A DNA stretch of 64,000 bases, from positions 1-64,000 of IMG/VR virus record IMGVR_UViG_3300023174_006980; one strand, given 5' to 3'. Below the pieces are notes generated by a model that was given only the letters and a program-made list of their open reading frames with translations, was not told where the DNA came from and did no database searches. Of this stretch, positions 1-64,000 are shown piece after piece. Origin of the DNA: a virus. The translations under genes and the position numbers were made by a program. The first letter of the stretch is position 1. Each line of letters begins with the position of its first letter.

Positions 1-480
1 GATCTTGGAAGGAGTAGTACATTGTTTAAGGGAAGGGTAAACGAGGATGTATATAAGAAAGAGACAAAAAGAACATGGATAGGAACTCAATATGGGGAGA
101 ATCAGCATAAGAATATACATCAAGCACAGATCCAAAACCCAATTAATAGATATGAAAATTTTAAAGTTTATTTAGAAACCCAAATGCATGCTTTTGTACC
201 GTGGATTTATAGGGGACAAACTGTTCCAACTAGAATAGTACATGCGGATCCTCAGCAAGCAAAAGCAGCAGCGGGTGAAGGAGTTGATAAACCACCGATT
301 GACAAAGAGGCTCATAAAATAGGTAGAAAGGTTGACAATAAGTTTTTATGCGGTACTTATATGATTATGGGATCTTATATAGAGTATATAGAAAGCAAAA
401 TAATACAAACTTTTGTTTTGGGTAAGAGAGAATGGTTAATAAATGATGGTAGAGGATCGGACCCTGAACCTGTAGTTTAA
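1..480 (+). CDS. C-terminal part of a probable baseplate hub/tail protein (5'-truncated by the window)
   Basis: Frame is open from base 1 (DLGRSSTL...) through the track's TTG at 22 to TAA at 480. It lies upstream of the gp5-like gene. The C-terminus (FLCGTYMI...QTFVLGKREW) is reminiscent of gp27-like hubs. Confidence 0.45.
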   Translation, partial: DLGRSSTLFKGRVNEDVYKKETKRTWIGTQYGENQHKNIHQAQIQNPINRYENFKVYLETQMHAFVPWIYRGQTVPTRIVHADPQQAKAAAGEGVDKPPIDKEAHKIGRKVDNKFLCGTYMIMGSYIEYIESKIIQTFVLGKREWLINDGRGSDPEPVV

Positions 481-491
481 AACAAAAAGAA

Positions 492-3400
492 ATGGCAGAT
501 TTTTTAAGTAACATCAAAAGCAATGCTTCTAGCGTAACAGATCAAAATCAGATTCTAAACAGGGGTGTAGACAAAGGAAGAACTATGTTCTTAAAGGGCC
601 TAACAACAACATCATCTGGGCAGAAAGAGGATCCAACATATCTTGGTTTTAGAATTATGTTTGATATGGGACATGAGGGATTGGTTGACCCTGAATCTTT
701 CCTACCGATTAGTCCTTTATTTTCTAAGGGTGCTACCTCCAATATTGCAGGAGGAATAAAGGGAATGAAAGTTTCTAACGGAGCTGCAGATTTTTTCCAT
801 GGGTCAAGACAACAGATCGATAAATATCCCAACTATACTGAAAATTTCCATTACATGACTGCTGAGTCATTTTTAAGAGAGAGGAGAAGTGCAATGGAAA
901 ATCAGGAGATAGAAGGAAGATTACAGAAAGATCAATTTGGAAGAGCAATACCTCTTGATACAGGAGCTAATGTAGGCGGGGGTATAGCACACAGAGCTGA
1001 TGCGTTAATTGCATTTAAAAATTTAATAGTTAGTATAAACGAAAAAAGTCCTTGGTTTATAAAAACAATTGATGGGCTAGATTCCATATTAAAGGTAACT
1101 ACACCCCGACAAATAGGTGGGGGTACAACATACAAAGAACAAAGATCCGGAATTCTGACATTTGACTGTTTAGATGCTATAGATTTAAGAATAAGTGCAA
1201 TGGCAGATCTTTATAGAAAAGCAACTTATGATTTTCAGTATCACAGGGACATGCTTCCGCATAACCTTAGAAAATTTAGAATGTGGATTATTGTCACGGA
1301 GATAAGACAGATAGATCTACAAAAAAATCTAGCGGATGTTTTAAATCCATTTAATATTTCTGGAGTGGGAAGCACCTTTGATAATTTAAAAAATATAGCG
1401 CAATCTTCAGGTATACTAAACGATAAGGCTGCGGAAAGTGGTAATAACCCAGGTGAAGAGCTAGGAAAATTTGTAAACTCTTTTGAAAAGCTTACTCCAT
1501 ACATCTTAATGTATCAATTGGATCTATGTGAGTTTAATTTTGATGAATCATATCCATTTACTAAATTAGATAACACTAAGAATGATATAGCGGTAGCTAA
1601 TAAATTTAAAGTGCATGTTGGAAACGTAAAGGAGTATAAAATGCAATATAATATTCTTTCTGACCTACTAAAGAATGAATCTACATTTGCACCTTTATTA
1701 ATACAGGATAGCTGGAATTTGAATGGATCTAAAATATCAACAACCCTTAAAATAGATAATAATACCGATCTTTTCACAAGACTAGCTAATAACTTTATCA
1801 ACAATTCTGTTGCCTCTGTTGTACAGCAACAGGTATCGCCGATAGTAACAAAAAAGCTTTTAGGAAATGCCTATGGATTTAATATCAGTGATGCTGTTAG
1901 ATCCCTAAATTCAGCCCAAGATCTAGTAAATGGTGTGAGAAATACAAAAGATCCTTTAGGTGATTACAGGCCTCAATCTAAAGGATTTGGTGGTCCAGGG
2001 CAAAGACAATATCCAACATTAAAAGAAGATGTCTATGCAACTGTACCAGAAAATCTAACATATGGATTGGGCAACCAATATCCATCAGGAACTCCAGCAC
2101 CTCCTGGAAGTGCAAATGATGTTTATGGAAATAATCCAGGTGTTGATTTAGGCTTACCTCAAAGACAATATCCAATCAATTCTGATGATCTTTATACAAG
2201 GGTTCCTGGAGTAGACTCTGGAGTTCCTGATAGAATTTATCCAACAAATGTTTCTAATTCTGATGTATACCCAACTAATCCAGGACAGGATTTAGCATTG
2301 CCACAAAGAACATATCCTGCTAATTCATATGATGAATATGTTGATAACCCTGGCGTTGACCTGGGTGTTCCGCAAAGGGTTTATGCTAGCAGCATAACCC
2401 CTAACCCTGATGAGTATCTTACAAATCCTGGACCTTCCTTGGGATTGCCTCAAAGACAATATCCATCTAATAATGCTGATGAGTACGCTACAGTTCCCGG
2501 TAATGATCTTGGTGTACCACAAAGAGTATATCGAATTAACATGGCACCAGTTTCTGATGAATATCCAACAAACCCTGGTGTTGATCTTGGAGTACCCCAA
2601 AGACAATATCCATATAATACAGGAGATGAATATGCTGATGTTCCAGGAAGAGATCTTGGTGTACCACAAAGAGTTTATCCAAGTGATTTTACTCCAGGAG
2701 CAGACAAGTATCCAACAAACCCAGGTGTTGATCTTGGAGTACCCCAAAGACAATATCCATATAATACAGGAGATGAATATGCTGATGTTCCAGGAAGAGA
2801 TCTAGGCGTTGCTGCAAGAGTTTATCCAAATGATTTTACTCCGGGAGCAGACAAGTATCCAACAAACCCTGGTGTTGATTTAGGACTTCCACAAAGGGAA
2901 TATCCATATAATACGGAAGATGAATACTCTGATGTTCCAGGAAAAGATTTAGGGGGTAATCAAAGAATCTATAAAGAACCTAGAGATCCTTCTGACGTTT
3001 ATCCTACTAATCCATCCGAAGCCCAATATCCAGAAAACGTTGTAGATGAATACAAGGATGTTCCAGGTAAAGATCTAGGAGGAATTAATAGAGTATATGA
3101 GGAACCAAAAAATCCTTCTGATGTCTATCCAAATAATCCAGAAACACCACAATATTCATCTAATGATTTTGATGAGTATAATGTGTCCACGGTTTATAAT
3201 GAAGTTAAAAATTTAGGTAATGCTTTAGTTCCTTCTATAAGAAAAGAGGAACCCGATAACGACAAGGACAAGTATAAACAAGTTCCAGGTAGGGATCTAG
3301 GTGCTCCTTTTAGGGAATATGTTACTAAATTACCAGAGAGTGAATCCGATGTATATACAGGAAAAAGAGATTTAGGATTGCCCGATAGAATATATTCTAA

Positions 3401-4187
3401 CACTCAAAATGACAATGATCAATATCCAGATAGTCCTGGACCTGATTTAGGTGTTCCTTCATTAAAATATGTTGTAACAGATAAGCCAATGGTTAGTGAT
3501 GCATCTTTAACTGAAATGAGCATTCCGCAAAGAAAATATAGAACTATAAGAGCAAATGTTTATAAGAAGGAAGAAAACGATTCAGAGGTAAAAAATGTTA
3601 CGTCTTATCCAAGTATAAGAGTGGATGAATATCCAACAGTTCCCGGAAAAGATTTAGGAGTTCCTAAGATAACATACAGTATGGATAATAAAGATACACC
3701 TATTATTGATGCATCATTAGAAGGTAAAATAAAGGATCTTAGCAAACCGCAAAGAATATATCCAACTGTAATACCGGGCGGAACTGATGTTTATCCAACT
3801 AATCCGCCTAATGAAAGAGTATATCCTGAAATTATAGTCAATAAAGATGCCTATAATAATGTACCAGGAAGTGATCTGTCAGCACCAGATAGAGTTTATA
3901 GAGGTGTTCATGATGATCAATATTCTAAAAATCCAGGAGAGGATTTAGGATTACCTGATAGAGTATATCAAGTCAATAATGATAATATGTATAGAAGCTT
4001 GCAATCAAATATAGCAGAGATTTATAAACCATCTTTGCATGATGATGTATACAATAACGAAAGACAAGAAAACGCAAAGCTTTACAAAGAGAGCCTAGCA
4101 AATTCTGATGAGTACCCAAGAGTTCCTACTACAGGAAATAACAATCCTGGAGTAAATGATAATATTTATAGAAGAGTATATAAATAA
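492..4187 (+). CDS. Virion/baseplate-associated protein, globular N-terminal half plus about 19 Pro/Gly/Asp/Tyr repeats
   Basis: 1231-aa ORF between the hub and gp5 genes, with repeated D[EV]Y..[NV]PG.DLG[VL]P.R.Y units. Confidence 0.6.
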   Translation: MADFLSNIKSNASSVTDQNQILNRGVDKGRTMFLKGLTTTSSGQKEDPTYLGFRIMFDMGHEGLVDPESFLPISPLFSKGATSNIAGGIKGMKVSNGAADFFHGSRQQIDKYPNYTENFHYMTAESFLRERRSAMENQEIEGRLQKDQFGRAIPLDTGANVGGGIAHRADALIAFKNLIVSINEKSPWFIKTIDGLDSILKVTTPRQIGGGTTYKEQRSGILTFDCLDAIDLRISAMADLYRKATYDFQYHRDMLPHNLRKFRMWIIVTEIRQIDLQKNLADVLNPFNISGVGSTFDNLKNIAQSSGILNDKAAESGNNPGEELGKFVNSFEKLTPYILMYQLDLCEFNFDESYPFTKLDNTKNDIAVANKFKVHVGNVKEYKMQYNILSDLLKNESTFAPLLIQDSWNLNGSKISTTLKIDNNTDLFTRLANNFINNSVASVVQQQVSPIVTKKLLGNAYGFNISDAVRSLNSAQDLVNGVRNTKDPLGDYRPQSKGFGGPGQRQYPTLKEDVYATVPENLTYGLGNQYPSGTPAPPGSANDVYGNNPGVDLGLPQRQYPINSDDLYTRVPGVDSGVPDRIYPTNVSNSDVYPTNPGQDLALPQRTYPANSYDEYVDNPGVDLGVPQRVYASSITPNPDEYLTNPGPSLGLPQRQYPSNNADEYATVPGNDLGVPQRVYRINMAPVSDEYPTNPGVDLGVPQRQYPYNTGDEYADVPGRDLGVPQRVYPSDFTPGADKYPTNPGVDLGVPQRQYPYNTGDEYADVPGRDLGVAARVYPNDFTPGADKYPTNPGVDLGLPQREYPYNTEDEYSDVPGKDLGGNQRIYKEPRDPSDVYPTNPSEAQYPENVVDEYKDVPGKDLGGINRVYEEPKNPSDVYPNNPETPQYSSNDFDEYNVSTVYNEVKNLGNALVPSIRKEEPDNDKDKYKQVPGRDLGAPFREYVTKLPESESDVYTGKRDLGLPDRIYSNTQNDNDQYPDSPGPDLGVPSLKYVVTDKPMVSDASLTEMSIPQRKYRTIRANVYKKEENDSEVKNVTSYPSIRVDEYPTVPGKDLGVPKITYSMDNKDTPIIDASLEGKIKDLSKPQRIYPTVIPGGTDVYPTNPPNERVYPEIIVNKDAYNNVPGSDLSAPDRVYRGVHDDQYSKNPGEDLGLPDRVYQVNNDNMYRSLQSNIAEIYKPSLHDDVYNNERQENAKLYKESLANSDEYPRVPTTGNNNPGVNDNIYRRVYK
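2562..2900 (+). repeat. Near-perfect 147-bp (49-aa) coding tandem repeat, about 2.3 copies
   Basis: tatccaacaaaccc recurs at 2562, 2709 and 2856 (period 147), with the intervening sequence nearly identical. Confidence 0.95.
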
Positions 4188-4189
4188 AG

Positions 4190-4960
4190 ATGAACAATTT
4201 ACAAGAATCTAATATAGAAAGAACCCAGCATTTTTTAGGAGTTATTGTGGATAACAAAGACCCTGAATTTAGAGCAAGATGTAGGGTTAAGGTTTTTGGA
4301 ATCTTTGATGATCTCAAGGATGATGAACTTCCTTGGGCATTTCAAAGATTTGATATTTCATTCGGAGATAACGGTGGTTCAGGTAGAGTTAGTATACCTA
4401 AAATAGGAGCCGTAGTGCACGTTCAATTTAATAATGGTAATTACTATGCACCCGAATATAAAGCTGTGCAGGAGCTCTCTAAAGACCTTATAGAAGAGAT
4501 TAAAGCATCTTATGAGGGAGCACACTCTTTAATATATGATGGTATAGAGAAATTAAAAATATATTACACAGTTGCAAAGGGATTAGTGATAGATTTGAAA
4601 GAATCAACTATAGTTATTTCTAATGATAACTCCATTACAATAACACATGCAGGCCAGCAATCAAGTCTTGAGTTTAGAGGCGGAAAAATAACAGAATATG
4701 CTAACTCCGAGATAGAAAGCACTGCCACAACAAGAATTAAACAAAGCAGTAACGAGGTCTGGATGGACGGTAAGCTTACAAAGCTTGGACATTCCCCTGT
4801 TTATTCTGCTGTTCTAGCAGAGCCCTTATGGCTGTTTCTAAAATCAATGGCTGCTGCTATAGATGCAAAGCTTCCATGTACACCAGGAACTATGACAAGC
4901 CTAGCAGAAAGCTATGAAAATTTATCAACATCAGAGGTTGTTAAAGTAACAAAATCTTAA
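4190..4960 (+). CDS. gp5: Baseplate central spike protein, gp5/gpV-like OB-fold, no lysozyme domain
   Basis: FLGVIVDNKDPEFRARCRVKVFG...LPWA...IPKIGAVVHVQFNNGNYYAPEY is the gp5 N-terminal OB signature, followed by a beta-strand-rich C-terminus. Confidence 0.85.
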   Translation: MNNLQESNIERTQHFLGVIVDNKDPEFRARCRVKVFGIFDDLKDDELPWAFQRFDISFGDNGGSGRVSIPKIGAVVHVQFNNGNYYAPEYKAVQELSKDLIEEIKASYEGAHSLIYDGIEKLKIYYTVAKGLVIDLKESTIVISNDNSITITHAGQQSSLEFRGGKITEYANSEIESTATTRIKQSSNEVWMDGKLTKLGHSPVYSAVLAEPLWLFLKSMAAAIDAKLPCTPGTMTSLAESYENLSTSEVVKVTKS

Positions 4961-4978
4961 CTTAAAAATAAACAAGTT

Positions 4979-7900
4979 TTGGATCTTCAAAAATTACAGG
5001 AAATAGGCGACAAACTAGCTAATGGTACAATAACACCAGAGGATGCTATGGCTCAGTTAAATAGCCAGGCAACAACATTACCAAGCGATGATGAAATACA
5101 AAATGTTGGAAAAGAATTAGAAAAATCATTAGAACCTGTTCCTCTATCATTAACTGATAATGAAATAAACGAAATACTTTGCCAATATGAAGGGGAAGAA
5201 TTAGCAAATAGAATTTTTTGGAAAATACTGGATAAAGAAGGATCCATTAGAAATATTAAGGATAGACCAGATTTCACAAAAAACTCAAAGTTTGACAAAT
5301 TTATAGGGAGCAAAGGATTGGAGCCTAGATTAAACAGAGCTAAAGAAATGATATCTGATAATCTTGATCTTGGTCTTCTTAATATAAAATTTAAAGGTGC
5401 AAATCTTAAAAAAAGAGATTTAAAAATCGGACCTTTTTCATTTGGTATAGAGGTCATAACCAATATGGGTACGCCTCTTTTCTATCATGTTGCAGCTCCT
5501 AAATTTACACTTGAACAGATACTAAATAAATTAAAGGGTAAAGCAAAAAAGCCAAAGCAATGTGTAAAAGATTTTAATAAGAAATATAATTCTAATTCTG
5601 CTATTGATGATCAAGACGTAATAAAAAGAATAGAAAAACTAGCAGAAAAGGAGAAGGCATTAAATACAGCATCAATGGGATCTTCTAGTACGCCATTTAA
5701 TATTTATGATATAGTTGATGATATTTTTTGCGAGCCTGATATTCCCATCAATCCTGAAACTGGAGAACCGCTTTTTACAAAAGAAGATTTATCAACATTT
5801 TTACAAGATATATGTAAACCTGATATCGAAACACCAGATCCAGAACCCACAATAGATCCGAAAGGAATTGACACACAGGAGGTAGCCGATGCAGTAAATC
5901 AATGTCTTATTCAAACAAAAATTATATTTAAAGATATTAGAGAAAAAAACGAATTAAAGTTAAGATACGAAAAAGCAGAAAAAGATCTTGAGGAGATGTT
6001 ATATCATTATAGAATTATAAAAAATTATTACAATTCTCTTTATGATTCTTATCTTAAAAAATTAGCTATAGGAGAAGCAATGGCTAAAAAATTAAATTAT
6101 AGTTTAGACCAAGTTATATCATCATATAGAAATTATTATTTCAATTTTGCCACTTCTGCCGTATGGGAAGGAGTATCAAAAGGAATGGTAGAGAATGTGA
6201 AGATGGAATCATCTAAAATAAATTATAATCCTGATTCACTTCACTTAACTATAAATGCAGTTTTAGGATCTAGAGAAGCAGCTATTGCTCTTGATGAAAT
6301 AAAAAAATTCTCATGTAGATTAAAAGAAACAACTGGCTATATTAGTCCTGTTAACTATAATAATACCACAGAAAAGCCAGCTGCATATTTTGGTATAAAA
6401 TTTATTCTTCAATATCCACATTCTCTAGGAAAACCCCTTGAATATGATCAAATAAATATAGATATTCCTAATAGCACTTTTTCTGATAAGTATCAGACGA
6501 TAAACATACCAAAATTAAGAATAGGTATGGAGTTTGGTACTAATGGAGTTCTTGGAGGTAAAAAAAATGACTTCTTAAAATCTTTTGATAATTATGTTAT
6601 TGAAAAAGATGAGGATCCTATTTTAAATACACCTTTTTACAATTTCATAAGACTTATAGAGGACACAACCCTTACTAAACAAGAAATAATAGATCGCATA
6701 GAAAGAGATCATGGATTTTTATATTCTACTCTTTACGAGCTTTCCTCTAATAGTTGGTTATTTTTTACCGCCGAGGAAAGAGGTGATAATGATGCTAGAT
6801 TAACAAAAAATCTTAAACCTAAATCATCTTCAAATGGTACACCTAATGATTCTTTTACTAATTTTTGGAGCAACTATAAATCTTCATGGAATAAGAAATA
6901 TATTTCACAAAAAGAACTTATTGAGGAAAGAATAGCAAGAATTAAAAAAGCAACTGACGTATTTACTGATAAACTCTCTGACTATTATTTTATAGTTAAT
7001 CCAAGCCCTATTAAGGATAATACAGCTCTTTTAAAATCTGCATCTGATGGAATAGACGAGAGAGTAAATCAAATACAAGATCTGCTCCTTTTTATAGGGG
7101 AGAAAGTAAAAGAAATAGATCAGCAGATTTCACCTGAGGCTATATCTACAAAGGGTAATGAAATAAAATGCGGAATAGACCCAAAGATTCAATCTCTAAC
7201 TGCTTCGTGTCCTTCCGAGTGCTGCGGACCATCAGGGCAAGCAATAGACACTATGGGATTTGGCGGTATGACAGATTCACCAGATTGTCCTAATATTTAC
7301 ACTGTTTGTTATTGGAAAGAATTTTGTAAAAAATTAAATATAGTGGGAACACTTCCTATACCTAACGGAATACCCCCTATAGAAAAACCAAGTGGTTTTT
7401 TACCAAATCTTGCTTTAAAATATTGGCCGGTTGGATATATTCCACCTGCAATTATACCTATACCCCCACCAGCAGTTAATCCATTAGATGGAATGCCTTT
7501 TGTTAGAATACCTATGCCTTTTAATTGGACTGTGATAGATCCTATTATAATTCCATTACCTATAGGATTGATAGTTATTTTTATACCATTTATAGGGGGA
7601 TTTATGCCTAGCCCCCTTATATTTTTTCATGATTTTTTAAGCGGTAATTCTATATTTCTAATGGGTATGAGAGGATTTAGATTTATACCTAGAAAATCGG
7701 ATCCTATCACTAAAGATCCAGGCGAGGACTTTAAAAAGATGCTTACCAAAGGTGTTCCCCATTTTTCTTTTCCTTTTCCTAATCTTGGCGGAGATAATGT
7801 AGATTCCGTTGAAAGAATGAAAAAGGATGTCACTGAGAATTTATTAAAACAATTATCAAACACAACTAAGAATGTTGATTTTAGTAAAATACAAAAATTG

Positions 7901-9523
7901 CAGGATGAGATAAGTAAAAATACAAAAGAAAAGAAAGACAAAATACTAGAGATTAAAAGAAGATCAGCATTAACAGGAGAAAGCACAAAAGATTTAGAGG
8001 CAGATCTTAAATCATATATTGATTCTAAAAAATCACAAAAAATACAAGTTGTTAAAGATGCAATTAAAGATTATATAAATAAAACTGTAAATCCGCCCGA
8101 TGTCTTATTTCCTAAACAATCAAAAAATCTTATAGCAGAAATTCCATCTCCTATAAAATTAGCTAAGAATGTTTCTGATAAAATAAAGATCGGAACAATA
8201 CCTAAGATCACTAAAATAAATCTTAAATCTAAGATTCTTAGTAAAATAAAAAGTATTGATATACCAGAAGATCCTGCTTTTATTGAAAAAAATAAAAGTC
8301 TTTCCCCTGATTCTAAAATAGTTGCATCCTTTGATGTTCCTATAAGTGATATAGGTAAGAATAAGGATCAGTTTGATAAACTAGCAGGATCTATAACAGG
8401 AACAATTGGAAATTTTTTAAATGGAGATGAATCACCTATAAAACCAAAAAATCTTTCCCTATTTAGTACTAAATTAAACGGAATACCTAAAACAGGAACA
8501 AAAATACCCATTCCAAGTTCTTTGGTGCCTTTAGATAATCCTATACTTACAAGTTTAAGCAATCATCTTTTAAATAATCTTTCTATATCGGGTAAGGATA
8601 TAACTACACTTGCTAAGAGAGCATCAATATCTGATAATAAAGTTTTAAGAGATAAGGATTTAAAACTGTTTGTTAAAAGTACATTAGATAAAGCTCTAAA
8701 AAGTTTTCCAGGCGATCTTAAAAATTTCTCTGTACCTAATATTGCAAATCCAGGAGATATTGCAAAAGATGCAGGAACTATGATAGGATCTATAGAACCT
8801 CCTCCATTCCCGCCTAAGAAAAGCGGGACAATAGCTATGCCTTTAGGACCTGGTGGCATACCACAAATACCCATTCCTGGAAAAGCTATAGGCAGTATTA
8901 TAATAGGTGCAGTTACATCTAAATTAAATTCATTGGATTTTAATAAGATATTACCTGGTGGATTAGATAACTTTGAAAATTTAACTGATGTAGATATTAA
9001 GAGAATCTCTTCAAATCTGGTAACAGACACATCTAAAAGTATAAGCATACCATTACTTAATAATGTTCCGCCTATACCTTTAAAGTCTAGACCTCAGGAT
9101 ATGATTGAATTCTCAATGCAATTCTTGCCAGTGCATCCTTATTCTGATATTGCTTTTACCCTCCTCTGGAACCTTATTAAGAGCCCTCCAAGGATTCCTA
9201 TATCTGGTGATGCTATGGAACAATATATTAAATTACAAAATATAATTTTTTCAAAATTACCTTGGCCGATTGTCGCTATGCTTGGAAGATGGGTAATCAA
9301 TATACTTAATCCTCTTTATAATAAAGAAGACCTACCTAGATGGGACAGAATGTCTCTAAACAATCCCTTTTTTGTTGTTTTTCTGGATGAGTTTTTAAGA
9401 TCTGCAGCTGATATTTCAGGTGGATTTAAATTCTTTGTTGGAGGACCTACAAAAGGTTTATTATATCCTTTGCCGGATCTTGAAATTTCTTTAGGATTTG
9501 GTACTAAAATAGGTACACAATAA
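4979..9523 (+). CDS. Large hypothetical virion protein (coiled coils, Cys cluster, Pro-rich hydrophobic blocks)
   Basis: 1514-aa ORF with TTG start, directly after gp5. No family recognised. Confidence 0.55.
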   Translation: MDLQKLQEIGDKLANGTITPEDAMAQLNSQATTLPSDDEIQNVGKELEKSLEPVPLSLTDNEINEILCQYEGEELANRIFWKILDKEGSIRNIKDRPDFTKNSKFDKFIGSKGLEPRLNRAKEMISDNLDLGLLNIKFKGANLKKRDLKIGPFSFGIEVITNMGTPLFYHVAAPKFTLEQILNKLKGKAKKPKQCVKDFNKKYNSNSAIDDQDVIKRIEKLAEKEKALNTASMGSSSTPFNIYDIVDDIFCEPDIPINPETGEPLFTKEDLSTFLQDICKPDIETPDPEPTIDPKGIDTQEVADAVNQCLIQTKIIFKDIREKNELKLRYEKAEKDLEEMLYHYRIIKNYYNSLYDSYLKKLAIGEAMAKKLNYSLDQVISSYRNYYFNFATSAVWEGVSKGMVENVKMESSKINYNPDSLHLTINAVLGSREAAIALDEIKKFSCRLKETTGYISPVNYNNTTEKPAAYFGIKFILQYPHSLGKPLEYDQINIDIPNSTFSDKYQTINIPKLRIGMEFGTNGVLGGKKNDFLKSFDNYVIEKDEDPILNTPFYNFIRLIEDTTLTKQEIIDRIERDHGFLYSTLYELSSNSWLFFTAEERGDNDARLTKNLKPKSSSNGTPNDSFTNFWSNYKSSWNKKYISQKELIEERIARIKKATDVFTDKLSDYYFIVNPSPIKDNTALLKSASDGIDERVNQIQDLLLFIGEKVKEIDQQISPEAISTKGNEIKCGIDPKIQSLTASCPSECCGPSGQAIDTMGFGGMTDSPDCPNIYTVCYWKEFCKKLNIVGTLPIPNGIPPIEKPSGFLPNLALKYWPVGYIPPAIIPIPPPAVNPLDGMPFVRIPMPFNWTVIDPIIIPLPIGLIVIFIPFIGGFMPSPLIFFHDFLSGNSIFLMGMRGFRFIPRKSDPITKDPGEDFKKMLTKGVPHFSFPFPNLGGDNVDSVERMKKDVTENLLKQLSNTTKNVDFSKIQKLQDEISKNTKEKKDKILEIKRRSALTGESTKDLEADLKSYIDSKKSQKIQVVKDAIKDYINKTVNPPDVLFPKQSKNLIAEIPSPIKLAKNVSDKIKIGTIPKITKINLKSKILSKIKSIDIPEDPAFIEKNKSLSPDSKIVASFDVPISDIGKNKDQFDKLAGSITGTIGNFLNGDESPIKPKNLSLFSTKLNGIPKTGTKIPIPSSLVPLDNPILTSLSNHLLNNLSISGKDITTLAKRASISDNKVLRDKDLKLFVKSTLDKALKSFPGDLKNFSVPNIANPGDIAKDAGTMIGSIEPPPFPPKKSGTIAMPLGPGGIPQIPIPGKAIGSIIIGAVTSKLNSLDFNKILPGGLDNFENLTDVDIKRISSNLVTDTSKSISIPLLNNVPPIPLKSRPQDMIEFSMQFLPVHPYSDIAFTLLWNLIKSPPRIPISGDAMEQYIKLQNIIFSKLPWPIVAMLGRWVINILNPLYNKEDLPRWDRMSLNNPFFVVFLDEFLRSAADISGGFKFFVGGPTKGLLYPLPDLEISLGFGTKIGTQ

Positions 9524-9541
9524 ATAATATAACAATAAAAA

Positions 9542-10669
9542 ATGGCTAAAACTACTAGGGAATACACAAGGGATGGGTACTCTCAAGAGGAGAGAGAATC
9601 CTTAGATAATCTTTACAATGGTTACTATCAAAGGAATTTCACAAACAAATCTATAGATTTTACAAGTAAAGAATTGGAAGAAAATCAGGTTCTAACTGTT
9701 AAGATTTCAAACATTAGCGGGGATCGTGCTATAGGTGAAACTCCTATAGGCCAATCTGTATCTATAGATCTTTTAAAAGAACAGAAGGCAATAAGTAAAT
9801 TAGGATTTCCACCACTTGAGATAGAAGAGGGAATTGAAATAGACGTTGTGATCTTCAAAGATAAATCTGGATCATATAATGGATCTCTTTCTGCGGGGTA
9901 TGAAAAAACATTAAAGAAAGAACTTCTTAAAGCTATAAAAGAAAACGATAGTGCATATTCATGCAGAATCGAATCAACATGTCCTGGTGGGTTTATGGTT
10001 AATCTTTCAGGAATTAAATGTTTCTTGCCTGGATCACTTGCAGCAGCAAATAGAATTATAGATTTCCAATCATTTATAGGTAAGACAGTTAATGTTATGG
10101 TTGAGACCTACGATGAAAAGAGAGATATTTTTGTGGTTTCCTTCAAGAAGTATCTTAAAAATATAATTAACAGCAAGGTTGAAGAGCTTTCTTTAACACA
10201 GATTTATACAGGAACTGTTACAGGAACTTCTCCTGCCGGTGTGTTTGTTGAGTGGAATGAATATTATACAGGATTAATTCCTGCCGAGGAATTTGAGGTA
10301 AGTGGTCAAAAAATGGGATTTGATCCGGGTAATTCTGTTTCATTCTATGTTTATGACTTTAGAAATCCAACAAGAATAGTTCTAAAATTAACTCCCCCTG
10401 AAGGAAAAGATAAGGACTTTCAAGAATTAAAAGATGTTTCTTTATCGGAAGCTAAGGAAAATAAAATATATAGTGGAACAGTGTCCAAGATTAAAAACTT
10501 TGGAGTTTTTGTAAAACTCGAAAATGGAATAGTCGGACTTGTAGAAAAGGACAATTTAGCTAAGAATACAAAAGATTATGTACTAGAAGATAAAATTTCA
10601 TGTACAATATTGGATGTAGAGCTACAAAGTTCTAAACTATATTTAAAAGAGAAAATTGAAAATACTTGA
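9542..10669 (+). CDS. Ribosomal protein bS1-like multi-S1-domain RNA-binding protein
   Basis: Tandem S1 repeats: GGFMVNLSGIKCFLPGS, YTGTVTGTSPAGVFVEW...GLIP and YSGTVSKIKNFGVFVKLENGIVGLV. The segment FIGKTVNVMV...IFVVSFKKYL is also S1-like. Confidence 0.85.
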   Translation: MAKTTREYTRDGYSQEERESLDNLYNGYYQRNFTNKSIDFTSKELEENQVLTVKISNISGDRAIGETPIGQSVSIDLLKEQKAISKLGFPPLEIEEGIEIDVVIFKDKSGSYNGSLSAGYEKTLKKELLKAIKENDSAYSCRIESTCPGGFMVNLSGIKCFLPGSLAAANRIIDFQSFIGKTVNVMVETYDEKRDIFVVSFKKYLKNIINSKVEELSLTQIYTGTVTGTSPAGVFVEWNEYYTGLIPAEEFEVSGQKMGFDPGNSVSFYVYDFRNPTRIVLKLTPPEGKDKDFQELKDVSLSEAKENKIYSGTVSKIKNFGVFVKLENGIVGLVEKDNLAKNTKDYVLEDKISCTILDVELQSSKLYLKEKIENT

Positions 10670-12167
10670 TCAAAACTTTTTTTATTCAGCTAAAATAGGA
10701 TTCGAATTTGAATTCATGTCATCTTTTACTAGGGATGAGATAGCAGAAAAAATAGGGGAAAACTTAGGAAAGAAGGTAAAAGTCTTTAAAAAATACCATT
10801 CTAAGTTTTCCCCTACTCGTGATGTTTTTAAACTAGAGCCAGATTTTTCAGGTGGATGGAAGATGGTTGAGCTTATTACAGGTCCTATGGATTACTTTGA
10901 AGCTATACCTGTTTTAATAAGAACATTAAAATGGATTGATGAAAATGGTTATACAAACGATAAATGTGCTTTTCAATTTAGTATAAGCTTTGATAGAGAC
11001 AAATATCCCCAGTTAATAGACCTTAGAAACATAAATCCCTTAAAATTTGTGTTGGGATTTGATGAAGAATACATTTGGAGAAAATTCCCAGAAAGAAGGG
11101 GATCTTTATATGCTAAATCAATAAAAAGAATAACTCCATCAAATAAATTTATAGGAACTCCATTTAAACAAATACTAGGTGATAAAAACTCATACTCGGT
11201 ATTCACCGAAAAAAATATGGGTGTAAATCTAACTAAATTGGATGAAGGATACATGGAGATTAGATATTTAGGTGGAACTGACTATCAGAAAAAATACACC
11301 GATATAAAGGAAATTATAGATTATGTTATAGATTATACATTCAAGTGTCTTTTAGATAATGACACATTATCACAGAAAGAGACAAGTAATCTAACAGAAT
11401 TAATCTCTGCAGTATACAAGGAAACTGAAACATTTATAGATCCTGAAACATTTATGAAAAATTATCCGGATTTCCATGTAACAGTGGATTTAATGGAAGA
11501 TCTTCAGATTATAAAAACATATTTTCATGATGTTAAAGACATATTATATAGTTTAATAGTTGATAATCATATAAAATTTGGATTTTTAAATTACGATACA
11601 CAAATATCTAAATATCAGCTAAAAGACGCAGAAACTAAAAAAGCAAGCCTTATAAAGAATTTGGATCTAGTGGAATGTAAAATAGAGGGGAATATATCAG
11701 GATGTAGGCTATTTGGATGCGAACTTAAGAATTGCCAGGTAGAGGATTCACCTTTTATTATGAATAACGAAGCCACTGATTGCAAAATAATTGATTGTGA
11801 CCTTCAATTTTCAAATAAACTAGTTAATTGCTACATAGATTCTATGGAAAGAGAAATTAGTTGTGAGGTTGAAAGCGGAATTATTAGATCTGGATATATC
11901 ACAGCAACTGCACATATATCATCGGATAGCGAGATAATTGGTGACGGCGGTGACGGAAAAGGTAAACATAAAGGAAAAGGAAAGGGAAAAGGATCTAAAA
12001 TGCTAAGACCGCAGGTATTTCCTAATAGAAACGATTCTAGCTATATGGAGCCATTAAATAGATTTAATAATCTAAATGACAAAAGGCCTTCCTATTCTAT
12101 AAATAAGATTTTGAATATTAGAAATAACAATGACTACAACGGAGGAACAACTAATACAGGAGGTTAA
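10656..12167 (+). CDS. Putative amidoligase (COOH-NH2 ligase / GCS fold) with C-terminal Cys-rich short-period repeats
   Basis: KIGFEFEF, LEPDFS..G..MVELITGPM, TNDKCAFQF (usually CGxHxH) and YMEIRYLGG. TTG start overlaps the S1 stop. Confidence 0.7.
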   Translation: MKILDQNFFYSAKIGFEFEFMSSFTRDEIAEKIGENLGKKVKVFKKYHSKFSPTRDVFKLEPDFSGGWKMVELITGPMDYFEAIPVLIRTLKWIDENGYTNDKCAFQFSISFDRDKYPQLIDLRNINPLKFVLGFDEEYIWRKFPERRGSLYAKSIKRITPSNKFIGTPFKQILGDKNSYSVFTEKNMGVNLTKLDEGYMEIRYLGGTDYQKKYTDIKEIIDYVIDYTFKCLLDNDTLSQKETSNLTELISAVYKETETFIDPETFMKNYPDFHVTVDLMEDLQIIKTYFHDVKDILYSLIVDNHIKFGFLNYDTQISKYQLKDAETKKASLIKNLDLVECKIEGNISGCRLFGCELKNCQVEDSPFIMNNEATDCKIIDCDLQFSNKLVNCYIDSMEREISCEVESGIIRSGYITATAHISSDSEIIGDGGDGKGKHKGKGKGKGSKMLRPQVFPNRNDSSYMEPLNRFNNLNDKRPSYSINKILNIRNNNDYNGGTTNTGG

Positions 12168-12945
12168 AGATGATTTATCACATTCCTGTGCTTTACCATA
12201 TGCACTAAATGATGGTGAGATTAAAAGAATTATAAAAAGGGCGAAAGCATTTTTCTATGATAATTATCAATATGCAGTTGAAGATAAAATATTTGTATTA
12301 AATAGAAGCCTTTTTTCACATCCATCATTTAAGGTAACAAGACAAATACAGCTTCCAGAATGTGTGGTTAGTGTTTATGATGTTAGGGAAGTTGGGGGAG
12401 CAGGCATAATAGGAACACCTGATAAAGATTTTGGCGATAGTAAATTACTAGGTTCTGAATTAATGCTAAGTCCTTTTGCTGGAGATAACCTTGTTTATAG
12501 AACGGTTTTGTATTCATTTTTTGATCTTGCTAAAGCATATCTTTTAGAAACATTTGCTTTTAGTTATAACAAAAACACAAAGAAACTTAGTATTCTTGGT
12601 AGAGATCCTAGTAGAGTTACATCGACTGGAACATCAATAGACGGCAAAGATGTTGGGGTTAGAGCATATGTAGCAATTCCTGAAGAGAATTTATATTCAG
12701 ATGAATTATTTGTTAGATATGTTCTTGCAGAATCAAAAATAAACATAGGAAGACTTCTTGGAACCTTTGGATATCAGCTTCCTGGGGGTGTAACTATAAA
12801 TGCAACTGCAATTCAAACTATAGGACAAGCTGAGAAGACAGAGGTGATGGATATGATTAAATCTGAAAATACTCCTTCTTGGTTCTTGCAATGGAATGTT
12901 TTAATACCCTTTATAATTTCATTTGGATCATTATTCATGTCTTAA
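12130..12945 (+). CDS. Neck/head-tail adaptor protein, T4 gp13-like
   Basis: LNDGEIKRII.RA...FY near the N-terminus and GRLLGTFGYQLPGGVTINATAI...G..E near the C-terminus match gp13-like neck proteins. Confidence 0.7.
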   Translation: MTTTEEQLIQEVKDDLSHSCALPYALNDGEIKRIIKRAKAFFYDNYQYAVEDKIFVLNRSLFSHPSFKVTRQIQLPECVVSVYDVREVGGAGIIGTPDKDFGDSKLLGSELMLSPFAGDNLVYRTVLYSFFDLAKAYLLETFAFSYNKNTKKLSILGRDPSRVTSTGTSIDGKDVGVRAYVAIPEENLYSDELFVRYVLAESKINIGRLLGTFGYQLPGGVTINATAIQTIGQAEKTEVMDMIKSENTPSWFLQWNVLIPFIISFGSLFMS

Positions 12946-14112
12946 AAATTTTCCTTTATTATTAAATATTATAAACATGAAATTTATTTTATTTTTCAAT
13001 ACTGAATTTTTCTTTAAATGGTTTTTTTGAATATCGCAATTATAGGTATATTCAGATTTTACCTCTATAATTGTATTTATAGACTTAATGTAAAAATCTG
13101 GGTAGTATTTATTTAGTCCATTGTTATAATAAAAATTTCCGCACTCCTCAGCAATTTGTCGTTTATCTATTATAATATCATTTTCGCTGTATTCTTTTAA
13201 TAATATGTCTAATGCTAATCCTTCATATCCTTGTATTTTTATTATTTTTCCTGATGGAAGGGTATAGTTTTTAAATTTTCTAGTATTTTTATATTGGGTT
13301 TCAAAGACTTCTGAATTTTGTATTGGGAATTTAGATCCGTATTTTATAATATTTGTTTTTTCTATCTTTTCTTTTATTTTATCCGATTGATGTAAAATGC
13401 CTCCATGTCTTTCTTCCATAATCGTTTTATGTTTTTCTGCATGATCTTTTAATTGCATATTATACTTCACTCCATATTTTTCCATCATTTTATTTTCCTT
13501 CCATTCTTTATCTTCAAGTAAGCATTTTTTTCCATATTTTTTAAGATTTGTTTTCTCCCTCTTTTTATTTATTTCTTTCCTTTCTTCCGATGTTCTATTT
13601 TGTATTTTTTGTTTAGATTGCTCTTTAAATTTATTGCTTTCTGTGTAATATTTAACCCCGTATTTTTCTAAATTAGAATTCTCTAATCCCTCCCTATATC
13701 CAGGGATTTCCCAAATATTTTTGGTACCGTATTTTTCTTCTAATTTTTTTAGACCTCTTTCTCTGTTATATTCTTTATTACATTTCTCCGATCCACAAGT
13801 ACCACAATAATTAGCATCTCTCTTTTCATATTGATTTATAGAAAATTTATTATTGAATGTAAATTTTTTTAAATCACCACATATACAATTTTCTAAACCA
13901 ATATTAAACCAAACATGATAGAATCTTTGTGATATAGATATATTATTATATTTTGTGTCTAAAAAAAATGTCATTTCATTTAAGCATTTTAACAATCCTG
14001 AATTTTTATTTATTTTCCCTATGATAGATCCAAATGCTTGTCCTTTCATCTCCTTCTTTCTAGTTTCTTCGATTAATATCTCTAATTGATTCATATCTTG
14101 GTGTATTTTCAC
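12931..14112 (-). CDS. Free-standing homing-type endonuclease: (T)NxxKYGV repeats plus C-terminal PD-(D/E)XK domain
   Basis: Repeats EEKYGT, NLEKYGV, TNLKKYG, MEKYGV and TNIIKYG; Cys pairs CICG and CGTCGSEKC; YYPDFYIKSINTIIEVKS catalytic motif. Antisense to the flanking operon. The true start may be the ATG at 14094. Confidence 0.8.
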   Translation of the reverse strand: MKIHQDMNQLEILIEETRKKEMKGQAFGSIIGKINKNSGLLKCLNEMTFFLDTKYNNISISQRFYHVWFNIGLENCICGDLKKFTFNNKFSINQYEKRDANYCGTCGSEKCNKEYNRERGLKKLEEKYGTKNIWEIPGYREGLENSNLEKYGVKYYTESNKFKEQSKQKIQNRTSEERKEINKKREKTNLKKYGKKCLLEDKEWKENKMMEKYGVKYNMQLKDHAEKHKTIMEERHGGILHQSDKIKEKIEKTNIIKYGSKFPIQNSEVFETQYKNTRKFKNYTLPSGKIIKIQGYEGLALDILLKEYSENDIIIDKRQIAEECGNFYYNNGLNKYYPDFYIKSINTIIEVKSEYTYNCDIQKNHLKKNSVLKNKINFMFIIFNNKGKFLRHE

Positions 14113-14113
14113 T

Positions 14114-14121
14114 TATATATC
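14114..14121 (-). promoter_or_regulatory. GATATATA box (candidate late promoter) for the endonuclease
   Basis: TATATATC on the + strand directly upstream of the minus-strand ORF. Confidence 0.55.
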
Positions 14122-14151
14122 AGTTAGTTTAATCCTAACTTTAATTAAATC

Positions 14152-14159
14152 GATATATA
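14152..14159 (+). promoter_or_regulatory. GATATATA box (candidate late promoter) for the gp25-gp6 operon
   Basis: Exact motif 6 nt upstream of ATG 14166. Confidence 0.65.
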
Positions 14160-14165
14160 AAGAAG

Positions 14166-14537
14166 ATGATTAGAATTACAGACATATATCCAAGAAATCC
14201 AGACGATCCAAATTATGTTGCGGATAAGCTAGAAACAGATGACGTTGTGGAATCTGCTATAGGAATGATAAAACAGATCATGCTAACTAAGCCTGGGTCT
14301 GTTTTAGGCGATCCTTTTTTTGGTTTAGATCTGGAATCTTTAGTTTTTGATTTCGAAGTTTCGGAAACCGAATTAAGAGAGGCAATAGGACTACAATTAT
14401 ACACGTATTGTCCGTTTGCTAGGGATATACTTAAAGTAGGATTTAATCTAGGATTTTTTAAGGGGGATACCAGAGATGCATGTGTTATAGAGTTTGCAAT
14501 TCAAGGTAATCCAGTTTTAGGAATAAAGGTAATTTAA
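14166..14537 (+). CDS. gp25: Baseplate wedge subunit gp25-like
   Basis: IKQIMLTKPGSVLGDPFFGLDLESLVFD is the GPW/gp25 motif, and the gene precedes gp6. Confidence 0.85.
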   Translation: MIRITDIYPRNPDDPNYVADKLETDDVVESAIGMIKQIMLTKPGSVLGDPFFGLDLESLVFDFEVSETELREAIGLQLYTYCPFARDILKVGFNLGFFKGDTRDACVIEFAIQGNPVLGIKVI

Positions 14538-14539
14538 AA

Positions 14540-16273
14540 ATGGACTTATTTAAAAAAAATCGGGCTAAAATTCAGGATCTTTTACAAGATTCCTTAGAAT
14601 TAATACAAAGAAGGTACAACCAGGCAAATCAGTTATTTACCGTGGCATCTGCATGGGGTCAGATACTTTTTGTCTTGCAAAACCTATCTCAACTTATATT
14701 ATTCTTTATAGAGGATTCTATTACAGAATTAAACATAAAAACTGCAGTAAGGGAAAACTCTATTTATGGATTAGCAGCATTAACAGGCCATAATGCAACA
14801 AGAAGCAGTGCTGCTAGAGGTAGCGTTGAAATAACATGGAACGGAACAGACACATCTGGTGTTGGCGGTGGAGCTATTCTTTTCCCTAAATATGCATCAA
14901 TAAAATTTGTAAATGGGGGTATTAGCTATGTTTGTAATATACAACAAGACTATGTAAGAATAAATCTCAATGGGTCTTCTAAAATAGCTTGTGAGATAAT
15001 AGAAGGTGATATTAAAAAATCAACGTTTACTAGTTCAGGAGATAAACTTCAAAGCTTTAATCTTTCCGACAGAGTAACAGCGGGTATTGATAATTTTGAA
15101 GTTAAGGTTTTTGTTGACACTGAGCAATGGAAAACATTTGATTCATTATATGATATGCCATATAATTACAAAGGTGTTTTAGTTAAAACTGGAATATCCA
15201 ATGGAATAGATGTGATATTTGGTACTGGAAATTTTGGTGCTATACCTAAAAGGGGATCTAAAATAACTGTTCAGTATTTAGAGACAATAGGAGTATCAGG
15301 AAATATTAATTCAACAAATCCAGGAAAAATAGTTTTTGAATTTAATGATGATGGAACTGATGTGTTTGGAAATAGTGTTTCTCTAAGTCAGTTTCTAAAA
15401 ATTAAATGTATAATACCTCCGCAATTAGGAACTGATCGTGAGTCTATAGAATTAACTAGAATACTAGCTCCTAAAACATCTAGGTCTTATGTGCTAGCTA
15501 ATGCTGATAATTACATTACATTTTTTGAAAAATTTGGAATGTTCTCTGTCATAGAGGCATTTAGCACTTTTAATGATCAATATTTGGACGATGATAATAT
15601 TATTTACACTCTTTTAATTCCAGATATCACTAAAAAGCTAAAAACAAATGAGACCTATTTTGATGTGAAGGAGAGTGAATTTTCTTTGACTGAATCACAA
15701 AAAAACAGAATACTACAGGTAATAGATGAAAGCGGACAAAAAATAGTTACAACCGAAATTAAAATATTGGATCCTAAAATATCTAGATACGTAGTAAACA
15801 TACTCGTAACTGTTTTTGAGGGATATGATCTCGATAATTTAAAATCTCAAGTTGTAGAATCTTTAAGTTCTTATTTTATAAGTATAAGAAGAAGAGATAA
15901 AATACCAAGATCTGACCTAATTGCAATAATTGAGTCTATAACAGGAGTAGATTCCGTTACTATATTTTTTGTTTCAGAGAAGAATGAAAAATACGCTATT
16001 AGTATAGCAAACTTAGATGACACAGATCCTAAGAAGAAGATAGTTATAGGTCTTGATGAATTTGGTGATATAGTTTTTGATAAGGATGAAATAGTTATAA
16101 TTACAGGTGGATGGTCAGATAGAGCTGGATTATATTATGACAGAGGAGCAGATATGAATAAGCTTTCCTCTGTTAATATAGATGTTAGAAAAATAGTTCC
16201 TGTAACATATAACACCGAAGTTAATATGAAGAATAAGCAATTTCTAAAAAATAATAATACATCTACTTTATAA
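14540..16273 (+). CDS. gp6: Baseplate wedge subunit gp6 / baseplate J-like
   Basis: ELNIKTAVRENSIYGLAALTGH, VIFGTGNFGAIPKRGSKITVQYLET.G..GN and GTDRESIE...LAP motifs. Confidence 0.85.
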   Translation: MDLFKKNRAKIQDLLQDSLELIQRRYNQANQLFTVASAWGQILFVLQNLSQLILFFIEDSITELNIKTAVRENSIYGLAALTGHNATRSSAARGSVEITWNGTDTSGVGGGAILFPKYASIKFVNGGISYVCNIQQDYVRINLNGSSKIACEIIEGDIKKSTFTSSGDKLQSFNLSDRVTAGIDNFEVKVFVDTEQWKTFDSLYDMPYNYKGVLVKTGISNGIDVIFGTGNFGAIPKRGSKITVQYLETIGVSGNINSTNPGKIVFEFNDDGTDVFGNSVSLSQFLKIKCIIPPQLGTDRESIELTRILAPKTSRSYVLANADNYITFFEKFGMFSVIEAFSTFNDQYLDDDNIIYTLLIPDITKKLKTNETYFDVKESEFSLTESQKNRILQVIDESGQKIVTTEIKILDPKISRYVVNILVTVFEGYDLDNLKSQVVESLSSYFISIRRRDKIPRSDLIAIIESITGVDSVTIFFVSEKNEKYAISIANLDDTDPKKKIVIGLDEFGDIVFDKDEIVIITGGWSDRAGLYYDRGADMNKLSSVNIDVRKIVPVTYNTEVNMKNKQFLKNNNTSTL

Positions 16274-16275
16274 AA

Positions 16276-16530
16276 ATGTTTACAACAGAAAAGAAAAGTT
16301 ACCACGAATACATTAATTCCATGCAGGATGAAAGAACTAATGTGGGTTTTGATTATGAGGGAATGATATTTCAAAAAACATTATCCGATGTAACATTAAA
16401 TGGTGACAGAACAAGAATGGGAATTCTTAAATCTCTAGAAAAAGTAATCTATAGACTTGTAGAATCAACCAAGGACATTAGAAATTTTATGAATTACAGA
16501 GTTCCTAAAAATAATAAGTACGTTAGATAA
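16276..16530 (+). CDS. Small hypothetical baseplate-operon protein
   Basis: 84-aa ORF tightly coupled to both neighbours (TAATG overlap with the next gene). Confidence 0.7.
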   Translation: MFTTEKKSYHEYINSMQDERTNVGFDYEGMIFQKTLSDVTLNGDRTRMGILKSLEKVIYRLVESTKDIRNFMNYRVPKNNKYVR

Positions 16531-19500
16531 TGAATTATAATAATCTTATATTTTTCAATAAGAGCGGACATCAAACCAATCTAATTTGGAATGGTAATTT
16601 TTGGGAAGCAAGACTCATGCTTCCCCGCGTTTCTGTTGATCTTTTTGAAACCGAGCATTTTTTTATAGTTGAAAAATTTAAGGATCTTACAGGAAAAACA
16701 GTTTATGGATATCCCCACATAACTCCTGATGTTAATGCAGATTCTTCTGCAGCTGGGATTTATGGTGAATTTGTACTTGGTTCTAATTTAATAAGAACAG
16801 ACGTACCTCCTCTTCAGGATTATGTCGGGTCTAAATTATTCTGTGCTCAATTTCCCAATGGATCTGAGATATTATCGGTTGACCCTGTTAATAATACTAT
16901 TACAATACAGGATAATGCTATTTTATCAGAGATCAATGTTACTCTTCTTTTTAATATATGGAAGGTATCTTTTGAAACAACAAGAAATGTGATAGATTTT
17001 GATCTATTCACCGGTTTAAAAGCTAGTATAGTTTCAGGTAGAGATTACATTACAGTTAATGTCGATACAGACCAAATTAAATATAGCGAATATAAGCTTG
17101 TTATTCTTGGTGATGGAATACCTAAGGATGCTAGAATAACTAGTGCGTCTGGAAAGAATATCTACCTAAATAAAATATGTAATGTAACATTAACAAATTC
17201 TGATGTTTTTATTTATCCAATAGAGGAAAGAAACGATGTTTCTGAATATATTTATCAATACAATATAACAGAGGATGTAAATTTAGATGCTCCTATTTTA
17301 AATGTTATACAGGATGCTTATTATAAAATAGATTATGACTCAACTGAAACATTTTCAGGTACTCAAAGAATTAGTGATAGCATAACATCATCGAGTGTAT
17401 CTATAAATTTAACCCTAAATTCTCCAGATGAAGGAATATTTGGTAGAACCCTTGTTATAGAAGATCTTTCATTAGGATATCCTAAATTGATTGCAAGAAT
17501 AGAAATCCATGGAGAAACGATAGGGGAAGACGAAAGATATAAAATACTACTTAAAAATTTTGGAAGAAGTTTAAATAATGAGGATGCATATATTATAAGA
17601 GACAGCGATCCAAGCGAGCCATATCCTGATTATGATATTGTAAACACAAAGAGAAAAGAATTATTACTAGAAGGCCATGAGATATTCCCATATATGGGAT
17701 CTTATAAGGGTTTAATAAATGCAATTAGATTTTTTGGATATCAAGATTTAAGAATCAAAGAATACTGGATGAATATTAAGAAATCTGGTAGAACTCCAAA
17801 AAGTGCTCTTTCTGAAAACCAATCTGTGATAGATTCCATAAACTCGCAAATTGGAAGTCAATCAACTCTTATTGCAAATATACACGATGACGAAAATTCA
17901 GGAAAGTATAAACAAGTAGAGGTATACGGTAAAAAGGATGACGGTACATATGGAATAAAATCATCCCTTGAGCAAATATTTCCCTCATCATCCTTTAAGA
18001 AAACATCTCTCTTTGGACTTTATTATGATATAAACAGAACTGTAGAAGATGAGTTTGACGAGTTTGGATATCCTGTAGTGGAGAATGTATTTGCATTTTC
18101 ACCTGAGGAGGTTTTAATCAAGCTTTTTGGATTAAAAGAAAAGCTTAAGAAAGATTATTTACCGCTCAATGCTAGAATTATAGATATAACTGGTGAGGGT
18201 GTATATTTTGAAATTTATAAAACTAGGGGATGGATAGATCAATTAAAAATAGATGAATTAAATCAGGGTATAGATGTAGAAATATCTGCTACACCTAAAT
18301 TTGGATACATTGAGGATTTAAGACCTTTTGGATTAAGACCTAATAATTCCATACCATATACGCCATATGTTGGACCAGATCCTTTTGAATATAATTATAC
18401 AACATATGGAAATGTAACACTTCCTACTGTTGCTAATAATTATCTATCTCCAACGCAATCTGAGAAATTAGCTAATGCTATAGATAGTTTTTATTATGAA
18501 AGAGACCACCTAGGAGTTCCTAAATATAGATTGGGTGATGGTGATAGTAAAATGGGTGGATATTTTAAATTGGGTGATGGACAAAAATACGAAGTACCCT
18601 CTGGATTTCCCACAGTATTAGAGGTAACTTCCTTTAATTTAAGTTGGGATGAATTGGATAATAAATGGGGAAATCTAGACAGAAATATTGCATATTATAC
18701 CACCACAACAGCATCTCTTTCGAATATAACTTCATATACAGGCAACCCTCTAATTTCAAGTTCTGTAAATTACACATTTGATCCTTTAACGGGTTTTGGC
18801 CAATTCTTTAATGTTACCTTACCGACAGGGATAGCTTATTTAACTCCATCAGCAGGAAGATTACAATTAAAGTTTACGTCCAATTCTGATAGCTCTTATT
18901 CTTTTCTTGCTGAGGTGTTTACATATAATAATTCAACAGGAAACGCATATGTAAAACTACTTTGGTCTAAAACTGATGCGGCATTAGATAATTGGAAAGT
19001 AGAACTTGTTAATTTATTTTCTGATAATGTAACACTTAATTATTATGATTACTCATTCCATTCGGATGGATATTATTCATGGGGTAATTTAAGATTTGCA
19101 GGATTTTATGAGATAGAATGGACGGTTACTAAAACGGGTGAAAATCCATATAAATATCAGACAAGAGACAAGCTAAATAAATATTGGAGAATCCCATTGA
19201 TACTTCCATATAGCGGGGTATACTCTGTTAGATGTAGGGTATGGAACGGGTTTAATGATATATGTACCGCATATTTTAATGAGTATATTGAGGTTAAAAC
19301 AAGGGAGATAGAGATAGTTAATGTTGCTAGATTTAGGGAGGCAGAAGTTTATACATGGGATAACACAAAAAGAGCCTGGGAAGATTATGATTCAAGATGG
19401 CTATTTCCCGTGGAAAGAATGATACCAAAATTTCAAATTTCTGAAAATGTTGATGATGCTGCAGAATATGGAAATCAATTTAATGAAGGCCAAGAATGCA

Positions 19501-22500
19501 TGGTTTTAAAAACATTTGGCGAAGTTGTCGCAACTGCAGCAGTTGATTTTGGGCTTAAGCCTACAAAATTAACAGGCTTTACTAGCTTACGTCCAGGAGG
19601 GGGTATTGGTCCTGTTATTGCCACTATAAATCCATCATATTTACCACACACTTTTGCTAATGGAGATTTTGTTACTATTATAGATAACAACGTTGGAACC
19701 TTAATTAATAGAAGTGGATCATATGAAATATCTAATGTAACAACGACTGGATTTACATTACCCTTTACTAGCACAGAAATACTAAATCCGCTATTAATAA
19801 ACATAATAAAAACTGGTACAATTACAGTTAGCTATGATAATAATATATGTGGAACTGTAGATTTTAACGGAAGACTGGATTCAACACTTGGTAATCTGAT
19901 GTTTAGTATAAATAATTCAACAAAAGAGCCTAAATTTGGTATTGATACTATTGAATCTTCTAATATTACAGATCCTTTTGTTACAGAATGGCTTAGAGTT
20001 ACTTTTAAAGCTCCATTAGGATCGGGTAGCTCGTTTAATGGCAAAGTTCTAAGTATATCCATGAGCGGAGGAATATATGCGTATAATGGCCTTATACCAG
20101 TTCAATCATATAATGCTCCAATCATAAATGGTGCTAACTCATATGATGAGTATGTCGATTATGAATTCAATGGAGATCTTCCAACAGAAAACACAAGATT
20201 TTATGGGACTAAAGCATTAAACTGGGATGCGTTTGATCTTTTAGATTGGGATAATGTTTATGCACAGACATGGGGAATGTATGATTATCATAACGATTGG
20301 CTAGGAGGATTTTCAATCTATAACATAAAAAATAGGGATAAATTAAGAGTAGGAAAAGATACCACAGGAATAACAATGGATGAATCTATTCTTCCAAATT
20401 TAAGCTTAGATTATTTAGATCTAAATGAAGCATGTATCCAACTTAATAATTCTAAGGATCCTGGAATATCTAAATTCACATACAGTGTAAATGGATTCTC
20501 TAAACTCCCCGATAACTATGGAATAGGCTCAAGTCCTATAGGAGCTCCTTTAACAGCTCTAGCAATACCATACAATGAAAGTACTGATGCCTATGATGTT
20601 CAAACTGGAACTTCCCCTAGCATGGATGCTCCAACCTCTATAACACAAAATCCTAGTGGAGATATAATAATGGGCGGTGATTATTTCGTAAAATTATTTA
20701 ACTCCTCTACCAACATAGATGCATATCCAATAGGCGGAGAATATGTGGGATGTATTCCTAGAAAAGTCTACAATGATGAGTATGATAACTGGTGGTGCTA
20801 TGGTGAAAGATGTCAAATCCCTTTAGTTATCTATAATAGAAATAATGCAGAATCTTCTCTGGTTTTTAGCACATCACCTATATCTGGATTGCAGAATGCA
20901 GAGAATAATATAATTGTTCCCGTTCCTGACAGCCAGTTTCAGATTATATGTCTAGCAGTTGATGGAATGACCGATAATTTTGCTATGTATGTTAGATACA
21001 AGCAATATTATACTAGCCCAATTTCTAGTAGTGAAGATGTTTATAAATTATTATTTTACAATGCTTCTACTAAAGAATTTTTAGATATCTCTACAACAGG
21101 CCCAGCATGGAATATTACTGACGTTTATGATATTGGAAATATAGTTACATATAACGGAGATTGCTATTTAAAAATAAACACACAGGGCAATAGCTCAACC
21201 TTCCCCGCATCAGGAAGCAACGCTAACTGGGAAAAAATAGAATTTAATACCCCTGGATTAATAGATCTTTCTGTTTTTTCTATAAGACAGATGAAATATG
21301 AATATGTGGGTAAAAAATCAAATCTTTGGATAGCAACTGATGACGGTGTTAAAATCTATAATGGGTTTAAAATATCTTCTTTAAGAATCCAAAATTCGGG
21401 CATAAGCAGCAATGATGTTTATTCTATCTGCATTGATGAGGTTAATTCTAAATGGATAGGAACATCAGACGGCATAAATTATTATGATAATGAAAGATGG
21501 GGATGCTGGAATCATACAAGCGATCCTATACTTCCTCTAGGTAAAACTAGAAACATAACTAATATAGGAAACGGAAGAATATTTTTCATAGTACAGCTAG
21601 GTGAAGATAATTATAATCTAGTTTATTTTAACGGGAATTCATTTAAGGTTTATACAAATGATCCTGGAACTGTCAATAATTTTAGTCCAATTAATTATAT
21701 GGATTATGATTATGAGGATTTATATGTTTTTATTAATAAAGTAAAATCAATTAATGGGAATTTTACAAAATATCCCGATGATCTTTTTTATCTTTCGGAG
21801 CCTTATAGGACAGGAGACATATACGCATCGCCCTCTTTATGGGACTTTACAAAATTTGCTACCTATGTAGATCCGGTAGATACCTATTTAAAGAAATCAA
21901 ATTATCTAATTCCTTTCATACATGCAAAATCAAAATATCCAGGAATTGAAGGCTGGGATTTTGTTCATTATACCCCATACAGTCCAAATATAGATCCAAC
22001 AATTATAAATAATATAGGTATAGGTGATTCTGTTATAAATTTCTCTTTTATAGTAGGACCTTTAAGTGGTGTAACTATTTCAGGTAAAGACCCACAATTT
22101 CCCCATGTAGATAGAAAATCATGGAAAATTCCTTCATGGTTAAGGTATGATTTTGATAAGGTCTTAGACGCATTTCCAGGAACCGACCCTGATGATTTAT
22201 TTTTAGATGCACCTTTAAGAGATATAATAGATGGAAGTGCATCTAAAGAAGAGTATTGGAAAAATTCTAATGTAGCAAGAAGCGCAGATAGAGATTCAGG
22301 TAATTATATAGATGAATATGAGTGGGTGCTTAGAATAGGTGACACCTCAGATGATAAAGGAATAAGTGTATTTAGTGCTGATGATGGATTTGTTTATGTT
22401 ACTGGATTCTTTACCGGAAGCATATTCTTAGGTCCTAGAAATAACACATCATCATCGACCAATACAACACTTTTATCAACTAATTGTAGATCCATATTTG

Positions 22501-24134
22501 TTGCTAAGTATAATAAATTTGGCGTTGTTCAATGGGCTAGAAAATATGGTGAGGATCTTTCAGTACCATCCTCATATGATTATGATTATGAGCCAACCTC
22601 AATAAAAGTAGATAGATTTGGTAATGTGATAGTTGTGGGATATAAAATAAAAAATAGAAACAATACAACTAACGAATTATCATCTAATTTTTATTTAAGA
22701 TGGAACTGGGATGCAGAACTAGAGGTTTCAACATCTCTTTTTAGCTCGCCTAGCTCCACATCCGGAAATATCATTGATTGTGTAGAAATAGATAAGGTCG
22801 GAAATACCTATGTTGCAGGGACATTTAATGGAACCTTGTCTGGCGGAAATTACACCCTTACAACTACACTTCAAAGTGTTTTTGTTGCTAGAATAGAGCC
22901 GGATGGAAATATCAGATGGATCAATAAGCCAAACAGTGGAAGGAAAGAATGTAAGCCTTCAATAAGCTTAGGGAAATCGTTTGAAGATCTTTATTTAGGA
23001 TATTCTTCGATCGGAACAACTGATCAGATTGTTTATTTTAATAAATATTCAAGCTATGATTTTTTATCTAATTGGAGTAGAGAATTTTTAAATCCAAATA
23101 ATGGAACATCTGTTATTTTATTGGATCCATCTGCTATAGCAGAAACCAACATAAGTACATCTAAAAATGGTGACATTGCTTTAGCGTTAACATTTAATGG
23201 TCAATTAATCACAGAAGGATTAACACTAACATCTGTTGGATATGATTCTAATGTTATTGGATCTGGATCTACCGACATAGGAATAATTAAGTTTAATGGA
23301 TATAGAATTTTATGGGGAAAAACTGTAGGATCTAGTTCTATAGATTATGCGCATGATGTTAGTATAGATTCAGCAGGAAACATATATGTTGCTGGGTCTT
23401 ATGGATCTCAATTAATTGTATCGCCAGAATACACATATCCTAATTATTATCCAGGTCCTATAGGTAATTTAGATGTACTACTACTTAAATATTCACCAGA
23501 GGGGCATTTAATAGATGTAGTTACATCAGGTGGCGTAAATATAGACGAAGGTGTTTCTATGGGATTAGACGATGAAGATAATATTTATTTAACTGGATAT
23601 TTGGTACCTAATGCTGATTTTATAAATTTTGGTGTGGATTCATTAACTGGTGGTGCTAAAGACGCATTTGTTGCCAAGATTAAAAATATGAAATATAAGA
23701 GCGGTAAAAAGATAGGAAATGTATATTCCTGGCTGGGAGCAGAATCCTGGTCAGCAGGTGATGGTAAAATAACAAATAAAGAATTTGAAGTCCCTATAGG
23801 AACTACCGTTGTTTTCAATCCTGTTGGTTCTTTTATACCAGGAAAGAAAAATCACATTTGGAGATTAAAATACGATGTAACATCAGAAACACTCATAGAT
23901 ATTAAAGATGCACAATCTTTCATTTGGACCTTTAATAAGCCAGGATTTTATTCACTATATCTTTCCGTAGAGGATACAAATGGCAACATTTCAGTATTTG
24001 ATAGACAGGGATATATTAGAGTTATAAATCACAAAAATCCAGCTCCTGGAGAAATAGTTGATCTAGTAAATAGCGATACATTTAAAAGAAGAACAATATA
24101 TCCTCCAGAAGCTGTAAGACATGAGATTTCTTAA
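16530..24134 (+). CDS. Giant baseplate wedge (gp7-like) protein with beta-propeller, CBM-like and PKD-like domains
   Basis: GSYKGLINAIRFFG (gp7/tail-I-like), propeller blades LWIATDDGV and KWIGTSDGI, SBBP-like D..GN.YV.G repeats, and PKD-like PGFYSLYLSVED. Confidence 0.7.
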   Translation: MNYNNLIFFNKSGHQTNLIWNGNFWEARLMLPRVSVDLFETEHFFIVEKFKDLTGKTVYGYPHITPDVNADSSAAGIYGEFVLGSNLIRTDVPPLQDYVGSKLFCAQFPNGSEILSVDPVNNTITIQDNAILSEINVTLLFNIWKVSFETTRNVIDFDLFTGLKASIVSGRDYITVNVDTDQIKYSEYKLVILGDGIPKDARITSASGKNIYLNKICNVTLTNSDVFIYPIEERNDVSEYIYQYNITEDVNLDAPILNVIQDAYYKIDYDSTETFSGTQRISDSITSSSVSINLTLNSPDEGIFGRTLVIEDLSLGYPKLIARIEIHGETIGEDERYKILLKNFGRSLNNEDAYIIRDSDPSEPYPDYDIVNTKRKELLLEGHEIFPYMGSYKGLINAIRFFGYQDLRIKEYWMNIKKSGRTPKSALSENQSVIDSINSQIGSQSTLIANIHDDENSGKYKQVEVYGKKDDGTYGIKSSLEQIFPSSSFKKTSLFGLYYDINRTVEDEFDEFGYPVVENVFAFSPEEVLIKLFGLKEKLKKDYLPLNARIIDITGEGVYFEIYKTRGWIDQLKIDELNQGIDVEISATPKFGYIEDLRPFGLRPNNSIPYTPYVGPDPFEYNYTTYGNVTLPTVANNYLSPTQSEKLANAIDSFYYERDHLGVPKYRLGDGDSKMGGYFKLGDGQKYEVPSGFPTVLEVTSFNLSWDELDNKWGNLDRNIAYYTTTTASLSNITSYTGNPLISSSVNYTFDPLTGFGQFFNVTLPTGIAYLTPSAGRLQLKFTSNSDSSYSFLAEVFTYNNSTGNAYVKLLWSKTDAALDNWKVELVNLFSDNVTLNYYDYSFHSDGYYSWGNLRFAGFYEIEWTVTKTGENPYKYQTRDKLNKYWRIPLILPYSGVYSVRCRVWNGFNDICTAYFNEYIEVKTREIEIVNVARFREAEVYTWDNTKRAWEDYDSRWLFPVERMIPKFQISENVDDAAEYGNQFNEGQECMVLKTFGEVVATAAVDFGLKPTKLTGFTSLRPGGGIGPVIATINPSYLPHTFANGDFVTIIDNNVGTLINRSGSYEISNVTTTGFTLPFTSTEILNPLLINIIKTGTITVSYDNNICGTVDFNGRLDSTLGNLMFSINNSTKEPKFGIDTIESSNITDPFVTEWLRVTFKAPLGSGSSFNGKVLSISMSGGIYAYNGLIPVQSYNAPIINGANSYDEYVDYEFNGDLPTENTRFYGTKALNWDAFDLLDWDNVYAQTWGMYDYHNDWLGGFSIYNIKNRDKLRVGKDTTGITMDESILPNLSLDYLDLNEACIQLNNSKDPGISKFTYSVNGFSKLPDNYGIGSSPIGAPLTALAIPYNESTDAYDVQTGTSPSMDAPTSITQNPSGDIIMGGDYFVKLFNSSTNIDAYPIGGEYVGCIPRKVYNDEYDNWWCYGERCQIPLVIYNRNNAESSLVFSTSPISGLQNAENNIIVPVPDSQFQIICLAVDGMTDNFAMYVRYKQYYTSPISSSEDVYKLLFYNASTKEFLDISTTGPAWNITDVYDIGNIVTYNGDCYLKINTQGNSSTFPASGSNANWEKIEFNTPGLIDLSVFSIRQMKYEYVGKKSNLWIATDDGVKIYNGFKISSLRIQNSGISSNDVYSICIDEVNSKWIGTSDGINYYDNERWGCWNHTSDPILPLGKTRNITNIGNGRIFFIVQLGEDNYNLVYFNGNSFKVYTNDPGTVNNFSPINYMDYDYEDLYVFINKVKSINGNFTKYPDDLFYLSEPYRTGDIYASPSLWDFTKFATYVDPVDTYLKKSNYLIPFIHAKSKYPGIEGWDFVHYTPYSPNIDPTIINNIGIGDSVINFSFIVGPLSGVTISGKDPQFPHVDRKSWKIPSWLRYDFDKVLDAFPGTDPDDLFLDAPLRDIIDGSASKEEYWKNSNVARSADRDSGNYIDEYEWVLRIGDTSDDKGISVFSADDGFVYVTGFFTGSIFLGPRNNTSSSTNTTLLSTNCRSIFVAKYNKFGVVQWARKYGEDLSVPSSYDYDYEPTSIKVDRFGNVIVVGYKIKNRNNTTNELSSNFYLRWNWDAELEVSTSLFSSPSSTSGNIIDCVEIDKVGNTYVAGTFNGTLSGGNYTLTTTLQSVFVARIEPDGNIRWINKPNSGRKECKPSISLGKSFEDLYLGYSSIGTTDQIVYFNKYSSYDFLSNWSREFLNPNNGTSVILLDPSAIAETNISTSKNGDIALALTFNGQLITEGLTLTSVGYDSNVIGSGSTDIGIIKFNGYRILWGKTVGSSSIDYAHDVSIDSAGNIYVAGSYGSQLIVSPEYTYPNYYPGPIGNLDVLLLKYSPEGHLIDVVTSGGVNIDEGVSMGLDDEDNIYLTGYLVPNADFINFGVDSLTGGAKDAFVAKIKNMKYKSGKKIGNVYSWLGAESWSAGDGKITNKEFEVPIGTTVVFNPVGSFIPGKKNHIWRLKYDVTSETLIDIKDAQSFIWTFNKPGFYSLYLSVEDTNGNISVFDRQGYIRVINHKNPAPGEIVDLVNSDTFKRRTIYPPEAVRHEIS

Positions 24135-24815
24135 TTATCTGTCGTGATATTCAGAATATACACTAAGAATTTCGGGAACTATTGGGTGTCTGTGATTTTT
24201 CTTAAGCGATATTACTTTTACCCCAGTAACCCTTGATTCCACAATATTTAAGAAATCAAGACCAGATTCTTTTTTAGATTTTAAATCTATCTGGGAGATA
24301 TCTCCACAAATCATAATTTTAGATGCTAGCCCTAATCTACCCAAAACCATTTCCATTTGACTGTTGGTTACGTTTTGAGCTTCATCAACTATTACACAAG
24401 AATTAAGAAAAGTTCTACCCCTCATAAAAGGGAAGGGAAGAATTTCTATAATATTATCTGCAACTAATTTATCAATTTTATCTTTGTCATAAAGCATATA
24501 AAGATTTGAGTAAATAGGAGCCAACCATGGGTCCATTTTTTCCTTTAAATCTCCTGGAAGAAATCCAATATCTTCCTTTGCAACTGTTGGTCTAGTTATG
24601 ATAATTTTTTCAGCTTCCCTGTTAAACAATAGATCTAAAGCAATTTGACATGCTAAAAGGGTCTTACCTGATCCAGCCATTCCTCTAATAACAGTTACTG
24701 GGTTTTCTAAAATTAGCGATTTTGCTTCTTTTTGTTCCTCGTTTAATTGAATTTGAAATTTGATAGGACCTTTGATCTTACCTTTTGGTGTTGATTCTTT
24801 TTCTTGTTTTTGCAT
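24135..24815 (-). CDS. phoH: PhoH family ATPase
   Basis: GMAGSGKT Walker A, IIITRP, GFLPGDLKEKMDPW, FMRGRTF, IVDEAQN, GDISQIDL and HRHPIV. Confidence 0.95.
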   Translation of the reverse strand: MQKQEKESTPKGKIKGPIKFQIQLNEEQKEAKSLILENPVTVIRGMAGSGKTLLACQIALDLLFNREAEKIIITRPTVAKEDIGFLPGDLKEKMDPWLAPIYSNLYMLYDKDKIDKLVADNIIEILPFPFMRGRTFLNSCVIVDEAQNVTNSQMEMVLGRLGLASKIMICGDISQIDLKSKKESGLDFLNIVESRVTGVKVISLKKNHRHPIVPEILSVYSEYHDR

Positions 24816-24907
24816 AAAATATTAAGATTAATTTTCGAGAAACTAATGATCATTTTTGATGTATGATCAGTATTGAGGAAGAATTATTTCTTCATCTAAG
24901 CTTATTT

Positions 24908-24915
24908 GATATATA
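24908..24915 (+). promoter_or_regulatory. GATATATA box (candidate late promoter)
   Basis: Exact motif upstream of ATG 24938, in the divergent intergenic region. Confidence 0.65.
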
Positions 24916-24937
24916 TATTCAGAATAAAAAATAAAAG

Positions 24938-25849
24938 ATGATTACTATTCAGGAGATACTTGGAACAGACTCTATAGCAGGTTCTAGGTTAACAATTAAC
25001 TCAAACTTCTTATTGGTTGAAAATGAACTTAATGATTTTGAAAACACATTTAATATCAATGTTGTTACAGGATCAATGGACGTTTCTCAGGCCACTAATG
25101 GACAGGTTAAAACTAAGAGTTTTTACTCAAACCAGGTGACTTTACCGTCGTCAGGAACATCAACTATTAATTTGTATGGAACAGGGGCTAGTGCGGGAAG
25201 TGCATCTTTTAGCGGGACAGTTTCTTCCACCCAATTAGCTATATCAGGGACAGGAGCATTTAATAATATTAATGCAACGGGTCCTGCAGTTTTTGGATCT
25301 ACCGGTCAATTTGCAGGAGATGTAACGTTTAGCTCTGCTATAATAAGTGGCCCAACAGGAAGCCATCAGGAGAAAAACTCTGCTGGTGCATCAGGCCCAA
25401 CTAATGCGTTTGCCGTTCCCAGCTCAGGAGGCGGAGGAATAATAGGTACAATTGACAATCCCTATTCATTAACATTCACAGAGAGCGTTATCTACGCTGA
25501 TTGCGGGAATGTTTCAGCAGGTGCTACTGGATTTTACTTTAGCGTTGTAGCTGGTGATGGTGGTGCAGTTGCTCCATCTGTTCCCCAAGGATTTAGATTA
25601 ACAATAATAAACACTAATGCAGTAGCAGGTAAAATAGCTACCGGGGTGGTTAGTGCAACTAATACCTATTATACAGGTTTTAATACATCTGTAGCATCTT
25701 ATAATAGCGAAATTACTGTTCCAGCAGGCCTTCCTTACAAAACATCTATAACTCTACAGTGGGAAAATAGAATAAATAAAACGGGGGGTTCTCAAAGAGG
25801 ATCTTGGGTAGTAATATCGTCTACAGGATTCGAAGCAGGAGATATTTAA
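24938..25849 (+). CDS. Virion structural/short fibre-like protein
   Basis: Gly/Ser/Thr-rich and beta-rich, with an N-terminal TDSIAGSRLTINSNF anchor-like motif. Confidence 0.55.
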   Translation: MITIQEILGTDSIAGSRLTINSNFLLVENELNDFENTFNINVVTGSMDVSQATNGQVKTKSFYSNQVTLPSSGTSTINLYGTGASAGSASFSGTVSSTQLAISGTGAFNNINATGPAVFGSTGQFAGDVTFSSAIISGPTGSHQEKNSAGASGPTNAFAVPSSGGGGIIGTIDNPYSLTFTESVIYADCGNVSAGATGFYFSVVAGDGGAVAPSVPQGFRLTIINTNAVAGKIATGVVSATNTYYTGFNTSVASYNSEITVPAGLPYKTSITLQWENRINKTGGSQRGSWVVISSTGFEAGDI

Positions 25850-25864
25850 AATAACAAGAACTAA

Positions 25865-28048
25865 ATGGCTAAAACACCATACATTAGGCCTCTACAAATA
25901 CAGGGCGGAACTTTTTATACATTCAGTTCTGCTGCGGAGGATCTTACGTTTACTTTTAATAACACTACAAATAAATTTAGGTTTTCTAAATATGTTTTAT
26001 TAAACCTTCCAGACTTTAAAAATCCCGTTTATGGGGATAATTCAATACAGTTTGATACCATTGATAGCGCTTTTTTAGATGTTGCCAACAATGAATTTAC
26101 ATTAGTAAATCCAAATAACACTAGTCCTAATTTGGAAGTATCCTTCCAAAACTATTGTTTAAATATGGAAGCAACTATTCTATCTTCACCTGATTATAAC
26201 CCAACATTAAAAAGAAATATTTCAGAAAGAGTATTTTGGAAATGGATTAAAGAGTTAGGTGCTATAAGATTTAGACCTGCCAATTCAAATGAAGTTATAC
26301 CTGGATTAAATCAAAATTTAACAGGCACAACTGGCGGATTCCCATATTCAGATAAAAGATGGGTTGAAGAAGACGACTATGTTATTGGTACAGGAACTCC
26401 AACACCTAGATATTCTAGAATTGTTAAATATGTTGGTGAGTGTGATATAGTAAATTCTGTACAAAGTAAGAATAATTCATACTCTGAAGTTTATATACAT
26501 GTTCCCACAGAGGATGGTAATACCCCTTTAGTTATGTTTAAAACAGTAGCTGATGAGAATTATTATCCAGGACAGATATTAACCAATTCACCAAATGATC
26601 CTGCAGATACCGAATATTTACAAGGTAGGAGCTACTCTGATGGTGTTTATGGTCCTAATGGATTACCTAAGATTGCAATATTTGATCAGGATGTCGTAGG
26701 AGAACCTAATGTGACGGGTACATCCTCAAAAGGTACACCGTTAACTGCACCTTGGTATTATCCAAGAAATACTGCTAATTCATATTACACAGACCCATCA
26801 TTCTTTGATTCTGGAAATGATATTATAGATAAGCATTTATCCTCAGGTACTTTTCATGTTAATTATAGAAGAAGCAAACTTGATGGTATTCAGATAGATT
26901 TTAATCCTGATAACTATAAGCCTATTATAGACAATCCAGCAATTAGTACAATTGAAGAATACAATGGAACAGTAGATTCTAATACTTTTGAATTTAATGC
27001 AGTTCTTCTTTATTATGATGTGTATGATCCTAATAATCCTTCAGACGGAGAGACTAATCTTTATGGAGTCTTATTTTTAGAAGATATAGAACCAATATCT
27101 AATACAGGCGGAAGAATACCTAGATTCAAGAAATATAAGCCAGATCCCCTTACTAAATTAAACGGTAATTCATACGGATTAAAGGTTAATATAAAATTTG
27201 ATACTGACGTTGAAAATACTGGTGTAGAATTAGCGATCAATGATTATTCATCATTTTCTCTTTCTATGTTCATGGATGCAGCAAATGTCTTACAGGAGGC
27301 TTCACGAACTTTAAACGACCAGACTGTAGAGATGATTACTCTTGCTGATAGAGTTACCAATCTTGAAGGATTGGTTGTTAATATGGATGATAACACATCT
27401 ATAAATGCAAGAATAAGCTCATTAGAGGATGCAATGATTGCAAATCAAGCTCTGTTTACTAACACACAAGATATCCTAGGATTGATAGAGAGAAACTATA
27501 CAATGATGCAGAATATTCTAAACGGAAGAACTGATATTAAACTTTCCTACGATTTGGATTTAATTAAAAATGGAGAGGGTATCAATGTGGATAGATCCAA
27601 TCTAAATAAATTAATACTAAATAATACCACACAAAATTATACCATACCTGATGGTAGCCAATATGTATTTACATTAAATACAACTAGTGGGAATACATTG
27701 GCGTTAAGTCAGTATGGAAATTATTATAAGCACTCAAATTTTGGATTAGGAATAACACTGGAAAGCGATCTGATAATAAGAATAGATGATAGTGTTAACA
27801 CATGGAAAAGAGGCCAAACTTTTAGAATAGTATTTGATGACCAAGTTATATTAAATGGTAATAATATTTTAATATACACCGATGCTAAGGGTAATTATCC
27901 TTTATCATCACCATCTGGATCATTATATGTTATTCTAGTTGGCGGATTTACAGAGAATCTTTTTAACACAGCTAACAACAAACCTATTTTTGATATAGTT
28001 TGTGTGGATGAAAAGAATCTGGTTTTTGAAATAGATCAAATAAGATAA
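25865..28048 (+). CDS. Virion structural protein (baseplate/tail), coiled coil near the C-terminus
   Basis: 727-aa ORF within the structural operon. Confidence 0.55.
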   Translation: MAKTPYIRPLQIQGGTFYTFSSAAEDLTFTFNNTTNKFRFSKYVLLNLPDFKNPVYGDNSIQFDTIDSAFLDVANNEFTLVNPNNTSPNLEVSFQNYCLNMEATILSSPDYNPTLKRNISERVFWKWIKELGAIRFRPANSNEVIPGLNQNLTGTTGGFPYSDKRWVEEDDYVIGTGTPTPRYSRIVKYVGECDIVNSVQSKNNSYSEVYIHVPTEDGNTPLVMFKTVADENYYPGQILTNSPNDPADTEYLQGRSYSDGVYGPNGLPKIAIFDQDVVGEPNVTGTSSKGTPLTAPWYYPRNTANSYYTDPSFFDSGNDIIDKHLSSGTFHVNYRRSKLDGIQIDFNPDNYKPIIDNPAISTIEEYNGTVDSNTFEFNAVLLYYDVYDPNNPSDGETNLYGVLFLEDIEPISNTGGRIPRFKKYKPDPLTKLNGNSYGLKVNIKFDTDVENTGVELAINDYSSFSLSMFMDAANVLQEASRTLNDQTVEMITLADRVTNLEGLVVNMDDNTSINARISSLEDAMIANQALFTNTQDILGLIERNYTMMQNILNGRTDIKLSYDLDLIKNGEGINVDRSNLNKLILNNTTQNYTIPDGSQYVFTLNTTSGNTLALSQYGNYYKHSNFGLGITLESDLIIRIDDSVNTWKRGQTFRIVFDDQVILNGNNILIYTDAKGNYPLSSPSGSLYVILVGGFTENLFNTANNKPIFDIVCVDEKNLVFEIDQIR

Positions 28049-28050
28049 AA

Positions 28051-31000
28051 ATGGCAGGAACAAAAAACTCAATAAGCTCTTTATTAGCACAATTTCTTAG
28101 ACTCCAAAAGAATTCTTTGGAGATAATTAATAAGCTTAGTAATGCTACCACATCTAAACAAGAAACCGTTAGTGTTGAATTTTTAGATGATAATAATCAA
28201 ACCTCTACGGTTTCTATACCTTCTTGGGGTTATCTTATAAGTGAGATAAAAAGATTGGATGGAAATATAAAGGCTCTTAGCGGTCTTGATGATAATAATG
28301 CTAATGTTAGAAATGCTGACGGAACAGTTTCTAGAATTTATCAATCAACCCCACTAGTAGATCCACCTGCCCCTGCTAATCTGCAAGTACCTACAAATTT
28401 TAAATATAGAAGTAATTACTTTTTTGAAAGCTTTCTTAATCCTTTACTTTTTGTTTCTTTCGATCTTGATGGGCAAATAGATCCTGGAACAAAAAGAGTA
28501 TTTATAAAAAGAATCATAGCTAATACCACAACAGATGCTCAGAAAAATTATTTTGATACAAATCTGAAAGGTAAAAATGACATGACAGATCTCGAGTTCA
28601 TGAAGGAGCTAAAGGGTCAAAACATTTCTTATTTCATAGATGAAAATCCAGAGGATTTGCCACTTCAGGTTATAAGATATAATGGAGCATTTTCTGTTCT
28701 AAGAGTTTTTGATACAACTGTTCCTTTAACAGTAGATGGACAAATAGTAAATCAAAATGTAAGAAAGTATAAGCTAGATACAATTACATATAAAGATACA
28801 ATATCCAATACAAATAGTGGTGATAGACAACTAAAGGTTGGTGACAGACTAATGACTAAAAATGGTAGTAAATTTGGAATAACATCAATTGATATTTCTG
28901 AATTCTCTGTTGTTCTTAAAAGATTAAGTGGATATGAGCCAGTTCCTATTGGAGCAGGAGCTTTAGTTTTAGATTCCGAGATGCTTTCTCCTTTACAGGT
29001 TAATGTAAACGTTGGGCATGACGAGAGACAAGCAGTATACATAAAATCAATCAATGATGAGTTTCATGTTACTGGATCAGCATATAGCAATGGAGTAATT
29101 TTTTATTCCAATGAAATGACTATAAATACATCTGAAGGATTAATGACTTTGGATAATTATTATAAAAATTATGTTTCAGATTTTGGAACTCAATTTTTAT
29201 CAAACTCTAAAGAAAAAGTAATACCGTCTGTATATGGATTAAAGCCAAATACTCCTGTATTAAATTCCTCTAATTTTCAGGTTGTTCAAATTAACAAGCA
29301 AATAACTCAGACAACAACATCTGATAAATTTACAAATACAGTACAGATAAAAACAAAGATCCAGAATGAAATAGATGCCTTAAATAAATCTATAGATCAA
29401 GCTAGAAATGAACTTGCAAATCTTGTTAACGATTCTGTTTCTAAATATTCTAACACAGCAAGAGAAAGTATAATTAGTAAGATTGATTCTTTAACTAAAG
29501 AAAAAGCAACTAAGACAGCTTTGTTGCAAACAACAATACAAGATCTAAATAATATTTCTGATTCTGCTCCTGAAGTTAAAGAAGCACCTAAATATAGGGT
29601 TAGAGGATTTTGGCCGATACCAGCAGGGGTATTGGATACTAAGACTGGAACACAGGAAGTTATACAATTCCGTGTTAGATATAGATATCTTACAAAACAG
29701 GGAAATGCAACTGCAACCGATGAAATTAAATTTGCAGATAATGATGGAACAGAAAGAAAAGGAACTTATAGTAACTGGACAGAATACAAAACTGATGTTA
29801 GAAAGAAAGCATATAACTCAACAACAGGGAAATACTATTGGATGGATGAGGACGTATTAAATGCAGACGTTCCTAATATTAATCAATTAGATATACCAAT
29901 AACATCAGGAGAGCAGGTTGAAATAAAAGTAGCTGCTGTTTCAGAAGCTGGATGGCCAATGAATCCTTTAGAATCTGATTTTTCTGCACCAATCATTGTT
30001 GATTTTCCACAAGAAAAATCCACAGAAAATCCTAACAGCCAATATATTTCTCAAAATGAGAAGGACAAGATATTAATTGCAGTACAACAGGATTTAACTG
30101 CTAAAGGATTAGATACACACCTTTCCACCTCATTTAATACAGGAGATAAGTATTATGCGCATGTTTCTAATGTCATATCTTCTGGATTTTATGATACAGG
30201 AGGAAAATCATTGGATCTATACCAAAAGCTATTAGCCATGGATCAGGAGATAGCAAGCCTGAAAGCAATGATCACTGTTGCTAAGGGAGTTCTTACAGTT
30301 TATATAAACGACGGATCAAATTCAATACCCATAAAAAGAGGAACTGTTGTTGAATTATTTGCAGGATATTATAATGAGCTATTAGATTTAACAAACACAT
30401 CTAATAGAGGAAAGATAATAACTAAGACCTATACTGTTGAATTAAAGAATGAAACTGCATCACCTTTAGAGCTAGCTTCTATTATACCCGGTGGGCAAAA
30501 TACTATTGCATTAGATAATACGGATCAGAAGGCAACACAGGATTATAAAGATTTTAGAAAATATGATTTAACACCTATTTCTTTAACCAGTATTAGATCA
30601 AGTAACGTTATATCAGGAGCAACAGGATCTAATTCTTATGTACATGCATCTCCATATCAATCTGCAAATACAAATTCCCAATTCATATATCCAAGATTTA
30701 AATCTGTTGGATTTGATGCTGATCTTTATTTCAAGTCATCTTTATCTACAAATATAGCAGGACCTATACCAATGGATTTAGGGACAATGTTACCATTTGA
30801 TCCAAATACAACATCTACATCTACATCTACACCAGGAAATCAAAATACATCTGTATGGAACGGAACCTATGTTCAGCCCAATCCATCAGTACAAGTTTTT
30901 AATCCAGGCGGTGGCGGGAAATTAAATGAGTATTGTGTTCATATTAGTCACCCTACACTTATAAATGAGGCTTCGTCAACCAGAAGGTCTTATACGGCTT

Positions 31001-31602
31001 TAGTTAGACCAACACAACCAGCGACAGGAACTGCTGGATTTAATTATCCAGAATTTAGACATGCTGCAGGATTTTGGGTTACACCAACAGATGTTCTTAG
31101 TCCAACAATACACACACAAAAATTTGGATATCAGCAGCTAGCATACAATAAAATATTGGACACAAATTATGGATCAAGTAATCAAGCATATCCTGATAAA
31201 TTAGGATTTAGCTCTGATGATGAATTCTTAATAGGACAATACACATGTGGTTCATATCTTTTTATGGCCCCACCTAATCACTCCTCTGTACAGGTTGAGG
31301 GATCAACAACATTGGCTGTAAAATCTTTACAACCTGGATCTCAAAATAGCATAGTTGTTCCTATAATTTTCCAAATGAGATGCCAGGATAAACTTGGATA
31401 TATTGGTGGATACAGATCTGGCGGTACAATTAGAAACGTAACCTATAGTAAAAGAATAGGATTAGATATAAAAGTAAATAACGAGGATCTTTTCTCCTTT
31501 GATGTTTCTATAAGTGGAAGTTATTCTAAAACTGCTCTTGTATCTCCTACATATTCTAATTTTAGAGATAATAATGGCATAACAAGGACAATAGCAGTAT
31601 AA
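28051..31602 (+). CDS. Virion structural protein with central coiled coil and FN3-like segment
   Basis: 1183 aa; heptads IQNEIDALNKSIDQARNELA; VEIKVAAVSEAGWP...ESDFS. Confidence 0.55.
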   Translation: MAGTKNSISSLLAQFLRLQKNSLEIINKLSNATTSKQETVSVEFLDDNNQTSTVSIPSWGYLISEIKRLDGNIKALSGLDDNNANVRNADGTVSRIYQSTPLVDPPAPANLQVPTNFKYRSNYFFESFLNPLLFVSFDLDGQIDPGTKRVFIKRIIANTTTDAQKNYFDTNLKGKNDMTDLEFMKELKGQNISYFIDENPEDLPLQVIRYNGAFSVLRVFDTTVPLTVDGQIVNQNVRKYKLDTITYKDTISNTNSGDRQLKVGDRLMTKNGSKFGITSIDISEFSVVLKRLSGYEPVPIGAGALVLDSEMLSPLQVNVNVGHDERQAVYIKSINDEFHVTGSAYSNGVIFYSNEMTINTSEGLMTLDNYYKNYVSDFGTQFLSNSKEKVIPSVYGLKPNTPVLNSSNFQVVQINKQITQTTTSDKFTNTVQIKTKIQNEIDALNKSIDQARNELANLVNDSVSKYSNTARESIISKIDSLTKEKATKTALLQTTIQDLNNISDSAPEVKEAPKYRVRGFWPIPAGVLDTKTGTQEVIQFRVRYRYLTKQGNATATDEIKFADNDGTERKGTYSNWTEYKTDVRKKAYNSTTGKYYWMDEDVLNADVPNINQLDIPITSGEQVEIKVAAVSEAGWPMNPLESDFSAPIIVDFPQEKSTENPNSQYISQNEKDKILIAVQQDLTAKGLDTHLSTSFNTGDKYYAHVSNVISSGFYDTGGKSLDLYQKLLAMDQEIASLKAMITVAKGVLTVYINDGSNSIPIKRGTVVELFAGYYNELLDLTNTSNRGKIITKTYTVELKNETASPLELASIIPGGQNTIALDNTDQKATQDYKDFRKYDLTPISLTSIRSSNVISGATGSNSYVHASPYQSANTNSQFIYPRFKSVGFDADLYFKSSLSTNIAGPIPMDLGTMLPFDPNTTSTSTSTPGNQNTSVWNGTYVQPNPSVQVFNPGGGGKLNEYCVHISHPTLINEASSTRRSYTALVRPTQPATGTAGFNYPEFRHAAGFWVTPTDVLSPTIHTQKFGYQQLAYNKILDTNYGSSNQAYPDKLGFSSDDEFLIGQYTCGSYLFMAPPNHSSVQVEGSTTLAVKSLQPGSQNSIVVPIIFQMRCQDKLGYIGGYRSGGTIRNVTYSKRIGLDIKVNNEDLFSFDVSISGSYSKTALVSPTYSNFRDNNGITRTIAV

Positions 31603-31604
31603 AA

Positions 31605-34600
31605 ATGGCAGAAAATAAAGACAGATATAAATCATCATTCGGTGTCATAAGATGTAATCCTAGGATTTCAGGTAACCTAAAAATAAGTGTTGATTCTAAT
31701 CAGAATATATGGCTTAATTCTATAGATTCTAATTCAGAAATGTCTAAGAATCAATACAAGGGGTACAGAATAACAGATGATTCTAATTTTTCACAGGATG
31801 TTTATTCTTTTTTTGATAGGGGTAAAACACCATCTAATTTTATATTCGGACTAAAAAATGAGGATAGAGTTAGAGACTCACAAGCTAATTCACTAGAAGA
31901 TCAATATTCAGGATTCTATGATATGGGGGTTTCTCCATTAGTATCTAGTCTATATTCTGAAAGTTTTTCTTATCTTGCCCCTATGTGGATGGGTGAAAAA
32001 ATTCCAAAATATTTTGTGATTTTCAGAATCGACGATCCTATTGATTTTCCGTACCAGGTGAAAGTTTATTCTTTGGAGATTGGTAAAATATATAAGGTTA
32101 TAAGCAATGTTGAGGTTGATCCCATAACAGGAAATTCATATGAACCAAGCCCTTATATTATAAAATCCGCTAGAAAAACATACACATCAGGAGATATATT
32201 TACTGCTACCTCTACATCTTTTTCTGAGGTGGGAGGAGAGGGAAATGTTATATTGTTGGATTCTAATTATAATAAACAATTTATAGAGGATTTACAAGGG
32301 CATCTGATTAATAATATATTACCAAAATCATCTATAGTTAAGACCTATTCTTTAGGTGAGAATTCAAAAATAGGAAAATACCTAAGAAAAATTAAAAAAT
32401 CCCAAGCATATTCTCAATCGTTAATAGATGCAAAATTTGAGGAAAGATCCTTAAGCCTATATAATGGTGTTTCGGTTAAAGATGGTGTTTATTGTAGTAA
32501 AGGTGAATATCTAAATAATATATTCACTAATGATAACAACATAATAGAATTTGAAGAGCATATCACAGATGGGTTTAAAAGAAATGATGTTATATCGTAT
32601 AATCTTTTAAACCTTGAATTTTTCTTTGATGATCCTGATGCAGACTTATATTCTATTAACAGATATTTCGGTCTTTATGTTGAAGATATACCTACTGGTG
32701 AGTTTCAATTATCTGGAGATCTTTTTTATACAAAATCTGCATCCAAAAATAACTTCCCTGAACCAAAATCGAAAACACAAATTTCTAATAAAATGATAGC
32801 ACCATTCTATCAGAACAATGATGGTGGTGTTAGATTGTTTCTTGATAATTATACTTTTTGGGGATATATTCCTAGTTCTGATGATGTTCATATAAACGAG
32901 AGACTTAAATTTTTCTATGTCAAGGATAAGAATAATAATTTTTATTCTTATAAACAAATACAGAATTATTCAACATTAGCACAGGATGAAGATAAATGGG
33001 GAGATTCTACAACACAAGATGATCTTATAATACTAAAAAATAAAATTTTAGATCTATCATTATTTGCAGGTATAGATCCAATTAAAACCAAAGAATATAA
33101 AGCTGAAATAACAAACAGCCCAGGTAAATCATACTCTGTATTGAGAATAGGCGATCAATTAACACCAGGAGATGCTATAGTTTTATATCATCCATTTGGT
33201 GTAAATATTTTGAATAATAAAAGATTTGATTATTTTATTGCATCTGATTTAACTTATGTTATAGGAGGATGGGGACCAGGAAGCTACACTGAAGAGGGCG
33301 GAGCATATTATTTCCATCCCTTTGGTACTAAAGCACAGATTGCTAAAGCTATAGCTGATGTTTTAAATAGTGTTAATTATAAAACTTATAAATGTTTTAA
33401 TATAGGCGAAGAGGTTATTGTGAGAACAGACGGAAACGACGAAAGAATAAACGAGCTTTTTTCATTCTATGCTTATAGCGACTATTATAATAAAACAGCT
33501 TTTACATCTACTGGTAAACTTTTTGTCAATGAAATAGATTTTAAGGATTTAACATCTGATATAAAGTTTATAGGAGGATGTAAATATGAGAATACTAGGG
33601 TAAAGATAAGAAAGGAGGATTCTAATAAAATAACTCCTGGTGTTAGCTATGTTAGAACTAATTATGGCTTATCTAAGGTTAAGTTTATAGGATCGTGTAT
33701 AGATGAAACAACATCTGAAGTTGATACACTAACTATAAAAGATTATAATTCACATTCTATTATTGAAATAGAAGATCACACACATACAGTTTTATTAGGA
33801 ACATCTAAAACATTAATTGTTGAAGAGCTGGTTAAAATACAAACGGGAGTTTTTTCAATGTATGGATTAAAAGATCTTGATATTGATTTTTGGTCTAGTA
33901 CTTATGGGAAAACACCAACTGAAGAGTACTATAGATATATTGATGTTCAACCTGACGGAATAACACCAATTATATCGGGTATGGATTATGCAGTTGCTGC
34001 AGATGCAGTAATAAAGTATATGGGAGTTAGGTATGGAGATTTATCTTCTGGTCCAATTTTTATATTCAGAGGCGGTACTGATCCAGCATATAAATTAATA
34101 ACTCCATCGGTACTTTCTAGACAAAATGTTGTACCTTCTCTATATGTTAATGATATATACGATTTATTATCTACTGGAAATAATAATCCACAAACGGATC
34201 TTGATAAATTTCCAGGCTTTGCTGGATTGCAGGATATTAAATTTTTAGAAGATACGCCTGGAATCTTCACTAAGAAGGATCAATTATTTTTTGGTAAGAC
34301 CGATAATGAATATGATGTTCTTAAAGAAAACTCACAAAGAGCATTAACCCTAAAATCAAGGGTTACCCCATATATTTCCAAATGGGTTTATGAGGGTGGA
34401 ACAGATGTTAGAGGAAATGATTACAGACTAAATGTAAGTCATGCTTTTACTCCGTTAAACTTCTCCCCTAGTTTTTTTAGCAATGGTAGAGATCCTTTAT
34501 ATTTTACTAATGAGTGGTATTTATTAGAAAACCCACCAATATTAGCAACTACCTCCCTTTTAAAAACAAGCTCGAATTATTGTGTGGGTAATATAGATAT

Positions 34601-37337
34601 GAATCTTCTAAAGAATGCAGATCCAGGTATACCTGATTATTTTTTAAATTATTTCACAGTAGAAGGAAATGATTTCTATAATATAGATCCTATAAGATAC
34701 AGTGATCTTAAAAATAAACCTTCAGAGGAAAAATACACATACTTCACATATAATAGCGCATCTGGATTTGCAGAAACTATATTTAGAGGAGTTAAAGTAA
34801 GGATAAAAGAAAGAACAGATTCTTCATTACAAACAAAACAAAGAGATCAATTTAAGACAGGTGACAAGAAGTTTAATGATTATAAATTTTCATGTATTTT
34901 AAAATCAATAGAGGATCCAGATCCTTATAGTGTTACATCACCTATAACTTTTCAAATACATCAAAATGACACATTCAAGCATATTACCTTTCTAATAACA
35001 GTTATAATTAATGATTCTAGATTTATAGATCCATCTAAACTTATATCTGCCATATCCGATCCTACTGGTGTTGCGTCTATTGATGCATTTAATACAACGG
35101 GTACATGGTACTATAATCCACAAGGAATATATGGGGGCATTGATTATTTTGGATTATACTCAGTTTCAAATAAAACAAAGCATATAGTAATAGGCCAAGA
35201 TCCGCCACAATATCCGCCTGCGGATTATCTTAACTGGTCTACTAATAATCCATCAAAAAACCCTATAGCATCTGATACCGGTCACGTTAAGCTTAGCGCT
35301 GGACTTAATGCGACCTCTCTAGGTAGCATGGGAATTATTCCTTCTGTTGATTCAGGAACATTAAACGCAACAGGAATAATTCCTATAGCAGAAAATGAGA
35401 ATTATGATACAGATTTAAGGGAAGAAATGAAATATAATGATCCCACCACAGTAGCTCCAAATGATCCTGCTCCAAAGGTCTTTAGCAAAAATTATTTATT
35501 TTCACCTAAGCAGGGAAATACTATTTTTCAGCCATTCTTTTCCACGCCTGTTCCAACTGGGGTAGGAAAGAACTATATTAATTTCAATCAAACGCGTTAT
35601 TACGACCCTTTGACCGGATATTTCTTTAATTTTACGGGTGCTGGATATCCTCCACCTCTTTTTACTAGTATACCAATTCCAGGGATTCAGTATAATAATA
35701 TAAAAAATAGAGCTGTATATCAAAGCGAGTCGGGAGAAAATTATTGGGATTTTATATTTAATAAATTAAGTTTTCCTGAAATTTATAAATTATTTACATC
35801 AGACAGTCCTTATATTAAATATACAAGATCATATTGGGACGAGACAACTAAATCCACTCTTTATAAGGATGACACCTTTGCATTAGAATTAGTTAAGCCA
35901 TCATCTTTTTTACAAAAATCCAGAAAGGTACCCCTTGAGGAAGATTTTAAACCTGATGTATTTTCCAATATTATTGCTGGATATAAATTAGCTGACGAGA
36001 AAACTATAACCGAGTATTTTAGATATGGAGGAGGATACTCTCCTAAATTTAAAGATGTATTATTTTTTGATAACATTAAAAATGATCATCTTAATGCCGA
36101 TAAAAATCCCATATCTAACACAGATATGCTTGATGTACTTGTTACCCTTAGAGAAAAAACAGATGCTGAATCTGAATACTATGGTATTGGGTCTGATTAT
36201 GAGATTTTAATAGACGGAATGCCTAGGAAAAAATTAAGGCTTGTTAGAGGCAATACCTATAAATTTATTTTTGATAATTTTACATCTCTTGCAAATCCTC
36301 CATCTCCACCTTCATTAATACAAAAAGATTTTATAATATCTGGGGTAGAAAATTCGGGCGAGGTAGTTAACATATATTCTAAGGGATTTATAAACTCCGC
36401 TTCTGATAGCGTTTTATTTACTATTCCACAGGATGCACCCGATATTTTATATTATGAGCTTTCTGGCGAAAATTTTTCAGGAGGAACTGCTATAATAGCT
36501 GAAGGATTAGAATTTAAAAATACAACATTGGGAATTAACAAAGAATCTTTTGGACTAGTTAAAAATCTTAATTATTATAAATACTCAGGAATAAATCCAT
36601 TTAGAATAGATCCACAGTCAGGATATAAATTAGAGTATCCCCTTATAGGTGAAACCCCTATAGATAGAAGAGATGTTTCTATATTTGAAAGTACTTGGGA
36701 TCCTGGAAGATACAGAAAGTACTCATCATCCTTATCCTATGAAGAATTACCGGGAACCAAAAACATGACCGAGGATAAATCATTTTTTGGCAGCAAGGTT
36801 ATGAAAACCCCAGAAACTATTAAACAATCATTTCAGTCTAAATATCCAACATCAATAGACGATGTCTTTAATAGCAGCATTGAATTATATAAAGGATATG
36901 AAATACTTTGGGAACAAACAGATACTTTGATAAAAGCTGTTTTATTACTTGACAGAACCGCAATTAAGCATTTTAAAACAGGCGGAGTTGCTAATTCTTT
37001 TAATAGTCTTTTAGTTTCTGAATTTGGTATAGGGAGTGAAACTTCACTTGATGATGATATAGATTCATATATTAATTCAAATATTATAAATGAATACGAA
37101 GCTAAGGAGATAACAGTCTATATAAAGAAACTACCAACCATTTATGTAAAGGGTGTTTCTGCATTAGAGCCAATAATAACTGATCTTTCAGATTATAAAA
37201 AAATATCAAGCGGATTTTTTAAAGCTTCAAATAATAATATAACTAGGAGAGGACCTCTTGAATTTGAGTATACCTTAACTAAGGATCCTGGATATAACTA
37301 TTCAGTAGCCTTTTCTTTTATTATAGGAAAAATATAA
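31605..37337 (+). CDS. Large virion structural protein
   Basis: 1910-aa ORF starting 2 nt after the previous stop, in the structural operon. Confidence 0.55.
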   Translation: MAENKDRYKSSFGVIRCNPRISGNLKISVDSNQNIWLNSIDSNSEMSKNQYKGYRITDDSNFSQDVYSFFDRGKTPSNFIFGLKNEDRVRDSQANSLEDQYSGFYDMGVSPLVSSLYSESFSYLAPMWMGEKIPKYFVIFRIDDPIDFPYQVKVYSLEIGKIYKVISNVEVDPITGNSYEPSPYIIKSARKTYTSGDIFTATSTSFSEVGGEGNVILLDSNYNKQFIEDLQGHLINNILPKSSIVKTYSLGENSKIGKYLRKIKKSQAYSQSLIDAKFEERSLSLYNGVSVKDGVYCSKGEYLNNIFTNDNNIIEFEEHITDGFKRNDVISYNLLNLEFFFDDPDADLYSINRYFGLYVEDIPTGEFQLSGDLFYTKSASKNNFPEPKSKTQISNKMIAPFYQNNDGGVRLFLDNYTFWGYIPSSDDVHINERLKFFYVKDKNNNFYSYKQIQNYSTLAQDEDKWGDSTTQDDLIILKNKILDLSLFAGIDPIKTKEYKAEITNSPGKSYSVLRIGDQLTPGDAIVLYHPFGVNILNNKRFDYFIASDLTYVIGGWGPGSYTEEGGAYYFHPFGTKAQIAKAIADVLNSVNYKTYKCFNIGEEVIVRTDGNDERINELFSFYAYSDYYNKTAFTSTGKLFVNEIDFKDLTSDIKFIGGCKYENTRVKIRKEDSNKITPGVSYVRTNYGLSKVKFIGSCIDETTSEVDTLTIKDYNSHSIIEIEDHTHTVLLGTSKTLIVEELVKIQTGVFSMYGLKDLDIDFWSSTYGKTPTEEYYRYIDVQPDGITPIISGMDYAVAADAVIKYMGVRYGDLSSGPIFIFRGGTDPAYKLITPSVLSRQNVVPSLYVNDIYDLLSTGNNNPQTDLDKFPGFAGLQDIKFLEDTPGIFTKKDQLFFGKTDNEYDVLKENSQRALTLKSRVTPYISKWVYEGGTDVRGNDYRLNVSHAFTPLNFSPSFFSNGRDPLYFTNEWYLLENPPILATTSLLKTSSNYCVGNIDMNLLKNADPGIPDYFLNYFTVEGNDFYNIDPIRYSDLKNKPSEEKYTYFTYNSASGFAETIFRGVKVRIKERTDSSLQTKQRDQFKTGDKKFNDYKFSCILKSIEDPDPYSVTSPITFQIHQNDTFKHITFLITVIINDSRFIDPSKLISAISDPTGVASIDAFNTTGTWYYNPQGIYGGIDYFGLYSVSNKTKHIVIGQDPPQYPPADYLNWSTNNPSKNPIASDTGHVKLSAGLNATSLGSMGIIPSVDSGTLNATGIIPIAENENYDTDLREEMKYNDPTTVAPNDPAPKVFSKNYLFSPKQGNTIFQPFFSTPVPTGVGKNYINFNQTRYYDPLTGYFFNFTGAGYPPPLFTSIPIPGIQYNNIKNRAVYQSESGENYWDFIFNKLSFPEIYKLFTSDSPYIKYTRSYWDETTKSTLYKDDTFALELVKPSSFLQKSRKVPLEEDFKPDVFSNIIAGYKLADEKTITEYFRYGGGYSPKFKDVLFFDNIKNDHLNADKNPISNTDMLDVLVTLREKTDAESEYYGIGSDYEILIDGMPRKKLRLVRGNTYKFIFDNFTSLANPPSPPSLIQKDFIISGVENSGEVVNIYSKGFINSASDSVLFTIPQDAPDILYYELSGENFSGGTAIIAEGLEFKNTTLGINKESFGLVKNLNYYKYSGINPFRIDPQSGYKLEYPLIGETPIDRRDVSIFESTWDPGRYRKYSSSLSYEELPGTKNMTEDKSFFGSKVMKTPETIKQSFQSKYPTSIDDVFNSSIELYKGYEILWEQTDTLIKAVLLLDRTAIKHFKTGGVANSFNSLLVSEFGIGSETSLDDDIDSYINSNIINEYEAKEITVYIKKLPTIYVKGVSALEPIITDLSDYKKISSGFFKASNNNITRRGPLEFEYTLTKDPGYNYSVAFSFIIGKI

Positions 37338-37352
37338 GGAAGTTTAGATAGT

Positions 37353-37360
37353 GATATATA
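37353..37360 (+). promoter_or_regulatory. GATATATA box (candidate late promoter)
   Basis: Exact motif upstream of tail fibre ATG 37382. Confidence 0.65.
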
Positions 37361-37381
37361 TAAAAACTAATTAAGTTAGAG

Positions 37382-40300
37382 ATGCCAAAAATTAATGTAC
37401 TGAATATAGCTCCGGGAGACAATCAAACAATCCTTATTGATAAGATTAATTATAATTTTGATCAGATTCTCACAGCTGGGGGTGGACCTCAAGGTCCTCA
37501 GGGTATAAGGGGAGCAACCGGAGCCATTGGACCGCAGGGTATACAGGGACCAGTGGGTCCTCAGGGTCAAAAAGGAGCTAGATGGTATGTTCAATCTGCA
37601 GCTCCTGCTTTTGGAACGGTAGTTCACAGTCCTTGGGGAGAGCCTGAGCTTGGAGATTATTGGCTAGCAGATTCAAACGATCCAAATCCCTATGGTATTT
37701 ATGTGTATAATGATAATGGTACAGGAACTTTAAATTGGGAATATAGCGGGGTTTTCTTTAATAATTCATCATTATTTACAGCATTTGATAATACTAATGC
37801 TGACGTTGATAGAGTTATTCTACATGATGATATAAATGCTCCTAATTATTCCTTAGTTATCAGTGATTATGCTGTTACTACAGGAGATATCGATTATACA
37901 TATGATGAATTACCATACACACAATTTGGAATTAATAGTGAAAAAGCCAAATTAAAAATTGCAACTGATCACACAACAAGAACACTTAGCCTGTTGTCTT
38001 TTGGTCGTGCAAATATGGATAATGCCAATGCAAATTCTTCCCAATATTCAAGAACTGTTAATCCAAGATTTGAATGGAAAAATCTATCAGTGGGGACAGA
38101 TTATGATATAAAATTTAATGTACCAAATTCTAATTATGATATAGAATTAACTGGACCTGGAAAAGTTTTTTATAGCAAAGCTTCATATGTTAATCTAGAG
38201 GGTACTGCTCAAGTAAATATTACTGGACCTAATGTAAGCATTAGAAGAAATGGAGCTGGCAATCTTTTTAATAACTACGGCACAGGAGATTACTATGCAG
38301 AGGGTAATAAAATTAGATATAAGCCTGATTATAGCACATCTACAGGCAATTTTATAATTGGTAGTGATGTTACAACGCCAGGTACTAAAGGCCTTGTAGT
38401 ATCCTCTATAGGATCAGCTAGTGGTAGTGGAAATTCTTTAGTTTTTAAGGCAGACGCAACTGCTTCAAATAAATATTACGGAAGAGTTATTGCTGAAAAA
38501 CAATCATCTGCTACTCCTTTAGCTGGTATTGGATTTGCTGTGGATCTTGTTGATAACTCAAACAACACTAGAATTGATTTTTCAGTAAGCAGTGTTTCTA
38601 AAGGATTGGATATAAATAGACTAACTTTAGATAGCGATGGAAACCTCCAATTTAAATTTGGATCTCTCACAGGAACATCAAAGAATGCAAAGATCTACAT
38701 GCAAACCGCAGGGACTAGCGATCCAGGAGCAAATCTTTCAGTTTCTGCTGGTGATGCTGTAAGCGGAATAGCTCAGGGCGGTACTATAGAGATAAATGGG
38801 GGTTTAGGTGGATTAAACCCCTCAACTACAAGTGGCGACGTTATAATAAACCCAGGAAACACTGTTAAAGGTAATTCTAATCCTAATGCAGGTGCTATTT
38901 ATTTACATAATAATTTTCCATTAAAGGGAAATAACACAGGTGTTGCCATAGGTATAAATACTTCTACAGATGTAAATGCATCACTTGTTATATCTGATGT
39001 TAATCCCAATATGGGTGTTGACATCTTGCAAATAAAAACACAACAGCAAAGATCTACTAACGATTATTTCTTTGGATTTGATTCTGATGGATATGTTTCT
39101 AGAGGTCTTCCTTATAATCCTAATCTTTATGACGCAAATTCTGGAACTGGATATCAGCTTTCCGCAGATCCTACAAATCTAGATTACTATATAGAAGGAG
39201 ATTGGGGGAGCACATTAACACTACAAACTAGAGGGGATGCTACAACTACTGGATGGGATCCATCACTATATTTAACTGTATTAAGATCTAGATTTACCAG
39301 AATAGGCGACACAGTTCAGGTTGACTTTGTTGCTAAGATTAATATAACTTCACCTTTACCTACTGGATATCCTGCTTCTGATGGTGTAATGTATATAGCA
39401 GGATTACCATATAAGCCGGATTTCGATAGGGGTGCAGGAATCGTATATGATTACAATATTCCTGTTATGCCTAGATTTTCAGTAAAGGCAGCTAATATAG
39501 TACAATCAGCAACCAGTACAGTAGCTCAATCCCAGATACCTGCGGGAACTATTATAGCATGGGCCGGACCAACAGCAACTAAACCCAATGGATGGGCAGT
39601 TTGTGACGGCACTAAATATAATAAAGTTGCAGCTGCTAGCGGTCCTGGATATCCTGATTTATTTGCTGCAATAGGGTCAACATATAATGTTCCTCTTACA
39701 CCAACTACTCAGTTTTGTGTTCCCGACTATAGAGGAAAATTTTTAAGGGGACTTGGCTCAGTTGGAGGAATATCAACAACACAAGCATCTGCTGCATTAG
39801 GAGCAGTACAACAAGATTCACTTAAATCGCACACGCATACAATTGATGGCGGGGGTGATGCTTATATAGATGATGTATATCCTGGAAATTTAAAGGGCAG
39901 ACAAAATCAGGATAATAGAATGGTTTCATATACAACATCTGCAACAGGCGACGTTGAAACACGGCCAGTTAACCAGTCTGTTAATTATCTTATTTATCTA
40001 GGAAAATCAACCGATGTACAATCTACAACTGTAACCACAACAAATATACCACAGATGGATTTAGGAGCTGCATTTGTGTATGAGAATTCTAGTGAAACTA
40101 GGCTTTATCTTTATAATGATGGCGGAACTTTTAATTTAGATAATTTTCCTGCTAATGGAGGTGGGACATCATATCTTAGTGGATCATTCTCATATTTCAC
40201 GCAGGATTCAACAACATACGCTATTCCCGGATGTACAACTCCTACTTGGATTAGTGTCGAGTTTCTTACTAGCAATCAGCTTAAATTCAAATGGCGTAAT

Positions 40301-41293
40301 GGTTTTGGAAGTCCTACAACATTTATAATAGAAGCATCTCTCAATAACACCAACTGGATAACTTTACATAATAATCTTCCTCCTACATCCCCTGGGGTTG
40401 TTATAGTACCAACTCCTGCTGGATATCCTAATACAACAGGAGATCTAAAAACATATTTTAGAATCACACAAAATTGTGCTAGTGGTCCAGGAGCAGGATC
40501 TGCAACATACACATACCAAGCTACCTCTTGTGTTGCCCCTACCTTTGTTAGACTTGATGGATTATCATCTAGCACTGCAAGCCTTGTTTGGACAAGCGGA
40601 ACAGGAGTAACAGATACCACTGCAGTTCTTGTAGACTATAGCATAGATGGTGGAACTACATGGAGTAATAACCCAGGAGGATTCGGGGGAACACAACCTG
40701 TGGCTTCAACTAGTCCTTACACATTAGTAGGTTTACAGTCAGGATGGAAAGTTAGAATACATCAAATATGTAGTAATAATAATCAGCCTGTTTATGCAGT
40801 TCAGACATGGCAGTTTACACCTCCTGCTACACTTCCTATAAACCAATATATTTATCGTGCAGGTCCAGCAGGGAACAGGGGAACAGTTGGTGGATATGCT
40901 AACCAATGGTTCCTAACAGTGAACTTAACTGATACGGATCCTGCGACATTCACTCCTGGTATATTTACAGCCTTCCCTGACCCTGCTGTTGCATTATGTC
41001 CTTATGATGTTTCTTATATAACAGGTACCTATAGGAGAGCAGATAATTCAATAGGAACTTGGCAAGTTGTTACTAGCGTACTAACTGGAGGATTAAACAC
41101 GACTATAGCCCTTAATGGAACACAAGCTAAATTCTATATGAAAGATCCTACTAATTCCGCCCAGATTTTAACCTCCGCTCAAACTGCTGCTAATCCGCAG
41201 TTTACTATAACCCCTAGTTCGACCCCAACTATTTTCTGCTCCAGCGGGGCACAACCTGTACAATTATATTTAAATGATGCTCTTGGTACATAA
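37382..41293 (+). CDS. Tail fibre protein with collagen segment, tail collar domain and FN3-like C-terminal domains
   Basis: 11 Gly-X-Y triplets; collar motif IPAGTIIAWAG..PNGWAVCDG...YPDLFAAIG...VPDYRGKFLRG; HTH metal motif; ETRPVN. Confidence 0.85.
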   Translation: MPKINVLNIAPGDNQTILIDKINYNFDQILTAGGGPQGPQGIRGATGAIGPQGIQGPVGPQGQKGARWYVQSAAPAFGTVVHSPWGEPELGDYWLADSNDPNPYGIYVYNDNGTGTLNWEYSGVFFNNSSLFTAFDNTNADVDRVILHDDINAPNYSLVISDYAVTTGDIDYTYDELPYTQFGINSEKAKLKIATDHTTRTLSLLSFGRANMDNANANSSQYSRTVNPRFEWKNLSVGTDYDIKFNVPNSNYDIELTGPGKVFYSKASYVNLEGTAQVNITGPNVSIRRNGAGNLFNNYGTGDYYAEGNKIRYKPDYSTSTGNFIIGSDVTTPGTKGLVVSSIGSASGSGNSLVFKADATASNKYYGRVIAEKQSSATPLAGIGFAVDLVDNSNNTRIDFSVSSVSKGLDINRLTLDSDGNLQFKFGSLTGTSKNAKIYMQTAGTSDPGANLSVSAGDAVSGIAQGGTIEINGGLGGLNPSTTSGDVIINPGNTVKGNSNPNAGAIYLHNNFPLKGNNTGVAIGINTSTDVNASLVISDVNPNMGVDILQIKTQQQRSTNDYFFGFDSDGYVSRGLPYNPNLYDANSGTGYQLSADPTNLDYYIEGDWGSTLTLQTRGDATTTGWDPSLYLTVLRSRFTRIGDTVQVDFVAKINITSPLPTGYPASDGVMYIAGLPYKPDFDRGAGIVYDYNIPVMPRFSVKAANIVQSATSTVAQSQIPAGTIIAWAGPTATKPNGWAVCDGTKYNKVAAASGPGYPDLFAAIGSTYNVPLTPTTQFCVPDYRGKFLRGLGSVGGISTTQASAALGAVQQDSLKSHTHTIDGGGDAYIDDVYPGNLKGRQNQDNRMVSYTTSATGDVETRPVNQSVNYLIYLGKSTDVQSTTVTTTNIPQMDLGAAFVYENSSETRLYLYNDGGTFNLDNFPANGGGTSYLSGSFSYFTQDSTTYAIPGCTTPTWISVEFLTSNQLKFKWRNGFGSPTTFIIEASLNNTNWITLHNNLPPTSPGVVIVPTPAGYPNTTGDLKTYFRITQNCASGPGAGSATYTYQATSCVAPTFVRLDGLSSSTASLVWTSGTGVTDTTAVLVDYSIDGGTTWSNNPGGFGGTQPVASTSPYTLVGLQSGWKVRIHQICSNNNQPVYAVQTWQFTPPATLPINQYIYRAGPAGNRGTVGGYANQWFLTVNLTDTDPATFTPGIFTAFPDPAVALCPYDVSYITGTYRRADNSIGTWQVVTSVLTGGLNTTIALNGTQAKFYMKDPTNSAQILTSAQTAANPQFTITPSSTPTIFCSSGAQPVQLYLNDALGT
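37484..37582 (+). repeat. Collagen-like Gly-X-Y coding repeat (11 triplets)
   Basis: GPQGPQGIRGATGAIGPQGIQGPVGPQGQKGAR. Confidence 0.9.
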
Positions 41294-41316
41294 ACTTTTA
41301 ATTAGTAAAAAAATAT

Positions 41317-41598
41317 ATGAATAGCAAGGAAAAAAATATCATAAGATCTATAATGAATAATTATAGATCTATGCACAAAGAATTGGAATCCTATGAGAAA
41401 GTTTTAAATGAAATGGAATCAGGATCTTTAGAAAAAGATTCGAATATGATAAGTGATACTGGTAATAAAATAAAAGAATGTGTTCAAAGATTAAAATCGC
41501 AAAGAGAGGATGAAGTTAATTTCTTTAATGAGATAGGTAAAAAATACGGGCCTGGTGAATTTAATCCTATAACGTTTGAATATAACCTAAAGAAATGA
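41317..41598 (+). CDS. Small coiled-coil protein, possible fibre assembly chaperone
   Basis: Follows the fibre gene; helical, with a KKYGPGEFNP..FEY terminus. Confidence 0.45.
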   Translation: MNSKEKNIIRSIMNNYRSMHKELESYEKVLNEMESGSLEKDSNMISDTGNKIKECVQRLKSQREDEVNFFNEIGKKYGPGEFNPITFEYNLKK

Positions 41599-42332
41599 AA
41601 AATAACTTCTTTCTTATTGTGATTATTTTGGCTTTAGTACTTCTCTTTGTTAGGCAATGTCATAAAACAAACGAACTAAAAATAGATAAAGAAATAGCAG
41701 AGAGTAATCTAGATGCTTTAAAAGACACTGTGGCAACTGAAAAAAATAAAGCAGGAGAAATAGAATTCACAAAGCAGGCTTTAATATCTAAATCAGAAAA
41801 TTTAGAAAAATGGAATAAAGAATTAGCAGATCAGGTTAAAAAAGAGAAAGGAAAAGTCATTTATATTCAAAAAAGTTCAGGTCAGGTTATTTCAGTTCCC
41901 ACTGAGGTGATAACAAATATTGTTAACGTATATGATAACGAAACAGCATCAATTGAAACCCAATTTGATACTGTTTATAGCCCAGACAACTACAGAAGAC
42001 TTAGTTTAATGACAACAGTCAAAATGGATTCTAGTAAAATAAAATCATCATCATCACGGATAACTAAAGATGATATAGGATTTAATATAGTGACTGGATT
42101 AAAAGAAGATGGAGGAAAAATAAGGATAATTGTCAGATCTGATTATCCAGGATTAACTTTTACTAAAATAGACGGAGCTCTAGTAGATCCTCATAAATCA
42201 GAGGTTTTAAAAAGAATGTTTCCTCAGAAAAAATTTGGTATAGGACCTGTTCTTGGATATGGTATTAATAGCACATTAAAACCTGGATTTTTTGCCGGCG
42301 TTGGACTTAGCTACAATATTATTCGTTGGTAA
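41595..42332 (+). CDS. Membrane-anchored spanin-like lysis protein
   Basis: N-terminal hydrophobic helix ending VRQC, then a coiled coil, then a Gly-rich beta-hairpin ending in YNIIRW. Confidence 0.5.
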   Translation: MKNNFFLIVIILALVLLFVRQCHKTNELKIDKEIAESNLDALKDTVATEKNKAGEIEFTKQALISKSENLEKWNKELADQVKKEKGKVIYIQKSSGQVISVPTEVITNIVNVYDNETASIETQFDTVYSPDNYRRLSLMTTVKMDSSKIKSSSSRITKDDIGFNIVTGLKEDGGKIRIIVRSDYPGLTFTKIDGALVDPHKSEVLKRMFPQKKFGIGPVLGYGINSTLKPGFFAGVGLSYNIIRW

Positions 42333-42339
42333 TAAACCT

Positions 42340-42347
42340 GATATATA
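42340..42347 (+). promoter_or_regulatory. GATATATA box (candidate late promoter)
   Basis: Exact motif 6 nt upstream of ATG 42354. Confidence 0.65.
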
Positions 42348-42353
42348 GAGAAC

Positions 42354-45134
42354 ATGTCAACATTTACACACACTAGTAAATTTTTAAGCCTTACACCATA
42401 TGTACTTATGGAGTATAGATACGGATCTGAGCCTCATCCGGAGTATCACCCTACAACATACGGATCAACCACTGTTGGATTTGAGAGGATAGTTAACGGA
42501 TATTTTAATGGAGCAGTTCAGATCTCTAACCGAGATAGCGATAAAGAAACAACAGGAAATGTTAGGGATTTAAGTGCTGTTCAAATCTCACAAAACACTT
42601 TTGTTAGATTGGATATAGACAGATTAAAGCAATATTTAGATTATGATAATAAGCTAACAGATGTTGCTAATCTACCTGTACAATTTGATGTTAATCTAAA
42701 TGTCTATTATGACACAATTAGATACCATTTCTTAGGCGGATTTGATTTTGGTCTTGCAGATGGTGTTATTTTACAGGTTCAATTTCCAGAAAAATCCGGA
42801 AAAAAATCTACAATTTCTCAGATAACATATCAGAAGGATGACATTGATATTATTAAGTACAATCCAAATCCAATTTATTTTAATGCTGGGATTTATGACA
42901 AGTACGTGGAGGTAAAAATCCCTAGCTATAATGTTATCACCTATGAATATGAATCACAGGTTCAAGCAGGTACTGCGAATCAAACAGTTGCTTCTAAATT
43001 AAGTTCCGATGGATATGGATTTGTAAGAAATAATCCATTTACTATTTCCCTTTATGAGATAGAATCGACCCAAAGATTAAATGGATTCTATTACTATAAC
43101 ACTCAAATTGTCTCTACTGCAACTATGACGCCATTTGATGAATATGGTGATCTTGCTGCTAACATCGTAGAGAATACAACATATGATTATTTTGATTATT
43201 ATCCCTCATGGAAAGGTAATTTCGTAGAGGATTTTATTTATGTCGAGGAAAGTTTAGGAAATAGCTATTATATTATACATGATATTGAGCTCTCAGAGCA
43301 GATTGGATTAAGCTCTATAACATCACAGAGATTTCAGACAATACAAACAAAAGATTACAACTCCCCGTATATTTATAGGCCGATAGTAACAAATCCAAGA
43401 GCAACAAGTTTTACGATCTCATATTCTATGAGATTAGTAAATAAATCCAGTAACATTTCTATATTAAGGGTATCAACACTCACCAGCACAGAGGTTGATA
43501 AATATGGTCCTGGATTAAATAGAATAAATCTTTTACATCAGCCATATCCACAAAAAATATACAATAAGGTTGTTGAGCCTATAGTTTCTAAAGCATACAC
43601 ACTTAATGTTAATCCCCTAGAAAGAGTGATAACAAAATATGTTCCTGCTTTCTTTGAAAGAGATTCTATTAATATCACAGAGGAGAATTTAACTCTAGAT
43701 AATCTGGGCGGATTAAAACAAGCAGACACCAAAGATGCAACTATAGCATTTGGACAGGGAAAGGCTAAAATTGTTATAAATCCATACGATAACTATTACA
43801 AGTTTAGAATATTTACAAAGAATGATGGCAAGGAAAATACGCTTTTAGATTTAGGAAATAGCACGGAGTTTTATTTAAATTTTGAAGGTGGAAATAATCT
43901 AACAGTTAAAGTGCCTAGTCTTTCAGGAAGTACTTTTCAAAATCCAAATAAGGGAGAATTAGTATTTAAACTCGTTGAGGCTGATTCTAAAAAAATCACA
44001 TCATTTAGCGGGAGAGACTTCCATATAGTTGCTAAAACATCTAATGGAATAGAAACTTCATTATACCATGGATATTGGATATTACCTAGCGAAAGGGATC
44101 AAAAACCTGTTGCGGTTACCGTTGCAACACCTACACCAAATCCTGTTAAGGTAGAAATTGCTCCTGTAAGCACATCTCCAACAACACCAACTGTTAATGT
44201 GATACCTCAACAACCATCAACATATTTTGATCCTAAGGTTGATCCAGTTATTATAAACGTTCCTCCGGTAGCTACAAACACTACAACCATAGATGAGATT
44301 CCTGTAAAACCGGTTAAACCTCGTATTGATATAGATGTTAACACGTTAGCAAGAGAAATCAAAATGAGTGAGGATTTGAAAAAGACAGTCAAAGAGATCT
44401 GTGATTACTACTTAGTTCCAGGAAGCCCTGGTAATTCTATGTATACAGGAATAACTAAAATGTTCTTTTTAGATGCAGCAATAATAGTACATCCCAACAC
44501 AACAAAAGGATTTAAAAGCGCTAAATTTTTGGAGTATGAACAATATCTAGGAATTAAATATTTAACATATCAGAACACGCCATATACACCTCCGAAGTCA
44601 ACAACTTCAGGATGCTTTGCAGCAGGAACGGAAATTACACTTATAGATAATTCTGTAATTGCTATAGAAAAAATAAAAGAGGGTCAGGTCATATTAACAT
44701 ACAACGAGCAGACTGGAAACAGAGAGCCTGGTGTTGTTAAAGCATTATTTACACCAATCAAGAATAATTTAGTTCTTCTTTCCCTCTCAAATGGCGTGAG
44801 AATTAAATGTACAACTGAACATCCAATATGGGCTATAAATAAAGGATGGTCTTCAATAGATCCTTTAAATTCTAAAAAACTACATGACATAGATTCTTTA
44901 CAGCTTATGGCAGGTGACATTTTAACGAATAAGGAGGGAAAGGAAGTAGTTTTAGAAAGTGTAGAAATTTTATCTGAGTCTTTGCAAGATGTTTATAATT
45001 TAGGTATTGAAGGAAATCACACATATTATGCTAATGGAATACTAGTTCATAATAAGACAGCTTCTGCAACCAATAATGTTGCGACAGGAACAGAGACTTC
45101 TAATTATTCCAGTAATAATGGAATGTATTATTAA
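42354..45134 (+). CDS. Virion protein with Pro/Thr linker and C-terminal Hint (intein-like) domain
   Basis: SG|CFAAGTEI (block A), CTTEHP (block B), VYNLGIEGNHTYYANGILVHN (blocks F/G). Confidence 0.8.
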   Translation: MSTFTHTSKFLSLTPYVLMEYRYGSEPHPEYHPTTYGSTTVGFERIVNGYFNGAVQISNRDSDKETTGNVRDLSAVQISQNTFVRLDIDRLKQYLDYDNKLTDVANLPVQFDVNLNVYYDTIRYHFLGGFDFGLADGVILQVQFPEKSGKKSTISQITYQKDDIDIIKYNPNPIYFNAGIYDKYVEVKIPSYNVITYEYESQVQAGTANQTVASKLSSDGYGFVRNNPFTISLYEIESTQRLNGFYYYNTQIVSTATMTPFDEYGDLAANIVENTTYDYFDYYPSWKGNFVEDFIYVEESLGNSYYIIHDIELSEQIGLSSITSQRFQTIQTKDYNSPYIYRPIVTNPRATSFTISYSMRLVNKSSNISILRVSTLTSTEVDKYGPGLNRINLLHQPYPQKIYNKVVEPIVSKAYTLNVNPLERVITKYVPAFFERDSINITEENLTLDNLGGLKQADTKDATIAFGQGKAKIVINPYDNYYKFRIFTKNDGKENTLLDLGNSTEFYLNFEGGNNLTVKVPSLSGSTFQNPNKGELVFKLVEADSKKITSFSGRDFHIVAKTSNGIETSLYHGYWILPSERDQKPVAVTVATPTPNPVKVEIAPVSTSPTTPTVNVIPQQPSTYFDPKVDPVIINVPPVATNTTTIDEIPVKPVKPRIDIDVNTLAREIKMSEDLKKTVKEICDYYLVPGSPGNSMYTGITKMFFLDAAIIVHPNTTKGFKSAKFLEYEQYLGIKYLTYQNTPYTPPKSTTSGCFAAGTEITLIDNSVIAIEKIKEGQVILTYNEQTGNREPGVVKALFTPIKNNLVLLSLSNGVRIKCTTEHPIWAINKGWSSIDPLNSKKLHDIDSLQLMAGDILTNKEGKEVVLESVEILSESLQDVYNLGIEGNHTYYANGILVHNKTASATNNVATGTETSNYSSNNGMYY
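44613..45053 (+). other. Hint domain, 147 aa, no endonuclease, +1 residue Lys
   Basis: Cys codon TGC at 44613; His-Asn at 45048-45053 followed by AAG (Lys). Confidence 0.85.
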
Positions 45135-45141
45135 ATAGATT

Positions 45142-45693
45142 ATGTTATTAAACAATAGGCAGAATAGCTTCATATTTACCCTTCCGAAGGGATATTTTTC
45201 TAAAGAATTAGAGGAAAAGTATAGATTGTATGTGGAAAGAATGCCTATACCCTATGACACACTTAGGGACTTTATGAATTCTACCATACAACAGATATCA
45301 TTTCCTTCATTAAGATCAGTTGATAGTGTGGAACAAACAAGACCCGGAGGTTTTAAGCAACACTATAAAAGTGCAACTAATATACAAAATCTAATCAGTA
45401 GGGATTTCAATGTCACTTTTAAACTAGGTGAGGGGATGATCAACTATTGGATCATGTATGAATCTATGCTAGAATTTTTAGATTTTCAAAATAAGAAAGA
45501 ATATCTACCCGATATGACTTTAAGACTTCTCGATAACGAGGGAGTTATAATGTCAAGTATAGAATTTGAGCAATCAATATATACATCGCTATCAGAGGTA
45601 CAGCTAAACTATTCAAGTACTACACCTCAATTCTCGACATTCAGTGTGGGATACAAATGTAATTACGTAAAAATAAAACTAGAGATTGGCTAA
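45142..45693 (+). CDS. Tail tube terminator / tail completion protein, T4 gp3-like
   Basis: IQQISFPS...FNVTFKLGE.MINYWIMYE...TLRLLDN...LSEVQLNYS...FSVGYKC pattern of tube-fold proteins. Confidence 0.55.
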   Translation: MLLNNRQNSFIFTLPKGYFSKELEEKYRLYVERMPIPYDTLRDFMNSTIQQISFPSLRSVDSVEQTRPGGFKQHYKSATNIQNLISRDFNVTFKLGEGMINYWIMYESMLEFLDFQNKKEYLPDMTLRLLDNEGVIMSSIEFEQSIYTSLSEVQLNYSSTTPQFSTFSVGYKCNYVKIKLEIG

Positions 45694-46351
45694 TATATTA
45701 GGAATTGATTTTTCATTAAATTCCCCAGCCTGGTGCCTATTAACGCCAGAAGGATCTAAATGGGGAACATTTCACCGCACAACAAAAAAAATTGATAGGA
45801 TGATGGTTAATGAGACCTCTCCTTTTAAAATATTTAATGAAAATCCGCACTTTAGTGTAAAGGTGATAGAGAAATTTAAGTTAGAGGGGGAGTATTTTGT
45901 TATAGAAAAGAAAAAGATAGAGAATTTTATAGAGATATCCGAAGAGTTTGTTGGTATGATGGAACCTCATATTGATTCAGACACTAAGATATTTATGGAG
46001 GGAATTAGTTTTGGTAGTTCAGGTAATTCATTAATTGATATATCAATGGCAACAGCATTAGTTAGGAAGAGACTAGTTGAAATAGTGGGATTCCAAAATT
46101 TAAACATATATTCTCCTACCTCCATTAAAAAATTTGCACTTAAGGGAAATTCTAAAAAAGATGAACTTTACATTCAATTATTGGATAAATATAAGGATAA
46201 TAAAAATTTAGAACCTTTAGTAAAAATATTGGAACAAAATAAAGGAATATGGATAAAGAATAGTAAAGAGGTTGAAACACCATGCTCAGATTTAATAGAT
46301 GCAACATGGATCAGTCTTTTTGGAAAGCATATTTTAGGAGAAACTTTTTAG
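45686..46351 (+). CDS. RuvC-like Holliday junction resolvase
   Basis: ILGIDFSLNSPA, IFMEGISFGS, PTSIKKFA..GN.KKD and DLIDA. TTG start. Confidence 0.8.
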   Translation: MANILGIDFSLNSPAWCLLTPEGSKWGTFHRTTKKIDRMMVNETSPFKIFNENPHFSVKVIEKFKLEGEYFVIEKKKIENFIEISEEFVGMMEPHIDSDTKIFMEGISFGSSGNSLIDISMATALVRKRLVEIVGFQNLNIYSPTSIKKFALKGNSKKDELYIQLLDKYKDNKNLEPLVKILEQNKGIWIKNSKEVETPCSDLIDATWISLFGKHILGETF

Positions 46352-46367
46352 AATCATTTAGGTATAA
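46340..46367 (+). promoter_or_regulatory. GAAAC-N18-TATAA candidate early/middle promoter for gp32
   Basis: GAAAC at 46340-46344 and TATAA at 46363-46367; similar elements occur before other non-structural genes. Confidence 0.45.
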
Positions 46368-46409
46368 ATTTAGTAAACAACAATTTAAATAATAAAAATT
46401 AAGAAAAAC

Positions 46410-47378
46410 ATGGAAACATTTGACATCTTTAGTTTAGACAACGAAGACTTTTTAAAACCAGAAGCAACAACAGGAACAGGCGATTCAAGTATCTACAAGC
46501 CTTACCCAGAATTAGGAAAAGACGGGGTTTACAAATCCCTTATCCGCTTTATTCCTAACGTAGCAAATCCAAAAAAATCAAAAATCCACAAGTATTACGT
46601 TTGGTTAAAAGACCCTGCAGACGGAAGTAATTTTGTTGCTGATTGTCCATCAACAGTGGGAAAAAAATCAATTCTTAAAGACATCTTTTGGAAATTGAAA
46701 AATTCTGCATCTGCAAAGGATCAAGAGCTTGCAAAATCATTTGCTCGTAAGGAAGATTATTATTCTCTTATTCAAATCGTAAAGGATCCAAATAAACCTG
46801 AATTAGAGGGTAAAGTAATGATCTTTAAATTTGGTAAGAAAGTTGCAGATCTTATTGAACAACAAATTAAACCAGAATACGGTACACCTTGTAATCCTTA
46901 TGATCTTTTTGAAGGAAAGAATTTTGGAATACATGTAAGAAAAGTAGGAGACTGGAACAATTATGATCTTTGTCAATTTGTTGGAGACAAATGTCCTATT
47001 AACATAAATGGTATACCTGTAGAAAAAACAGAAGAATTCCAAAAAACAATTGTAGAATATTTAAAATCAGGTCCACAAGACATGGCTGAAAAATATGACT
47101 ATAAGGAATGGTCTGATTCTGATAGAGATAGAATAACATCTATTATCAGAAATACAGTTCCAGACGGAAGAATGCTATCTGACATACTTTCAGGATCCCC
47201 AGACTCTAAAGGTTCGTCTAGTACATCCTCAAACCCTATCAAAAAAGAACCGAAGAAAGATGCTTCAGCAGACTTTTTCTCAGACACTAAAGCTGTAGAG
47301 GAATCTGAAGTTGTGACTTCTTCCCCTAAAAAATTCCAATCTTCCAGTAGTCTTGATGACTTGTATAATGATCTCTAA
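46410..47378 (+). CDS. gp32: Single-stranded DNA-binding protein, T4 gp32-like
   Basis: LIRFIP, DCPSTVG, IVKDP..PELEGKVMIFKFGKK, NPYDLFEGKNF, NYD and the acidic tail SSSLDDLYNDL. Confidence 0.9.
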   Translation: METFDIFSLDNEDFLKPEATTGTGDSSIYKPYPELGKDGVYKSLIRFIPNVANPKKSKIHKYYVWLKDPADGSNFVADCPSTVGKKSILKDIFWKLKNSASAKDQELAKSFARKEDYYSLIQIVKDPNKPELEGKVMIFKFGKKVADLIEQQIKPEYGTPCNPYDLFEGKNFGIHVRKVGDWNNYDLCQFVGDKCPININGIPVEKTEEFQKTIVEYLKSGPQDMAEKYDYKEWSDSDRDRITSIIRNTVPDGRMLSDILSGSPDSKGSSSTSSNPIKKEPKKDASADFFSDTKAVEESEVVTSSPKKFQSSSSLDDLYNDL

Positions 47379-47399
47379 TTAATTAAATTATGAGACCAT

Positions 47400-48452
47400 A
47401 TGCAAAAGCTAGGATTAGAAGACGTGAAAGGACTTGTTCTGAAAGTTCTCCAGAAAGAATTTCCTGGGGATACTAATAGACAAAAGATTTATCAATCAAA
47501 AGATAGGTTAAACTTTTCTTGTCCATACTGTAGAGATTCAAATGACCCTAGAAAAAAGAGAGGCAATCTATATTTAGAGAGCCTCTCTTTTAAATGTTAT
47601 AATGGAGGGTGCGGTAATTTCAGAGACCTGATAGGATTTCTCTATGACTACGGACTAAAAAAAGAATTAACTCCAGATCAGATTGAGGATGCTAAGAACA
47701 CAATAGCATCCAAGAAAACTAACAGAAGGTTATCTGCTAGTGTTGATGTTTTTATTCTGGATAATTATAGAGATATAATAATACCTAGAGAATTATATAA
47801 AGAGAAGCTAAATCTTATAGAATTACCTAGACCTATTGTGGAATATCTAAGAGGAAGAAATCAAGGTGCGGATGAAAGATACCTTTATGCACCTGATAAA
47901 AAATCATTACATATTCTTAATCTTACCTCTGATGGGAAATATATTCTAGGTTTACAACTTAGAAATATGAACAAATGGGCTACCAATAAATATTTCACCT
48001 ATAAGCTAAGTGGTATTTATAAAAATCTATTAAGGATAAATAATTCAGAAATAATCTCAAAGGCAGAACAACTAGATCCTATTTCTAATGTTTTTGGATT
48101 CTCCTCTGTTGATCTTGATAGCATGGTAACAATTTTTGAGGGACCATTAGATTCTTTCCTTTTTCCAAATTCTGTGGGGCTTTGTTCCGTTAATAATCAA
48201 TTCCCATTTGATATAGAAAATAAAAGATGGTTCTTCGACGGAGATGCTGCAGGAAGAGATGCATTAAGAAAAAAATTATCTGAGGGTGAAACTGTTTTTC
48301 TCTGGAAGAAATTCTTAGATGATAATGGATTACCTGAAAGGGATAAATGGGATTTGAATGATGTTGTTGATTATCTGAGATCAACAGGTAAACAAATTAA
48401 AAGATTCGATAAATATTTTGGAAATTCACCATGGGATCTAATTTTAATATAA
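47400..48452 (+). CDS. gp61: DNA primase, T4 gp61-like
   Basis: Zn-binding NFSCPYCRDS..KKRG...FKCYNGGC; TOPRIM motifs IFEGPLDS, FDGD and DLND. Confidence 0.9.
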   Translation: MQKLGLEDVKGLVLKVLQKEFPGDTNRQKIYQSKDRLNFSCPYCRDSNDPRKKRGNLYLESLSFKCYNGGCGNFRDLIGFLYDYGLKKELTPDQIEDAKNTIASKKTNRRLSASVDVFILDNYRDIIIPRELYKEKLNLIELPRPIVEYLRGRNQGADERYLYAPDKKSLHILNLTSDGKYILGLQLRNMNKWATNKYFTYKLSGIYKNLLRINNSEIISKAEQLDPISNVFGFSSVDLDSMVTIFEGPLDSFLFPNSVGLCSVNNQFPFDIENKRWFFDGDAAGRDALRKKLSEGETVFLWKKFLDDNGLPERDKWDLNDVVDYLRSTGKQIKRFDKYFGNSPWDLILI

Positions 48453-48649
48453 CGAGGGAAGATTTAGACAGAATCGAAAGTAAGAAAGGAAAGCTTAAGT
48501 CAATCATTTCTTATAAGGTAGATGAATCTTTAGAAATGCCCGATCTGGAAAAAAACTTTACTCCGCAGGAGATAAAGAGCAGCAAAGCAATAAAAAAAGA
48601 AATAGTTGATTTAAGAAAAAAGAAAAATAAAAGCAATAAACTTATATGA
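48431..48649 (+). CDS. Small hypothetical protein
   Basis: 72-aa ORF filling the primase-uvsY gap and overlapping both. Confidence 0.55.
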   Translation: MGSNFNITREDLDRIESKKGKLKSIISYKVDESLEMPDLEKNFTPQEIKSSKAIKKEIVDLRKKKNKSNKLI

Positions 48650-49083
48650 GTGATATACAAGATTTTGAAGAAAAATTCACAGGAGAGAGGTCTGAATGGA
48701 CTGAAAGAATTAGAGAACTTTCTATACGTATGAGAAATATCAGAGAGATAGGAGAGGTCCAAGTTGAACTCTATTCGGATAGACAAAAACTTCTTGAGTA
48801 TGCATATAAGCTTGGCCAAGTTCTTAGTAAATTAAATGCTAAGTATAGAGCGGATAAGAAAACTAAGATGATGTATTATTCAGAGGAACATAATGTTAGA
48901 TATGGCTCCAACGAAAAAACAACTTTAATAGATGGAGATCTATCTGAATTAAAAAGAAAAATAGATATAGTAGATAATCAAATGAGTTTTTTAAATGAAA
49001 CAACAAAAACAGTTGATCATTTCCTTTATGGTATAAAATCGCGAATTTCTCTAGAGGAATTTATGAGAGGTGGAATAAAATAA
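48646..49083 (+). CDS. uvsY: Recombination mediator UvsY-like
   Basis: All-helical 145-aa protein, KMMYYS...IDGD...FL....K......YGIKSRI, adjacent to uvsW. Confidence 0.7.
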   Translation: MSDIQDFEEKFTGERSEWTERIRELSIRMRNIREIGEVQVELYSDRQKLLEYAYKLGQVLSKLNAKYRADKKTKMMYYSEEHNVRYGSNEKTTLIDGDLSELKRKIDIVDNQMSFLNETTKTVDHFLYGIKSRISLEEFMRGGIK

Positions 49084-49091
49084 TTATTTTA

Positions 49092-50618
49092 ATGATTAAA
49101 TTTATAGTTTCCGAAGATTTACAATGGCTTATATTAAATGACTATAATGAGGAAGTTGATAAAAAACAGCTTGAGCTATCTTTAACAAGAAAAATACATA
49201 ATCACTTTTTCCATCCATTGGTGAAGAAAAAAATATGGAATGGTGAAATATGTTTCATAGATAAAAAAGGACCCCTATGGAGAATACCTATAGGATTATG
49301 GAGTGAGGTTTTTGATATAGGAGAAAAATATAAAATAGAAATAGAGGTTATAGGTCTGGATCATATTATTGATAACACCCTTACTCTTGAAGACTTTACC
49401 CTATGGGCAAATGATTTTTTCAAAGATAAAGAATTAAAACCAAGAGATTATCAGATAGAAGCTGCTTGGAAAATAGTTAGATTTAGATTCTCTTGTCTTG
49501 AAATTGCAACATCATCAGGAAAGACCCTTATAGCTTTTATAGTTCTAGCTTACCTTAAGAATATAAGGGGTATTAATAAATTCCTTATGATAGTTCCTAA
49601 TACAACACTTATTCTTCAGGGATCTGAGGATTTTGAAGGGTATGGTTTAAAAGAACTAGATAACTGCGATATACAATTAATTCATGGCGGTAACAAAAAT
49701 AAAATATCTGGTGGATTAATGATAGGAACTTATCAATCATTAGTTAAGCAGGAAGACTCTTTTTTTGAAGGAGTTGAAGCAATATTTGTGGATGAGTCCC
49801 ATCAGACTTCGGCAAAATCAATCAAAGATGTTATATCAAAGTGTAAAGATTCTAGATATAGATTTGGTCTTTCTGGTACACTTACTAATAGAAATACTGC
49901 AGAGCATTTAACTATACAGCAATTTTTAGGTCCTTTAGTCATGGAGATAAGTCCAAAATTTTTATTTGATAACAAATATGCAACCCCTGTTTCCATAAAG
50001 ATAGTAAAGATGGACTGGCTTGATAATGATATAAAAAGGAAGCTATATGATCTAAGAAAAAATAAGAGTGAAATAGAGGGTAATGAAATATTTTCCATAG
50101 AAAGAAAGCTAGTTGTATCCTCTGATAAAAGACTTAATTATATAGTGGATTTCGTTGCTAAAACAAGCAAGAATTCTTTAGTGCTTTTCCAGTCAGTGGG
50201 TGACGGATACGGGAAAAGAATTTATGATATTCTAAGGGAGATCCAGGCGGAAAAAGAAATCTATTATGTTGATGGAGACACTGATCCACAGCAGAGGGAT
50301 TATTTTAAAAACAAAATGGAAGAAGGAGTTAATAAAGTAATGGTTGCCAGCTTTGGTACACTAAGTACTGGGGTATCTATGAAGAACATACACAATATAT
50401 TTCTGACCGAATCCTATAAGTCAGAGGTTTTAATTAAACAAAGTCTAGGTAGGGGTATGAGACTGTATGAAGGTAAGGAGAAGGTAAATATCATAGATTT
50501 TGTTGACGATTTCTCATGTGAGGGATCTGATAACTATCTTATGAAGCATTCCAATGAAAGGATAGAGATCTACAAAAGGGAAAAATTCGAATATAAAATA
50601 TACAACGTCAAGCTTTAG
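49092..50618 (+). CDS. uvsW: SF2 DNA helicase UvsW-like
   Basis: PRDYQ, ATSSGKT, VDESH, FGLSGT, STGVS and QSLGRGMR. Confidence 0.9.
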   Translation: MIKFIVSEDLQWLILNDYNEEVDKKQLELSLTRKIHNHFFHPLVKKKIWNGEICFIDKKGPLWRIPIGLWSEVFDIGEKYKIEIEVIGLDHIIDNTLTLEDFTLWANDFFKDKELKPRDYQIEAAWKIVRFRFSCLEIATSSGKTLIAFIVLAYLKNIRGINKFLMIVPNTTLILQGSEDFEGYGLKELDNCDIQLIHGGNKNKISGGLMIGTYQSLVKQEDSFFEGVEAIFVDESHQTSAKSIKDVISKCKDSRYRFGLSGTLTNRNTAEHLTIQQFLGPLVMEISPKFLFDNKYATPVSIKIVKMDWLDNDIKRKLYDLRKNKSEIEGNEIFSIERKLVVSSDKRLNYIVDFVAKTSKNSLVLFQSVGDGYGKRIYDILREIQAEKEIYYVDGDTDPQQRDYFKNKMEEGVNKVMVASFGTLSTGVSMKNIHNIFLTESYKSEVLIKQSLGRGMRLYEGKEKVNIIDFVDDFSCEGSDNYLMKHSNERIEIYKREKFEYKIYNVKL

Positions 50619-50647
50619 TCACTTCTTGTTTTTATTGCTATCATTTG

Positions 50648-50655
50648 GATATATA
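50648..50655 (+). promoter_or_regulatory. GATATATA box (candidate late promoter)
   Basis: Exact motif upstream of ATG 50668. Confidence 0.65.
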
Positions 50656-50667
50656 AAATAAAAAAGC

Positions 50668-51372
50668 ATGAAGCACTTAGACTCGTTTGACTTATTTGAG
50701 GGCAAGAATCCTTTTAAAAAATATAATTCCTACGAATATTATTCCGGGAATAAAGCCCAACCTGGATATGGACAGTTTCTTTATGATTTTTTTAAAGGAA
50801 TGAATGACAGATTTAAAGCATTTAATAGTTACTATAAGAGTAATATAGCTGCAACGAATGTTAATGGTGTGAAGATAGACACTGGTTTAGGCTGGTTAAT
50901 AGGAACAGCAGGGGATCTAGCAACATCAATACCTATGAAAATATTTGAGCCCTCTAAGCTTTATAATAAGGTGGATAATAAAGACCCATTAAAAAACAAA
51001 AAATCAACGTTTCCGTCGGGATCTACTGGTTCTACATCTAAACTTAAAACACCAAAAAGTGAAGCTGAGGTTACCCCAGAACATCAAAGACTCCTAAGCA
51101 ACAATTTTATAAAAAATGATTTGTCTAAGATTAATAGCGATGAAGATATGCAAAACTATGTAGAAAAATTCTATAAGGATCTGGGTGTTAAACCAGGAAT
51201 GAGCAAAAGCGCTGATAATGCAACGACAAACATGGTTACATCTTGGTATAATAAAAGAAGTGGAAGAATGCCCACTATTGCTAGCGACACAATGACATCA
51301 AGCGAGATTGATGCTGCTCAGAGAGAGGGAGATGGAGCGGAAGCTTTATCAACTTTTTCTGTGTTAAAATAA
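50668..51372 (+). CDS. Hypothetical protein with CTS-like N-terminus (candidate internal head protein)
   Basis: N-terminus MKHLDSFDLFE. Confidence 0.55.
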   Translation: MKHLDSFDLFEGKNPFKKYNSYEYYSGNKAQPGYGQFLYDFFKGMNDRFKAFNSYYKSNIAATNVNGVKIDTGLGWLIGTAGDLATSIPMKIFEPSKLYNKVDNKDPLKNKKSTFPSGSTGSTSKLKTPKSEAEVTPEHQRLLSNNFIKNDLSKINSDEDMQNYVEKFYKDLGVKPGMSKSADNATTNMVTSWYNKRSGRMPTIASDTMTSSEIDAAQREGDGAEALSTFSVLK

Positions 51373-51390
51373 AATAAAATAAAATAGAAA

Positions 51391-51645
51391 ATGAAAAAAG
51401 TATCACAAATACAAGAAGGTTTAAAAACCGAAAGAGAATCAGCTATTACTAAAATAGACGAGACCAATAAGTATTTAACTTTTGCTAAGAAATACTATAA
51501 GAAAAGCGGTGTTTCTGGACCTTTCGACGAGAAATTCAAGGGAGATAAAAAAGCTCAAGAAAAATTTATGGAGGAATTAGGAAAGGCATGGAAGGAACAT
51601 AAAAAAAAGGAAGGAATTAAAACTAGTAGTAACAAACCCTATTAA
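51391..51645 (+). CDS. Small charged protein, possible prohead core/internal protein
   Basis: 84 aa; IQE and IDE sites; helical YLTFAKKYYKKSGVSGP...KFMEELGKAW. Confidence 0.45.
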   Translation: MKKVSQIQEGLKTERESAITKIDETNKYLTFAKKYYKKSGVSGPFDEKFKGDKKAQEKFMEELGKAWKEHKKKEGIKTSSNKPY

Positions 51646-51667
51646 TTGATCTATAAAGATATAATCT

Positions 51668-52093
51668 ATGCATGATATACTTTACCCAGTTATTGAGCAC
51701 TATATAGGTGCTGTGGTTTCGCAGATTAAGAGAAGTAAAAAATTAGTTTTGTTTAAAACTGCTTTAGGACAGGGGGGTTTTATACAAAAGAATGATGATG
51801 GAAATTGGGATCTTGTAGTTGATGATGAAAAGGTAGCAGAAATTGAAAATATATTATTTTCAGTTTTTTCCCAACCTGATAAACATCCACCGATAGATAA
51901 GTATTATAAAAAATTATTGAGTCTAAAGAAAAAAGGATTAAACTATAGATCAGGACTTTTGGTAGACCAATTAATAGAGTCAATAGAAATACTTCTTTTA
52001 ATAGGCGATGTTAAATTAAAAAGCCCAGTGTCTTTTGGGCCTTTTTATATTTTTAGTTTGGATAATAAAAAACAAGTTATAGTATTAAATTAG
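51668..52093 (+). CDS. Hypothetical protein
   Basis: 141-aa ORF in the operon; no family recognised. Confidence 0.65.
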   Translation: MHDILYPVIEHYIGAVVSQIKRSKKLVLFKTALGQGGFIQKNDDGNWDLVVDDEKVAEIENILFSVFSQPDKHPPIDKYYKKLLSLKKKGLNYRSGLLVDQLIESIEILLLIGDVKLKSPVSFGPFYIFSLDNKKQVIVLN

Positions 52094-52096
52094 AAT

Positions 52097-54025
52097 ATGT
52101 CAGGAATAAAACATTTAAGCGAAATATACAAAAAACAAGGATCACAATTTTTGGATGATCTTTTTGGAAGAGAGGTTACCGTTACAGAAAAACTAAACGG
52201 AATGTCATTCTCTTTTGAAAGAAGTTTATTGGATGGAACTATCTATTTTTATAAAAGGGATCAAAACAATCCCATATCTAAGATAGACAGAGTACTGATG
52301 CAACAGTATGATGATCCAATCTACCATATAAAAAATCTTCCAGAATCTGTTTTAAGTGAAATTCCTGCCGGATGGAGATTTGGCATGGAATATTTTTATA
52401 GCAATAATCCAATCTCTATAGCGTATCAAAGAACCCCTTTAAATGGACTGGTTCTTACACACATCTCTGTTAAGAATGAATTTGGAGATTTGGAGAGAAC
52501 CATAGTTGATAAGGAGGAGCTTGATTACTGGGCGGATATGATAGGAGTGGAAGGACCCCCTATTATTTTTCAAGGTGAACTAACGGATGAGCAAAAAGTT
52601 GCTATTAATGATTTTGTGAACTCACCCAATGATACTCTAAAGAAGGATCACGGAACTTATAGTTTTGCAAAATATCTGATCACAGTTTTAAACCCTAAAA
52701 TAGACAAATCATTTCTGAATAATTCTTTAGATGAACCTATAGAAGGAGTGGTTTTTAGATTTGGTAAACTAGACGGAACTGGAGAGGCTTTCACAGCTAA
52801 AATATTGGACCCAATTTTTGATGATATCACAAAACAAAATAACCTTAAAAAAAGAAGTTATTTTCCTAGTGACATATATGGAATTACAATTTTAGATGTA
52901 ATGAATTTTATACTTGATAAAGGAGTGGATTCGTTTGCGTATGAAGGAAGTGAACCATCTGATAGATACATCACTTATATTTGTTCCGTATTTAATCAAT
53001 TTATAGAGAAGTACGGTGAGAGGTATTTGGGATTAGACTTCCAGGAGCCAGACTATTTAAAATCTGAAAAATCATCATTTAATTTGGATTTAATACCTGA
53101 TGAGGAAACTAAGAAGATAATCTCTGATGATGAAAGCTATAAATCTTTTTTTAAACTTATTCTTTCTGCATTTAGAAAGATCAAAAAGAAGGAAGGCGGA
53201 TTTTTCACTAAAGGAGCTATAGATCAGTTTAATTTGCTTGTTAGAGAAATAACAGAATATCTTAATAGAGAAACCACTGTTACAGAATCAGCTATACCAA
53301 CTTTCGATCAGTTTAGACAGGTTAAAAAAGTTTTTAAACCTATACCGGAAGAGGAGCCAGAAGAGGAGCCAGAAGAGGAGCCAGAAGAGGAATCAGAGGT
53401 TAAAAATGAAAAGCCAGTTGAGATCGAAAAGGATGAAGAAATTGAAAGCTCAGATGATGCTGAGCTAGATCCTATAAGATCTGCAGTAATCTCTCACGAT
53501 CTTGCACAACAGACGGAGGGAGATCCAGTTAATCTTGTAATAGGAAAATTTAATCCATTTCATAATGGCCACTATAAATTAATAAAAAAAGCAAAGGACC
53601 ATAATGGATTGCCTGTTGTTGTTTTTGTTATTAATCAAGGTAAAGGATTCTTAGATAATGATATGATGACTAAGATGATGGATTTAGTTTCCTCCGAGAT
53701 GCAAGATTCCATTAAATCCGTTAAATTTGTAGATAATGATCTTTTATCAACAGTTGTGGATAATCTTGATGATGACTGTATCCCAAAGACCTTAACAGTT
53801 GGGAAAAAAAGATTGGACAATTATCTACTACAAAGTAGATCACTTAAGAAAAAGAATAAGATACCAAAAGAATTTTTGATACAGACAGCTCCAGATTGGG
53901 TTACCTCAAATCAGGTTAAAACCATATTAGATAATGAGGATTATTTAGATTTTAAGAAAAATGTGCCTAAATCAATATATCCACTCTGGGAAGAAATAAG
54001 AAGGTCTTACACTAAGAAAAAATAA
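52097..54025 (+). CDS. RNA-ligase-like nucleotidyltransferase fused to an HxGH (cytidylyltransferase-like) domain
   Basis: Motif I VTEKLNG, motif IV EGVVF and motif V TAKI; acidic linker; C-terminal IGKFNPFHNGH. Confidence 0.7.
   Translation: MSGIKHLSEIYKKQGSQFLDDLFGREVTVTEKLNGMSFSFERSLLDGTIYFYKRDQNNPISKIDRVLMQQYDDPIYHIKNLPESVLSEIPAGWRFGMEYFYSNNPISIAYQRTPLNGLVLTHISVKNEFGDLERTIVDKEELDYWADMIGVEGPPIIFQGELTDEQKVAINDFVNSPNDTLKKDHGTYSFAKYLITVLNPKIDKSFLNNSLDEPIEGVVFRFGKLDGTGEAFTAKILDPIFDDITKQNNLKKRSYFPSDIYGITILDVMNFILDKGVDSFAYEGSEPSDRYITYICSVFNQFIEKYGERYLGLDFQEPDYLKSEKSSFNLDLIPDEETKKIISDDESYKSFFKLILSAFRKIKKKEGGFFTKGAIDQFNLLVREITEYLNRETTVTESAIPTFDQFRQVKKVFKPIPEEEPEEEPEEEPEEESEVKNEKPVEIEKDEEIESSDDAELDPIRSAVISHDLAQQTEGDPVNLVIGKFNPFHNGHYKLIKKAKDHNGLPVVVFVINQGKGFLDNDMMTKMMDLVSSEMQDSIKSVKFVDNDLLSTVVDNLDDDCIPKTLTVGKKRLDNYLLQSRSLKKKNKIPKEFLIQTAPDWVTSNQVKTILDNEDYLDFKKNVPKSIYPLWEEIRRSYTKKK
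53345..53391 (+). repeat. 12-bp coding tandem repeat (PEEE), about 4 copies
   Basis: cc[ga]gaagaggag repeated. Confidence 0.9.
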
Positions 54026-54028
54026 TTT

Positions 54029-54054
54029 AAACCCCTAATAAAATAGGGGTTTTT
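54029..54054 (+). terminator. Rho-independent terminator
   Basis: AAACCCCTA-ataaaa-TAGGGGTTT followed by T's, just after stop 54025. Confidence 0.8.
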
Positions 54055-54076
54055 CTTGAGTACTATTTTTGTTTTG

Positions 54077-54084
54077 AATATATA
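54077..54084 (+). promoter_or_regulatory. AATATATA variant of the late box
   Basis: Lies after the terminator and 12 nt upstream of ATG 54097. Confidence 0.5.
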
Positions 54085-54096
54085 AAGAAAAAACTA

Positions 54097-54636
54097 ATGA
54101 AGTTTATAAAGAATTTTTCAAATTATTTGGTTAATGAAAAAGCTGGATATGGTAACGACTATTTTGTAGAGAAGAAAGTAGATAAGTCGCTTTATTATTT
54201 CTTTAAAGCTGGCTCTGGTGATGAAGTTGAGGGAATAATAATAAAGATAGGAAAGTTTTCAAAAAATTCTGTTATATCAGATGCTGAGAAAACATATTGC
54301 GTAGTACATATAGAACAAATAGATCCTAACGATCTGGATGATTACTTAGTCAACGACAGTGAGTACAAATCTAATGAGGATGAGAAATTCACAATTTCTA
54401 GAGATCTTTTAAATGAAACATTCTCTATATACAAAAAAGCATTGGATGATTATTTATCTAAAAATCCTAAGGTAACAAAGATCTATGACGAGATCCTTGA
54501 AAATCTAGAAATGCCTATTGATGATTATAGGGAGTACATAGAGCAAGTAGTAAAATCTTGGTCTAAAAGAAGATGGAAAATACAGGACGGGCCATCACAA
54601 AATGTCCTAATCTACACCAAAGTATCTCATGGATAA
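54097..54636 (+). CDS. Hypothetical protein with CTS-like N-terminus
   Basis: MKFIKNFSNYLVNE. Confidence 0.6.
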   Translation: MKFIKNFSNYLVNEKAGYGNDYFVEKKVDKSLYYFFKAGSGDEVEGIIIKIGKFSKNSVISDAEKTYCVVHIEQIDPNDLDDYLVNDSEYKSNEDEKFTISRDLLNETFSIYKKALDDYLSKNPKVTKIYDEILENLEMPIDDYREYIEQVVKSWSKRRWKIQDGPSQNVLIYTKVSHG

Positions 54637-54949
54637 TTTAAAAAGATATAGCCAGTTTGTTAATGAGTCTCTGACACCTGTAATGTACATGAGTGTTAAG
54701 AATGAGCTTAAAAATTCGGTTGTTAAGTTTCTTTATGAAAAGGGGCAGGCAACAAGGAAAGAGATATTTGAATTTAGTGCAACGCTTGGGGAAAGTGGAG
54801 CATCTATAGATAGAAGATGGATGTCTAGAAATAAGCAATTAATTAAATGCCTAGTTTCAGAGGATGGCCCTAATCAATATGTGCTTACTAGATTAGGTAA
54901 GAGATTTGCAAAAAACCTCATTGTAAACGAAACAAAAAAGGCTAAATAG
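54629..54949 (+). CDS. Winged-helix-like protein with CTS-like N-terminus
   Basis: MDNLKRYSQFVNE; C-terminal YVLTRLGKRFA wing motif. Confidence 0.55.
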   Translation: MDNLKRYSQFVNESLTPVMYMSVKNELKNSVVKFLYEKGQATRKEIFEFSATLGESGASIDRRWMSRNKQLIKCLVSEDGPNQYVLTRLGKRFAKNLIVNETKKAK

Positions 54950-54956
54950 ATATAAT
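54929..54956 (+). promoter_or_regulatory. GAAAC-N17-TATAAT candidate promoter for the Hc1-like gene
   Basis: GAAAC at 54929-54933 and TATAAT at 54951-54956. Confidence 0.45.
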
Positions 54957-54970
54957 AAATAAATATTTTT

Positions 54971-55153
54971 ATGGAAAATTACGAAAAATTAGTTGCATTA
55001 GTTGAGTCTATGAAAGAAAACATCGATAAGTTTTTTGTTAAAGGAAACAAATCGGCAGGAACTAGAGTTAGAACTCAATGTCAAGATTTAAAGAAATTAG
55101 CTCAAGAACTTCGTTTGGATGTTCAGAATTCTAAAAAAGAGGCGGGGGAATAA
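54971..55153 (+). CDS. Histone H1-like (Hc1 family) small protein
   Basis: KGNKSAGTRVR...LKKLAQELR matches the Hc1 N-terminal helical hairpin, a family common in Bacteroidota. Confidence 0.75.
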   Translation: MENYEKLVALVESMKENIDKFFVKGNKSAGTRVRTQCQDLKKLAQELRLDVQNSKKEAGE

Positions 55154-55201
55154 GAATTATCTCCTGTTATTGAAACAAGTGCCTTTTCCAACACTTTAAT
55201 G

Positions 55202-55209
55202 GATATATA
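55202..55209 (+). promoter_or_regulatory. GATATATA box (candidate late promoter)
   Basis: Exact motif upstream of ATG 55222. Confidence 0.6.
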
Positions 55210-55221
55210 AAATATTAATTT

Positions 55222-55437
55222 ATGGCTTATTATCAATGCAAAGTTACTTTTGACTCAGGTGAGGTCAACAAGCAAGGAAAGGCAGTTATCACCAAAACAG
55301 TTATGTTAGTTGAAGCTACAGGTGTTACCGAAGCTGAAGCTAGAGTGGCTAATCACTTAAAGTCCGATATAATGGATTTCGAAGTGACTTCAGTTTCACT
55401 CTCCAACATAGAATCTGTTTTGCAAGAAAGAGATTAA
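55222..55437 (+). CDS. DUF4494-like protein
   Basis: YYQCKV...LVEA..VTEAEARV...FEVTSV..SNI pattern. Confidence 0.7.
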   Translation: MAYYQCKVTFDSGEVNKQGKAVITKTVMLVEATGVTEAEARVANHLKSDIMDFEVTSVSLSNIESVLQERD

Positions 55438-55439
55438 CT

Positions 55440-55640
55440 ATGAAACCAAAAAAGTCTCCTGTAAAAGAATCTAAAAAAGAAGGCGGATCTGCTGATATGT
55501 CAAATTATGAGGTACCAGACAGCCCTGTTAAAATACCAGATAACGACACTGGATTTGCTCTTGTTAAGAAAAATTACAGGAGATTTATTTGGACAATGGA
55601 TGAGCATTCAAAGAAAAGGGTTTCAGGAAAGGATAAATAG
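55440..55640 (+). CDS. Small hypothetical protein
   Basis: 66-aa ORF in the operon. Confidence 0.6.
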   Translation: MKPKKSPVKESKKEGGSADMSNYEVPDSPVKIPDNDTGFALVKKNYRRFIWTMDEHSKKRVSGKDK

Positions 55641-55652
55641 AAGAAAATATTT

Positions 55653-56003
55653 ATGCTAAACGAAAAGGCTGCTTCTAAAACCCAACAAAGACTATTCGGT
55701 CAGGCATACGGTGTTAAAGTTTTTAGAATAACCGATGGCAAAAAAGGTGTAGATCCCAAAGACATTAATCCCAGATATAAGAAAGAGATAATCAAATTAT
55801 CCAATAGCATGTCCTTAGCCAAGCTAAAAGAGTTTGCCCATACCAAACATAAGGACTTACCTGAAGAGGTGAAAGAAGGCGTCCTAAAGGACATATACTA
55901 TAAGTTAAGCCCAGAGGCAGAATACGAACCAGAAAGTGAAAAAGAAAGAAAAATGGGCAATCTTGCTGATTACAGAGAATATATAAAAAAGAATAAAAAA
56001 TAA
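55653..56003 (+). CDS. DUF3008-like small basic protein
   Basis: KAASKTQQRLFG.A...SMSLAKLKEFAHTKHKDLP; N-terminal LNE and C-terminal NLADYREYI. Confidence 0.55.
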   Translation: MLNEKAASKTQQRLFGQAYGVKVFRITDGKKGVDPKDINPRYKKEIIKLSNSMSLAKLKEFAHTKHKDLPEEVKEGVLKDIYYKLSPEAEYEPESEKERKMGNLADYREYIKKNKK

Positions 56004-56009
56004 TCACAT

Positions 56010-56486
56010 ATGTCAGAAAAAATTAACGAAGACTGTGGATGTGGTGGTGCATCAAATCCAAATCCAATTCAATCACAACAAGCATTTCAAACCACAACAG
56101 ATCCCAATGTGGGAAAGTTTGCAACCCTTGCGGATGGAAGAACAGGAACTATAAATGATTCTATCAGAAATTCAACTGGGCAGATTATAGGGTATGTCTT
56201 AAATAATGATAAAGGTGCTTTTAGAGTTTTTAAAGATAAGGTAACAAGAATCACAGAGAGCGAAGGTGCAATGGCTAGCTTGGAAGCAACACCTGGCATG
56301 GGCGAAGTAGCTCCTCCAACAAGGACTAGCACAGGATCAGGTGATCAATTCCCAAGTCTAACTGCAGGAACCCCAGCAGCTAAAGGTAAAAAAGCTAAGA
56401 CAAATAAAACATCAGATGAAAAGGTAGATAAAAAAGCCTTACTGAGTTGGAACGATTTTAAAAGTAAAATGACTAAATTTCAATAA
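56010..56486 (+). CDS. Hypothetical protein (candidate internal head protein)
   Basis: MSEKINEDCGCG; C-terminal LLSWNDF; AATATATA at 55978-55985 upstream. Confidence 0.55.
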   Translation: MSEKINEDCGCGGASNPNPIQSQQAFQTTTDPNVGKFATLADGRTGTINDSIRNSTGQIIGYVLNNDKGAFRVFKDKVTRITESEGAMASLEATPGMGEVAPPTRTSTGSGDQFPSLTAGTPAAKGKKAKTNKTSDEKVDKKALLSWNDFKSKMTKFQ

Positions 56487-56488
56487 CA

Positions 56489-56518
56489 AAAAAGCCAAAT
56501 CCTAGGATTTGGCTTTTT
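56489..56518. terminator. Bidirectional terminator (perfect 30-bp palindrome)
   Basis: AAAAAGCCAAATCCT|AGGATTTGGCTTTTT between convergent genes. Confidence 0.85.
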
Positions 56519-56536
56519 AAATTGTGTGGTATTATT

Positions 56537-56929
56537 TTATAGTATTGTTCTATCAAAGAAAAATCTTACGCCGCCTCCATAAGGTGCATTAACAGTTTTA
56601 TCCTTTGGTTGGTTTTCAAATTCTGTAGCATTTTTTCCAAAATCATATGACATATCAGAACTTAGGTAGATAAGCATTAAATCCTGGTCTTTATATCGAA
56701 AAGCGACAAGATATTTACCCCAATTTTCCCCGTAATCGTCACCTCCACTATCCGGCTTAAGCACGTCTGTTCGTTTTATTTCATAGTCTTTAAATTGAAA
56801 TAAATCTTTTAATTTATCCTCTAATGTATCAAAGGGTATATAATCCCTATTTAATTCTATCCAATCATCTAACTCTGCTATTTTATTCTCAATGTCTTGA
56901 AAATTTTCAAATAGTTTTAAATAGTTCAT
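56537..56929 (-). CDS. Hypothetical protein with CTS-like N-terminus
   Basis: MNYLKLFENF. Confidence 0.6.
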   Translation of the reverse strand: MNYLKLFENFQDIENKIAELDDWIELNRDYIPFDTLEDKLKDLFQFKDYEIKRTDVLKPDSGGDDYGENWGKYLVAFRYKDQDLMLIYLSSDMSYDFGKNATEFENQPKDKTVNAPYGGGVRFFFDRTIL

Positions 56930-56930
56930 A

Positions 56931-57065
56931 TTATTTTTTCTTTTTATTATCCTTTACACAATTAGGAACTTTCTGGCCATCCTTCATTTTCATTCCTATC
57001 TGCTTGTAGCCTTTCCAGCAAGGATTCTTTTTCTCAAATAAAAATTGTTCGTAAGTTAGTATCAT
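56931..57065 (-). CDS. Unannotated 44-aa protein MILTYEQFLFEKKNPCWKGYKQIGMKMKDGQKVPNCVKDNKKKK
   Basis: Hand-translated. ATG at 57065; TAA at 56933-56931, 1 nt before the next gene's ATG; GATATATA box 5 nt upstream. Confidence 0.8.
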   Translation of the reverse strand: MILTYEQFLFEKKNPCWKGYKQIGMKMKDGQKVPNCVKDNKKKK

Positions 57066-57070
57066 GTTAC

Positions 57071-57078
57071 TATATATC
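57071..57078 (-). promoter_or_regulatory. GATATATA box (candidate late promoter) on the minus strand
   Basis: TATATATC on the + strand. Confidence 0.6.
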
Positions 57079-57113
57079 TATTGCCAAATGTAGGAATCAT
57101 GCCTAAAATTTTC

Positions 57114-57183
57114 GACAGTATTTCATCCGATGCTATTAACATATGACAAAATGTCTTAATAAGTACGGAGGCATTCTTTTTGA
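57114..57183 (+). promoter_or_regulatory. Candidate sigma54-like (-24/-12) promoter with upstream GACA-N3-TGTC palindromes for hsp20
   Basis: AGGCAT-TCTTT-TTGA at 57169-57183; GACAAAATGTC at 57145-57155; GACAGTATTTC at 57114-57124. Confidence 0.4.
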
Positions 57184-57213
57184 GTCTCTATAGTTAATAT
57201 AATAATATTTACT

Positions 57214-57561
57214 ATGATTAGAAGTTTATTTCCAAACCATGTTTTCGATCTTTACACAGATCTAGATTCACAATTAGAATCTTATCTTCCTGTAGAAAAT
57301 GGAACACTTACTTTAGATGTTCCTGGCTTTTCAAAAAAAGACCTATCTCTTGAAATTGATAAGAGCCTAGGACTTTTATCTGTTATAGGGGAAAAAGAAA
57401 TTAATGGAAAGAAAAGAAAAGTCAACAAATCTATAAGGCACCAAAAACTAAGAACTGTAGATCTTGATAAGGTTGAAGCAAAAGTTCAAGATGGTGTACT
57501 AACTGTCTTCATTAAAGAATTAGAAATTAAAGAGACTAAAAGACAAATTTCTTTAAACTAG
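57214..57561 (+). CDS. Small heat shock protein Hsp20
   Basis: LDVPGFSKKDL...LSVIGE...VEAKVQDGVLTV...RQISLN alpha-crystallin pattern. Confidence 0.9.
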   Translation: MIRSLFPNHVFDLYTDLDSQLESYLPVENGTLTLDVPGFSKKDLSLEIDKSLGLLSVIGEKEINGKKRKVNKSIRHQKLRTVDLDKVEAKVQDGVLTVFIKELEIKETKRQISLN

Positions 57562-57567
57562 TTTCTT

Positions 57568-57575
57568 TATATTTG
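57568..57575 (+). promoter_or_regulatory. Bacteroidota housekeeping -7 box TAnnTTTG
   Basis: TATATTTG 4 nt upstream of GTG 57580; no clean -33 TTTG seen. Confidence 0.35.
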
Positions 57576-57579
57576 GTGT

Positions 57580-57966
57580 GTGGAAAAGATTGATCTAATA
57601 CAAACACATTATCTTGAGGATCCCTGGAAAATCATGATTTCCTGCATCCTCCTAAACCAGACTACTAATATACAAGTTAGACCTGTTATTATAGATCTGT
57701 TCAATCGTTTTCCCACACCAAATTCTATTACAGAATCAGATGAATTCGAAATAGCAAGTATTATAAGAAGTACTGGGTTTCAAAATGTAAAAGCAAGAAG
57801 AATTATAGCTTTCACACAAAGCTGGAATTCAGGAGAAAGAAACCCTGAAAAATTTCCAGGAATTGGTCCATATGCTAGGGACTCTTGGAAAATCTTTGTT
57901 GAGGGTATTACTGATATATTTCCCACTGACAAGAAGCTAAAAATCTATTTAGCTCAACTCCCTTAA
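57580..57966 (+). CDS. HhH-GPD DNA glycosylase, MBD4-like
   Basis: DPWKIMISCILLNQT, FPTP, HhH FPGIGPYARDSWKIF and PTDKKL..YL. GTG start. Confidence 0.85.
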   Translation: MEKIDLIQTHYLEDPWKIMISCILLNQTTNIQVRPVIIDLFNRFPTPNSITESDEFEIASIIRSTGFQNVKARRIIAFTQSWNSGERNPEKFPGIGPYARDSWKIFVEGITDIFPTDKKLKIYLAQLP

Positions 57967-58006
57967 TTTTTTAGAAATTTATTTTATTTGCTGTAATATA
58001 AATTAC

Positions 58007-58780
58007 ATGGATAAAAATATTATTGTTGTGCAAAATGCTTATGAAGATATTACACATACTGCACAGAGCATATCATCAATTAGGGAAGCTGCACATAGAT
58101 GGGGTGTTAATTTTTATGAAATAACACATAAACAATTTCCAAGATCCCCCTATCCTACAGGAAGAGATAGGTTTTGGACTTATGAGGAATTTAAAAGCTA
58201 TGATAAGGTTTTAGCGCTTGATGCTGATATCATTATTAATTCTAAAGCCCCAAATATATTTGATGAGCTGACCGAAGATTATGATTTATGTGGGGTTCTT
58301 GATGGAAATCCTGGTGGTAGATTTAAGCATAATGATTCTTTTTTAAGAGATACATTATCTAGAAGAGCAGCTTTTATCTGTGACACAGAAAATGTCTTTA
58401 AAAATTGCATACCTAATTTTGATATAAATAAATATTGGGATAATTATATTAATACAGGGGTTGTACTTTTTAGACCCGAAAAAATTTATGATATAGCTCA
58501 AAAATTTAAGGATATAGTTCTAAATTCAGAGGAAATGCATTCATACTTTAATATCAAGAGTGGATCTTGGTTTTCTGATCAAAATATTTTTAACGGGTTA
58601 GTCTCAGTCTCTAATCTTAGATTAAAAATACTAGCTAATGAATGGAATTGGATACTTCCTGATATACAGGAGGAATGGAGAGATGATTTTTATCTTGGCC
58701 CGATGAAGCCTTGGATTTATCATTTTTGCGGAACACCTAATTCTAAGGATGACTTAAGAACCTATGATCGGTGGAAATAA
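58007..58780 (+). CDS. Glycosyltransferase, GT8-like (GT-A fold)
   Basis: YDKVLALDADII (DxD), YINTGVVLF, SDQNIFN, EWNW and IYHFCG. Confidence 0.85.
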   Translation: MDKNIIVVQNAYEDITHTAQSISSIREAAHRWGVNFYEITHKQFPRSPYPTGRDRFWTYEEFKSYDKVLALDADIIINSKAPNIFDELTEDYDLCGVLDGNPGGRFKHNDSFLRDTLSRRAAFICDTENVFKNCIPNFDINKYWDNYINTGVVLFRPEKIYDIAQKFKDIVLNSEEMHSYFNIKSGSWFSDQNIFNGLVSVSNLRLKILANEWNWILPDIQEEWRDDFYLGPMKPWIYHFCGTPNSKDDLRTYDRWK

Positions 58781-58826
58781 AATAAATTGTTTGAAACAAC
58801 ACTAATCCTATTGCATAAAGATCTAT

Positions 58827-60236
58827 ATGATAATCGACATTGAAAATTTAGGGGAATCTTTAAAAGTATCCCATTACACGGAAGAAGGAGAAGTTGCTTA
58901 CTTAAATCTTGAAATACCAAAATCAGAAAGGTACTCTTGGAGAAAATGTTCAGCATCCGATAGAGCCAGAGAAAAAGGATGGGCATCTTGGGACGGATTT
59001 CCTATAAAGAAACAGCAAGGATTAAAATATGACAAATATAGACTTGTTGAGATGCTTGAGATGTTTGATAAAGATGTAACTAAACCACTTTGGGAATCAC
59101 AAACACCTAAGAAATATTTTGTTGATATAGAGGTTGAGATAACAGACAATCGAGCTGATTCACTAGATACATTAAGGGCTAATAATAAGATTCTAACCAT
59201 AGCAATTGCCTCATCAACGGGCAAGATATTGGTAATGGGATTAGATAAAATGGATTCACCTAAAATATTAAATATAGAGAAAAGGGTGAATGATCATTTT
59301 AAGGATTTACCCTATGATCTAAAGTGGACATTTAATTATAAATCATTTGAGAGCGAATTTGATATGATCTATACTTTTATGTCTAAGCTCATGCATAAAA
59401 TGCCATTAATCACAGGATGGAACTGGTTTGGATATGACTGGCCTTATATGCTTAATAGAGCAAAAAAATTAGGTATAGATCCTGCAATATCTTCTCCTAG
59501 CGGAATTCTTTTAGGAAAAACCCAAATACCAATGCATGGTTTAATGGTGGATTATATTGAGATCTATAAAAAATGGGATAGGGTAATTAAAATAAGAGAA
59601 TCAGATTCGCTTGATTATGTTTCCAAAGCTGCTAATGGAGTAGGTAAAATTCATTACAATGGAACTCTTAAAGATTTATATGAGTCAGATTTTGAGACAT
59701 ACATTTTCTATAACGCAATAGATTCCTGTCTTGTTCATTATATAGATGAAAAATTAAATACCCTTGCAACATTTTTTAAAATAGCAAATGTAAGTGGGGT
59801 TGAAATAAACAGAGCACTTTCTCCTGTCTGGACAACTGAGGTTTTAATGGTAAGAAAATTCCTGGAGAGAAAAAGGATAATAACATACGATAAAAAGAAT
59901 GAAGAGCACACTAAATTCGAAGGTGCATATGTTAAACAACCCATTAAAGGATTACATGAATGGATAGTATGCTTTGACTTTGCATCGCTTTATCCAAACA
60001 CAATGATGCAGTGGGGAATATCACCAGAAGTTTTCATAGGAAAGAATTTATCAAACCCACCAGAGGGTGCAATAAAAACAGCAAGCGGCGCATACTTTCA
60101 TTCAAAAGAAGGCAACCTTCCTATATTAAAAGACGTACTTACATCTTTATATGCTATGAGAAAATCAGCAAAGAAGAAGTATCAGGAATGTGAGAACAAA
60201 ATAATTCAATTAGAAGAAATATTAAAAAATAAATAA
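58827..60236 (+). CDS. gp43: Family B DNA polymerase, N-terminal subunit of a split enzyme
   Basis: ExoI VDIEVE, ExoII GWNWFGYDWPY, ExoIII YNAIDS and motif A DFASLYP are present. The ORF ends after the first fingers helix; motifs B and C are absent. Confidence 0.85.
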   Translation: MIIDIENLGESLKVSHYTEEGEVAYLNLEIPKSERYSWRKCSASDRAREKGWASWDGFPIKKQQGLKYDKYRLVEMLEMFDKDVTKPLWESQTPKKYFVDIEVEITDNRADSLDTLRANNKILTIAIASSTGKILVMGLDKMDSPKILNIEKRVNDHFKDLPYDLKWTFNYKSFESEFDMIYTFMSKLMHKMPLITGWNWFGYDWPYMLNRAKKLGIDPAISSPSGILLGKTQIPMHGLMVDYIEIYKKWDRVIKIRESDSLDYVSKAANGVGKIHYNGTLKDLYESDFETYIFYNAIDSCLVHYIDEKLNTLATFFKIANVSGVEINRALSPVWTTEVLMVRKFLERKRIITYDKKNEEHTKFEGAYVKQPIKGLHEWIVCFDFASLYPNTMMQWGISPEVFIGKNLSNPPEGAIKTASGAYFHSKEGNLPILKDVLTSLYAMRKSAKKKYQECENKIIQLEEILKNK

Positions 60237-60237
60237 A

Positions 60238-60705
60238 ATGGCAAACACAGACAATTCATGCGCACAGTTAGAGATAGAAAATCTTTACGTTGAAAGCAAA
60301 GACACCCTAGGAGATATTTTAAATCTTCAATCAGAAACTCAAAAAAACATTTACGGTTACAATTTTGAGAACATGAGTCTCAGAGACGTAATGAACTTTT
60401 GGCATATGAATACGCATGCCTTAATTGATGAGGTTCACGAGGCAACAGATGCTCTTGGAGGAATTAAAGACGGAAAGGGAAACGCTATTTGGAAAAGGTG
60501 GAAATCATCCTATGAATCATATTCGGAGAAGAAATTCTCAGATTTATCTGAATCTGACCAATTAGAATGTAAATTTGAAATCGTGGATATGCTTCACTTT
60601 TTTATGAACTATGCAGCTTCTATAGGGATGACACCTCAGGAAATGTATAACATGTATATGAGTAAAAATAAGGAGAATAGAAACAGACAAAAAAACGGAT
60701 ATTAA
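60238..60705 (+). CDS. Dimeric all-alpha dUTPase / gp56-like dCTPase-dUTPase
   Basis: ALIDEVHEA, WKRWK, EIVDMLHF and KNKENRNRQKNGY. Confidence 0.85.
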   Translation: MANTDNSCAQLEIENLYVESKDTLGDILNLQSETQKNIYGYNFENMSLRDVMNFWHMNTHALIDEVHEATDALGGIKDGKGNAIWKRWKSSYESYSEKKFSDLSESDQLECKFEIVDMLHFFMNYAASIGMTPQEMYNMYMSKNKENRNRQKNGY

Positions 60706-60725
60706 GGATTTAATACTTTTTATAT

Positions 60726-60753
60726 AGGGGAAGATTTTATCTTCCCCTTTTTT
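60726..60753 (+). terminator. Rho-independent terminator
   Basis: AGGGGAAGAT-ttt-ATCTTCCCCT followed by a T run, after the dUTPase gene. Confidence 0.85.
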
Positions 60754-60787
60754 AGTGGTCCTATAATTCTTTAACCATTTGTCTGAT

Positions 60788-60795
60788 GATATATA
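60788..60795 (+). promoter_or_regulatory. GATATATA box (candidate late promoter)
   Basis: Exact motif after the terminator and upstream of TTG 60819. Confidence 0.65.
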
Positions 60796-60818
60796 TAAAA
60801 AGAATAAAAAAATAAGCA

Positions 60819-62036
60819 TTGGCACAGAAAAATAGAACGGATCTCAAGACAAGATTTGAAACCGGTGATATCCCAACACAGCAAGATTTTTATGATCTTA
60901 TAGATAGTTCATATAATAAATTGGAAGATTTTAGTACAGGTGCAACAGGTGCCCAGGGTGCTTCCGGTGTTCCTGGTCCAACCGGACTTGCAGGGACCGG
61001 AGGTATTGCAGGAATTGATGGATCAAATTCTTCTAGATGGACTAGAGGATCAGGAACAGCAAATTTAACAAGTCAGGTTGCAGCAGCAGGTAAGTTTGAA
61101 TATAGAAGCATAATCGCTTTTTATGTAAATCTTACCCAAATACAATTCCATTTTACAGATTACTATGGCAATGATATGAGTATTTGGCTAGGCAGAATAG
61201 ATGCAGCATTAGCAGCAGGTAATGATAATATATTACAAATAAGGGATGTTGCATCACCCACTATCTTTGGAGTATATAAAGTTACCTCATACACTGTTTA
61301 TGGATCAGCTGTAACATTAGATTTAAATCCAATAGCAGGAAGCGGAACGCTATCATCATCTAGTATTTTATCTGTTAGCTGGATATTAATGGGAGGTGCA
61401 TTAGGCCCACAAGGTGTTACTGGTGCTGATGGAACTTCAGGAGGCGATGGATCTTCTGGAACATCAGGATCCTCCGGATCAACAGGAACATCAGGATCCT
61501 CTGGATCAACAGGAACATCAGGATCAACAGGAACATCAGGATCTTCAGGAACATCAGGATCAACAGGAACATCGGGATCTTCAGGAACATCTGGAGAAAA
61601 CGGAACAATGGGAACATCAGGTAGTGCAGGCTCAACTGGAACTGCAGGAACATCGGGCATAAGTCCTTCCGGGTACTTAGCTTCCTATGAGGTTTTGCTT
61701 TCCTATAGTGGTGGAGTTGTTACAGGTGTCACTTCAGCAACGTCTCCTACGGGTACAAGCCTAATAGGTGCTTCTGGATGGTCTTTCTCAACAACATCTA
61801 CTGGATTAACAATCACACACCCGCTAGGTAAAAAAATAATGAACCCATATAGCTATGGCGAAAACGCAGGGAATATAGTTACCAGGGCTTTTACTGGGAC
61901 CACAACAGGTAATCATTCATGTGTACAAAACCTAGCATTTACACAGGTTGATTTTTACTCGTTAACCCCAGTAAATACCGGATGTGCATCCGCTGGAAAT
62001 ACTAATCTCTGGATAACATTTCAGGTTAAAGTATAA
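60819..62036 (+). CDS. Collagen-like (Gly-Ser/Thr) fibre protein
   Basis: N-terminal NRTDLKTRFETGDIPTQQDFYDLIDS anchor; two Gly-X-Y tracts. TTG start. Confidence 0.75.
   Translation: MAQKNRTDLKTRFETGDIPTQQDFYDLIDSSYNKLEDFSTGATGAQGASGVPGPTGLAGTGGIAGIDGSNSSRWTRGSGTANLTSQVAAAGKFEYRSIIAFYVNLTQIQFHFTDYYGNDMSIWLGRIDAALAAGNDNILQIRDVASPTIFGVYKVTSYTVYGSAVTLDLNPIAGSGTLSSSSILSVSWILMGGALGPQGVTGADGTSGGDGSSGTSGSSGSTGTSGSSGSTGTSGSTGTSGSSGTSGSTGTSGSSGTSGENGTMGTSGSAGSTGTAGTSGISPSGYLASYEVLLSYSGGVVTGVTSATSPTGTSLIGASGWSFSTTSTGLTITHPLGKKIMNPYSYGENAGNIVTRAFTGTTTGNHSCVQNLAFTQVDFYSLTPVNTGCASAGNTNLWITFQVKV
61404..61664 (+). repeat. 29 consecutive Gly-X-Y triplets dominated by GTS/GSS/GST
   Basis: Counted in the translation; 9-bp periodic ggaacatca/ggatcaaca units in the DNA. 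Confidence 0.9.
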
Positions 62037-62057
62037 TAAAATATTTTAAAAATAAGA

Positions 62058-64000
62058 ATGTCAAGTTTAATAAATTCCCCACTTACCGTTGTAGCTAAGG
62101 TCTCCTTTGGAACTACAACAGTAAGCACAACATATAGCAATCCAGGCAATCCTCATAACGGAGCAGCACAAACATTTTTAACCACACTAAAGGTTACACC
62201 ACAGCTGACATCATCATACTCAGGATCTAATCTGATCCAATATGATGGAAGAAACTTTGCTGTGGGAATGTGGGTAGGATTTCCAGGCGGATTCACATAT
62301 AGAATTAAACAAATTAATAGCGTCAATCCAACAGGTACAGTTATCACATTAATTCTTGAAGATAAGGATTTACTTAATTTAATTGTTGATAATAGTACAC
62401 TGTCTAACAATCATCCTCCAGAGGAAATAAATGGTATAGTATTTAATGTGGATGATGATGGCATGCCTATATTATATCCATTGGACTCTCAAAGAGGATC
62501 CCTGAATTCATCCGCTCCTACATATTGGATATTTGATATTGAAAATAGATTTAGGTTAAGAAATTACTTTACAAATTTTTTCCAGATAGATCCTAATTAT
62601 GCATCTTATGCGGGCATTAACATAGGAGATTTTGTATACTTAAATGGATCTGGGTTATTTATAAAATCATCATCATCATCAAATGATGAAATAAAAAGCG
62701 TTTTTGGTATAGTTACTGCTAGTGATACACCATCTACAGGAAACCTTAATGTTAGACCGCTCGGAAGAATAATTACTAACCTTCCAACTCTTCCTGGAAG
62801 TGTTGGTCAGGTTTTATATTTTGATTCCACACAGGCATCTAATTTAAACCCAATACCCCCTTCTGGAGTTAATCTATTTCCAGTTTATATAAAAATAAAT
62901 AATACTACTGGTCTTTTATTAAGTAGAAGCGGGGGTGATGGATCCATAGGACCACAAGGATTTTCAGGAGATTCTGGTACTTCAGGTTCGTCAGGATCAA
63001 ATGGTACATCAGGATCTTCAGGTATAGATGGATCCTCAGGCACATCAGGAACAGGATCACCTGGTACATCTGGATCCTCTGGCACATCAGGAACAGGATC
63101 ACCTGGTACATCTGGATCCTCTGGCACATCAGGAACAGGATCCCCCGGAACATCTGGGTCATCAGGCTCATCTGGAGCCGGGTCATCCGGCACAAGTGGA
63201 TCGTCCCCGAGCAGTGTTTTTTCAAGCGATATTACAGTTTCACTTTCAGGAGGTAAAACTTTGGGTAGATATACTACGGGCCAATCTATTCCGTCAAACG
63301 GAAAAACCCCTCAAGAGGTAATTACACTCCTTGCACAAGAGGCACTTGCTCCCACGGTCTCTTTGACATCTTCTACCACTATAGCTTTCAACCAAACAGC
63401 TATATCTAATGCTCTTAGTTTTAGCTATACTATCAATTCTTTGGGAGCAACTGTATCTACGGCCTCTTTAGAATGGAGAAGAAATGGTACAGGAGCATGG
63501 ACAGTTCTATCATCAGGCACAACAACGCCTGCTACATTTACCCACACTCTTACTGATTCTGCATTCAACACTCAGGCTTTTAATTATAGATACATAGTTA
63601 CAGATTCTGCAGGAGGGACAAATACTGCCACATTCAATATAACCCCCGCAGCTTATGCTGCTCCAACTATTACTTTTACAGCACCTGCTACAGCTGGACT
63701 TACCTCCCCTGAAAGTGGTAATTCTACCTCACAAAAAAGAGAATTGGGAAAAACAGCATCTACATTGCAGGGATCATGGTCAAGAAATAGCGCTAATGTT
63801 CCAGTTTCTTCTTACATATATTCAGTTTCAATAAACGGAGGTGGATATACAAATATAGGAACTTCATACAGTATATCAGGATCATCTGGTACACTTGCAA
63901 CTGTTTCAGATACACCAGCAACATCCACAACCACTAGCATAACATACAGGATTGTTCTTACAGACTCATATACAACTACTACAAAATACTATGATGTAAC
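62058..64000 (+). CDS. Large fibre/decoration protein with Gly-Ser-Thr tract and Ig-like domains (3'-truncated; missing from the ORF track)
   Basis: ATG 62058 (MSSLINSPLTVVAKV...), hand-translated as open to the window end; GPQGFSGDSGTSGSS... tract; Thr/Ser-rich beta domains. Confidence 0.8.
   Translation, partial: MSSLINSPLTVVAKVSFGTTTVSTTYSNPGNPHNGAAQTFLTTLKVTPQLTSSYSGSNLIQYDGRNFAVGMWVGFPGGFTYRIKQINSVNPTGTVITLILEDKDLLNLIVDNSTLSNNHPPEEINGIVFNVDDDGMPILYPLDSQRGSLNSSAPTYWIFDIENRFRLRNYFTNFFQIDPNYASYAGINIGDFVYLNGSGLFIKSSSSSNDEIKSVFGIVTASDTPSTGNLNVRPLGRIITNLPTLPGSVGQVLYFDSTQASNLNPIPPSGVNLFPVYIKINNTTGLLLSRSGGDGSIGPQGFSGDSGTSGSSGSNGTSGSSGIDGSSGTSGTGSPGTSGSSGTSGTGSPGTSGSSGTSGTGSPGTSGSSGSSGAGSSGTSGSSPSSVFSSDITVSLSGGKTLGRYTTGQSIPSNGKTPQEVITLLAQEALAPTVSLTSSTTIAFNQTAISNALSFSYTINSLGATVSTASLEWRRNGTGAWTVLSSGTTTPATFTHTLTDSAFNTQAFNYRYIVTDSAGGTNTATFNITPAAYAAPTITFTAPATAGLTSPESGNSTSQKRELGKTASTLQGSWSRNSANVPVSSYIYSVSINGGGYTNIGTSYSISGSSGTLATVSDTPATSTTTSITYRIVLTDSYTTTTKYYDV
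63029..63154 (+). repeat. 42-bp coding tandem repeat x3 (GSSGTSGTGSPGTS)
   Basis: tggatcctc recurs at 63029, 63071 and 63113. Confidence 0.9.

Follow-up and report, generated by a model that had tools for sequence, protein, structure and literature searches.

A jumbo-phage protein family joining an RNA-ligase-like domain to an NMN adenylyltransferase-like domain

The window analysed here, a stretch of 64,000 nucleotides (positions 1 to 64,000 of IMG/VR record IMGVR_UViG_3300023174_006980), carries a gene whose product joins a ligase-type covalent nucleotidyltransferase domain to a HIGH-signature nucleotidyltransferase domain. The fusion is real and represents a new, uncharacterised architecture made of known enzyme kinds. 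We document its folds, motifs, family and synteny, and we give a probability of about one half to the reading that the gene encodes a two-enzyme cytoplasmic protein of T4-like jumbo phages, composed of a Rnl2/Rnl5-class ligase and an NMNAT-like adenylyltransferase. With both halves presumably active on their predicted substrates, the protein would take part in RNA-end repair and in nucleotide or NAD+ upkeep during infection.

Architecture and the two enzyme-like modules

The gene is an uninterrupted open reading frame under translation table 11, whose start codon lies three nucleotides after the stop of a preceding 141-aa open reading frame, and the GC-rich hairpin that follows it resembles a terminator ending the transcription unit (Table 1). 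Sigma-70-like promoters were detected 62 times compared to 73 in shuffled sequences, that is below the shuffled level, and the T4 late-promoter word TATAAATA occurred at chance frequency (18 observed, 18.5 expected). A preliminary description of the same DNA, made from the letters alone, had quoted a series of motifs, all of which were found in the translation: EKLNG (aa 31-35), EGVVF (aa 216-220) and AKI (aa 234-236) in the first half, then VTESAIPTFDQF (aa 395-406), four copies of PEEE (aa 417-432) and GKFNPFHNGH (aa 483-492) in the second. That these motifs are not due to chance is established by Pfam and NCBIfam matches, by the folds and by conservation across a large family.

Table 1. Coordinates of the fusion gene and of its features in the window
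Feature	Position	Strand	Basis or remark
Whole gene	52097..54025	+	642 aa plus stop
Ligase-type covalent nucleotidyltransferase (adenylyltransferase) domain, aa 1-250	52097..52846	+	Pfam, AlphaFold, Foldseek, VIA
Motif I EKLNG, aa 31-35, putative AMP-accepting Lys32	52187..52201	+	
All-helical domain, aa 256-392	52862..53272	+	model secondary structure
Conserved short linear motif, aa 395-408	53279..53320	+	homologue alignments, low pLDDT
Acidic linker of variable length, aa 409-476	53321..53524	+	alignment, tandem repeat
HIGH-signature (Rossmann-like) NMNAT-like nucleotidyltransferase domain, aa 477-642	53525..54022	+	model, Foldseek, VIA, profiles
(H/T)xGH ATP-binding signature G483-K-F-N-P-F-H489-N-G-H492	53543..53572	+	aligned to MJ0541
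GC-rich hairpin, then T run (terminator-like)	54029..54057	+	4 nt past stop codon

The first domain was modelled by AlphaFold with a pLDDT of 83.4, and its sequence is matched between aa 25 and 221 by the Pfam RNA_ligase family (PF09414) at 27.2 bits, barely above the cut-off of 27. The best Foldseek match of the N-terminal half was T4 Rnl2 (2hvr_A, E 1.7e-8, 382 alignment columns against full-length Rnl2), and the best nine VIA rows are RNA ligases without exception, with NgrRnl (5cot) and T4 Rnl2 (2hvq) both at Z 12.2, REL1 at 10.9 and Trl1 at 10.6; the fold comparison also retrieved snurportin (Z 5.5). Sequence identity to Rnl2-class RNA ligases is only 15-17%. Candidate ligase motifs succeed one another in order, motif I (E31-K32-L-N-G35) near the start of the Pfam match being followed by motifs III (F95-G-M-E98), IV (E216-G217-VVFRF) and V (A-K235-I), of which III and V were assigned solely from order and conservation. 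With the family profile as query, hhalign aligned the motif IV region alone to EGIVIR of a canonical Rnl5-like ligase encoded by a related phage genome (G003), at a probability of just 3.9%, and a precomputed PF09414 match exists for 8 of 120 homologues among those listed. The model and the structural comparisons support an N-terminal half that is a KxxG ligase-type nucleotidyltransferase, with RNA ligases as its nearest solved structures.

The C-terminal domain was modelled with a pLDDT of 93.1 and is matched by PF01467 (CTP_transf_like, aa 481-514, 27.1 bits for a cut-off of 21) and by NCBIfam TIGR00125 (35.4 for a cut-off of 27.7). Foldseek gave 257 hits with E ≤ 1e-3, PPAT and NaMNAT ranking first (E 2e-8). 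In the VIA comparison, the NMNAT of M. jannaschii (1f9a) aligned over 147 of 164 residues with an rmsd of 2.1 Å and a Z score of 15.6, exceeding the next row by more than 1 Z unit, and 13 of the 16 best rows are NMN or NaMN adenylyltransferases. Identity to archaeal-type NMNAT amounts to 14%, and H489-N-G-H492 aligns residue by residue with the HKGH motif of the solved NMNAT MJ0541. The window protein displays T-S-N-Q-V-K608, with a Lys at the Arg position of ISxTxxR; this Arg persists in relatives (SGTEVR), most of the window's own clade has lost it, and the family consensus S-S-x-V-R aligns with the ISSSxVR of PPAT. The best PHROG is 3462, "nicotinamide-nucleotide adenylyltransferase". Relatives with the canonical GRFQPFHNGH and SGTxVR motifs match archaeal-NMNAT models best (NF002243 4e-10, TIGR01527 7e-8). 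The cut-offs of these equivalog models are missed by far, both by the window protein (TIGR01527, 16.1 against 181.2; NF002243, 18.3 against 127) and by the best relative on NMNAT models, P0103 (39.5 against 127), and therefore do not fix the acceptor as NMN. Searching PDB chains with the single protein sequence gave nothing significant (best E 0.11), and the family profile matched them through the C domain alone (PPAT/NMNAT, E 5e-4 to 1e-3). The model and profiles support a C-terminal half that is a HxGH nucleotidyltransferase closest to NMN adenylyltransferases.

The preliminary description had thus been right to propose two enzyme-like modules of these named superfamilies, which are borne out by folds and profile matches. 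The check that it had suggested, a Foldseek search with each half, led with confident models to RNA ligases for the N-terminal half and to HxGH nucleotidyltransferases for the C-terminal one.

Family and genomic setting

Of 8,000 candidates scored, 477 proved homologous (E ≤ 1e-3), aligning over their full length at identities as low as 37%, and at least 1,155 cluster representatives were retrieved at the same threshold. Every match in phage collections (six records only, all uncultured) and every taxon-labelled cluster is viral, and the combination of a ligase with an NMNAT-like domain is common in uncultured giant phages. Homologues of 860-1290 aa bear additional C-terminal extensions in which no Pfam match was found; that of P0127 is homologous to the 179-aa gene located downstream in the window (30% identity, E 6e-23), and P0127 possibly arose by read-through from one gene into another. 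Public annotations name these proteins "hypothetical", "cytidyltransferase-like", "NMNAT" or "PPAT" and never mention the ligase. Full-text literature searches produced no description of a ligase–NMNAT-like fusion, and in the matching passages of comparative papers on jumbo phages or viral NAD+ systems the architecture goes unmentioned.

The gene belongs to a replication and recombination block that includes SSB, primase, UvsY, a UvsW-like helicase and, further on, DNA polymerase. Upstream of the fusion gene, the genes for the UvsW-like helicase, UvsY, primase and SSB keep one order and strand in 79 of 80 related IMG/VR loci. The fusion gene is a positionally fixed, syntenic core gene of T4-like jumbo phages, a setting that is unexpected for a tRNA-repair or NAD-salvage gene. 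Its place among replication genes, together with the ligase fold, could designate the product as the phage replicative DNA ligase sealing Okazaki fragments. We consider this extremely improbable and rejected it: a separate gp30-like ATP-dependent DNA ligase (PF01068, about 440-460 aa) is encoded in 5/5 related genomes, and the fusion protein is consequently not the replicative ligase. Moreover, the fusion protein has no OB domain, its nearest structures are all RNA ligases, and the motif I Lys is missing from a quarter of the homologues. The NAD-dependent ligase family PF01653 was found in none of the same five genomes.

Partner genes expected in RNA repair or NAD+ metabolism were also sought. 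A Trl1-style repair, which needs Tpt1/KptA and NAD+, was rejected as PF01885 (Tpt1/KptA) is missing from all five related genomes. Separate kinase-like and phosphatase (HAD)-like candidates for end healing were found in one of them (G005) with weak matches, and a kinase-phosphatase is neither fused to the fusion gene nor adjoining it. A Nampt-like gene (PF04095) is present in one of the five related genomes to which this count applies (G001), where the C domain of the homologue is the sole PF01467 match; the record that contains the window is itself fragmentary, with a completeness of about 25%. In LR756500, a 421-aa ligase-like gene adjoins the homologue, and the 80 IMG/VR loci contain no counterpart of it at distances of up to 10 kb.

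The connecting segment and the loss of catalytic residues

The all-helical domain stands where Rnl2 has its C-terminal domain, and gave no convincing structural match (VIA Z ≤ 4.4). It is followed by the conserved peptide V-T-E-S-A-I-P-T-F-D-Q-F-R-Q, in which E397, P401, F403 and F406 are unchanged in two alignments, of 19 and of 32 sequences, and which falls in a region of AlphaFold pLDDT below 50 (aa 394-410). The acidic linker that the preliminary description had placed between the modules is present and disordered; it comprises about 65 residues, differs in length and sequence among 19 homologues, and its PEEE run corresponds in the DNA to a perfect 12-bp tandem repeat of 3.7 copies (53348-53391). 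The peptide is a candidate prohead-protease site (V-x-E/S, the slash marking the cut), a candidate partner-binding peptide, or both.

The T4 prohead protease follows a cleavage consensus on which hydrophobic-x-Glu site calls are based. If the first of these possibilities were true, the protein could be the packaged polyprotein suggested by the preliminary description, cut after Glu397 (V-T-E/S) by a gp21-type protease and delivering ligase and adenylyltransferase with the injected DNA as an early counter-defence. A strict [ILVM]-x-E-[SAG] at aa 395-398 is kept in 120 of 121 homologues, exactly at the border between folded domain and linker, whereas the second such site of the protein is kept in 17 of 119. 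Peptidase_S77 (PF03420, T4 gp21-type) is encoded in 5/5 related large genomes, and a search of the 76.7-kb fragment containing the window gave no match to it. Four small neighbouring genes share an N-terminal leader ending in [LV]-N-E, and similar leaders were found on 4 of 279 G005 open reading frames compared to 1 of 1,153 internal-Met controls, which suggests that the clade may employ T4-style targeting tags. In T4, packaging requires a capsid-targeting sequence. The fusion protein lacks its neighbours' leader: structural alignments to Rnl2 begin at model residue 1-3, so that the ligase fold leaves no room for an N-terminal targeting sequence. In addition, the gene lies within the replication block and not with head genes in 79/80 loci, the late-promoter word is not enriched, Glu397 is less conserved family-wide (90/128) than F403 (118/139), and N-only homologues devoid of the second enzyme retain the motif region with nothing to release. 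We judge packaging and cleavage to be quite unlikely on this balance.

The window protein retains every mapped catalytic residue (K32, E98, E216-G217, K235 and H489-x-G-H492, with K608 at the Arg position), as do most of its relatives. Loss of these residues is nonetheless recurrent in the family. Among aligned close homologues, 86 of 114 have the motif I Lys and 28 lack it; among aligned representatives, 113 of 143 have it and 30 lack it, with at least 12 changes on the tree. The HIGH motif has degenerated or is missing in 89 of the 151 representatives and changed at least 36 times. In most close relatives Asn replaces the first His (GKFQPFNNGH in 74 of 121), one clade is devoid of both signatures (EMLNG plus G[DN]FQPFNNGD), and phages of 640-735 kb encode N-only forms without the Lys, such as EDVQG in LR756502. 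The best-kept residues family-wide are D64-R65 (132 and 139 of 145), K53 (125/144) and F403, and not the nucleophile. Judging from these alignments, catalysis seems to be dispensable in many lineages, and this mosaic of catalytic loss in a retained gene is a puzzle that points to a second, non-catalytic role. Two explanations for the loss of the Lys were rejected. Compensation by the HIGH domain does not fit the data, since among members having the C domain an intact HIGH motif is found in 12 of 28 without Lys and in 44 of 89 with Lys, hence without enrichment. Nor is the loss tied to a second RNA ligase, given that genomes G001 to G003 encode extra PF09414 ligases and their homologues keep the Lys.

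A non-catalytic role has a precedent in T4 Rnl1 (gp63), a ligase with a second, non-catalytic function. The protein might act mainly as a non-catalytic or regulatory accessory of the replisome or of recombination, its ancestral catalysis being in decay, with an N module for binding to nicks or ends of nucleic acids and a ..P-T/S-F-x-x-F peptide that docks onto a partner such as the clamp or SSB. In line with this, the gene keeps a strictly syntenic place beside SSB, primase, UvsY, helicase and polymerase, and its product and position have persisted while both domains repeatedly lost catalytic residues. The better conservation of D64-R65, K53 and F403 relative to the nucleophile and the Lys-less N-only forms agree with it as well. 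The peptide, which presumably resembles clamp-binding tails, also lies in a disordered and acidic context typical for docking peptides. Conversely, the intact catalytic residues of the window protein and of most relatives speak against it, and no clamp gene emerged: the sliding clamp families PF09116 and PF02916 gave spurious matches inside the polymerase or none, and a PHROG scan of 224 of the 254 G005 open reading frames of at least 70 aa (the last 30 listed and four straddling locus borders being excluded) named a clamp loader and no clamp. Furthermore, the pattern [IVLM]P[ST][FY]..[FWY] occurs on three G005 proteins including the homologue, and on no other replication protein. A mainly accessory function appears unlikely to us.

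Proposed activities and comparison with known systems

In the two-enzyme reading that we prefer, the N module would be a polynucleotide ligase that depends on ATP and belongs structurally with Rnl2 and Rnl5, and in which Lys32 would take AMP from ATP and pass it to a 5'-phosphate end that is then sealed to a 3'-OH, most likely on RNA or an RNA-containing duplex. The C module would move AMP from ATP onto a phosphate-bearing acceptor, most likely converting NMN to NAD+, and the flexible acidic linker, preceded by the conserved peptide motif, would tether the two modules. We infer that such a protein might also serve against host defences, through tRNA repair and NAD+ restoration.

An A-5'-pp-5'-N linkage is made or broken by both enzyme classes, and the two domains could instead act jointly on RNA 5' ends. 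The NMNAT-like domain, held by the ligase fold, would then add or remove a NAD-type or A-pp-N cap post-transcriptionally, the 5'-terminal RNA nucleotide substituting for free ATP or NMN and the ligase fold holding the end or finishing the joining; in a variant, abortive 5'-adenylylated ends would be proofread by pyrophosphorolysis. That over 1,000 protein clusters link an NMNAT-like domain covalently to a fold that binds RNA ends agrees with such a scheme, and so does the capacity of Lys-less ligase folds to bind cap-like dinucleotides, to which the snurportin match may be related. Against it, intact HIGH motifs are not enriched in members without Lys (12/28 versus 44/89, see above). The relevant passages of the review PMC8131947 list RNA ligases among makers of A-pp-RNA and propose NMNATs as candidates for post-transcriptional NAD capping or decapping, none having been found so far; unpublished work cited there saw no RNA capping or decapping by E. 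coli NadD and NadR. We hold this joint action to be distinctly improbable. If it were true, the fusion would supply the enzyme for adding or removing NAD caps after transcription that this review describes as not yet found.

Two well-known enzyme superfamilies are thus joined in a large viral family of at least 1,155 clusters. Should both halves be active, a single polypeptide would combine the joining of RNA ends with either adenylyl transfer or NAD+ chemistry. This would be relevant to the way phages counter tRNA cleavage and NAD+ depletion by host defences, and perhaps to non-canonical RNA caps.

With T4 internal proteins and Alt, whose capsid-targeting sequence is cut by the prohead protease gp21, the fusion protein shares a conserved hydrophobic-x-Glu/Ser site, and relatives encode an S77 protease; its site is however internal, between domains, instead of at the end of a leader, and the gene, without leader, is located outside the head module. 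A functional analogue is the T4 Pnkp and Rnl1 pair, which repairs tRNA against anticodon nucleases; the fusion too brings in a phage-encoded member of that ligase superfamily with the potential to rejoin RNA breaks, but with no fused or adjacent kinase-phosphatase. The closest likeness of the N-terminal half is to T4 Rnl2 (gp24.1), NgrRnl and T. brucei REL1, which have the same adenylyltransferase fold. KxxG and the candidate FGxE, EGxxF and motif V Lys come in the order expected from Rnl2/Rnl5 ligases, and the nucleotidyltransferase domain precedes a helical domain in the fusion protein as in Rnl2, although this helical domain could not be clearly matched to the C domain of Rnl2. Motif V takes the form K-x-K in Rnl2-type ligases, whereas the fusion has a single Lys (AKI). 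It further differs from Rnl2 ligases by its fused second enzyme, and between about a fifth and a quarter of its family have lost the Lys nucleophile. The C-terminal half has the fold and size of MJ0541 (1f9a) and of the NadM N-domain (2qjt/2qjo) and reproduces GxFxPFHxGH letter for letter, with Lys608 in the window protein instead of the signature Arg of archaeal-type NMNAT. Passages of PMC7824862 describe jumbo Vibrio phages in which an NMNAT HIGH domain is fused to a Nudix or kinase domain; in the family presented here, the partner is a ligase.

Reading frame and family

The protein is encoded by one open frame, and all of the strings quoted in the preliminary description were found in its translation (see table). 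Pfam profiles matched both halves, with RNA_ligase (PF09414) on aa 25-221 at 27.2 bits for a cut-off of 27 and CTP_transf_like (PF01467) on aa 481-514 at 27.1 bits for a cut-off of 21. The generic NCBIfam adenylyl/cytidylyltransferase domain TIGR00125 was passed as well (35.4 against a cut-off of 27.7), and the top PHROG was 3462, 'nicotinamide-nucleotide adenylyltransferase' (1.2e-5).

Coordinates of the features discussed, in the window unless another locus is named; aa, residues of the ligase-nucleotidyltransferase protein.
Feature	Position	Strand	Basis or remark
Ligase-nucleotidyltransferase ORF	52097-54025	+	642 aa
EKLNG	aa 31-35		translation
EGVVF	aa 216-220		translation
AKI	aa 234-236		translation
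VTESAIPTFDQF	aa 395-406		translation
PEEE x4	aa 417-432		translation
GKFNPFHNGH	aa 483-492		translation
DNA under the PEEE run	53348-53391		perfect 12-bp tandem repeat, 3.7 copies
Small genes with shared leader	50668, 54097, 54629	+
Small gene with shared leader	56929	-
Shared leader in L002	2660, 4704, 8670
Hc1-like ORF	54971-55153	+	60 aa; histone H1-like, PF07432, E 1e-21
ORF after the Hc1-like one	55222-55437		DUF4494, E 4.6e-9
HSP20-like small heat-shock protein, HhH-GPD base-excision glycosylase fragment, GT8 glycosyltransferase	57214-57966 and 58007-58780	+	between the ligase-nucleotidyltransferase and polymerase genes
Family B DNA polymerase ORF	58827-60236	+	469 aa
Homing-endonuclease-like gene	12931-14112	-	between baseplate and neck genes
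Very large ORFs, tail/baseplate region	16530-24134, 31605-37337, 4979-9523	+	2,534, 1,910 and 1,514 aa
Adjoining portal-protein paralogues, related genome G005	146351-149677 (locus L096, 12351-15677)		530 and 577 aa

A word-indexed search with this protein scored 8,000 candidates, of which 477 reached E ≤ 1e-3. The 120 matches listed were nearly all full-length, with identity down to 37% and contigs of up to 474 kb; their public names included 'hypothetical', 'cytidyltransferase-like', 'NMN adenylyltransferase' and 'phosphopantetheine adenylyltransferase', none of the 120 being named 'ligase', and precomputed Pfam assignments gave PF01467 in 21, PF09414 in eight and both in one. When a profile was searched exhaustively against 1.84 billion cluster representatives, the family grew to 1,155 matches at E ≤ 1e-3 (263 at E ≤ 1e-30), the best 150 of which displayed three architectures: the N module alone (~390-430 aa), N and C together (~560-690 aa), and N and C followed by 250-650 further residues that no Pfam family matches. 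On visual inspection, the sequence of such an extra C-terminal domain in the relatives P0125, P0126, P0129 and P0132 (aa ~640-1040) suggests the signature of a PD-(D/E)xK nuclease (G-E-x-L-F/Y-S ... D ... E-I-K); were this reading right, these four would be ligase-nucleotidyltransferase-nuclease triple fusions. Only six records of the annotated phage collection matched. Each belongs to an uncultured huge phage (462-735 kb), with both domains in one and the N module alone in five. Neighbours in the ESM Atlas were viral clusters, several of them labelled RNA ligase.

Folds and catalytic residues of the two halves

The N half was modelled from a 32-sequence alignment (aa 1-410, pLDDT 83.4). Its top PDB match by Foldseek was full-length T4 RNA ligase 2 (2hvr_A, E 1.7e-8, 382 aligned columns) and the next were all RNA ligases, namely Trl1, archaeal Rnl3, NgrRnl, REL1 and T4 Rnl1. 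An independent all-against-all structural search ranked NgrRnl 5cot and T4 Rnl2 2hvq first (both Z 12.2), ahead of 1s68 (11.9), REL1 (10.9) and Trl1 (10.6), with DNA ligases and capping enzymes below Z 9. The RNA-ligase-like N domain proposed in the preliminary description thus models onto that fold. The structural alignments begin at model residue 1-3 and span aa 1 to ~250; the helical region that follows (aa 256-392) gave no convincing match in the same search (Z ≤ 4.4), and aa 394-410 fall below pLDDT 50. When the family profile was set against a canonical phage ligase of Rnl5-like type encoded by a related genome, the alignment was weak, with a probability of 3.9%, and paired only ...LN..IEGIVFRF with motif IV of that ligase.

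The C half (aa 467-642, pLDDT 93.1) matched PPAT and NaMN adenylyltransferases by Foldseek (best E 2.1e-8, TM 0.65-0.71). In an exhaustive structural search the M. jannaschii NMN adenylyltransferase 1f9a came first (Z 15.6, rmsd 2.1 A over 147/164 residues), followed by NaMNAT (14.2), Francisella NadM (14.1) and PPAT (13.8), NMN/NaMN adenylyltransferases filling 13 of the 16 best rows. The GRFQPFHKGH of MJ0541 pairs letter for letter with GKFNPFHNGH, and the ISSSIVR of PPAT with the family consensus ...S-S-x-V-R.... Those relatives whose C domain is most canonical best matched archaeal-type NMNAT models (NF002243, 4.2e-10; TIGR01527, 6.8e-8), their scores staying far below the model cut-offs (39.5 against 127 bits, and 16-18 bits for the window protein). 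From the structural ranking, the motif alignments and these low scores, we conclude that the C half is a HIGH-signature nucleotidyltransferase, as first proposed, most like NMNAT but not a demonstrable one.

The window protein carries K32, E98, E216-G217, K235, H489 and H492, with K608 where ISxTxxR has its Arg. In a set of 121 close sequences, motif I has Lys in 86, Asn (ENLDG) in 21, Met in seven and gapped fragments in seven; the ENLDG clade also alters E98 and replaces EG by DS. The HIGH motif of the same set reads GKFQPFNNGH in 74, GRFQPFHNGH in 16 and, as here, GKFNPFHNGH in three. When the protein and 80 IMG/VR homologues were typed, 43 were canonical in both halves (EKMDG ... GRFQPFH.GH ... 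SGTxVR), 22 were ENLDG/[IV]DS, 14 were EKLNG/EKLDG, and two had both signatures altered (EMLNG with G[DN]FQPFNNGD). Across 151 diverse representatives, K32 is retained in 113 of 143 aligned, R65 in 139/145 and K235 in 130/145; the C-terminal (H/T/N/S)xGH is intact in 62, absent in 28 and degenerate in 61, a class that may include misaligned, unrelated C-termini. On an unrooted tree of 145 N modules, built with FastTree after removal of the motif I columns, Lys/non-Lys required at least 12 changes and the three HIGH states 36. An intact HIGH motif was not enriched in non-Lys members of the diverse set (12/28 against 44/89).

We favor, with a probability of about one half, a cytoplasmic bifunctional enzyme joining an Rnl2-class RNA or nick-sealing ligase to an NMNAT-like adenylyltransferase, whose activities would repair RNA ends and maintain nucleotides or NAD+ in the infected cell.

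The motif preceding the linker

The preliminary description had raised the possibility of a packaged polyprotein split by the head protease. T4 gp21 prefers Leu/Ile-x-Glu followed by a small residue. Just two stretches of the protein match [ILVM]xE[SAG]. One of them, V395-T-E397-S398, fits this preference, lies in the model beyond the final helix, which stops at aa 389, and ahead of the disordered linker, and is kept in 120/121 homologues, against 17/119 for the other match. A prohead protease, Peptidase_S77 (T4 gp21-type), is encoded in 5/5 related genomes (219-434 kb, three rated complete). Four small neighbour genes open with leaders that resemble one another (type M-K-F-I-K-N-F-S-N-Y-L-V-N-E), and a leader similar to theirs was seen on 4/279 ORFs of G005 against 1/1,153 internal-Met controls. 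However, the protein itself has no such N-terminal leader, its gene lies outside the head genes, N-only homologues retain the aromatic part of the motif, and Glu397 is less conserved family-wide (90/128) than F403 (118/139 diverse representatives). We regard packaging and cleavage as improbable. Equally well, the motif may be a docking peptide that binds a replisome partner or the C domain of the same protein; searches with PF09116 and PF02916 identified no sliding clamp.

The amphipathic leader, M-K-F-[IL]-K-x-[FY]-x-x-[FY]-[LV]-N-E in type and ending in hydrophobic-x-Glu, is shared by several unrelated small proteins and resembles a capsid-targeting or cleavage tag of the T4 kind. In LR756500 it is also borne by a ligase-like protein of 421 aa (EKLDG ... 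EGIVF), encoded immediately 5' of the homologue.

Genomic setting and known systems

The source record is a 76.7-kb IMG/VR fragment estimated to be 25% complete. Upstream of the gene lie, in order, baseplate/tail/fibre genes, tail tube, RuvC-like resolvase, gp32-like SSB, primase, a UvsY-like protein, a UvsW-like helicase and three unknown ORFs, the last stop codon being 3 nt before its start; a GC-rich hairpin and T run follow its own stop codon. Beyond, about ten small ORFs precede the genes for the N-terminal portion of a DNA polymerase of family B and for a MazG-like enzyme. Of 80 related IMG/VR loci, 79 have SSB, primase, UvsY and helicase genes upstream in the same orientation, and 73 keep the downstream 179-aa gene. 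A largely non-catalytic replisome accessory, a reading to be weighed with this neighborhood and the lineages with substituted catalytic residues on one side and the residues kept by the window protein and most relatives on the other, is unlikely. That the protein is the replicative DNA ligase is very improbable indeed: despite the replication neighborhood, a separate PF01068 DNA ligase is present in 5/5 related genomes, in which no NAD-dependent ligase was found.

The polymerase ORF ends shortly past its DFASLYP motif, so the enzyme must be split, with the remainder encoded elsewhere. Hc1 (PF07432) and DUF4494 families are typical of Bacteroidota and Chlamydiae; the two such ORFs here, the former with a homologue in 71/80 related loci, hint that the host belongs to the Bacteroidota and that the phage encodes a protein that compacts DNA. 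The three very large ORFs had PHROG matches of unknown function or none.

PHROG matches for 224 ORFs of G005 (245 kb) revealed a T4-like core comprising terminase, sheath, two portals, MCP, UvsX, gp41-like helicase, gp46/47, clamp loader, RNase H-like protein and late sigma; for RNA end healing, the sole candidates were weak matches of kinase-like and HAD-phosphatase-like type. The three complete genomes encode further canonical PF09414 RNA ligases. A Nampt-like gene occurs in one of the five genomes, G001, whose sole PF01467 match is the C domain of the homologue, and Tpt1/KptA in none. Joint action of both halves on RNA 5' ends, as NAD-type capping/decapping or A-pp-N handling, we hold to be quite improbable; if true, it would bear on a question described as open in PMC8131947. 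No description of a ligase-HIGH/NMNAT fusion was found in the full-text literature searched. The passages of PMC7824862 and PMC9503650 on these enzymes cover RNA ligases of jumbo phages and HIGH-domain NMNATs whose fusion partner is Nudix or a kinase; the ligase-NMNAT architecture is absent from them.
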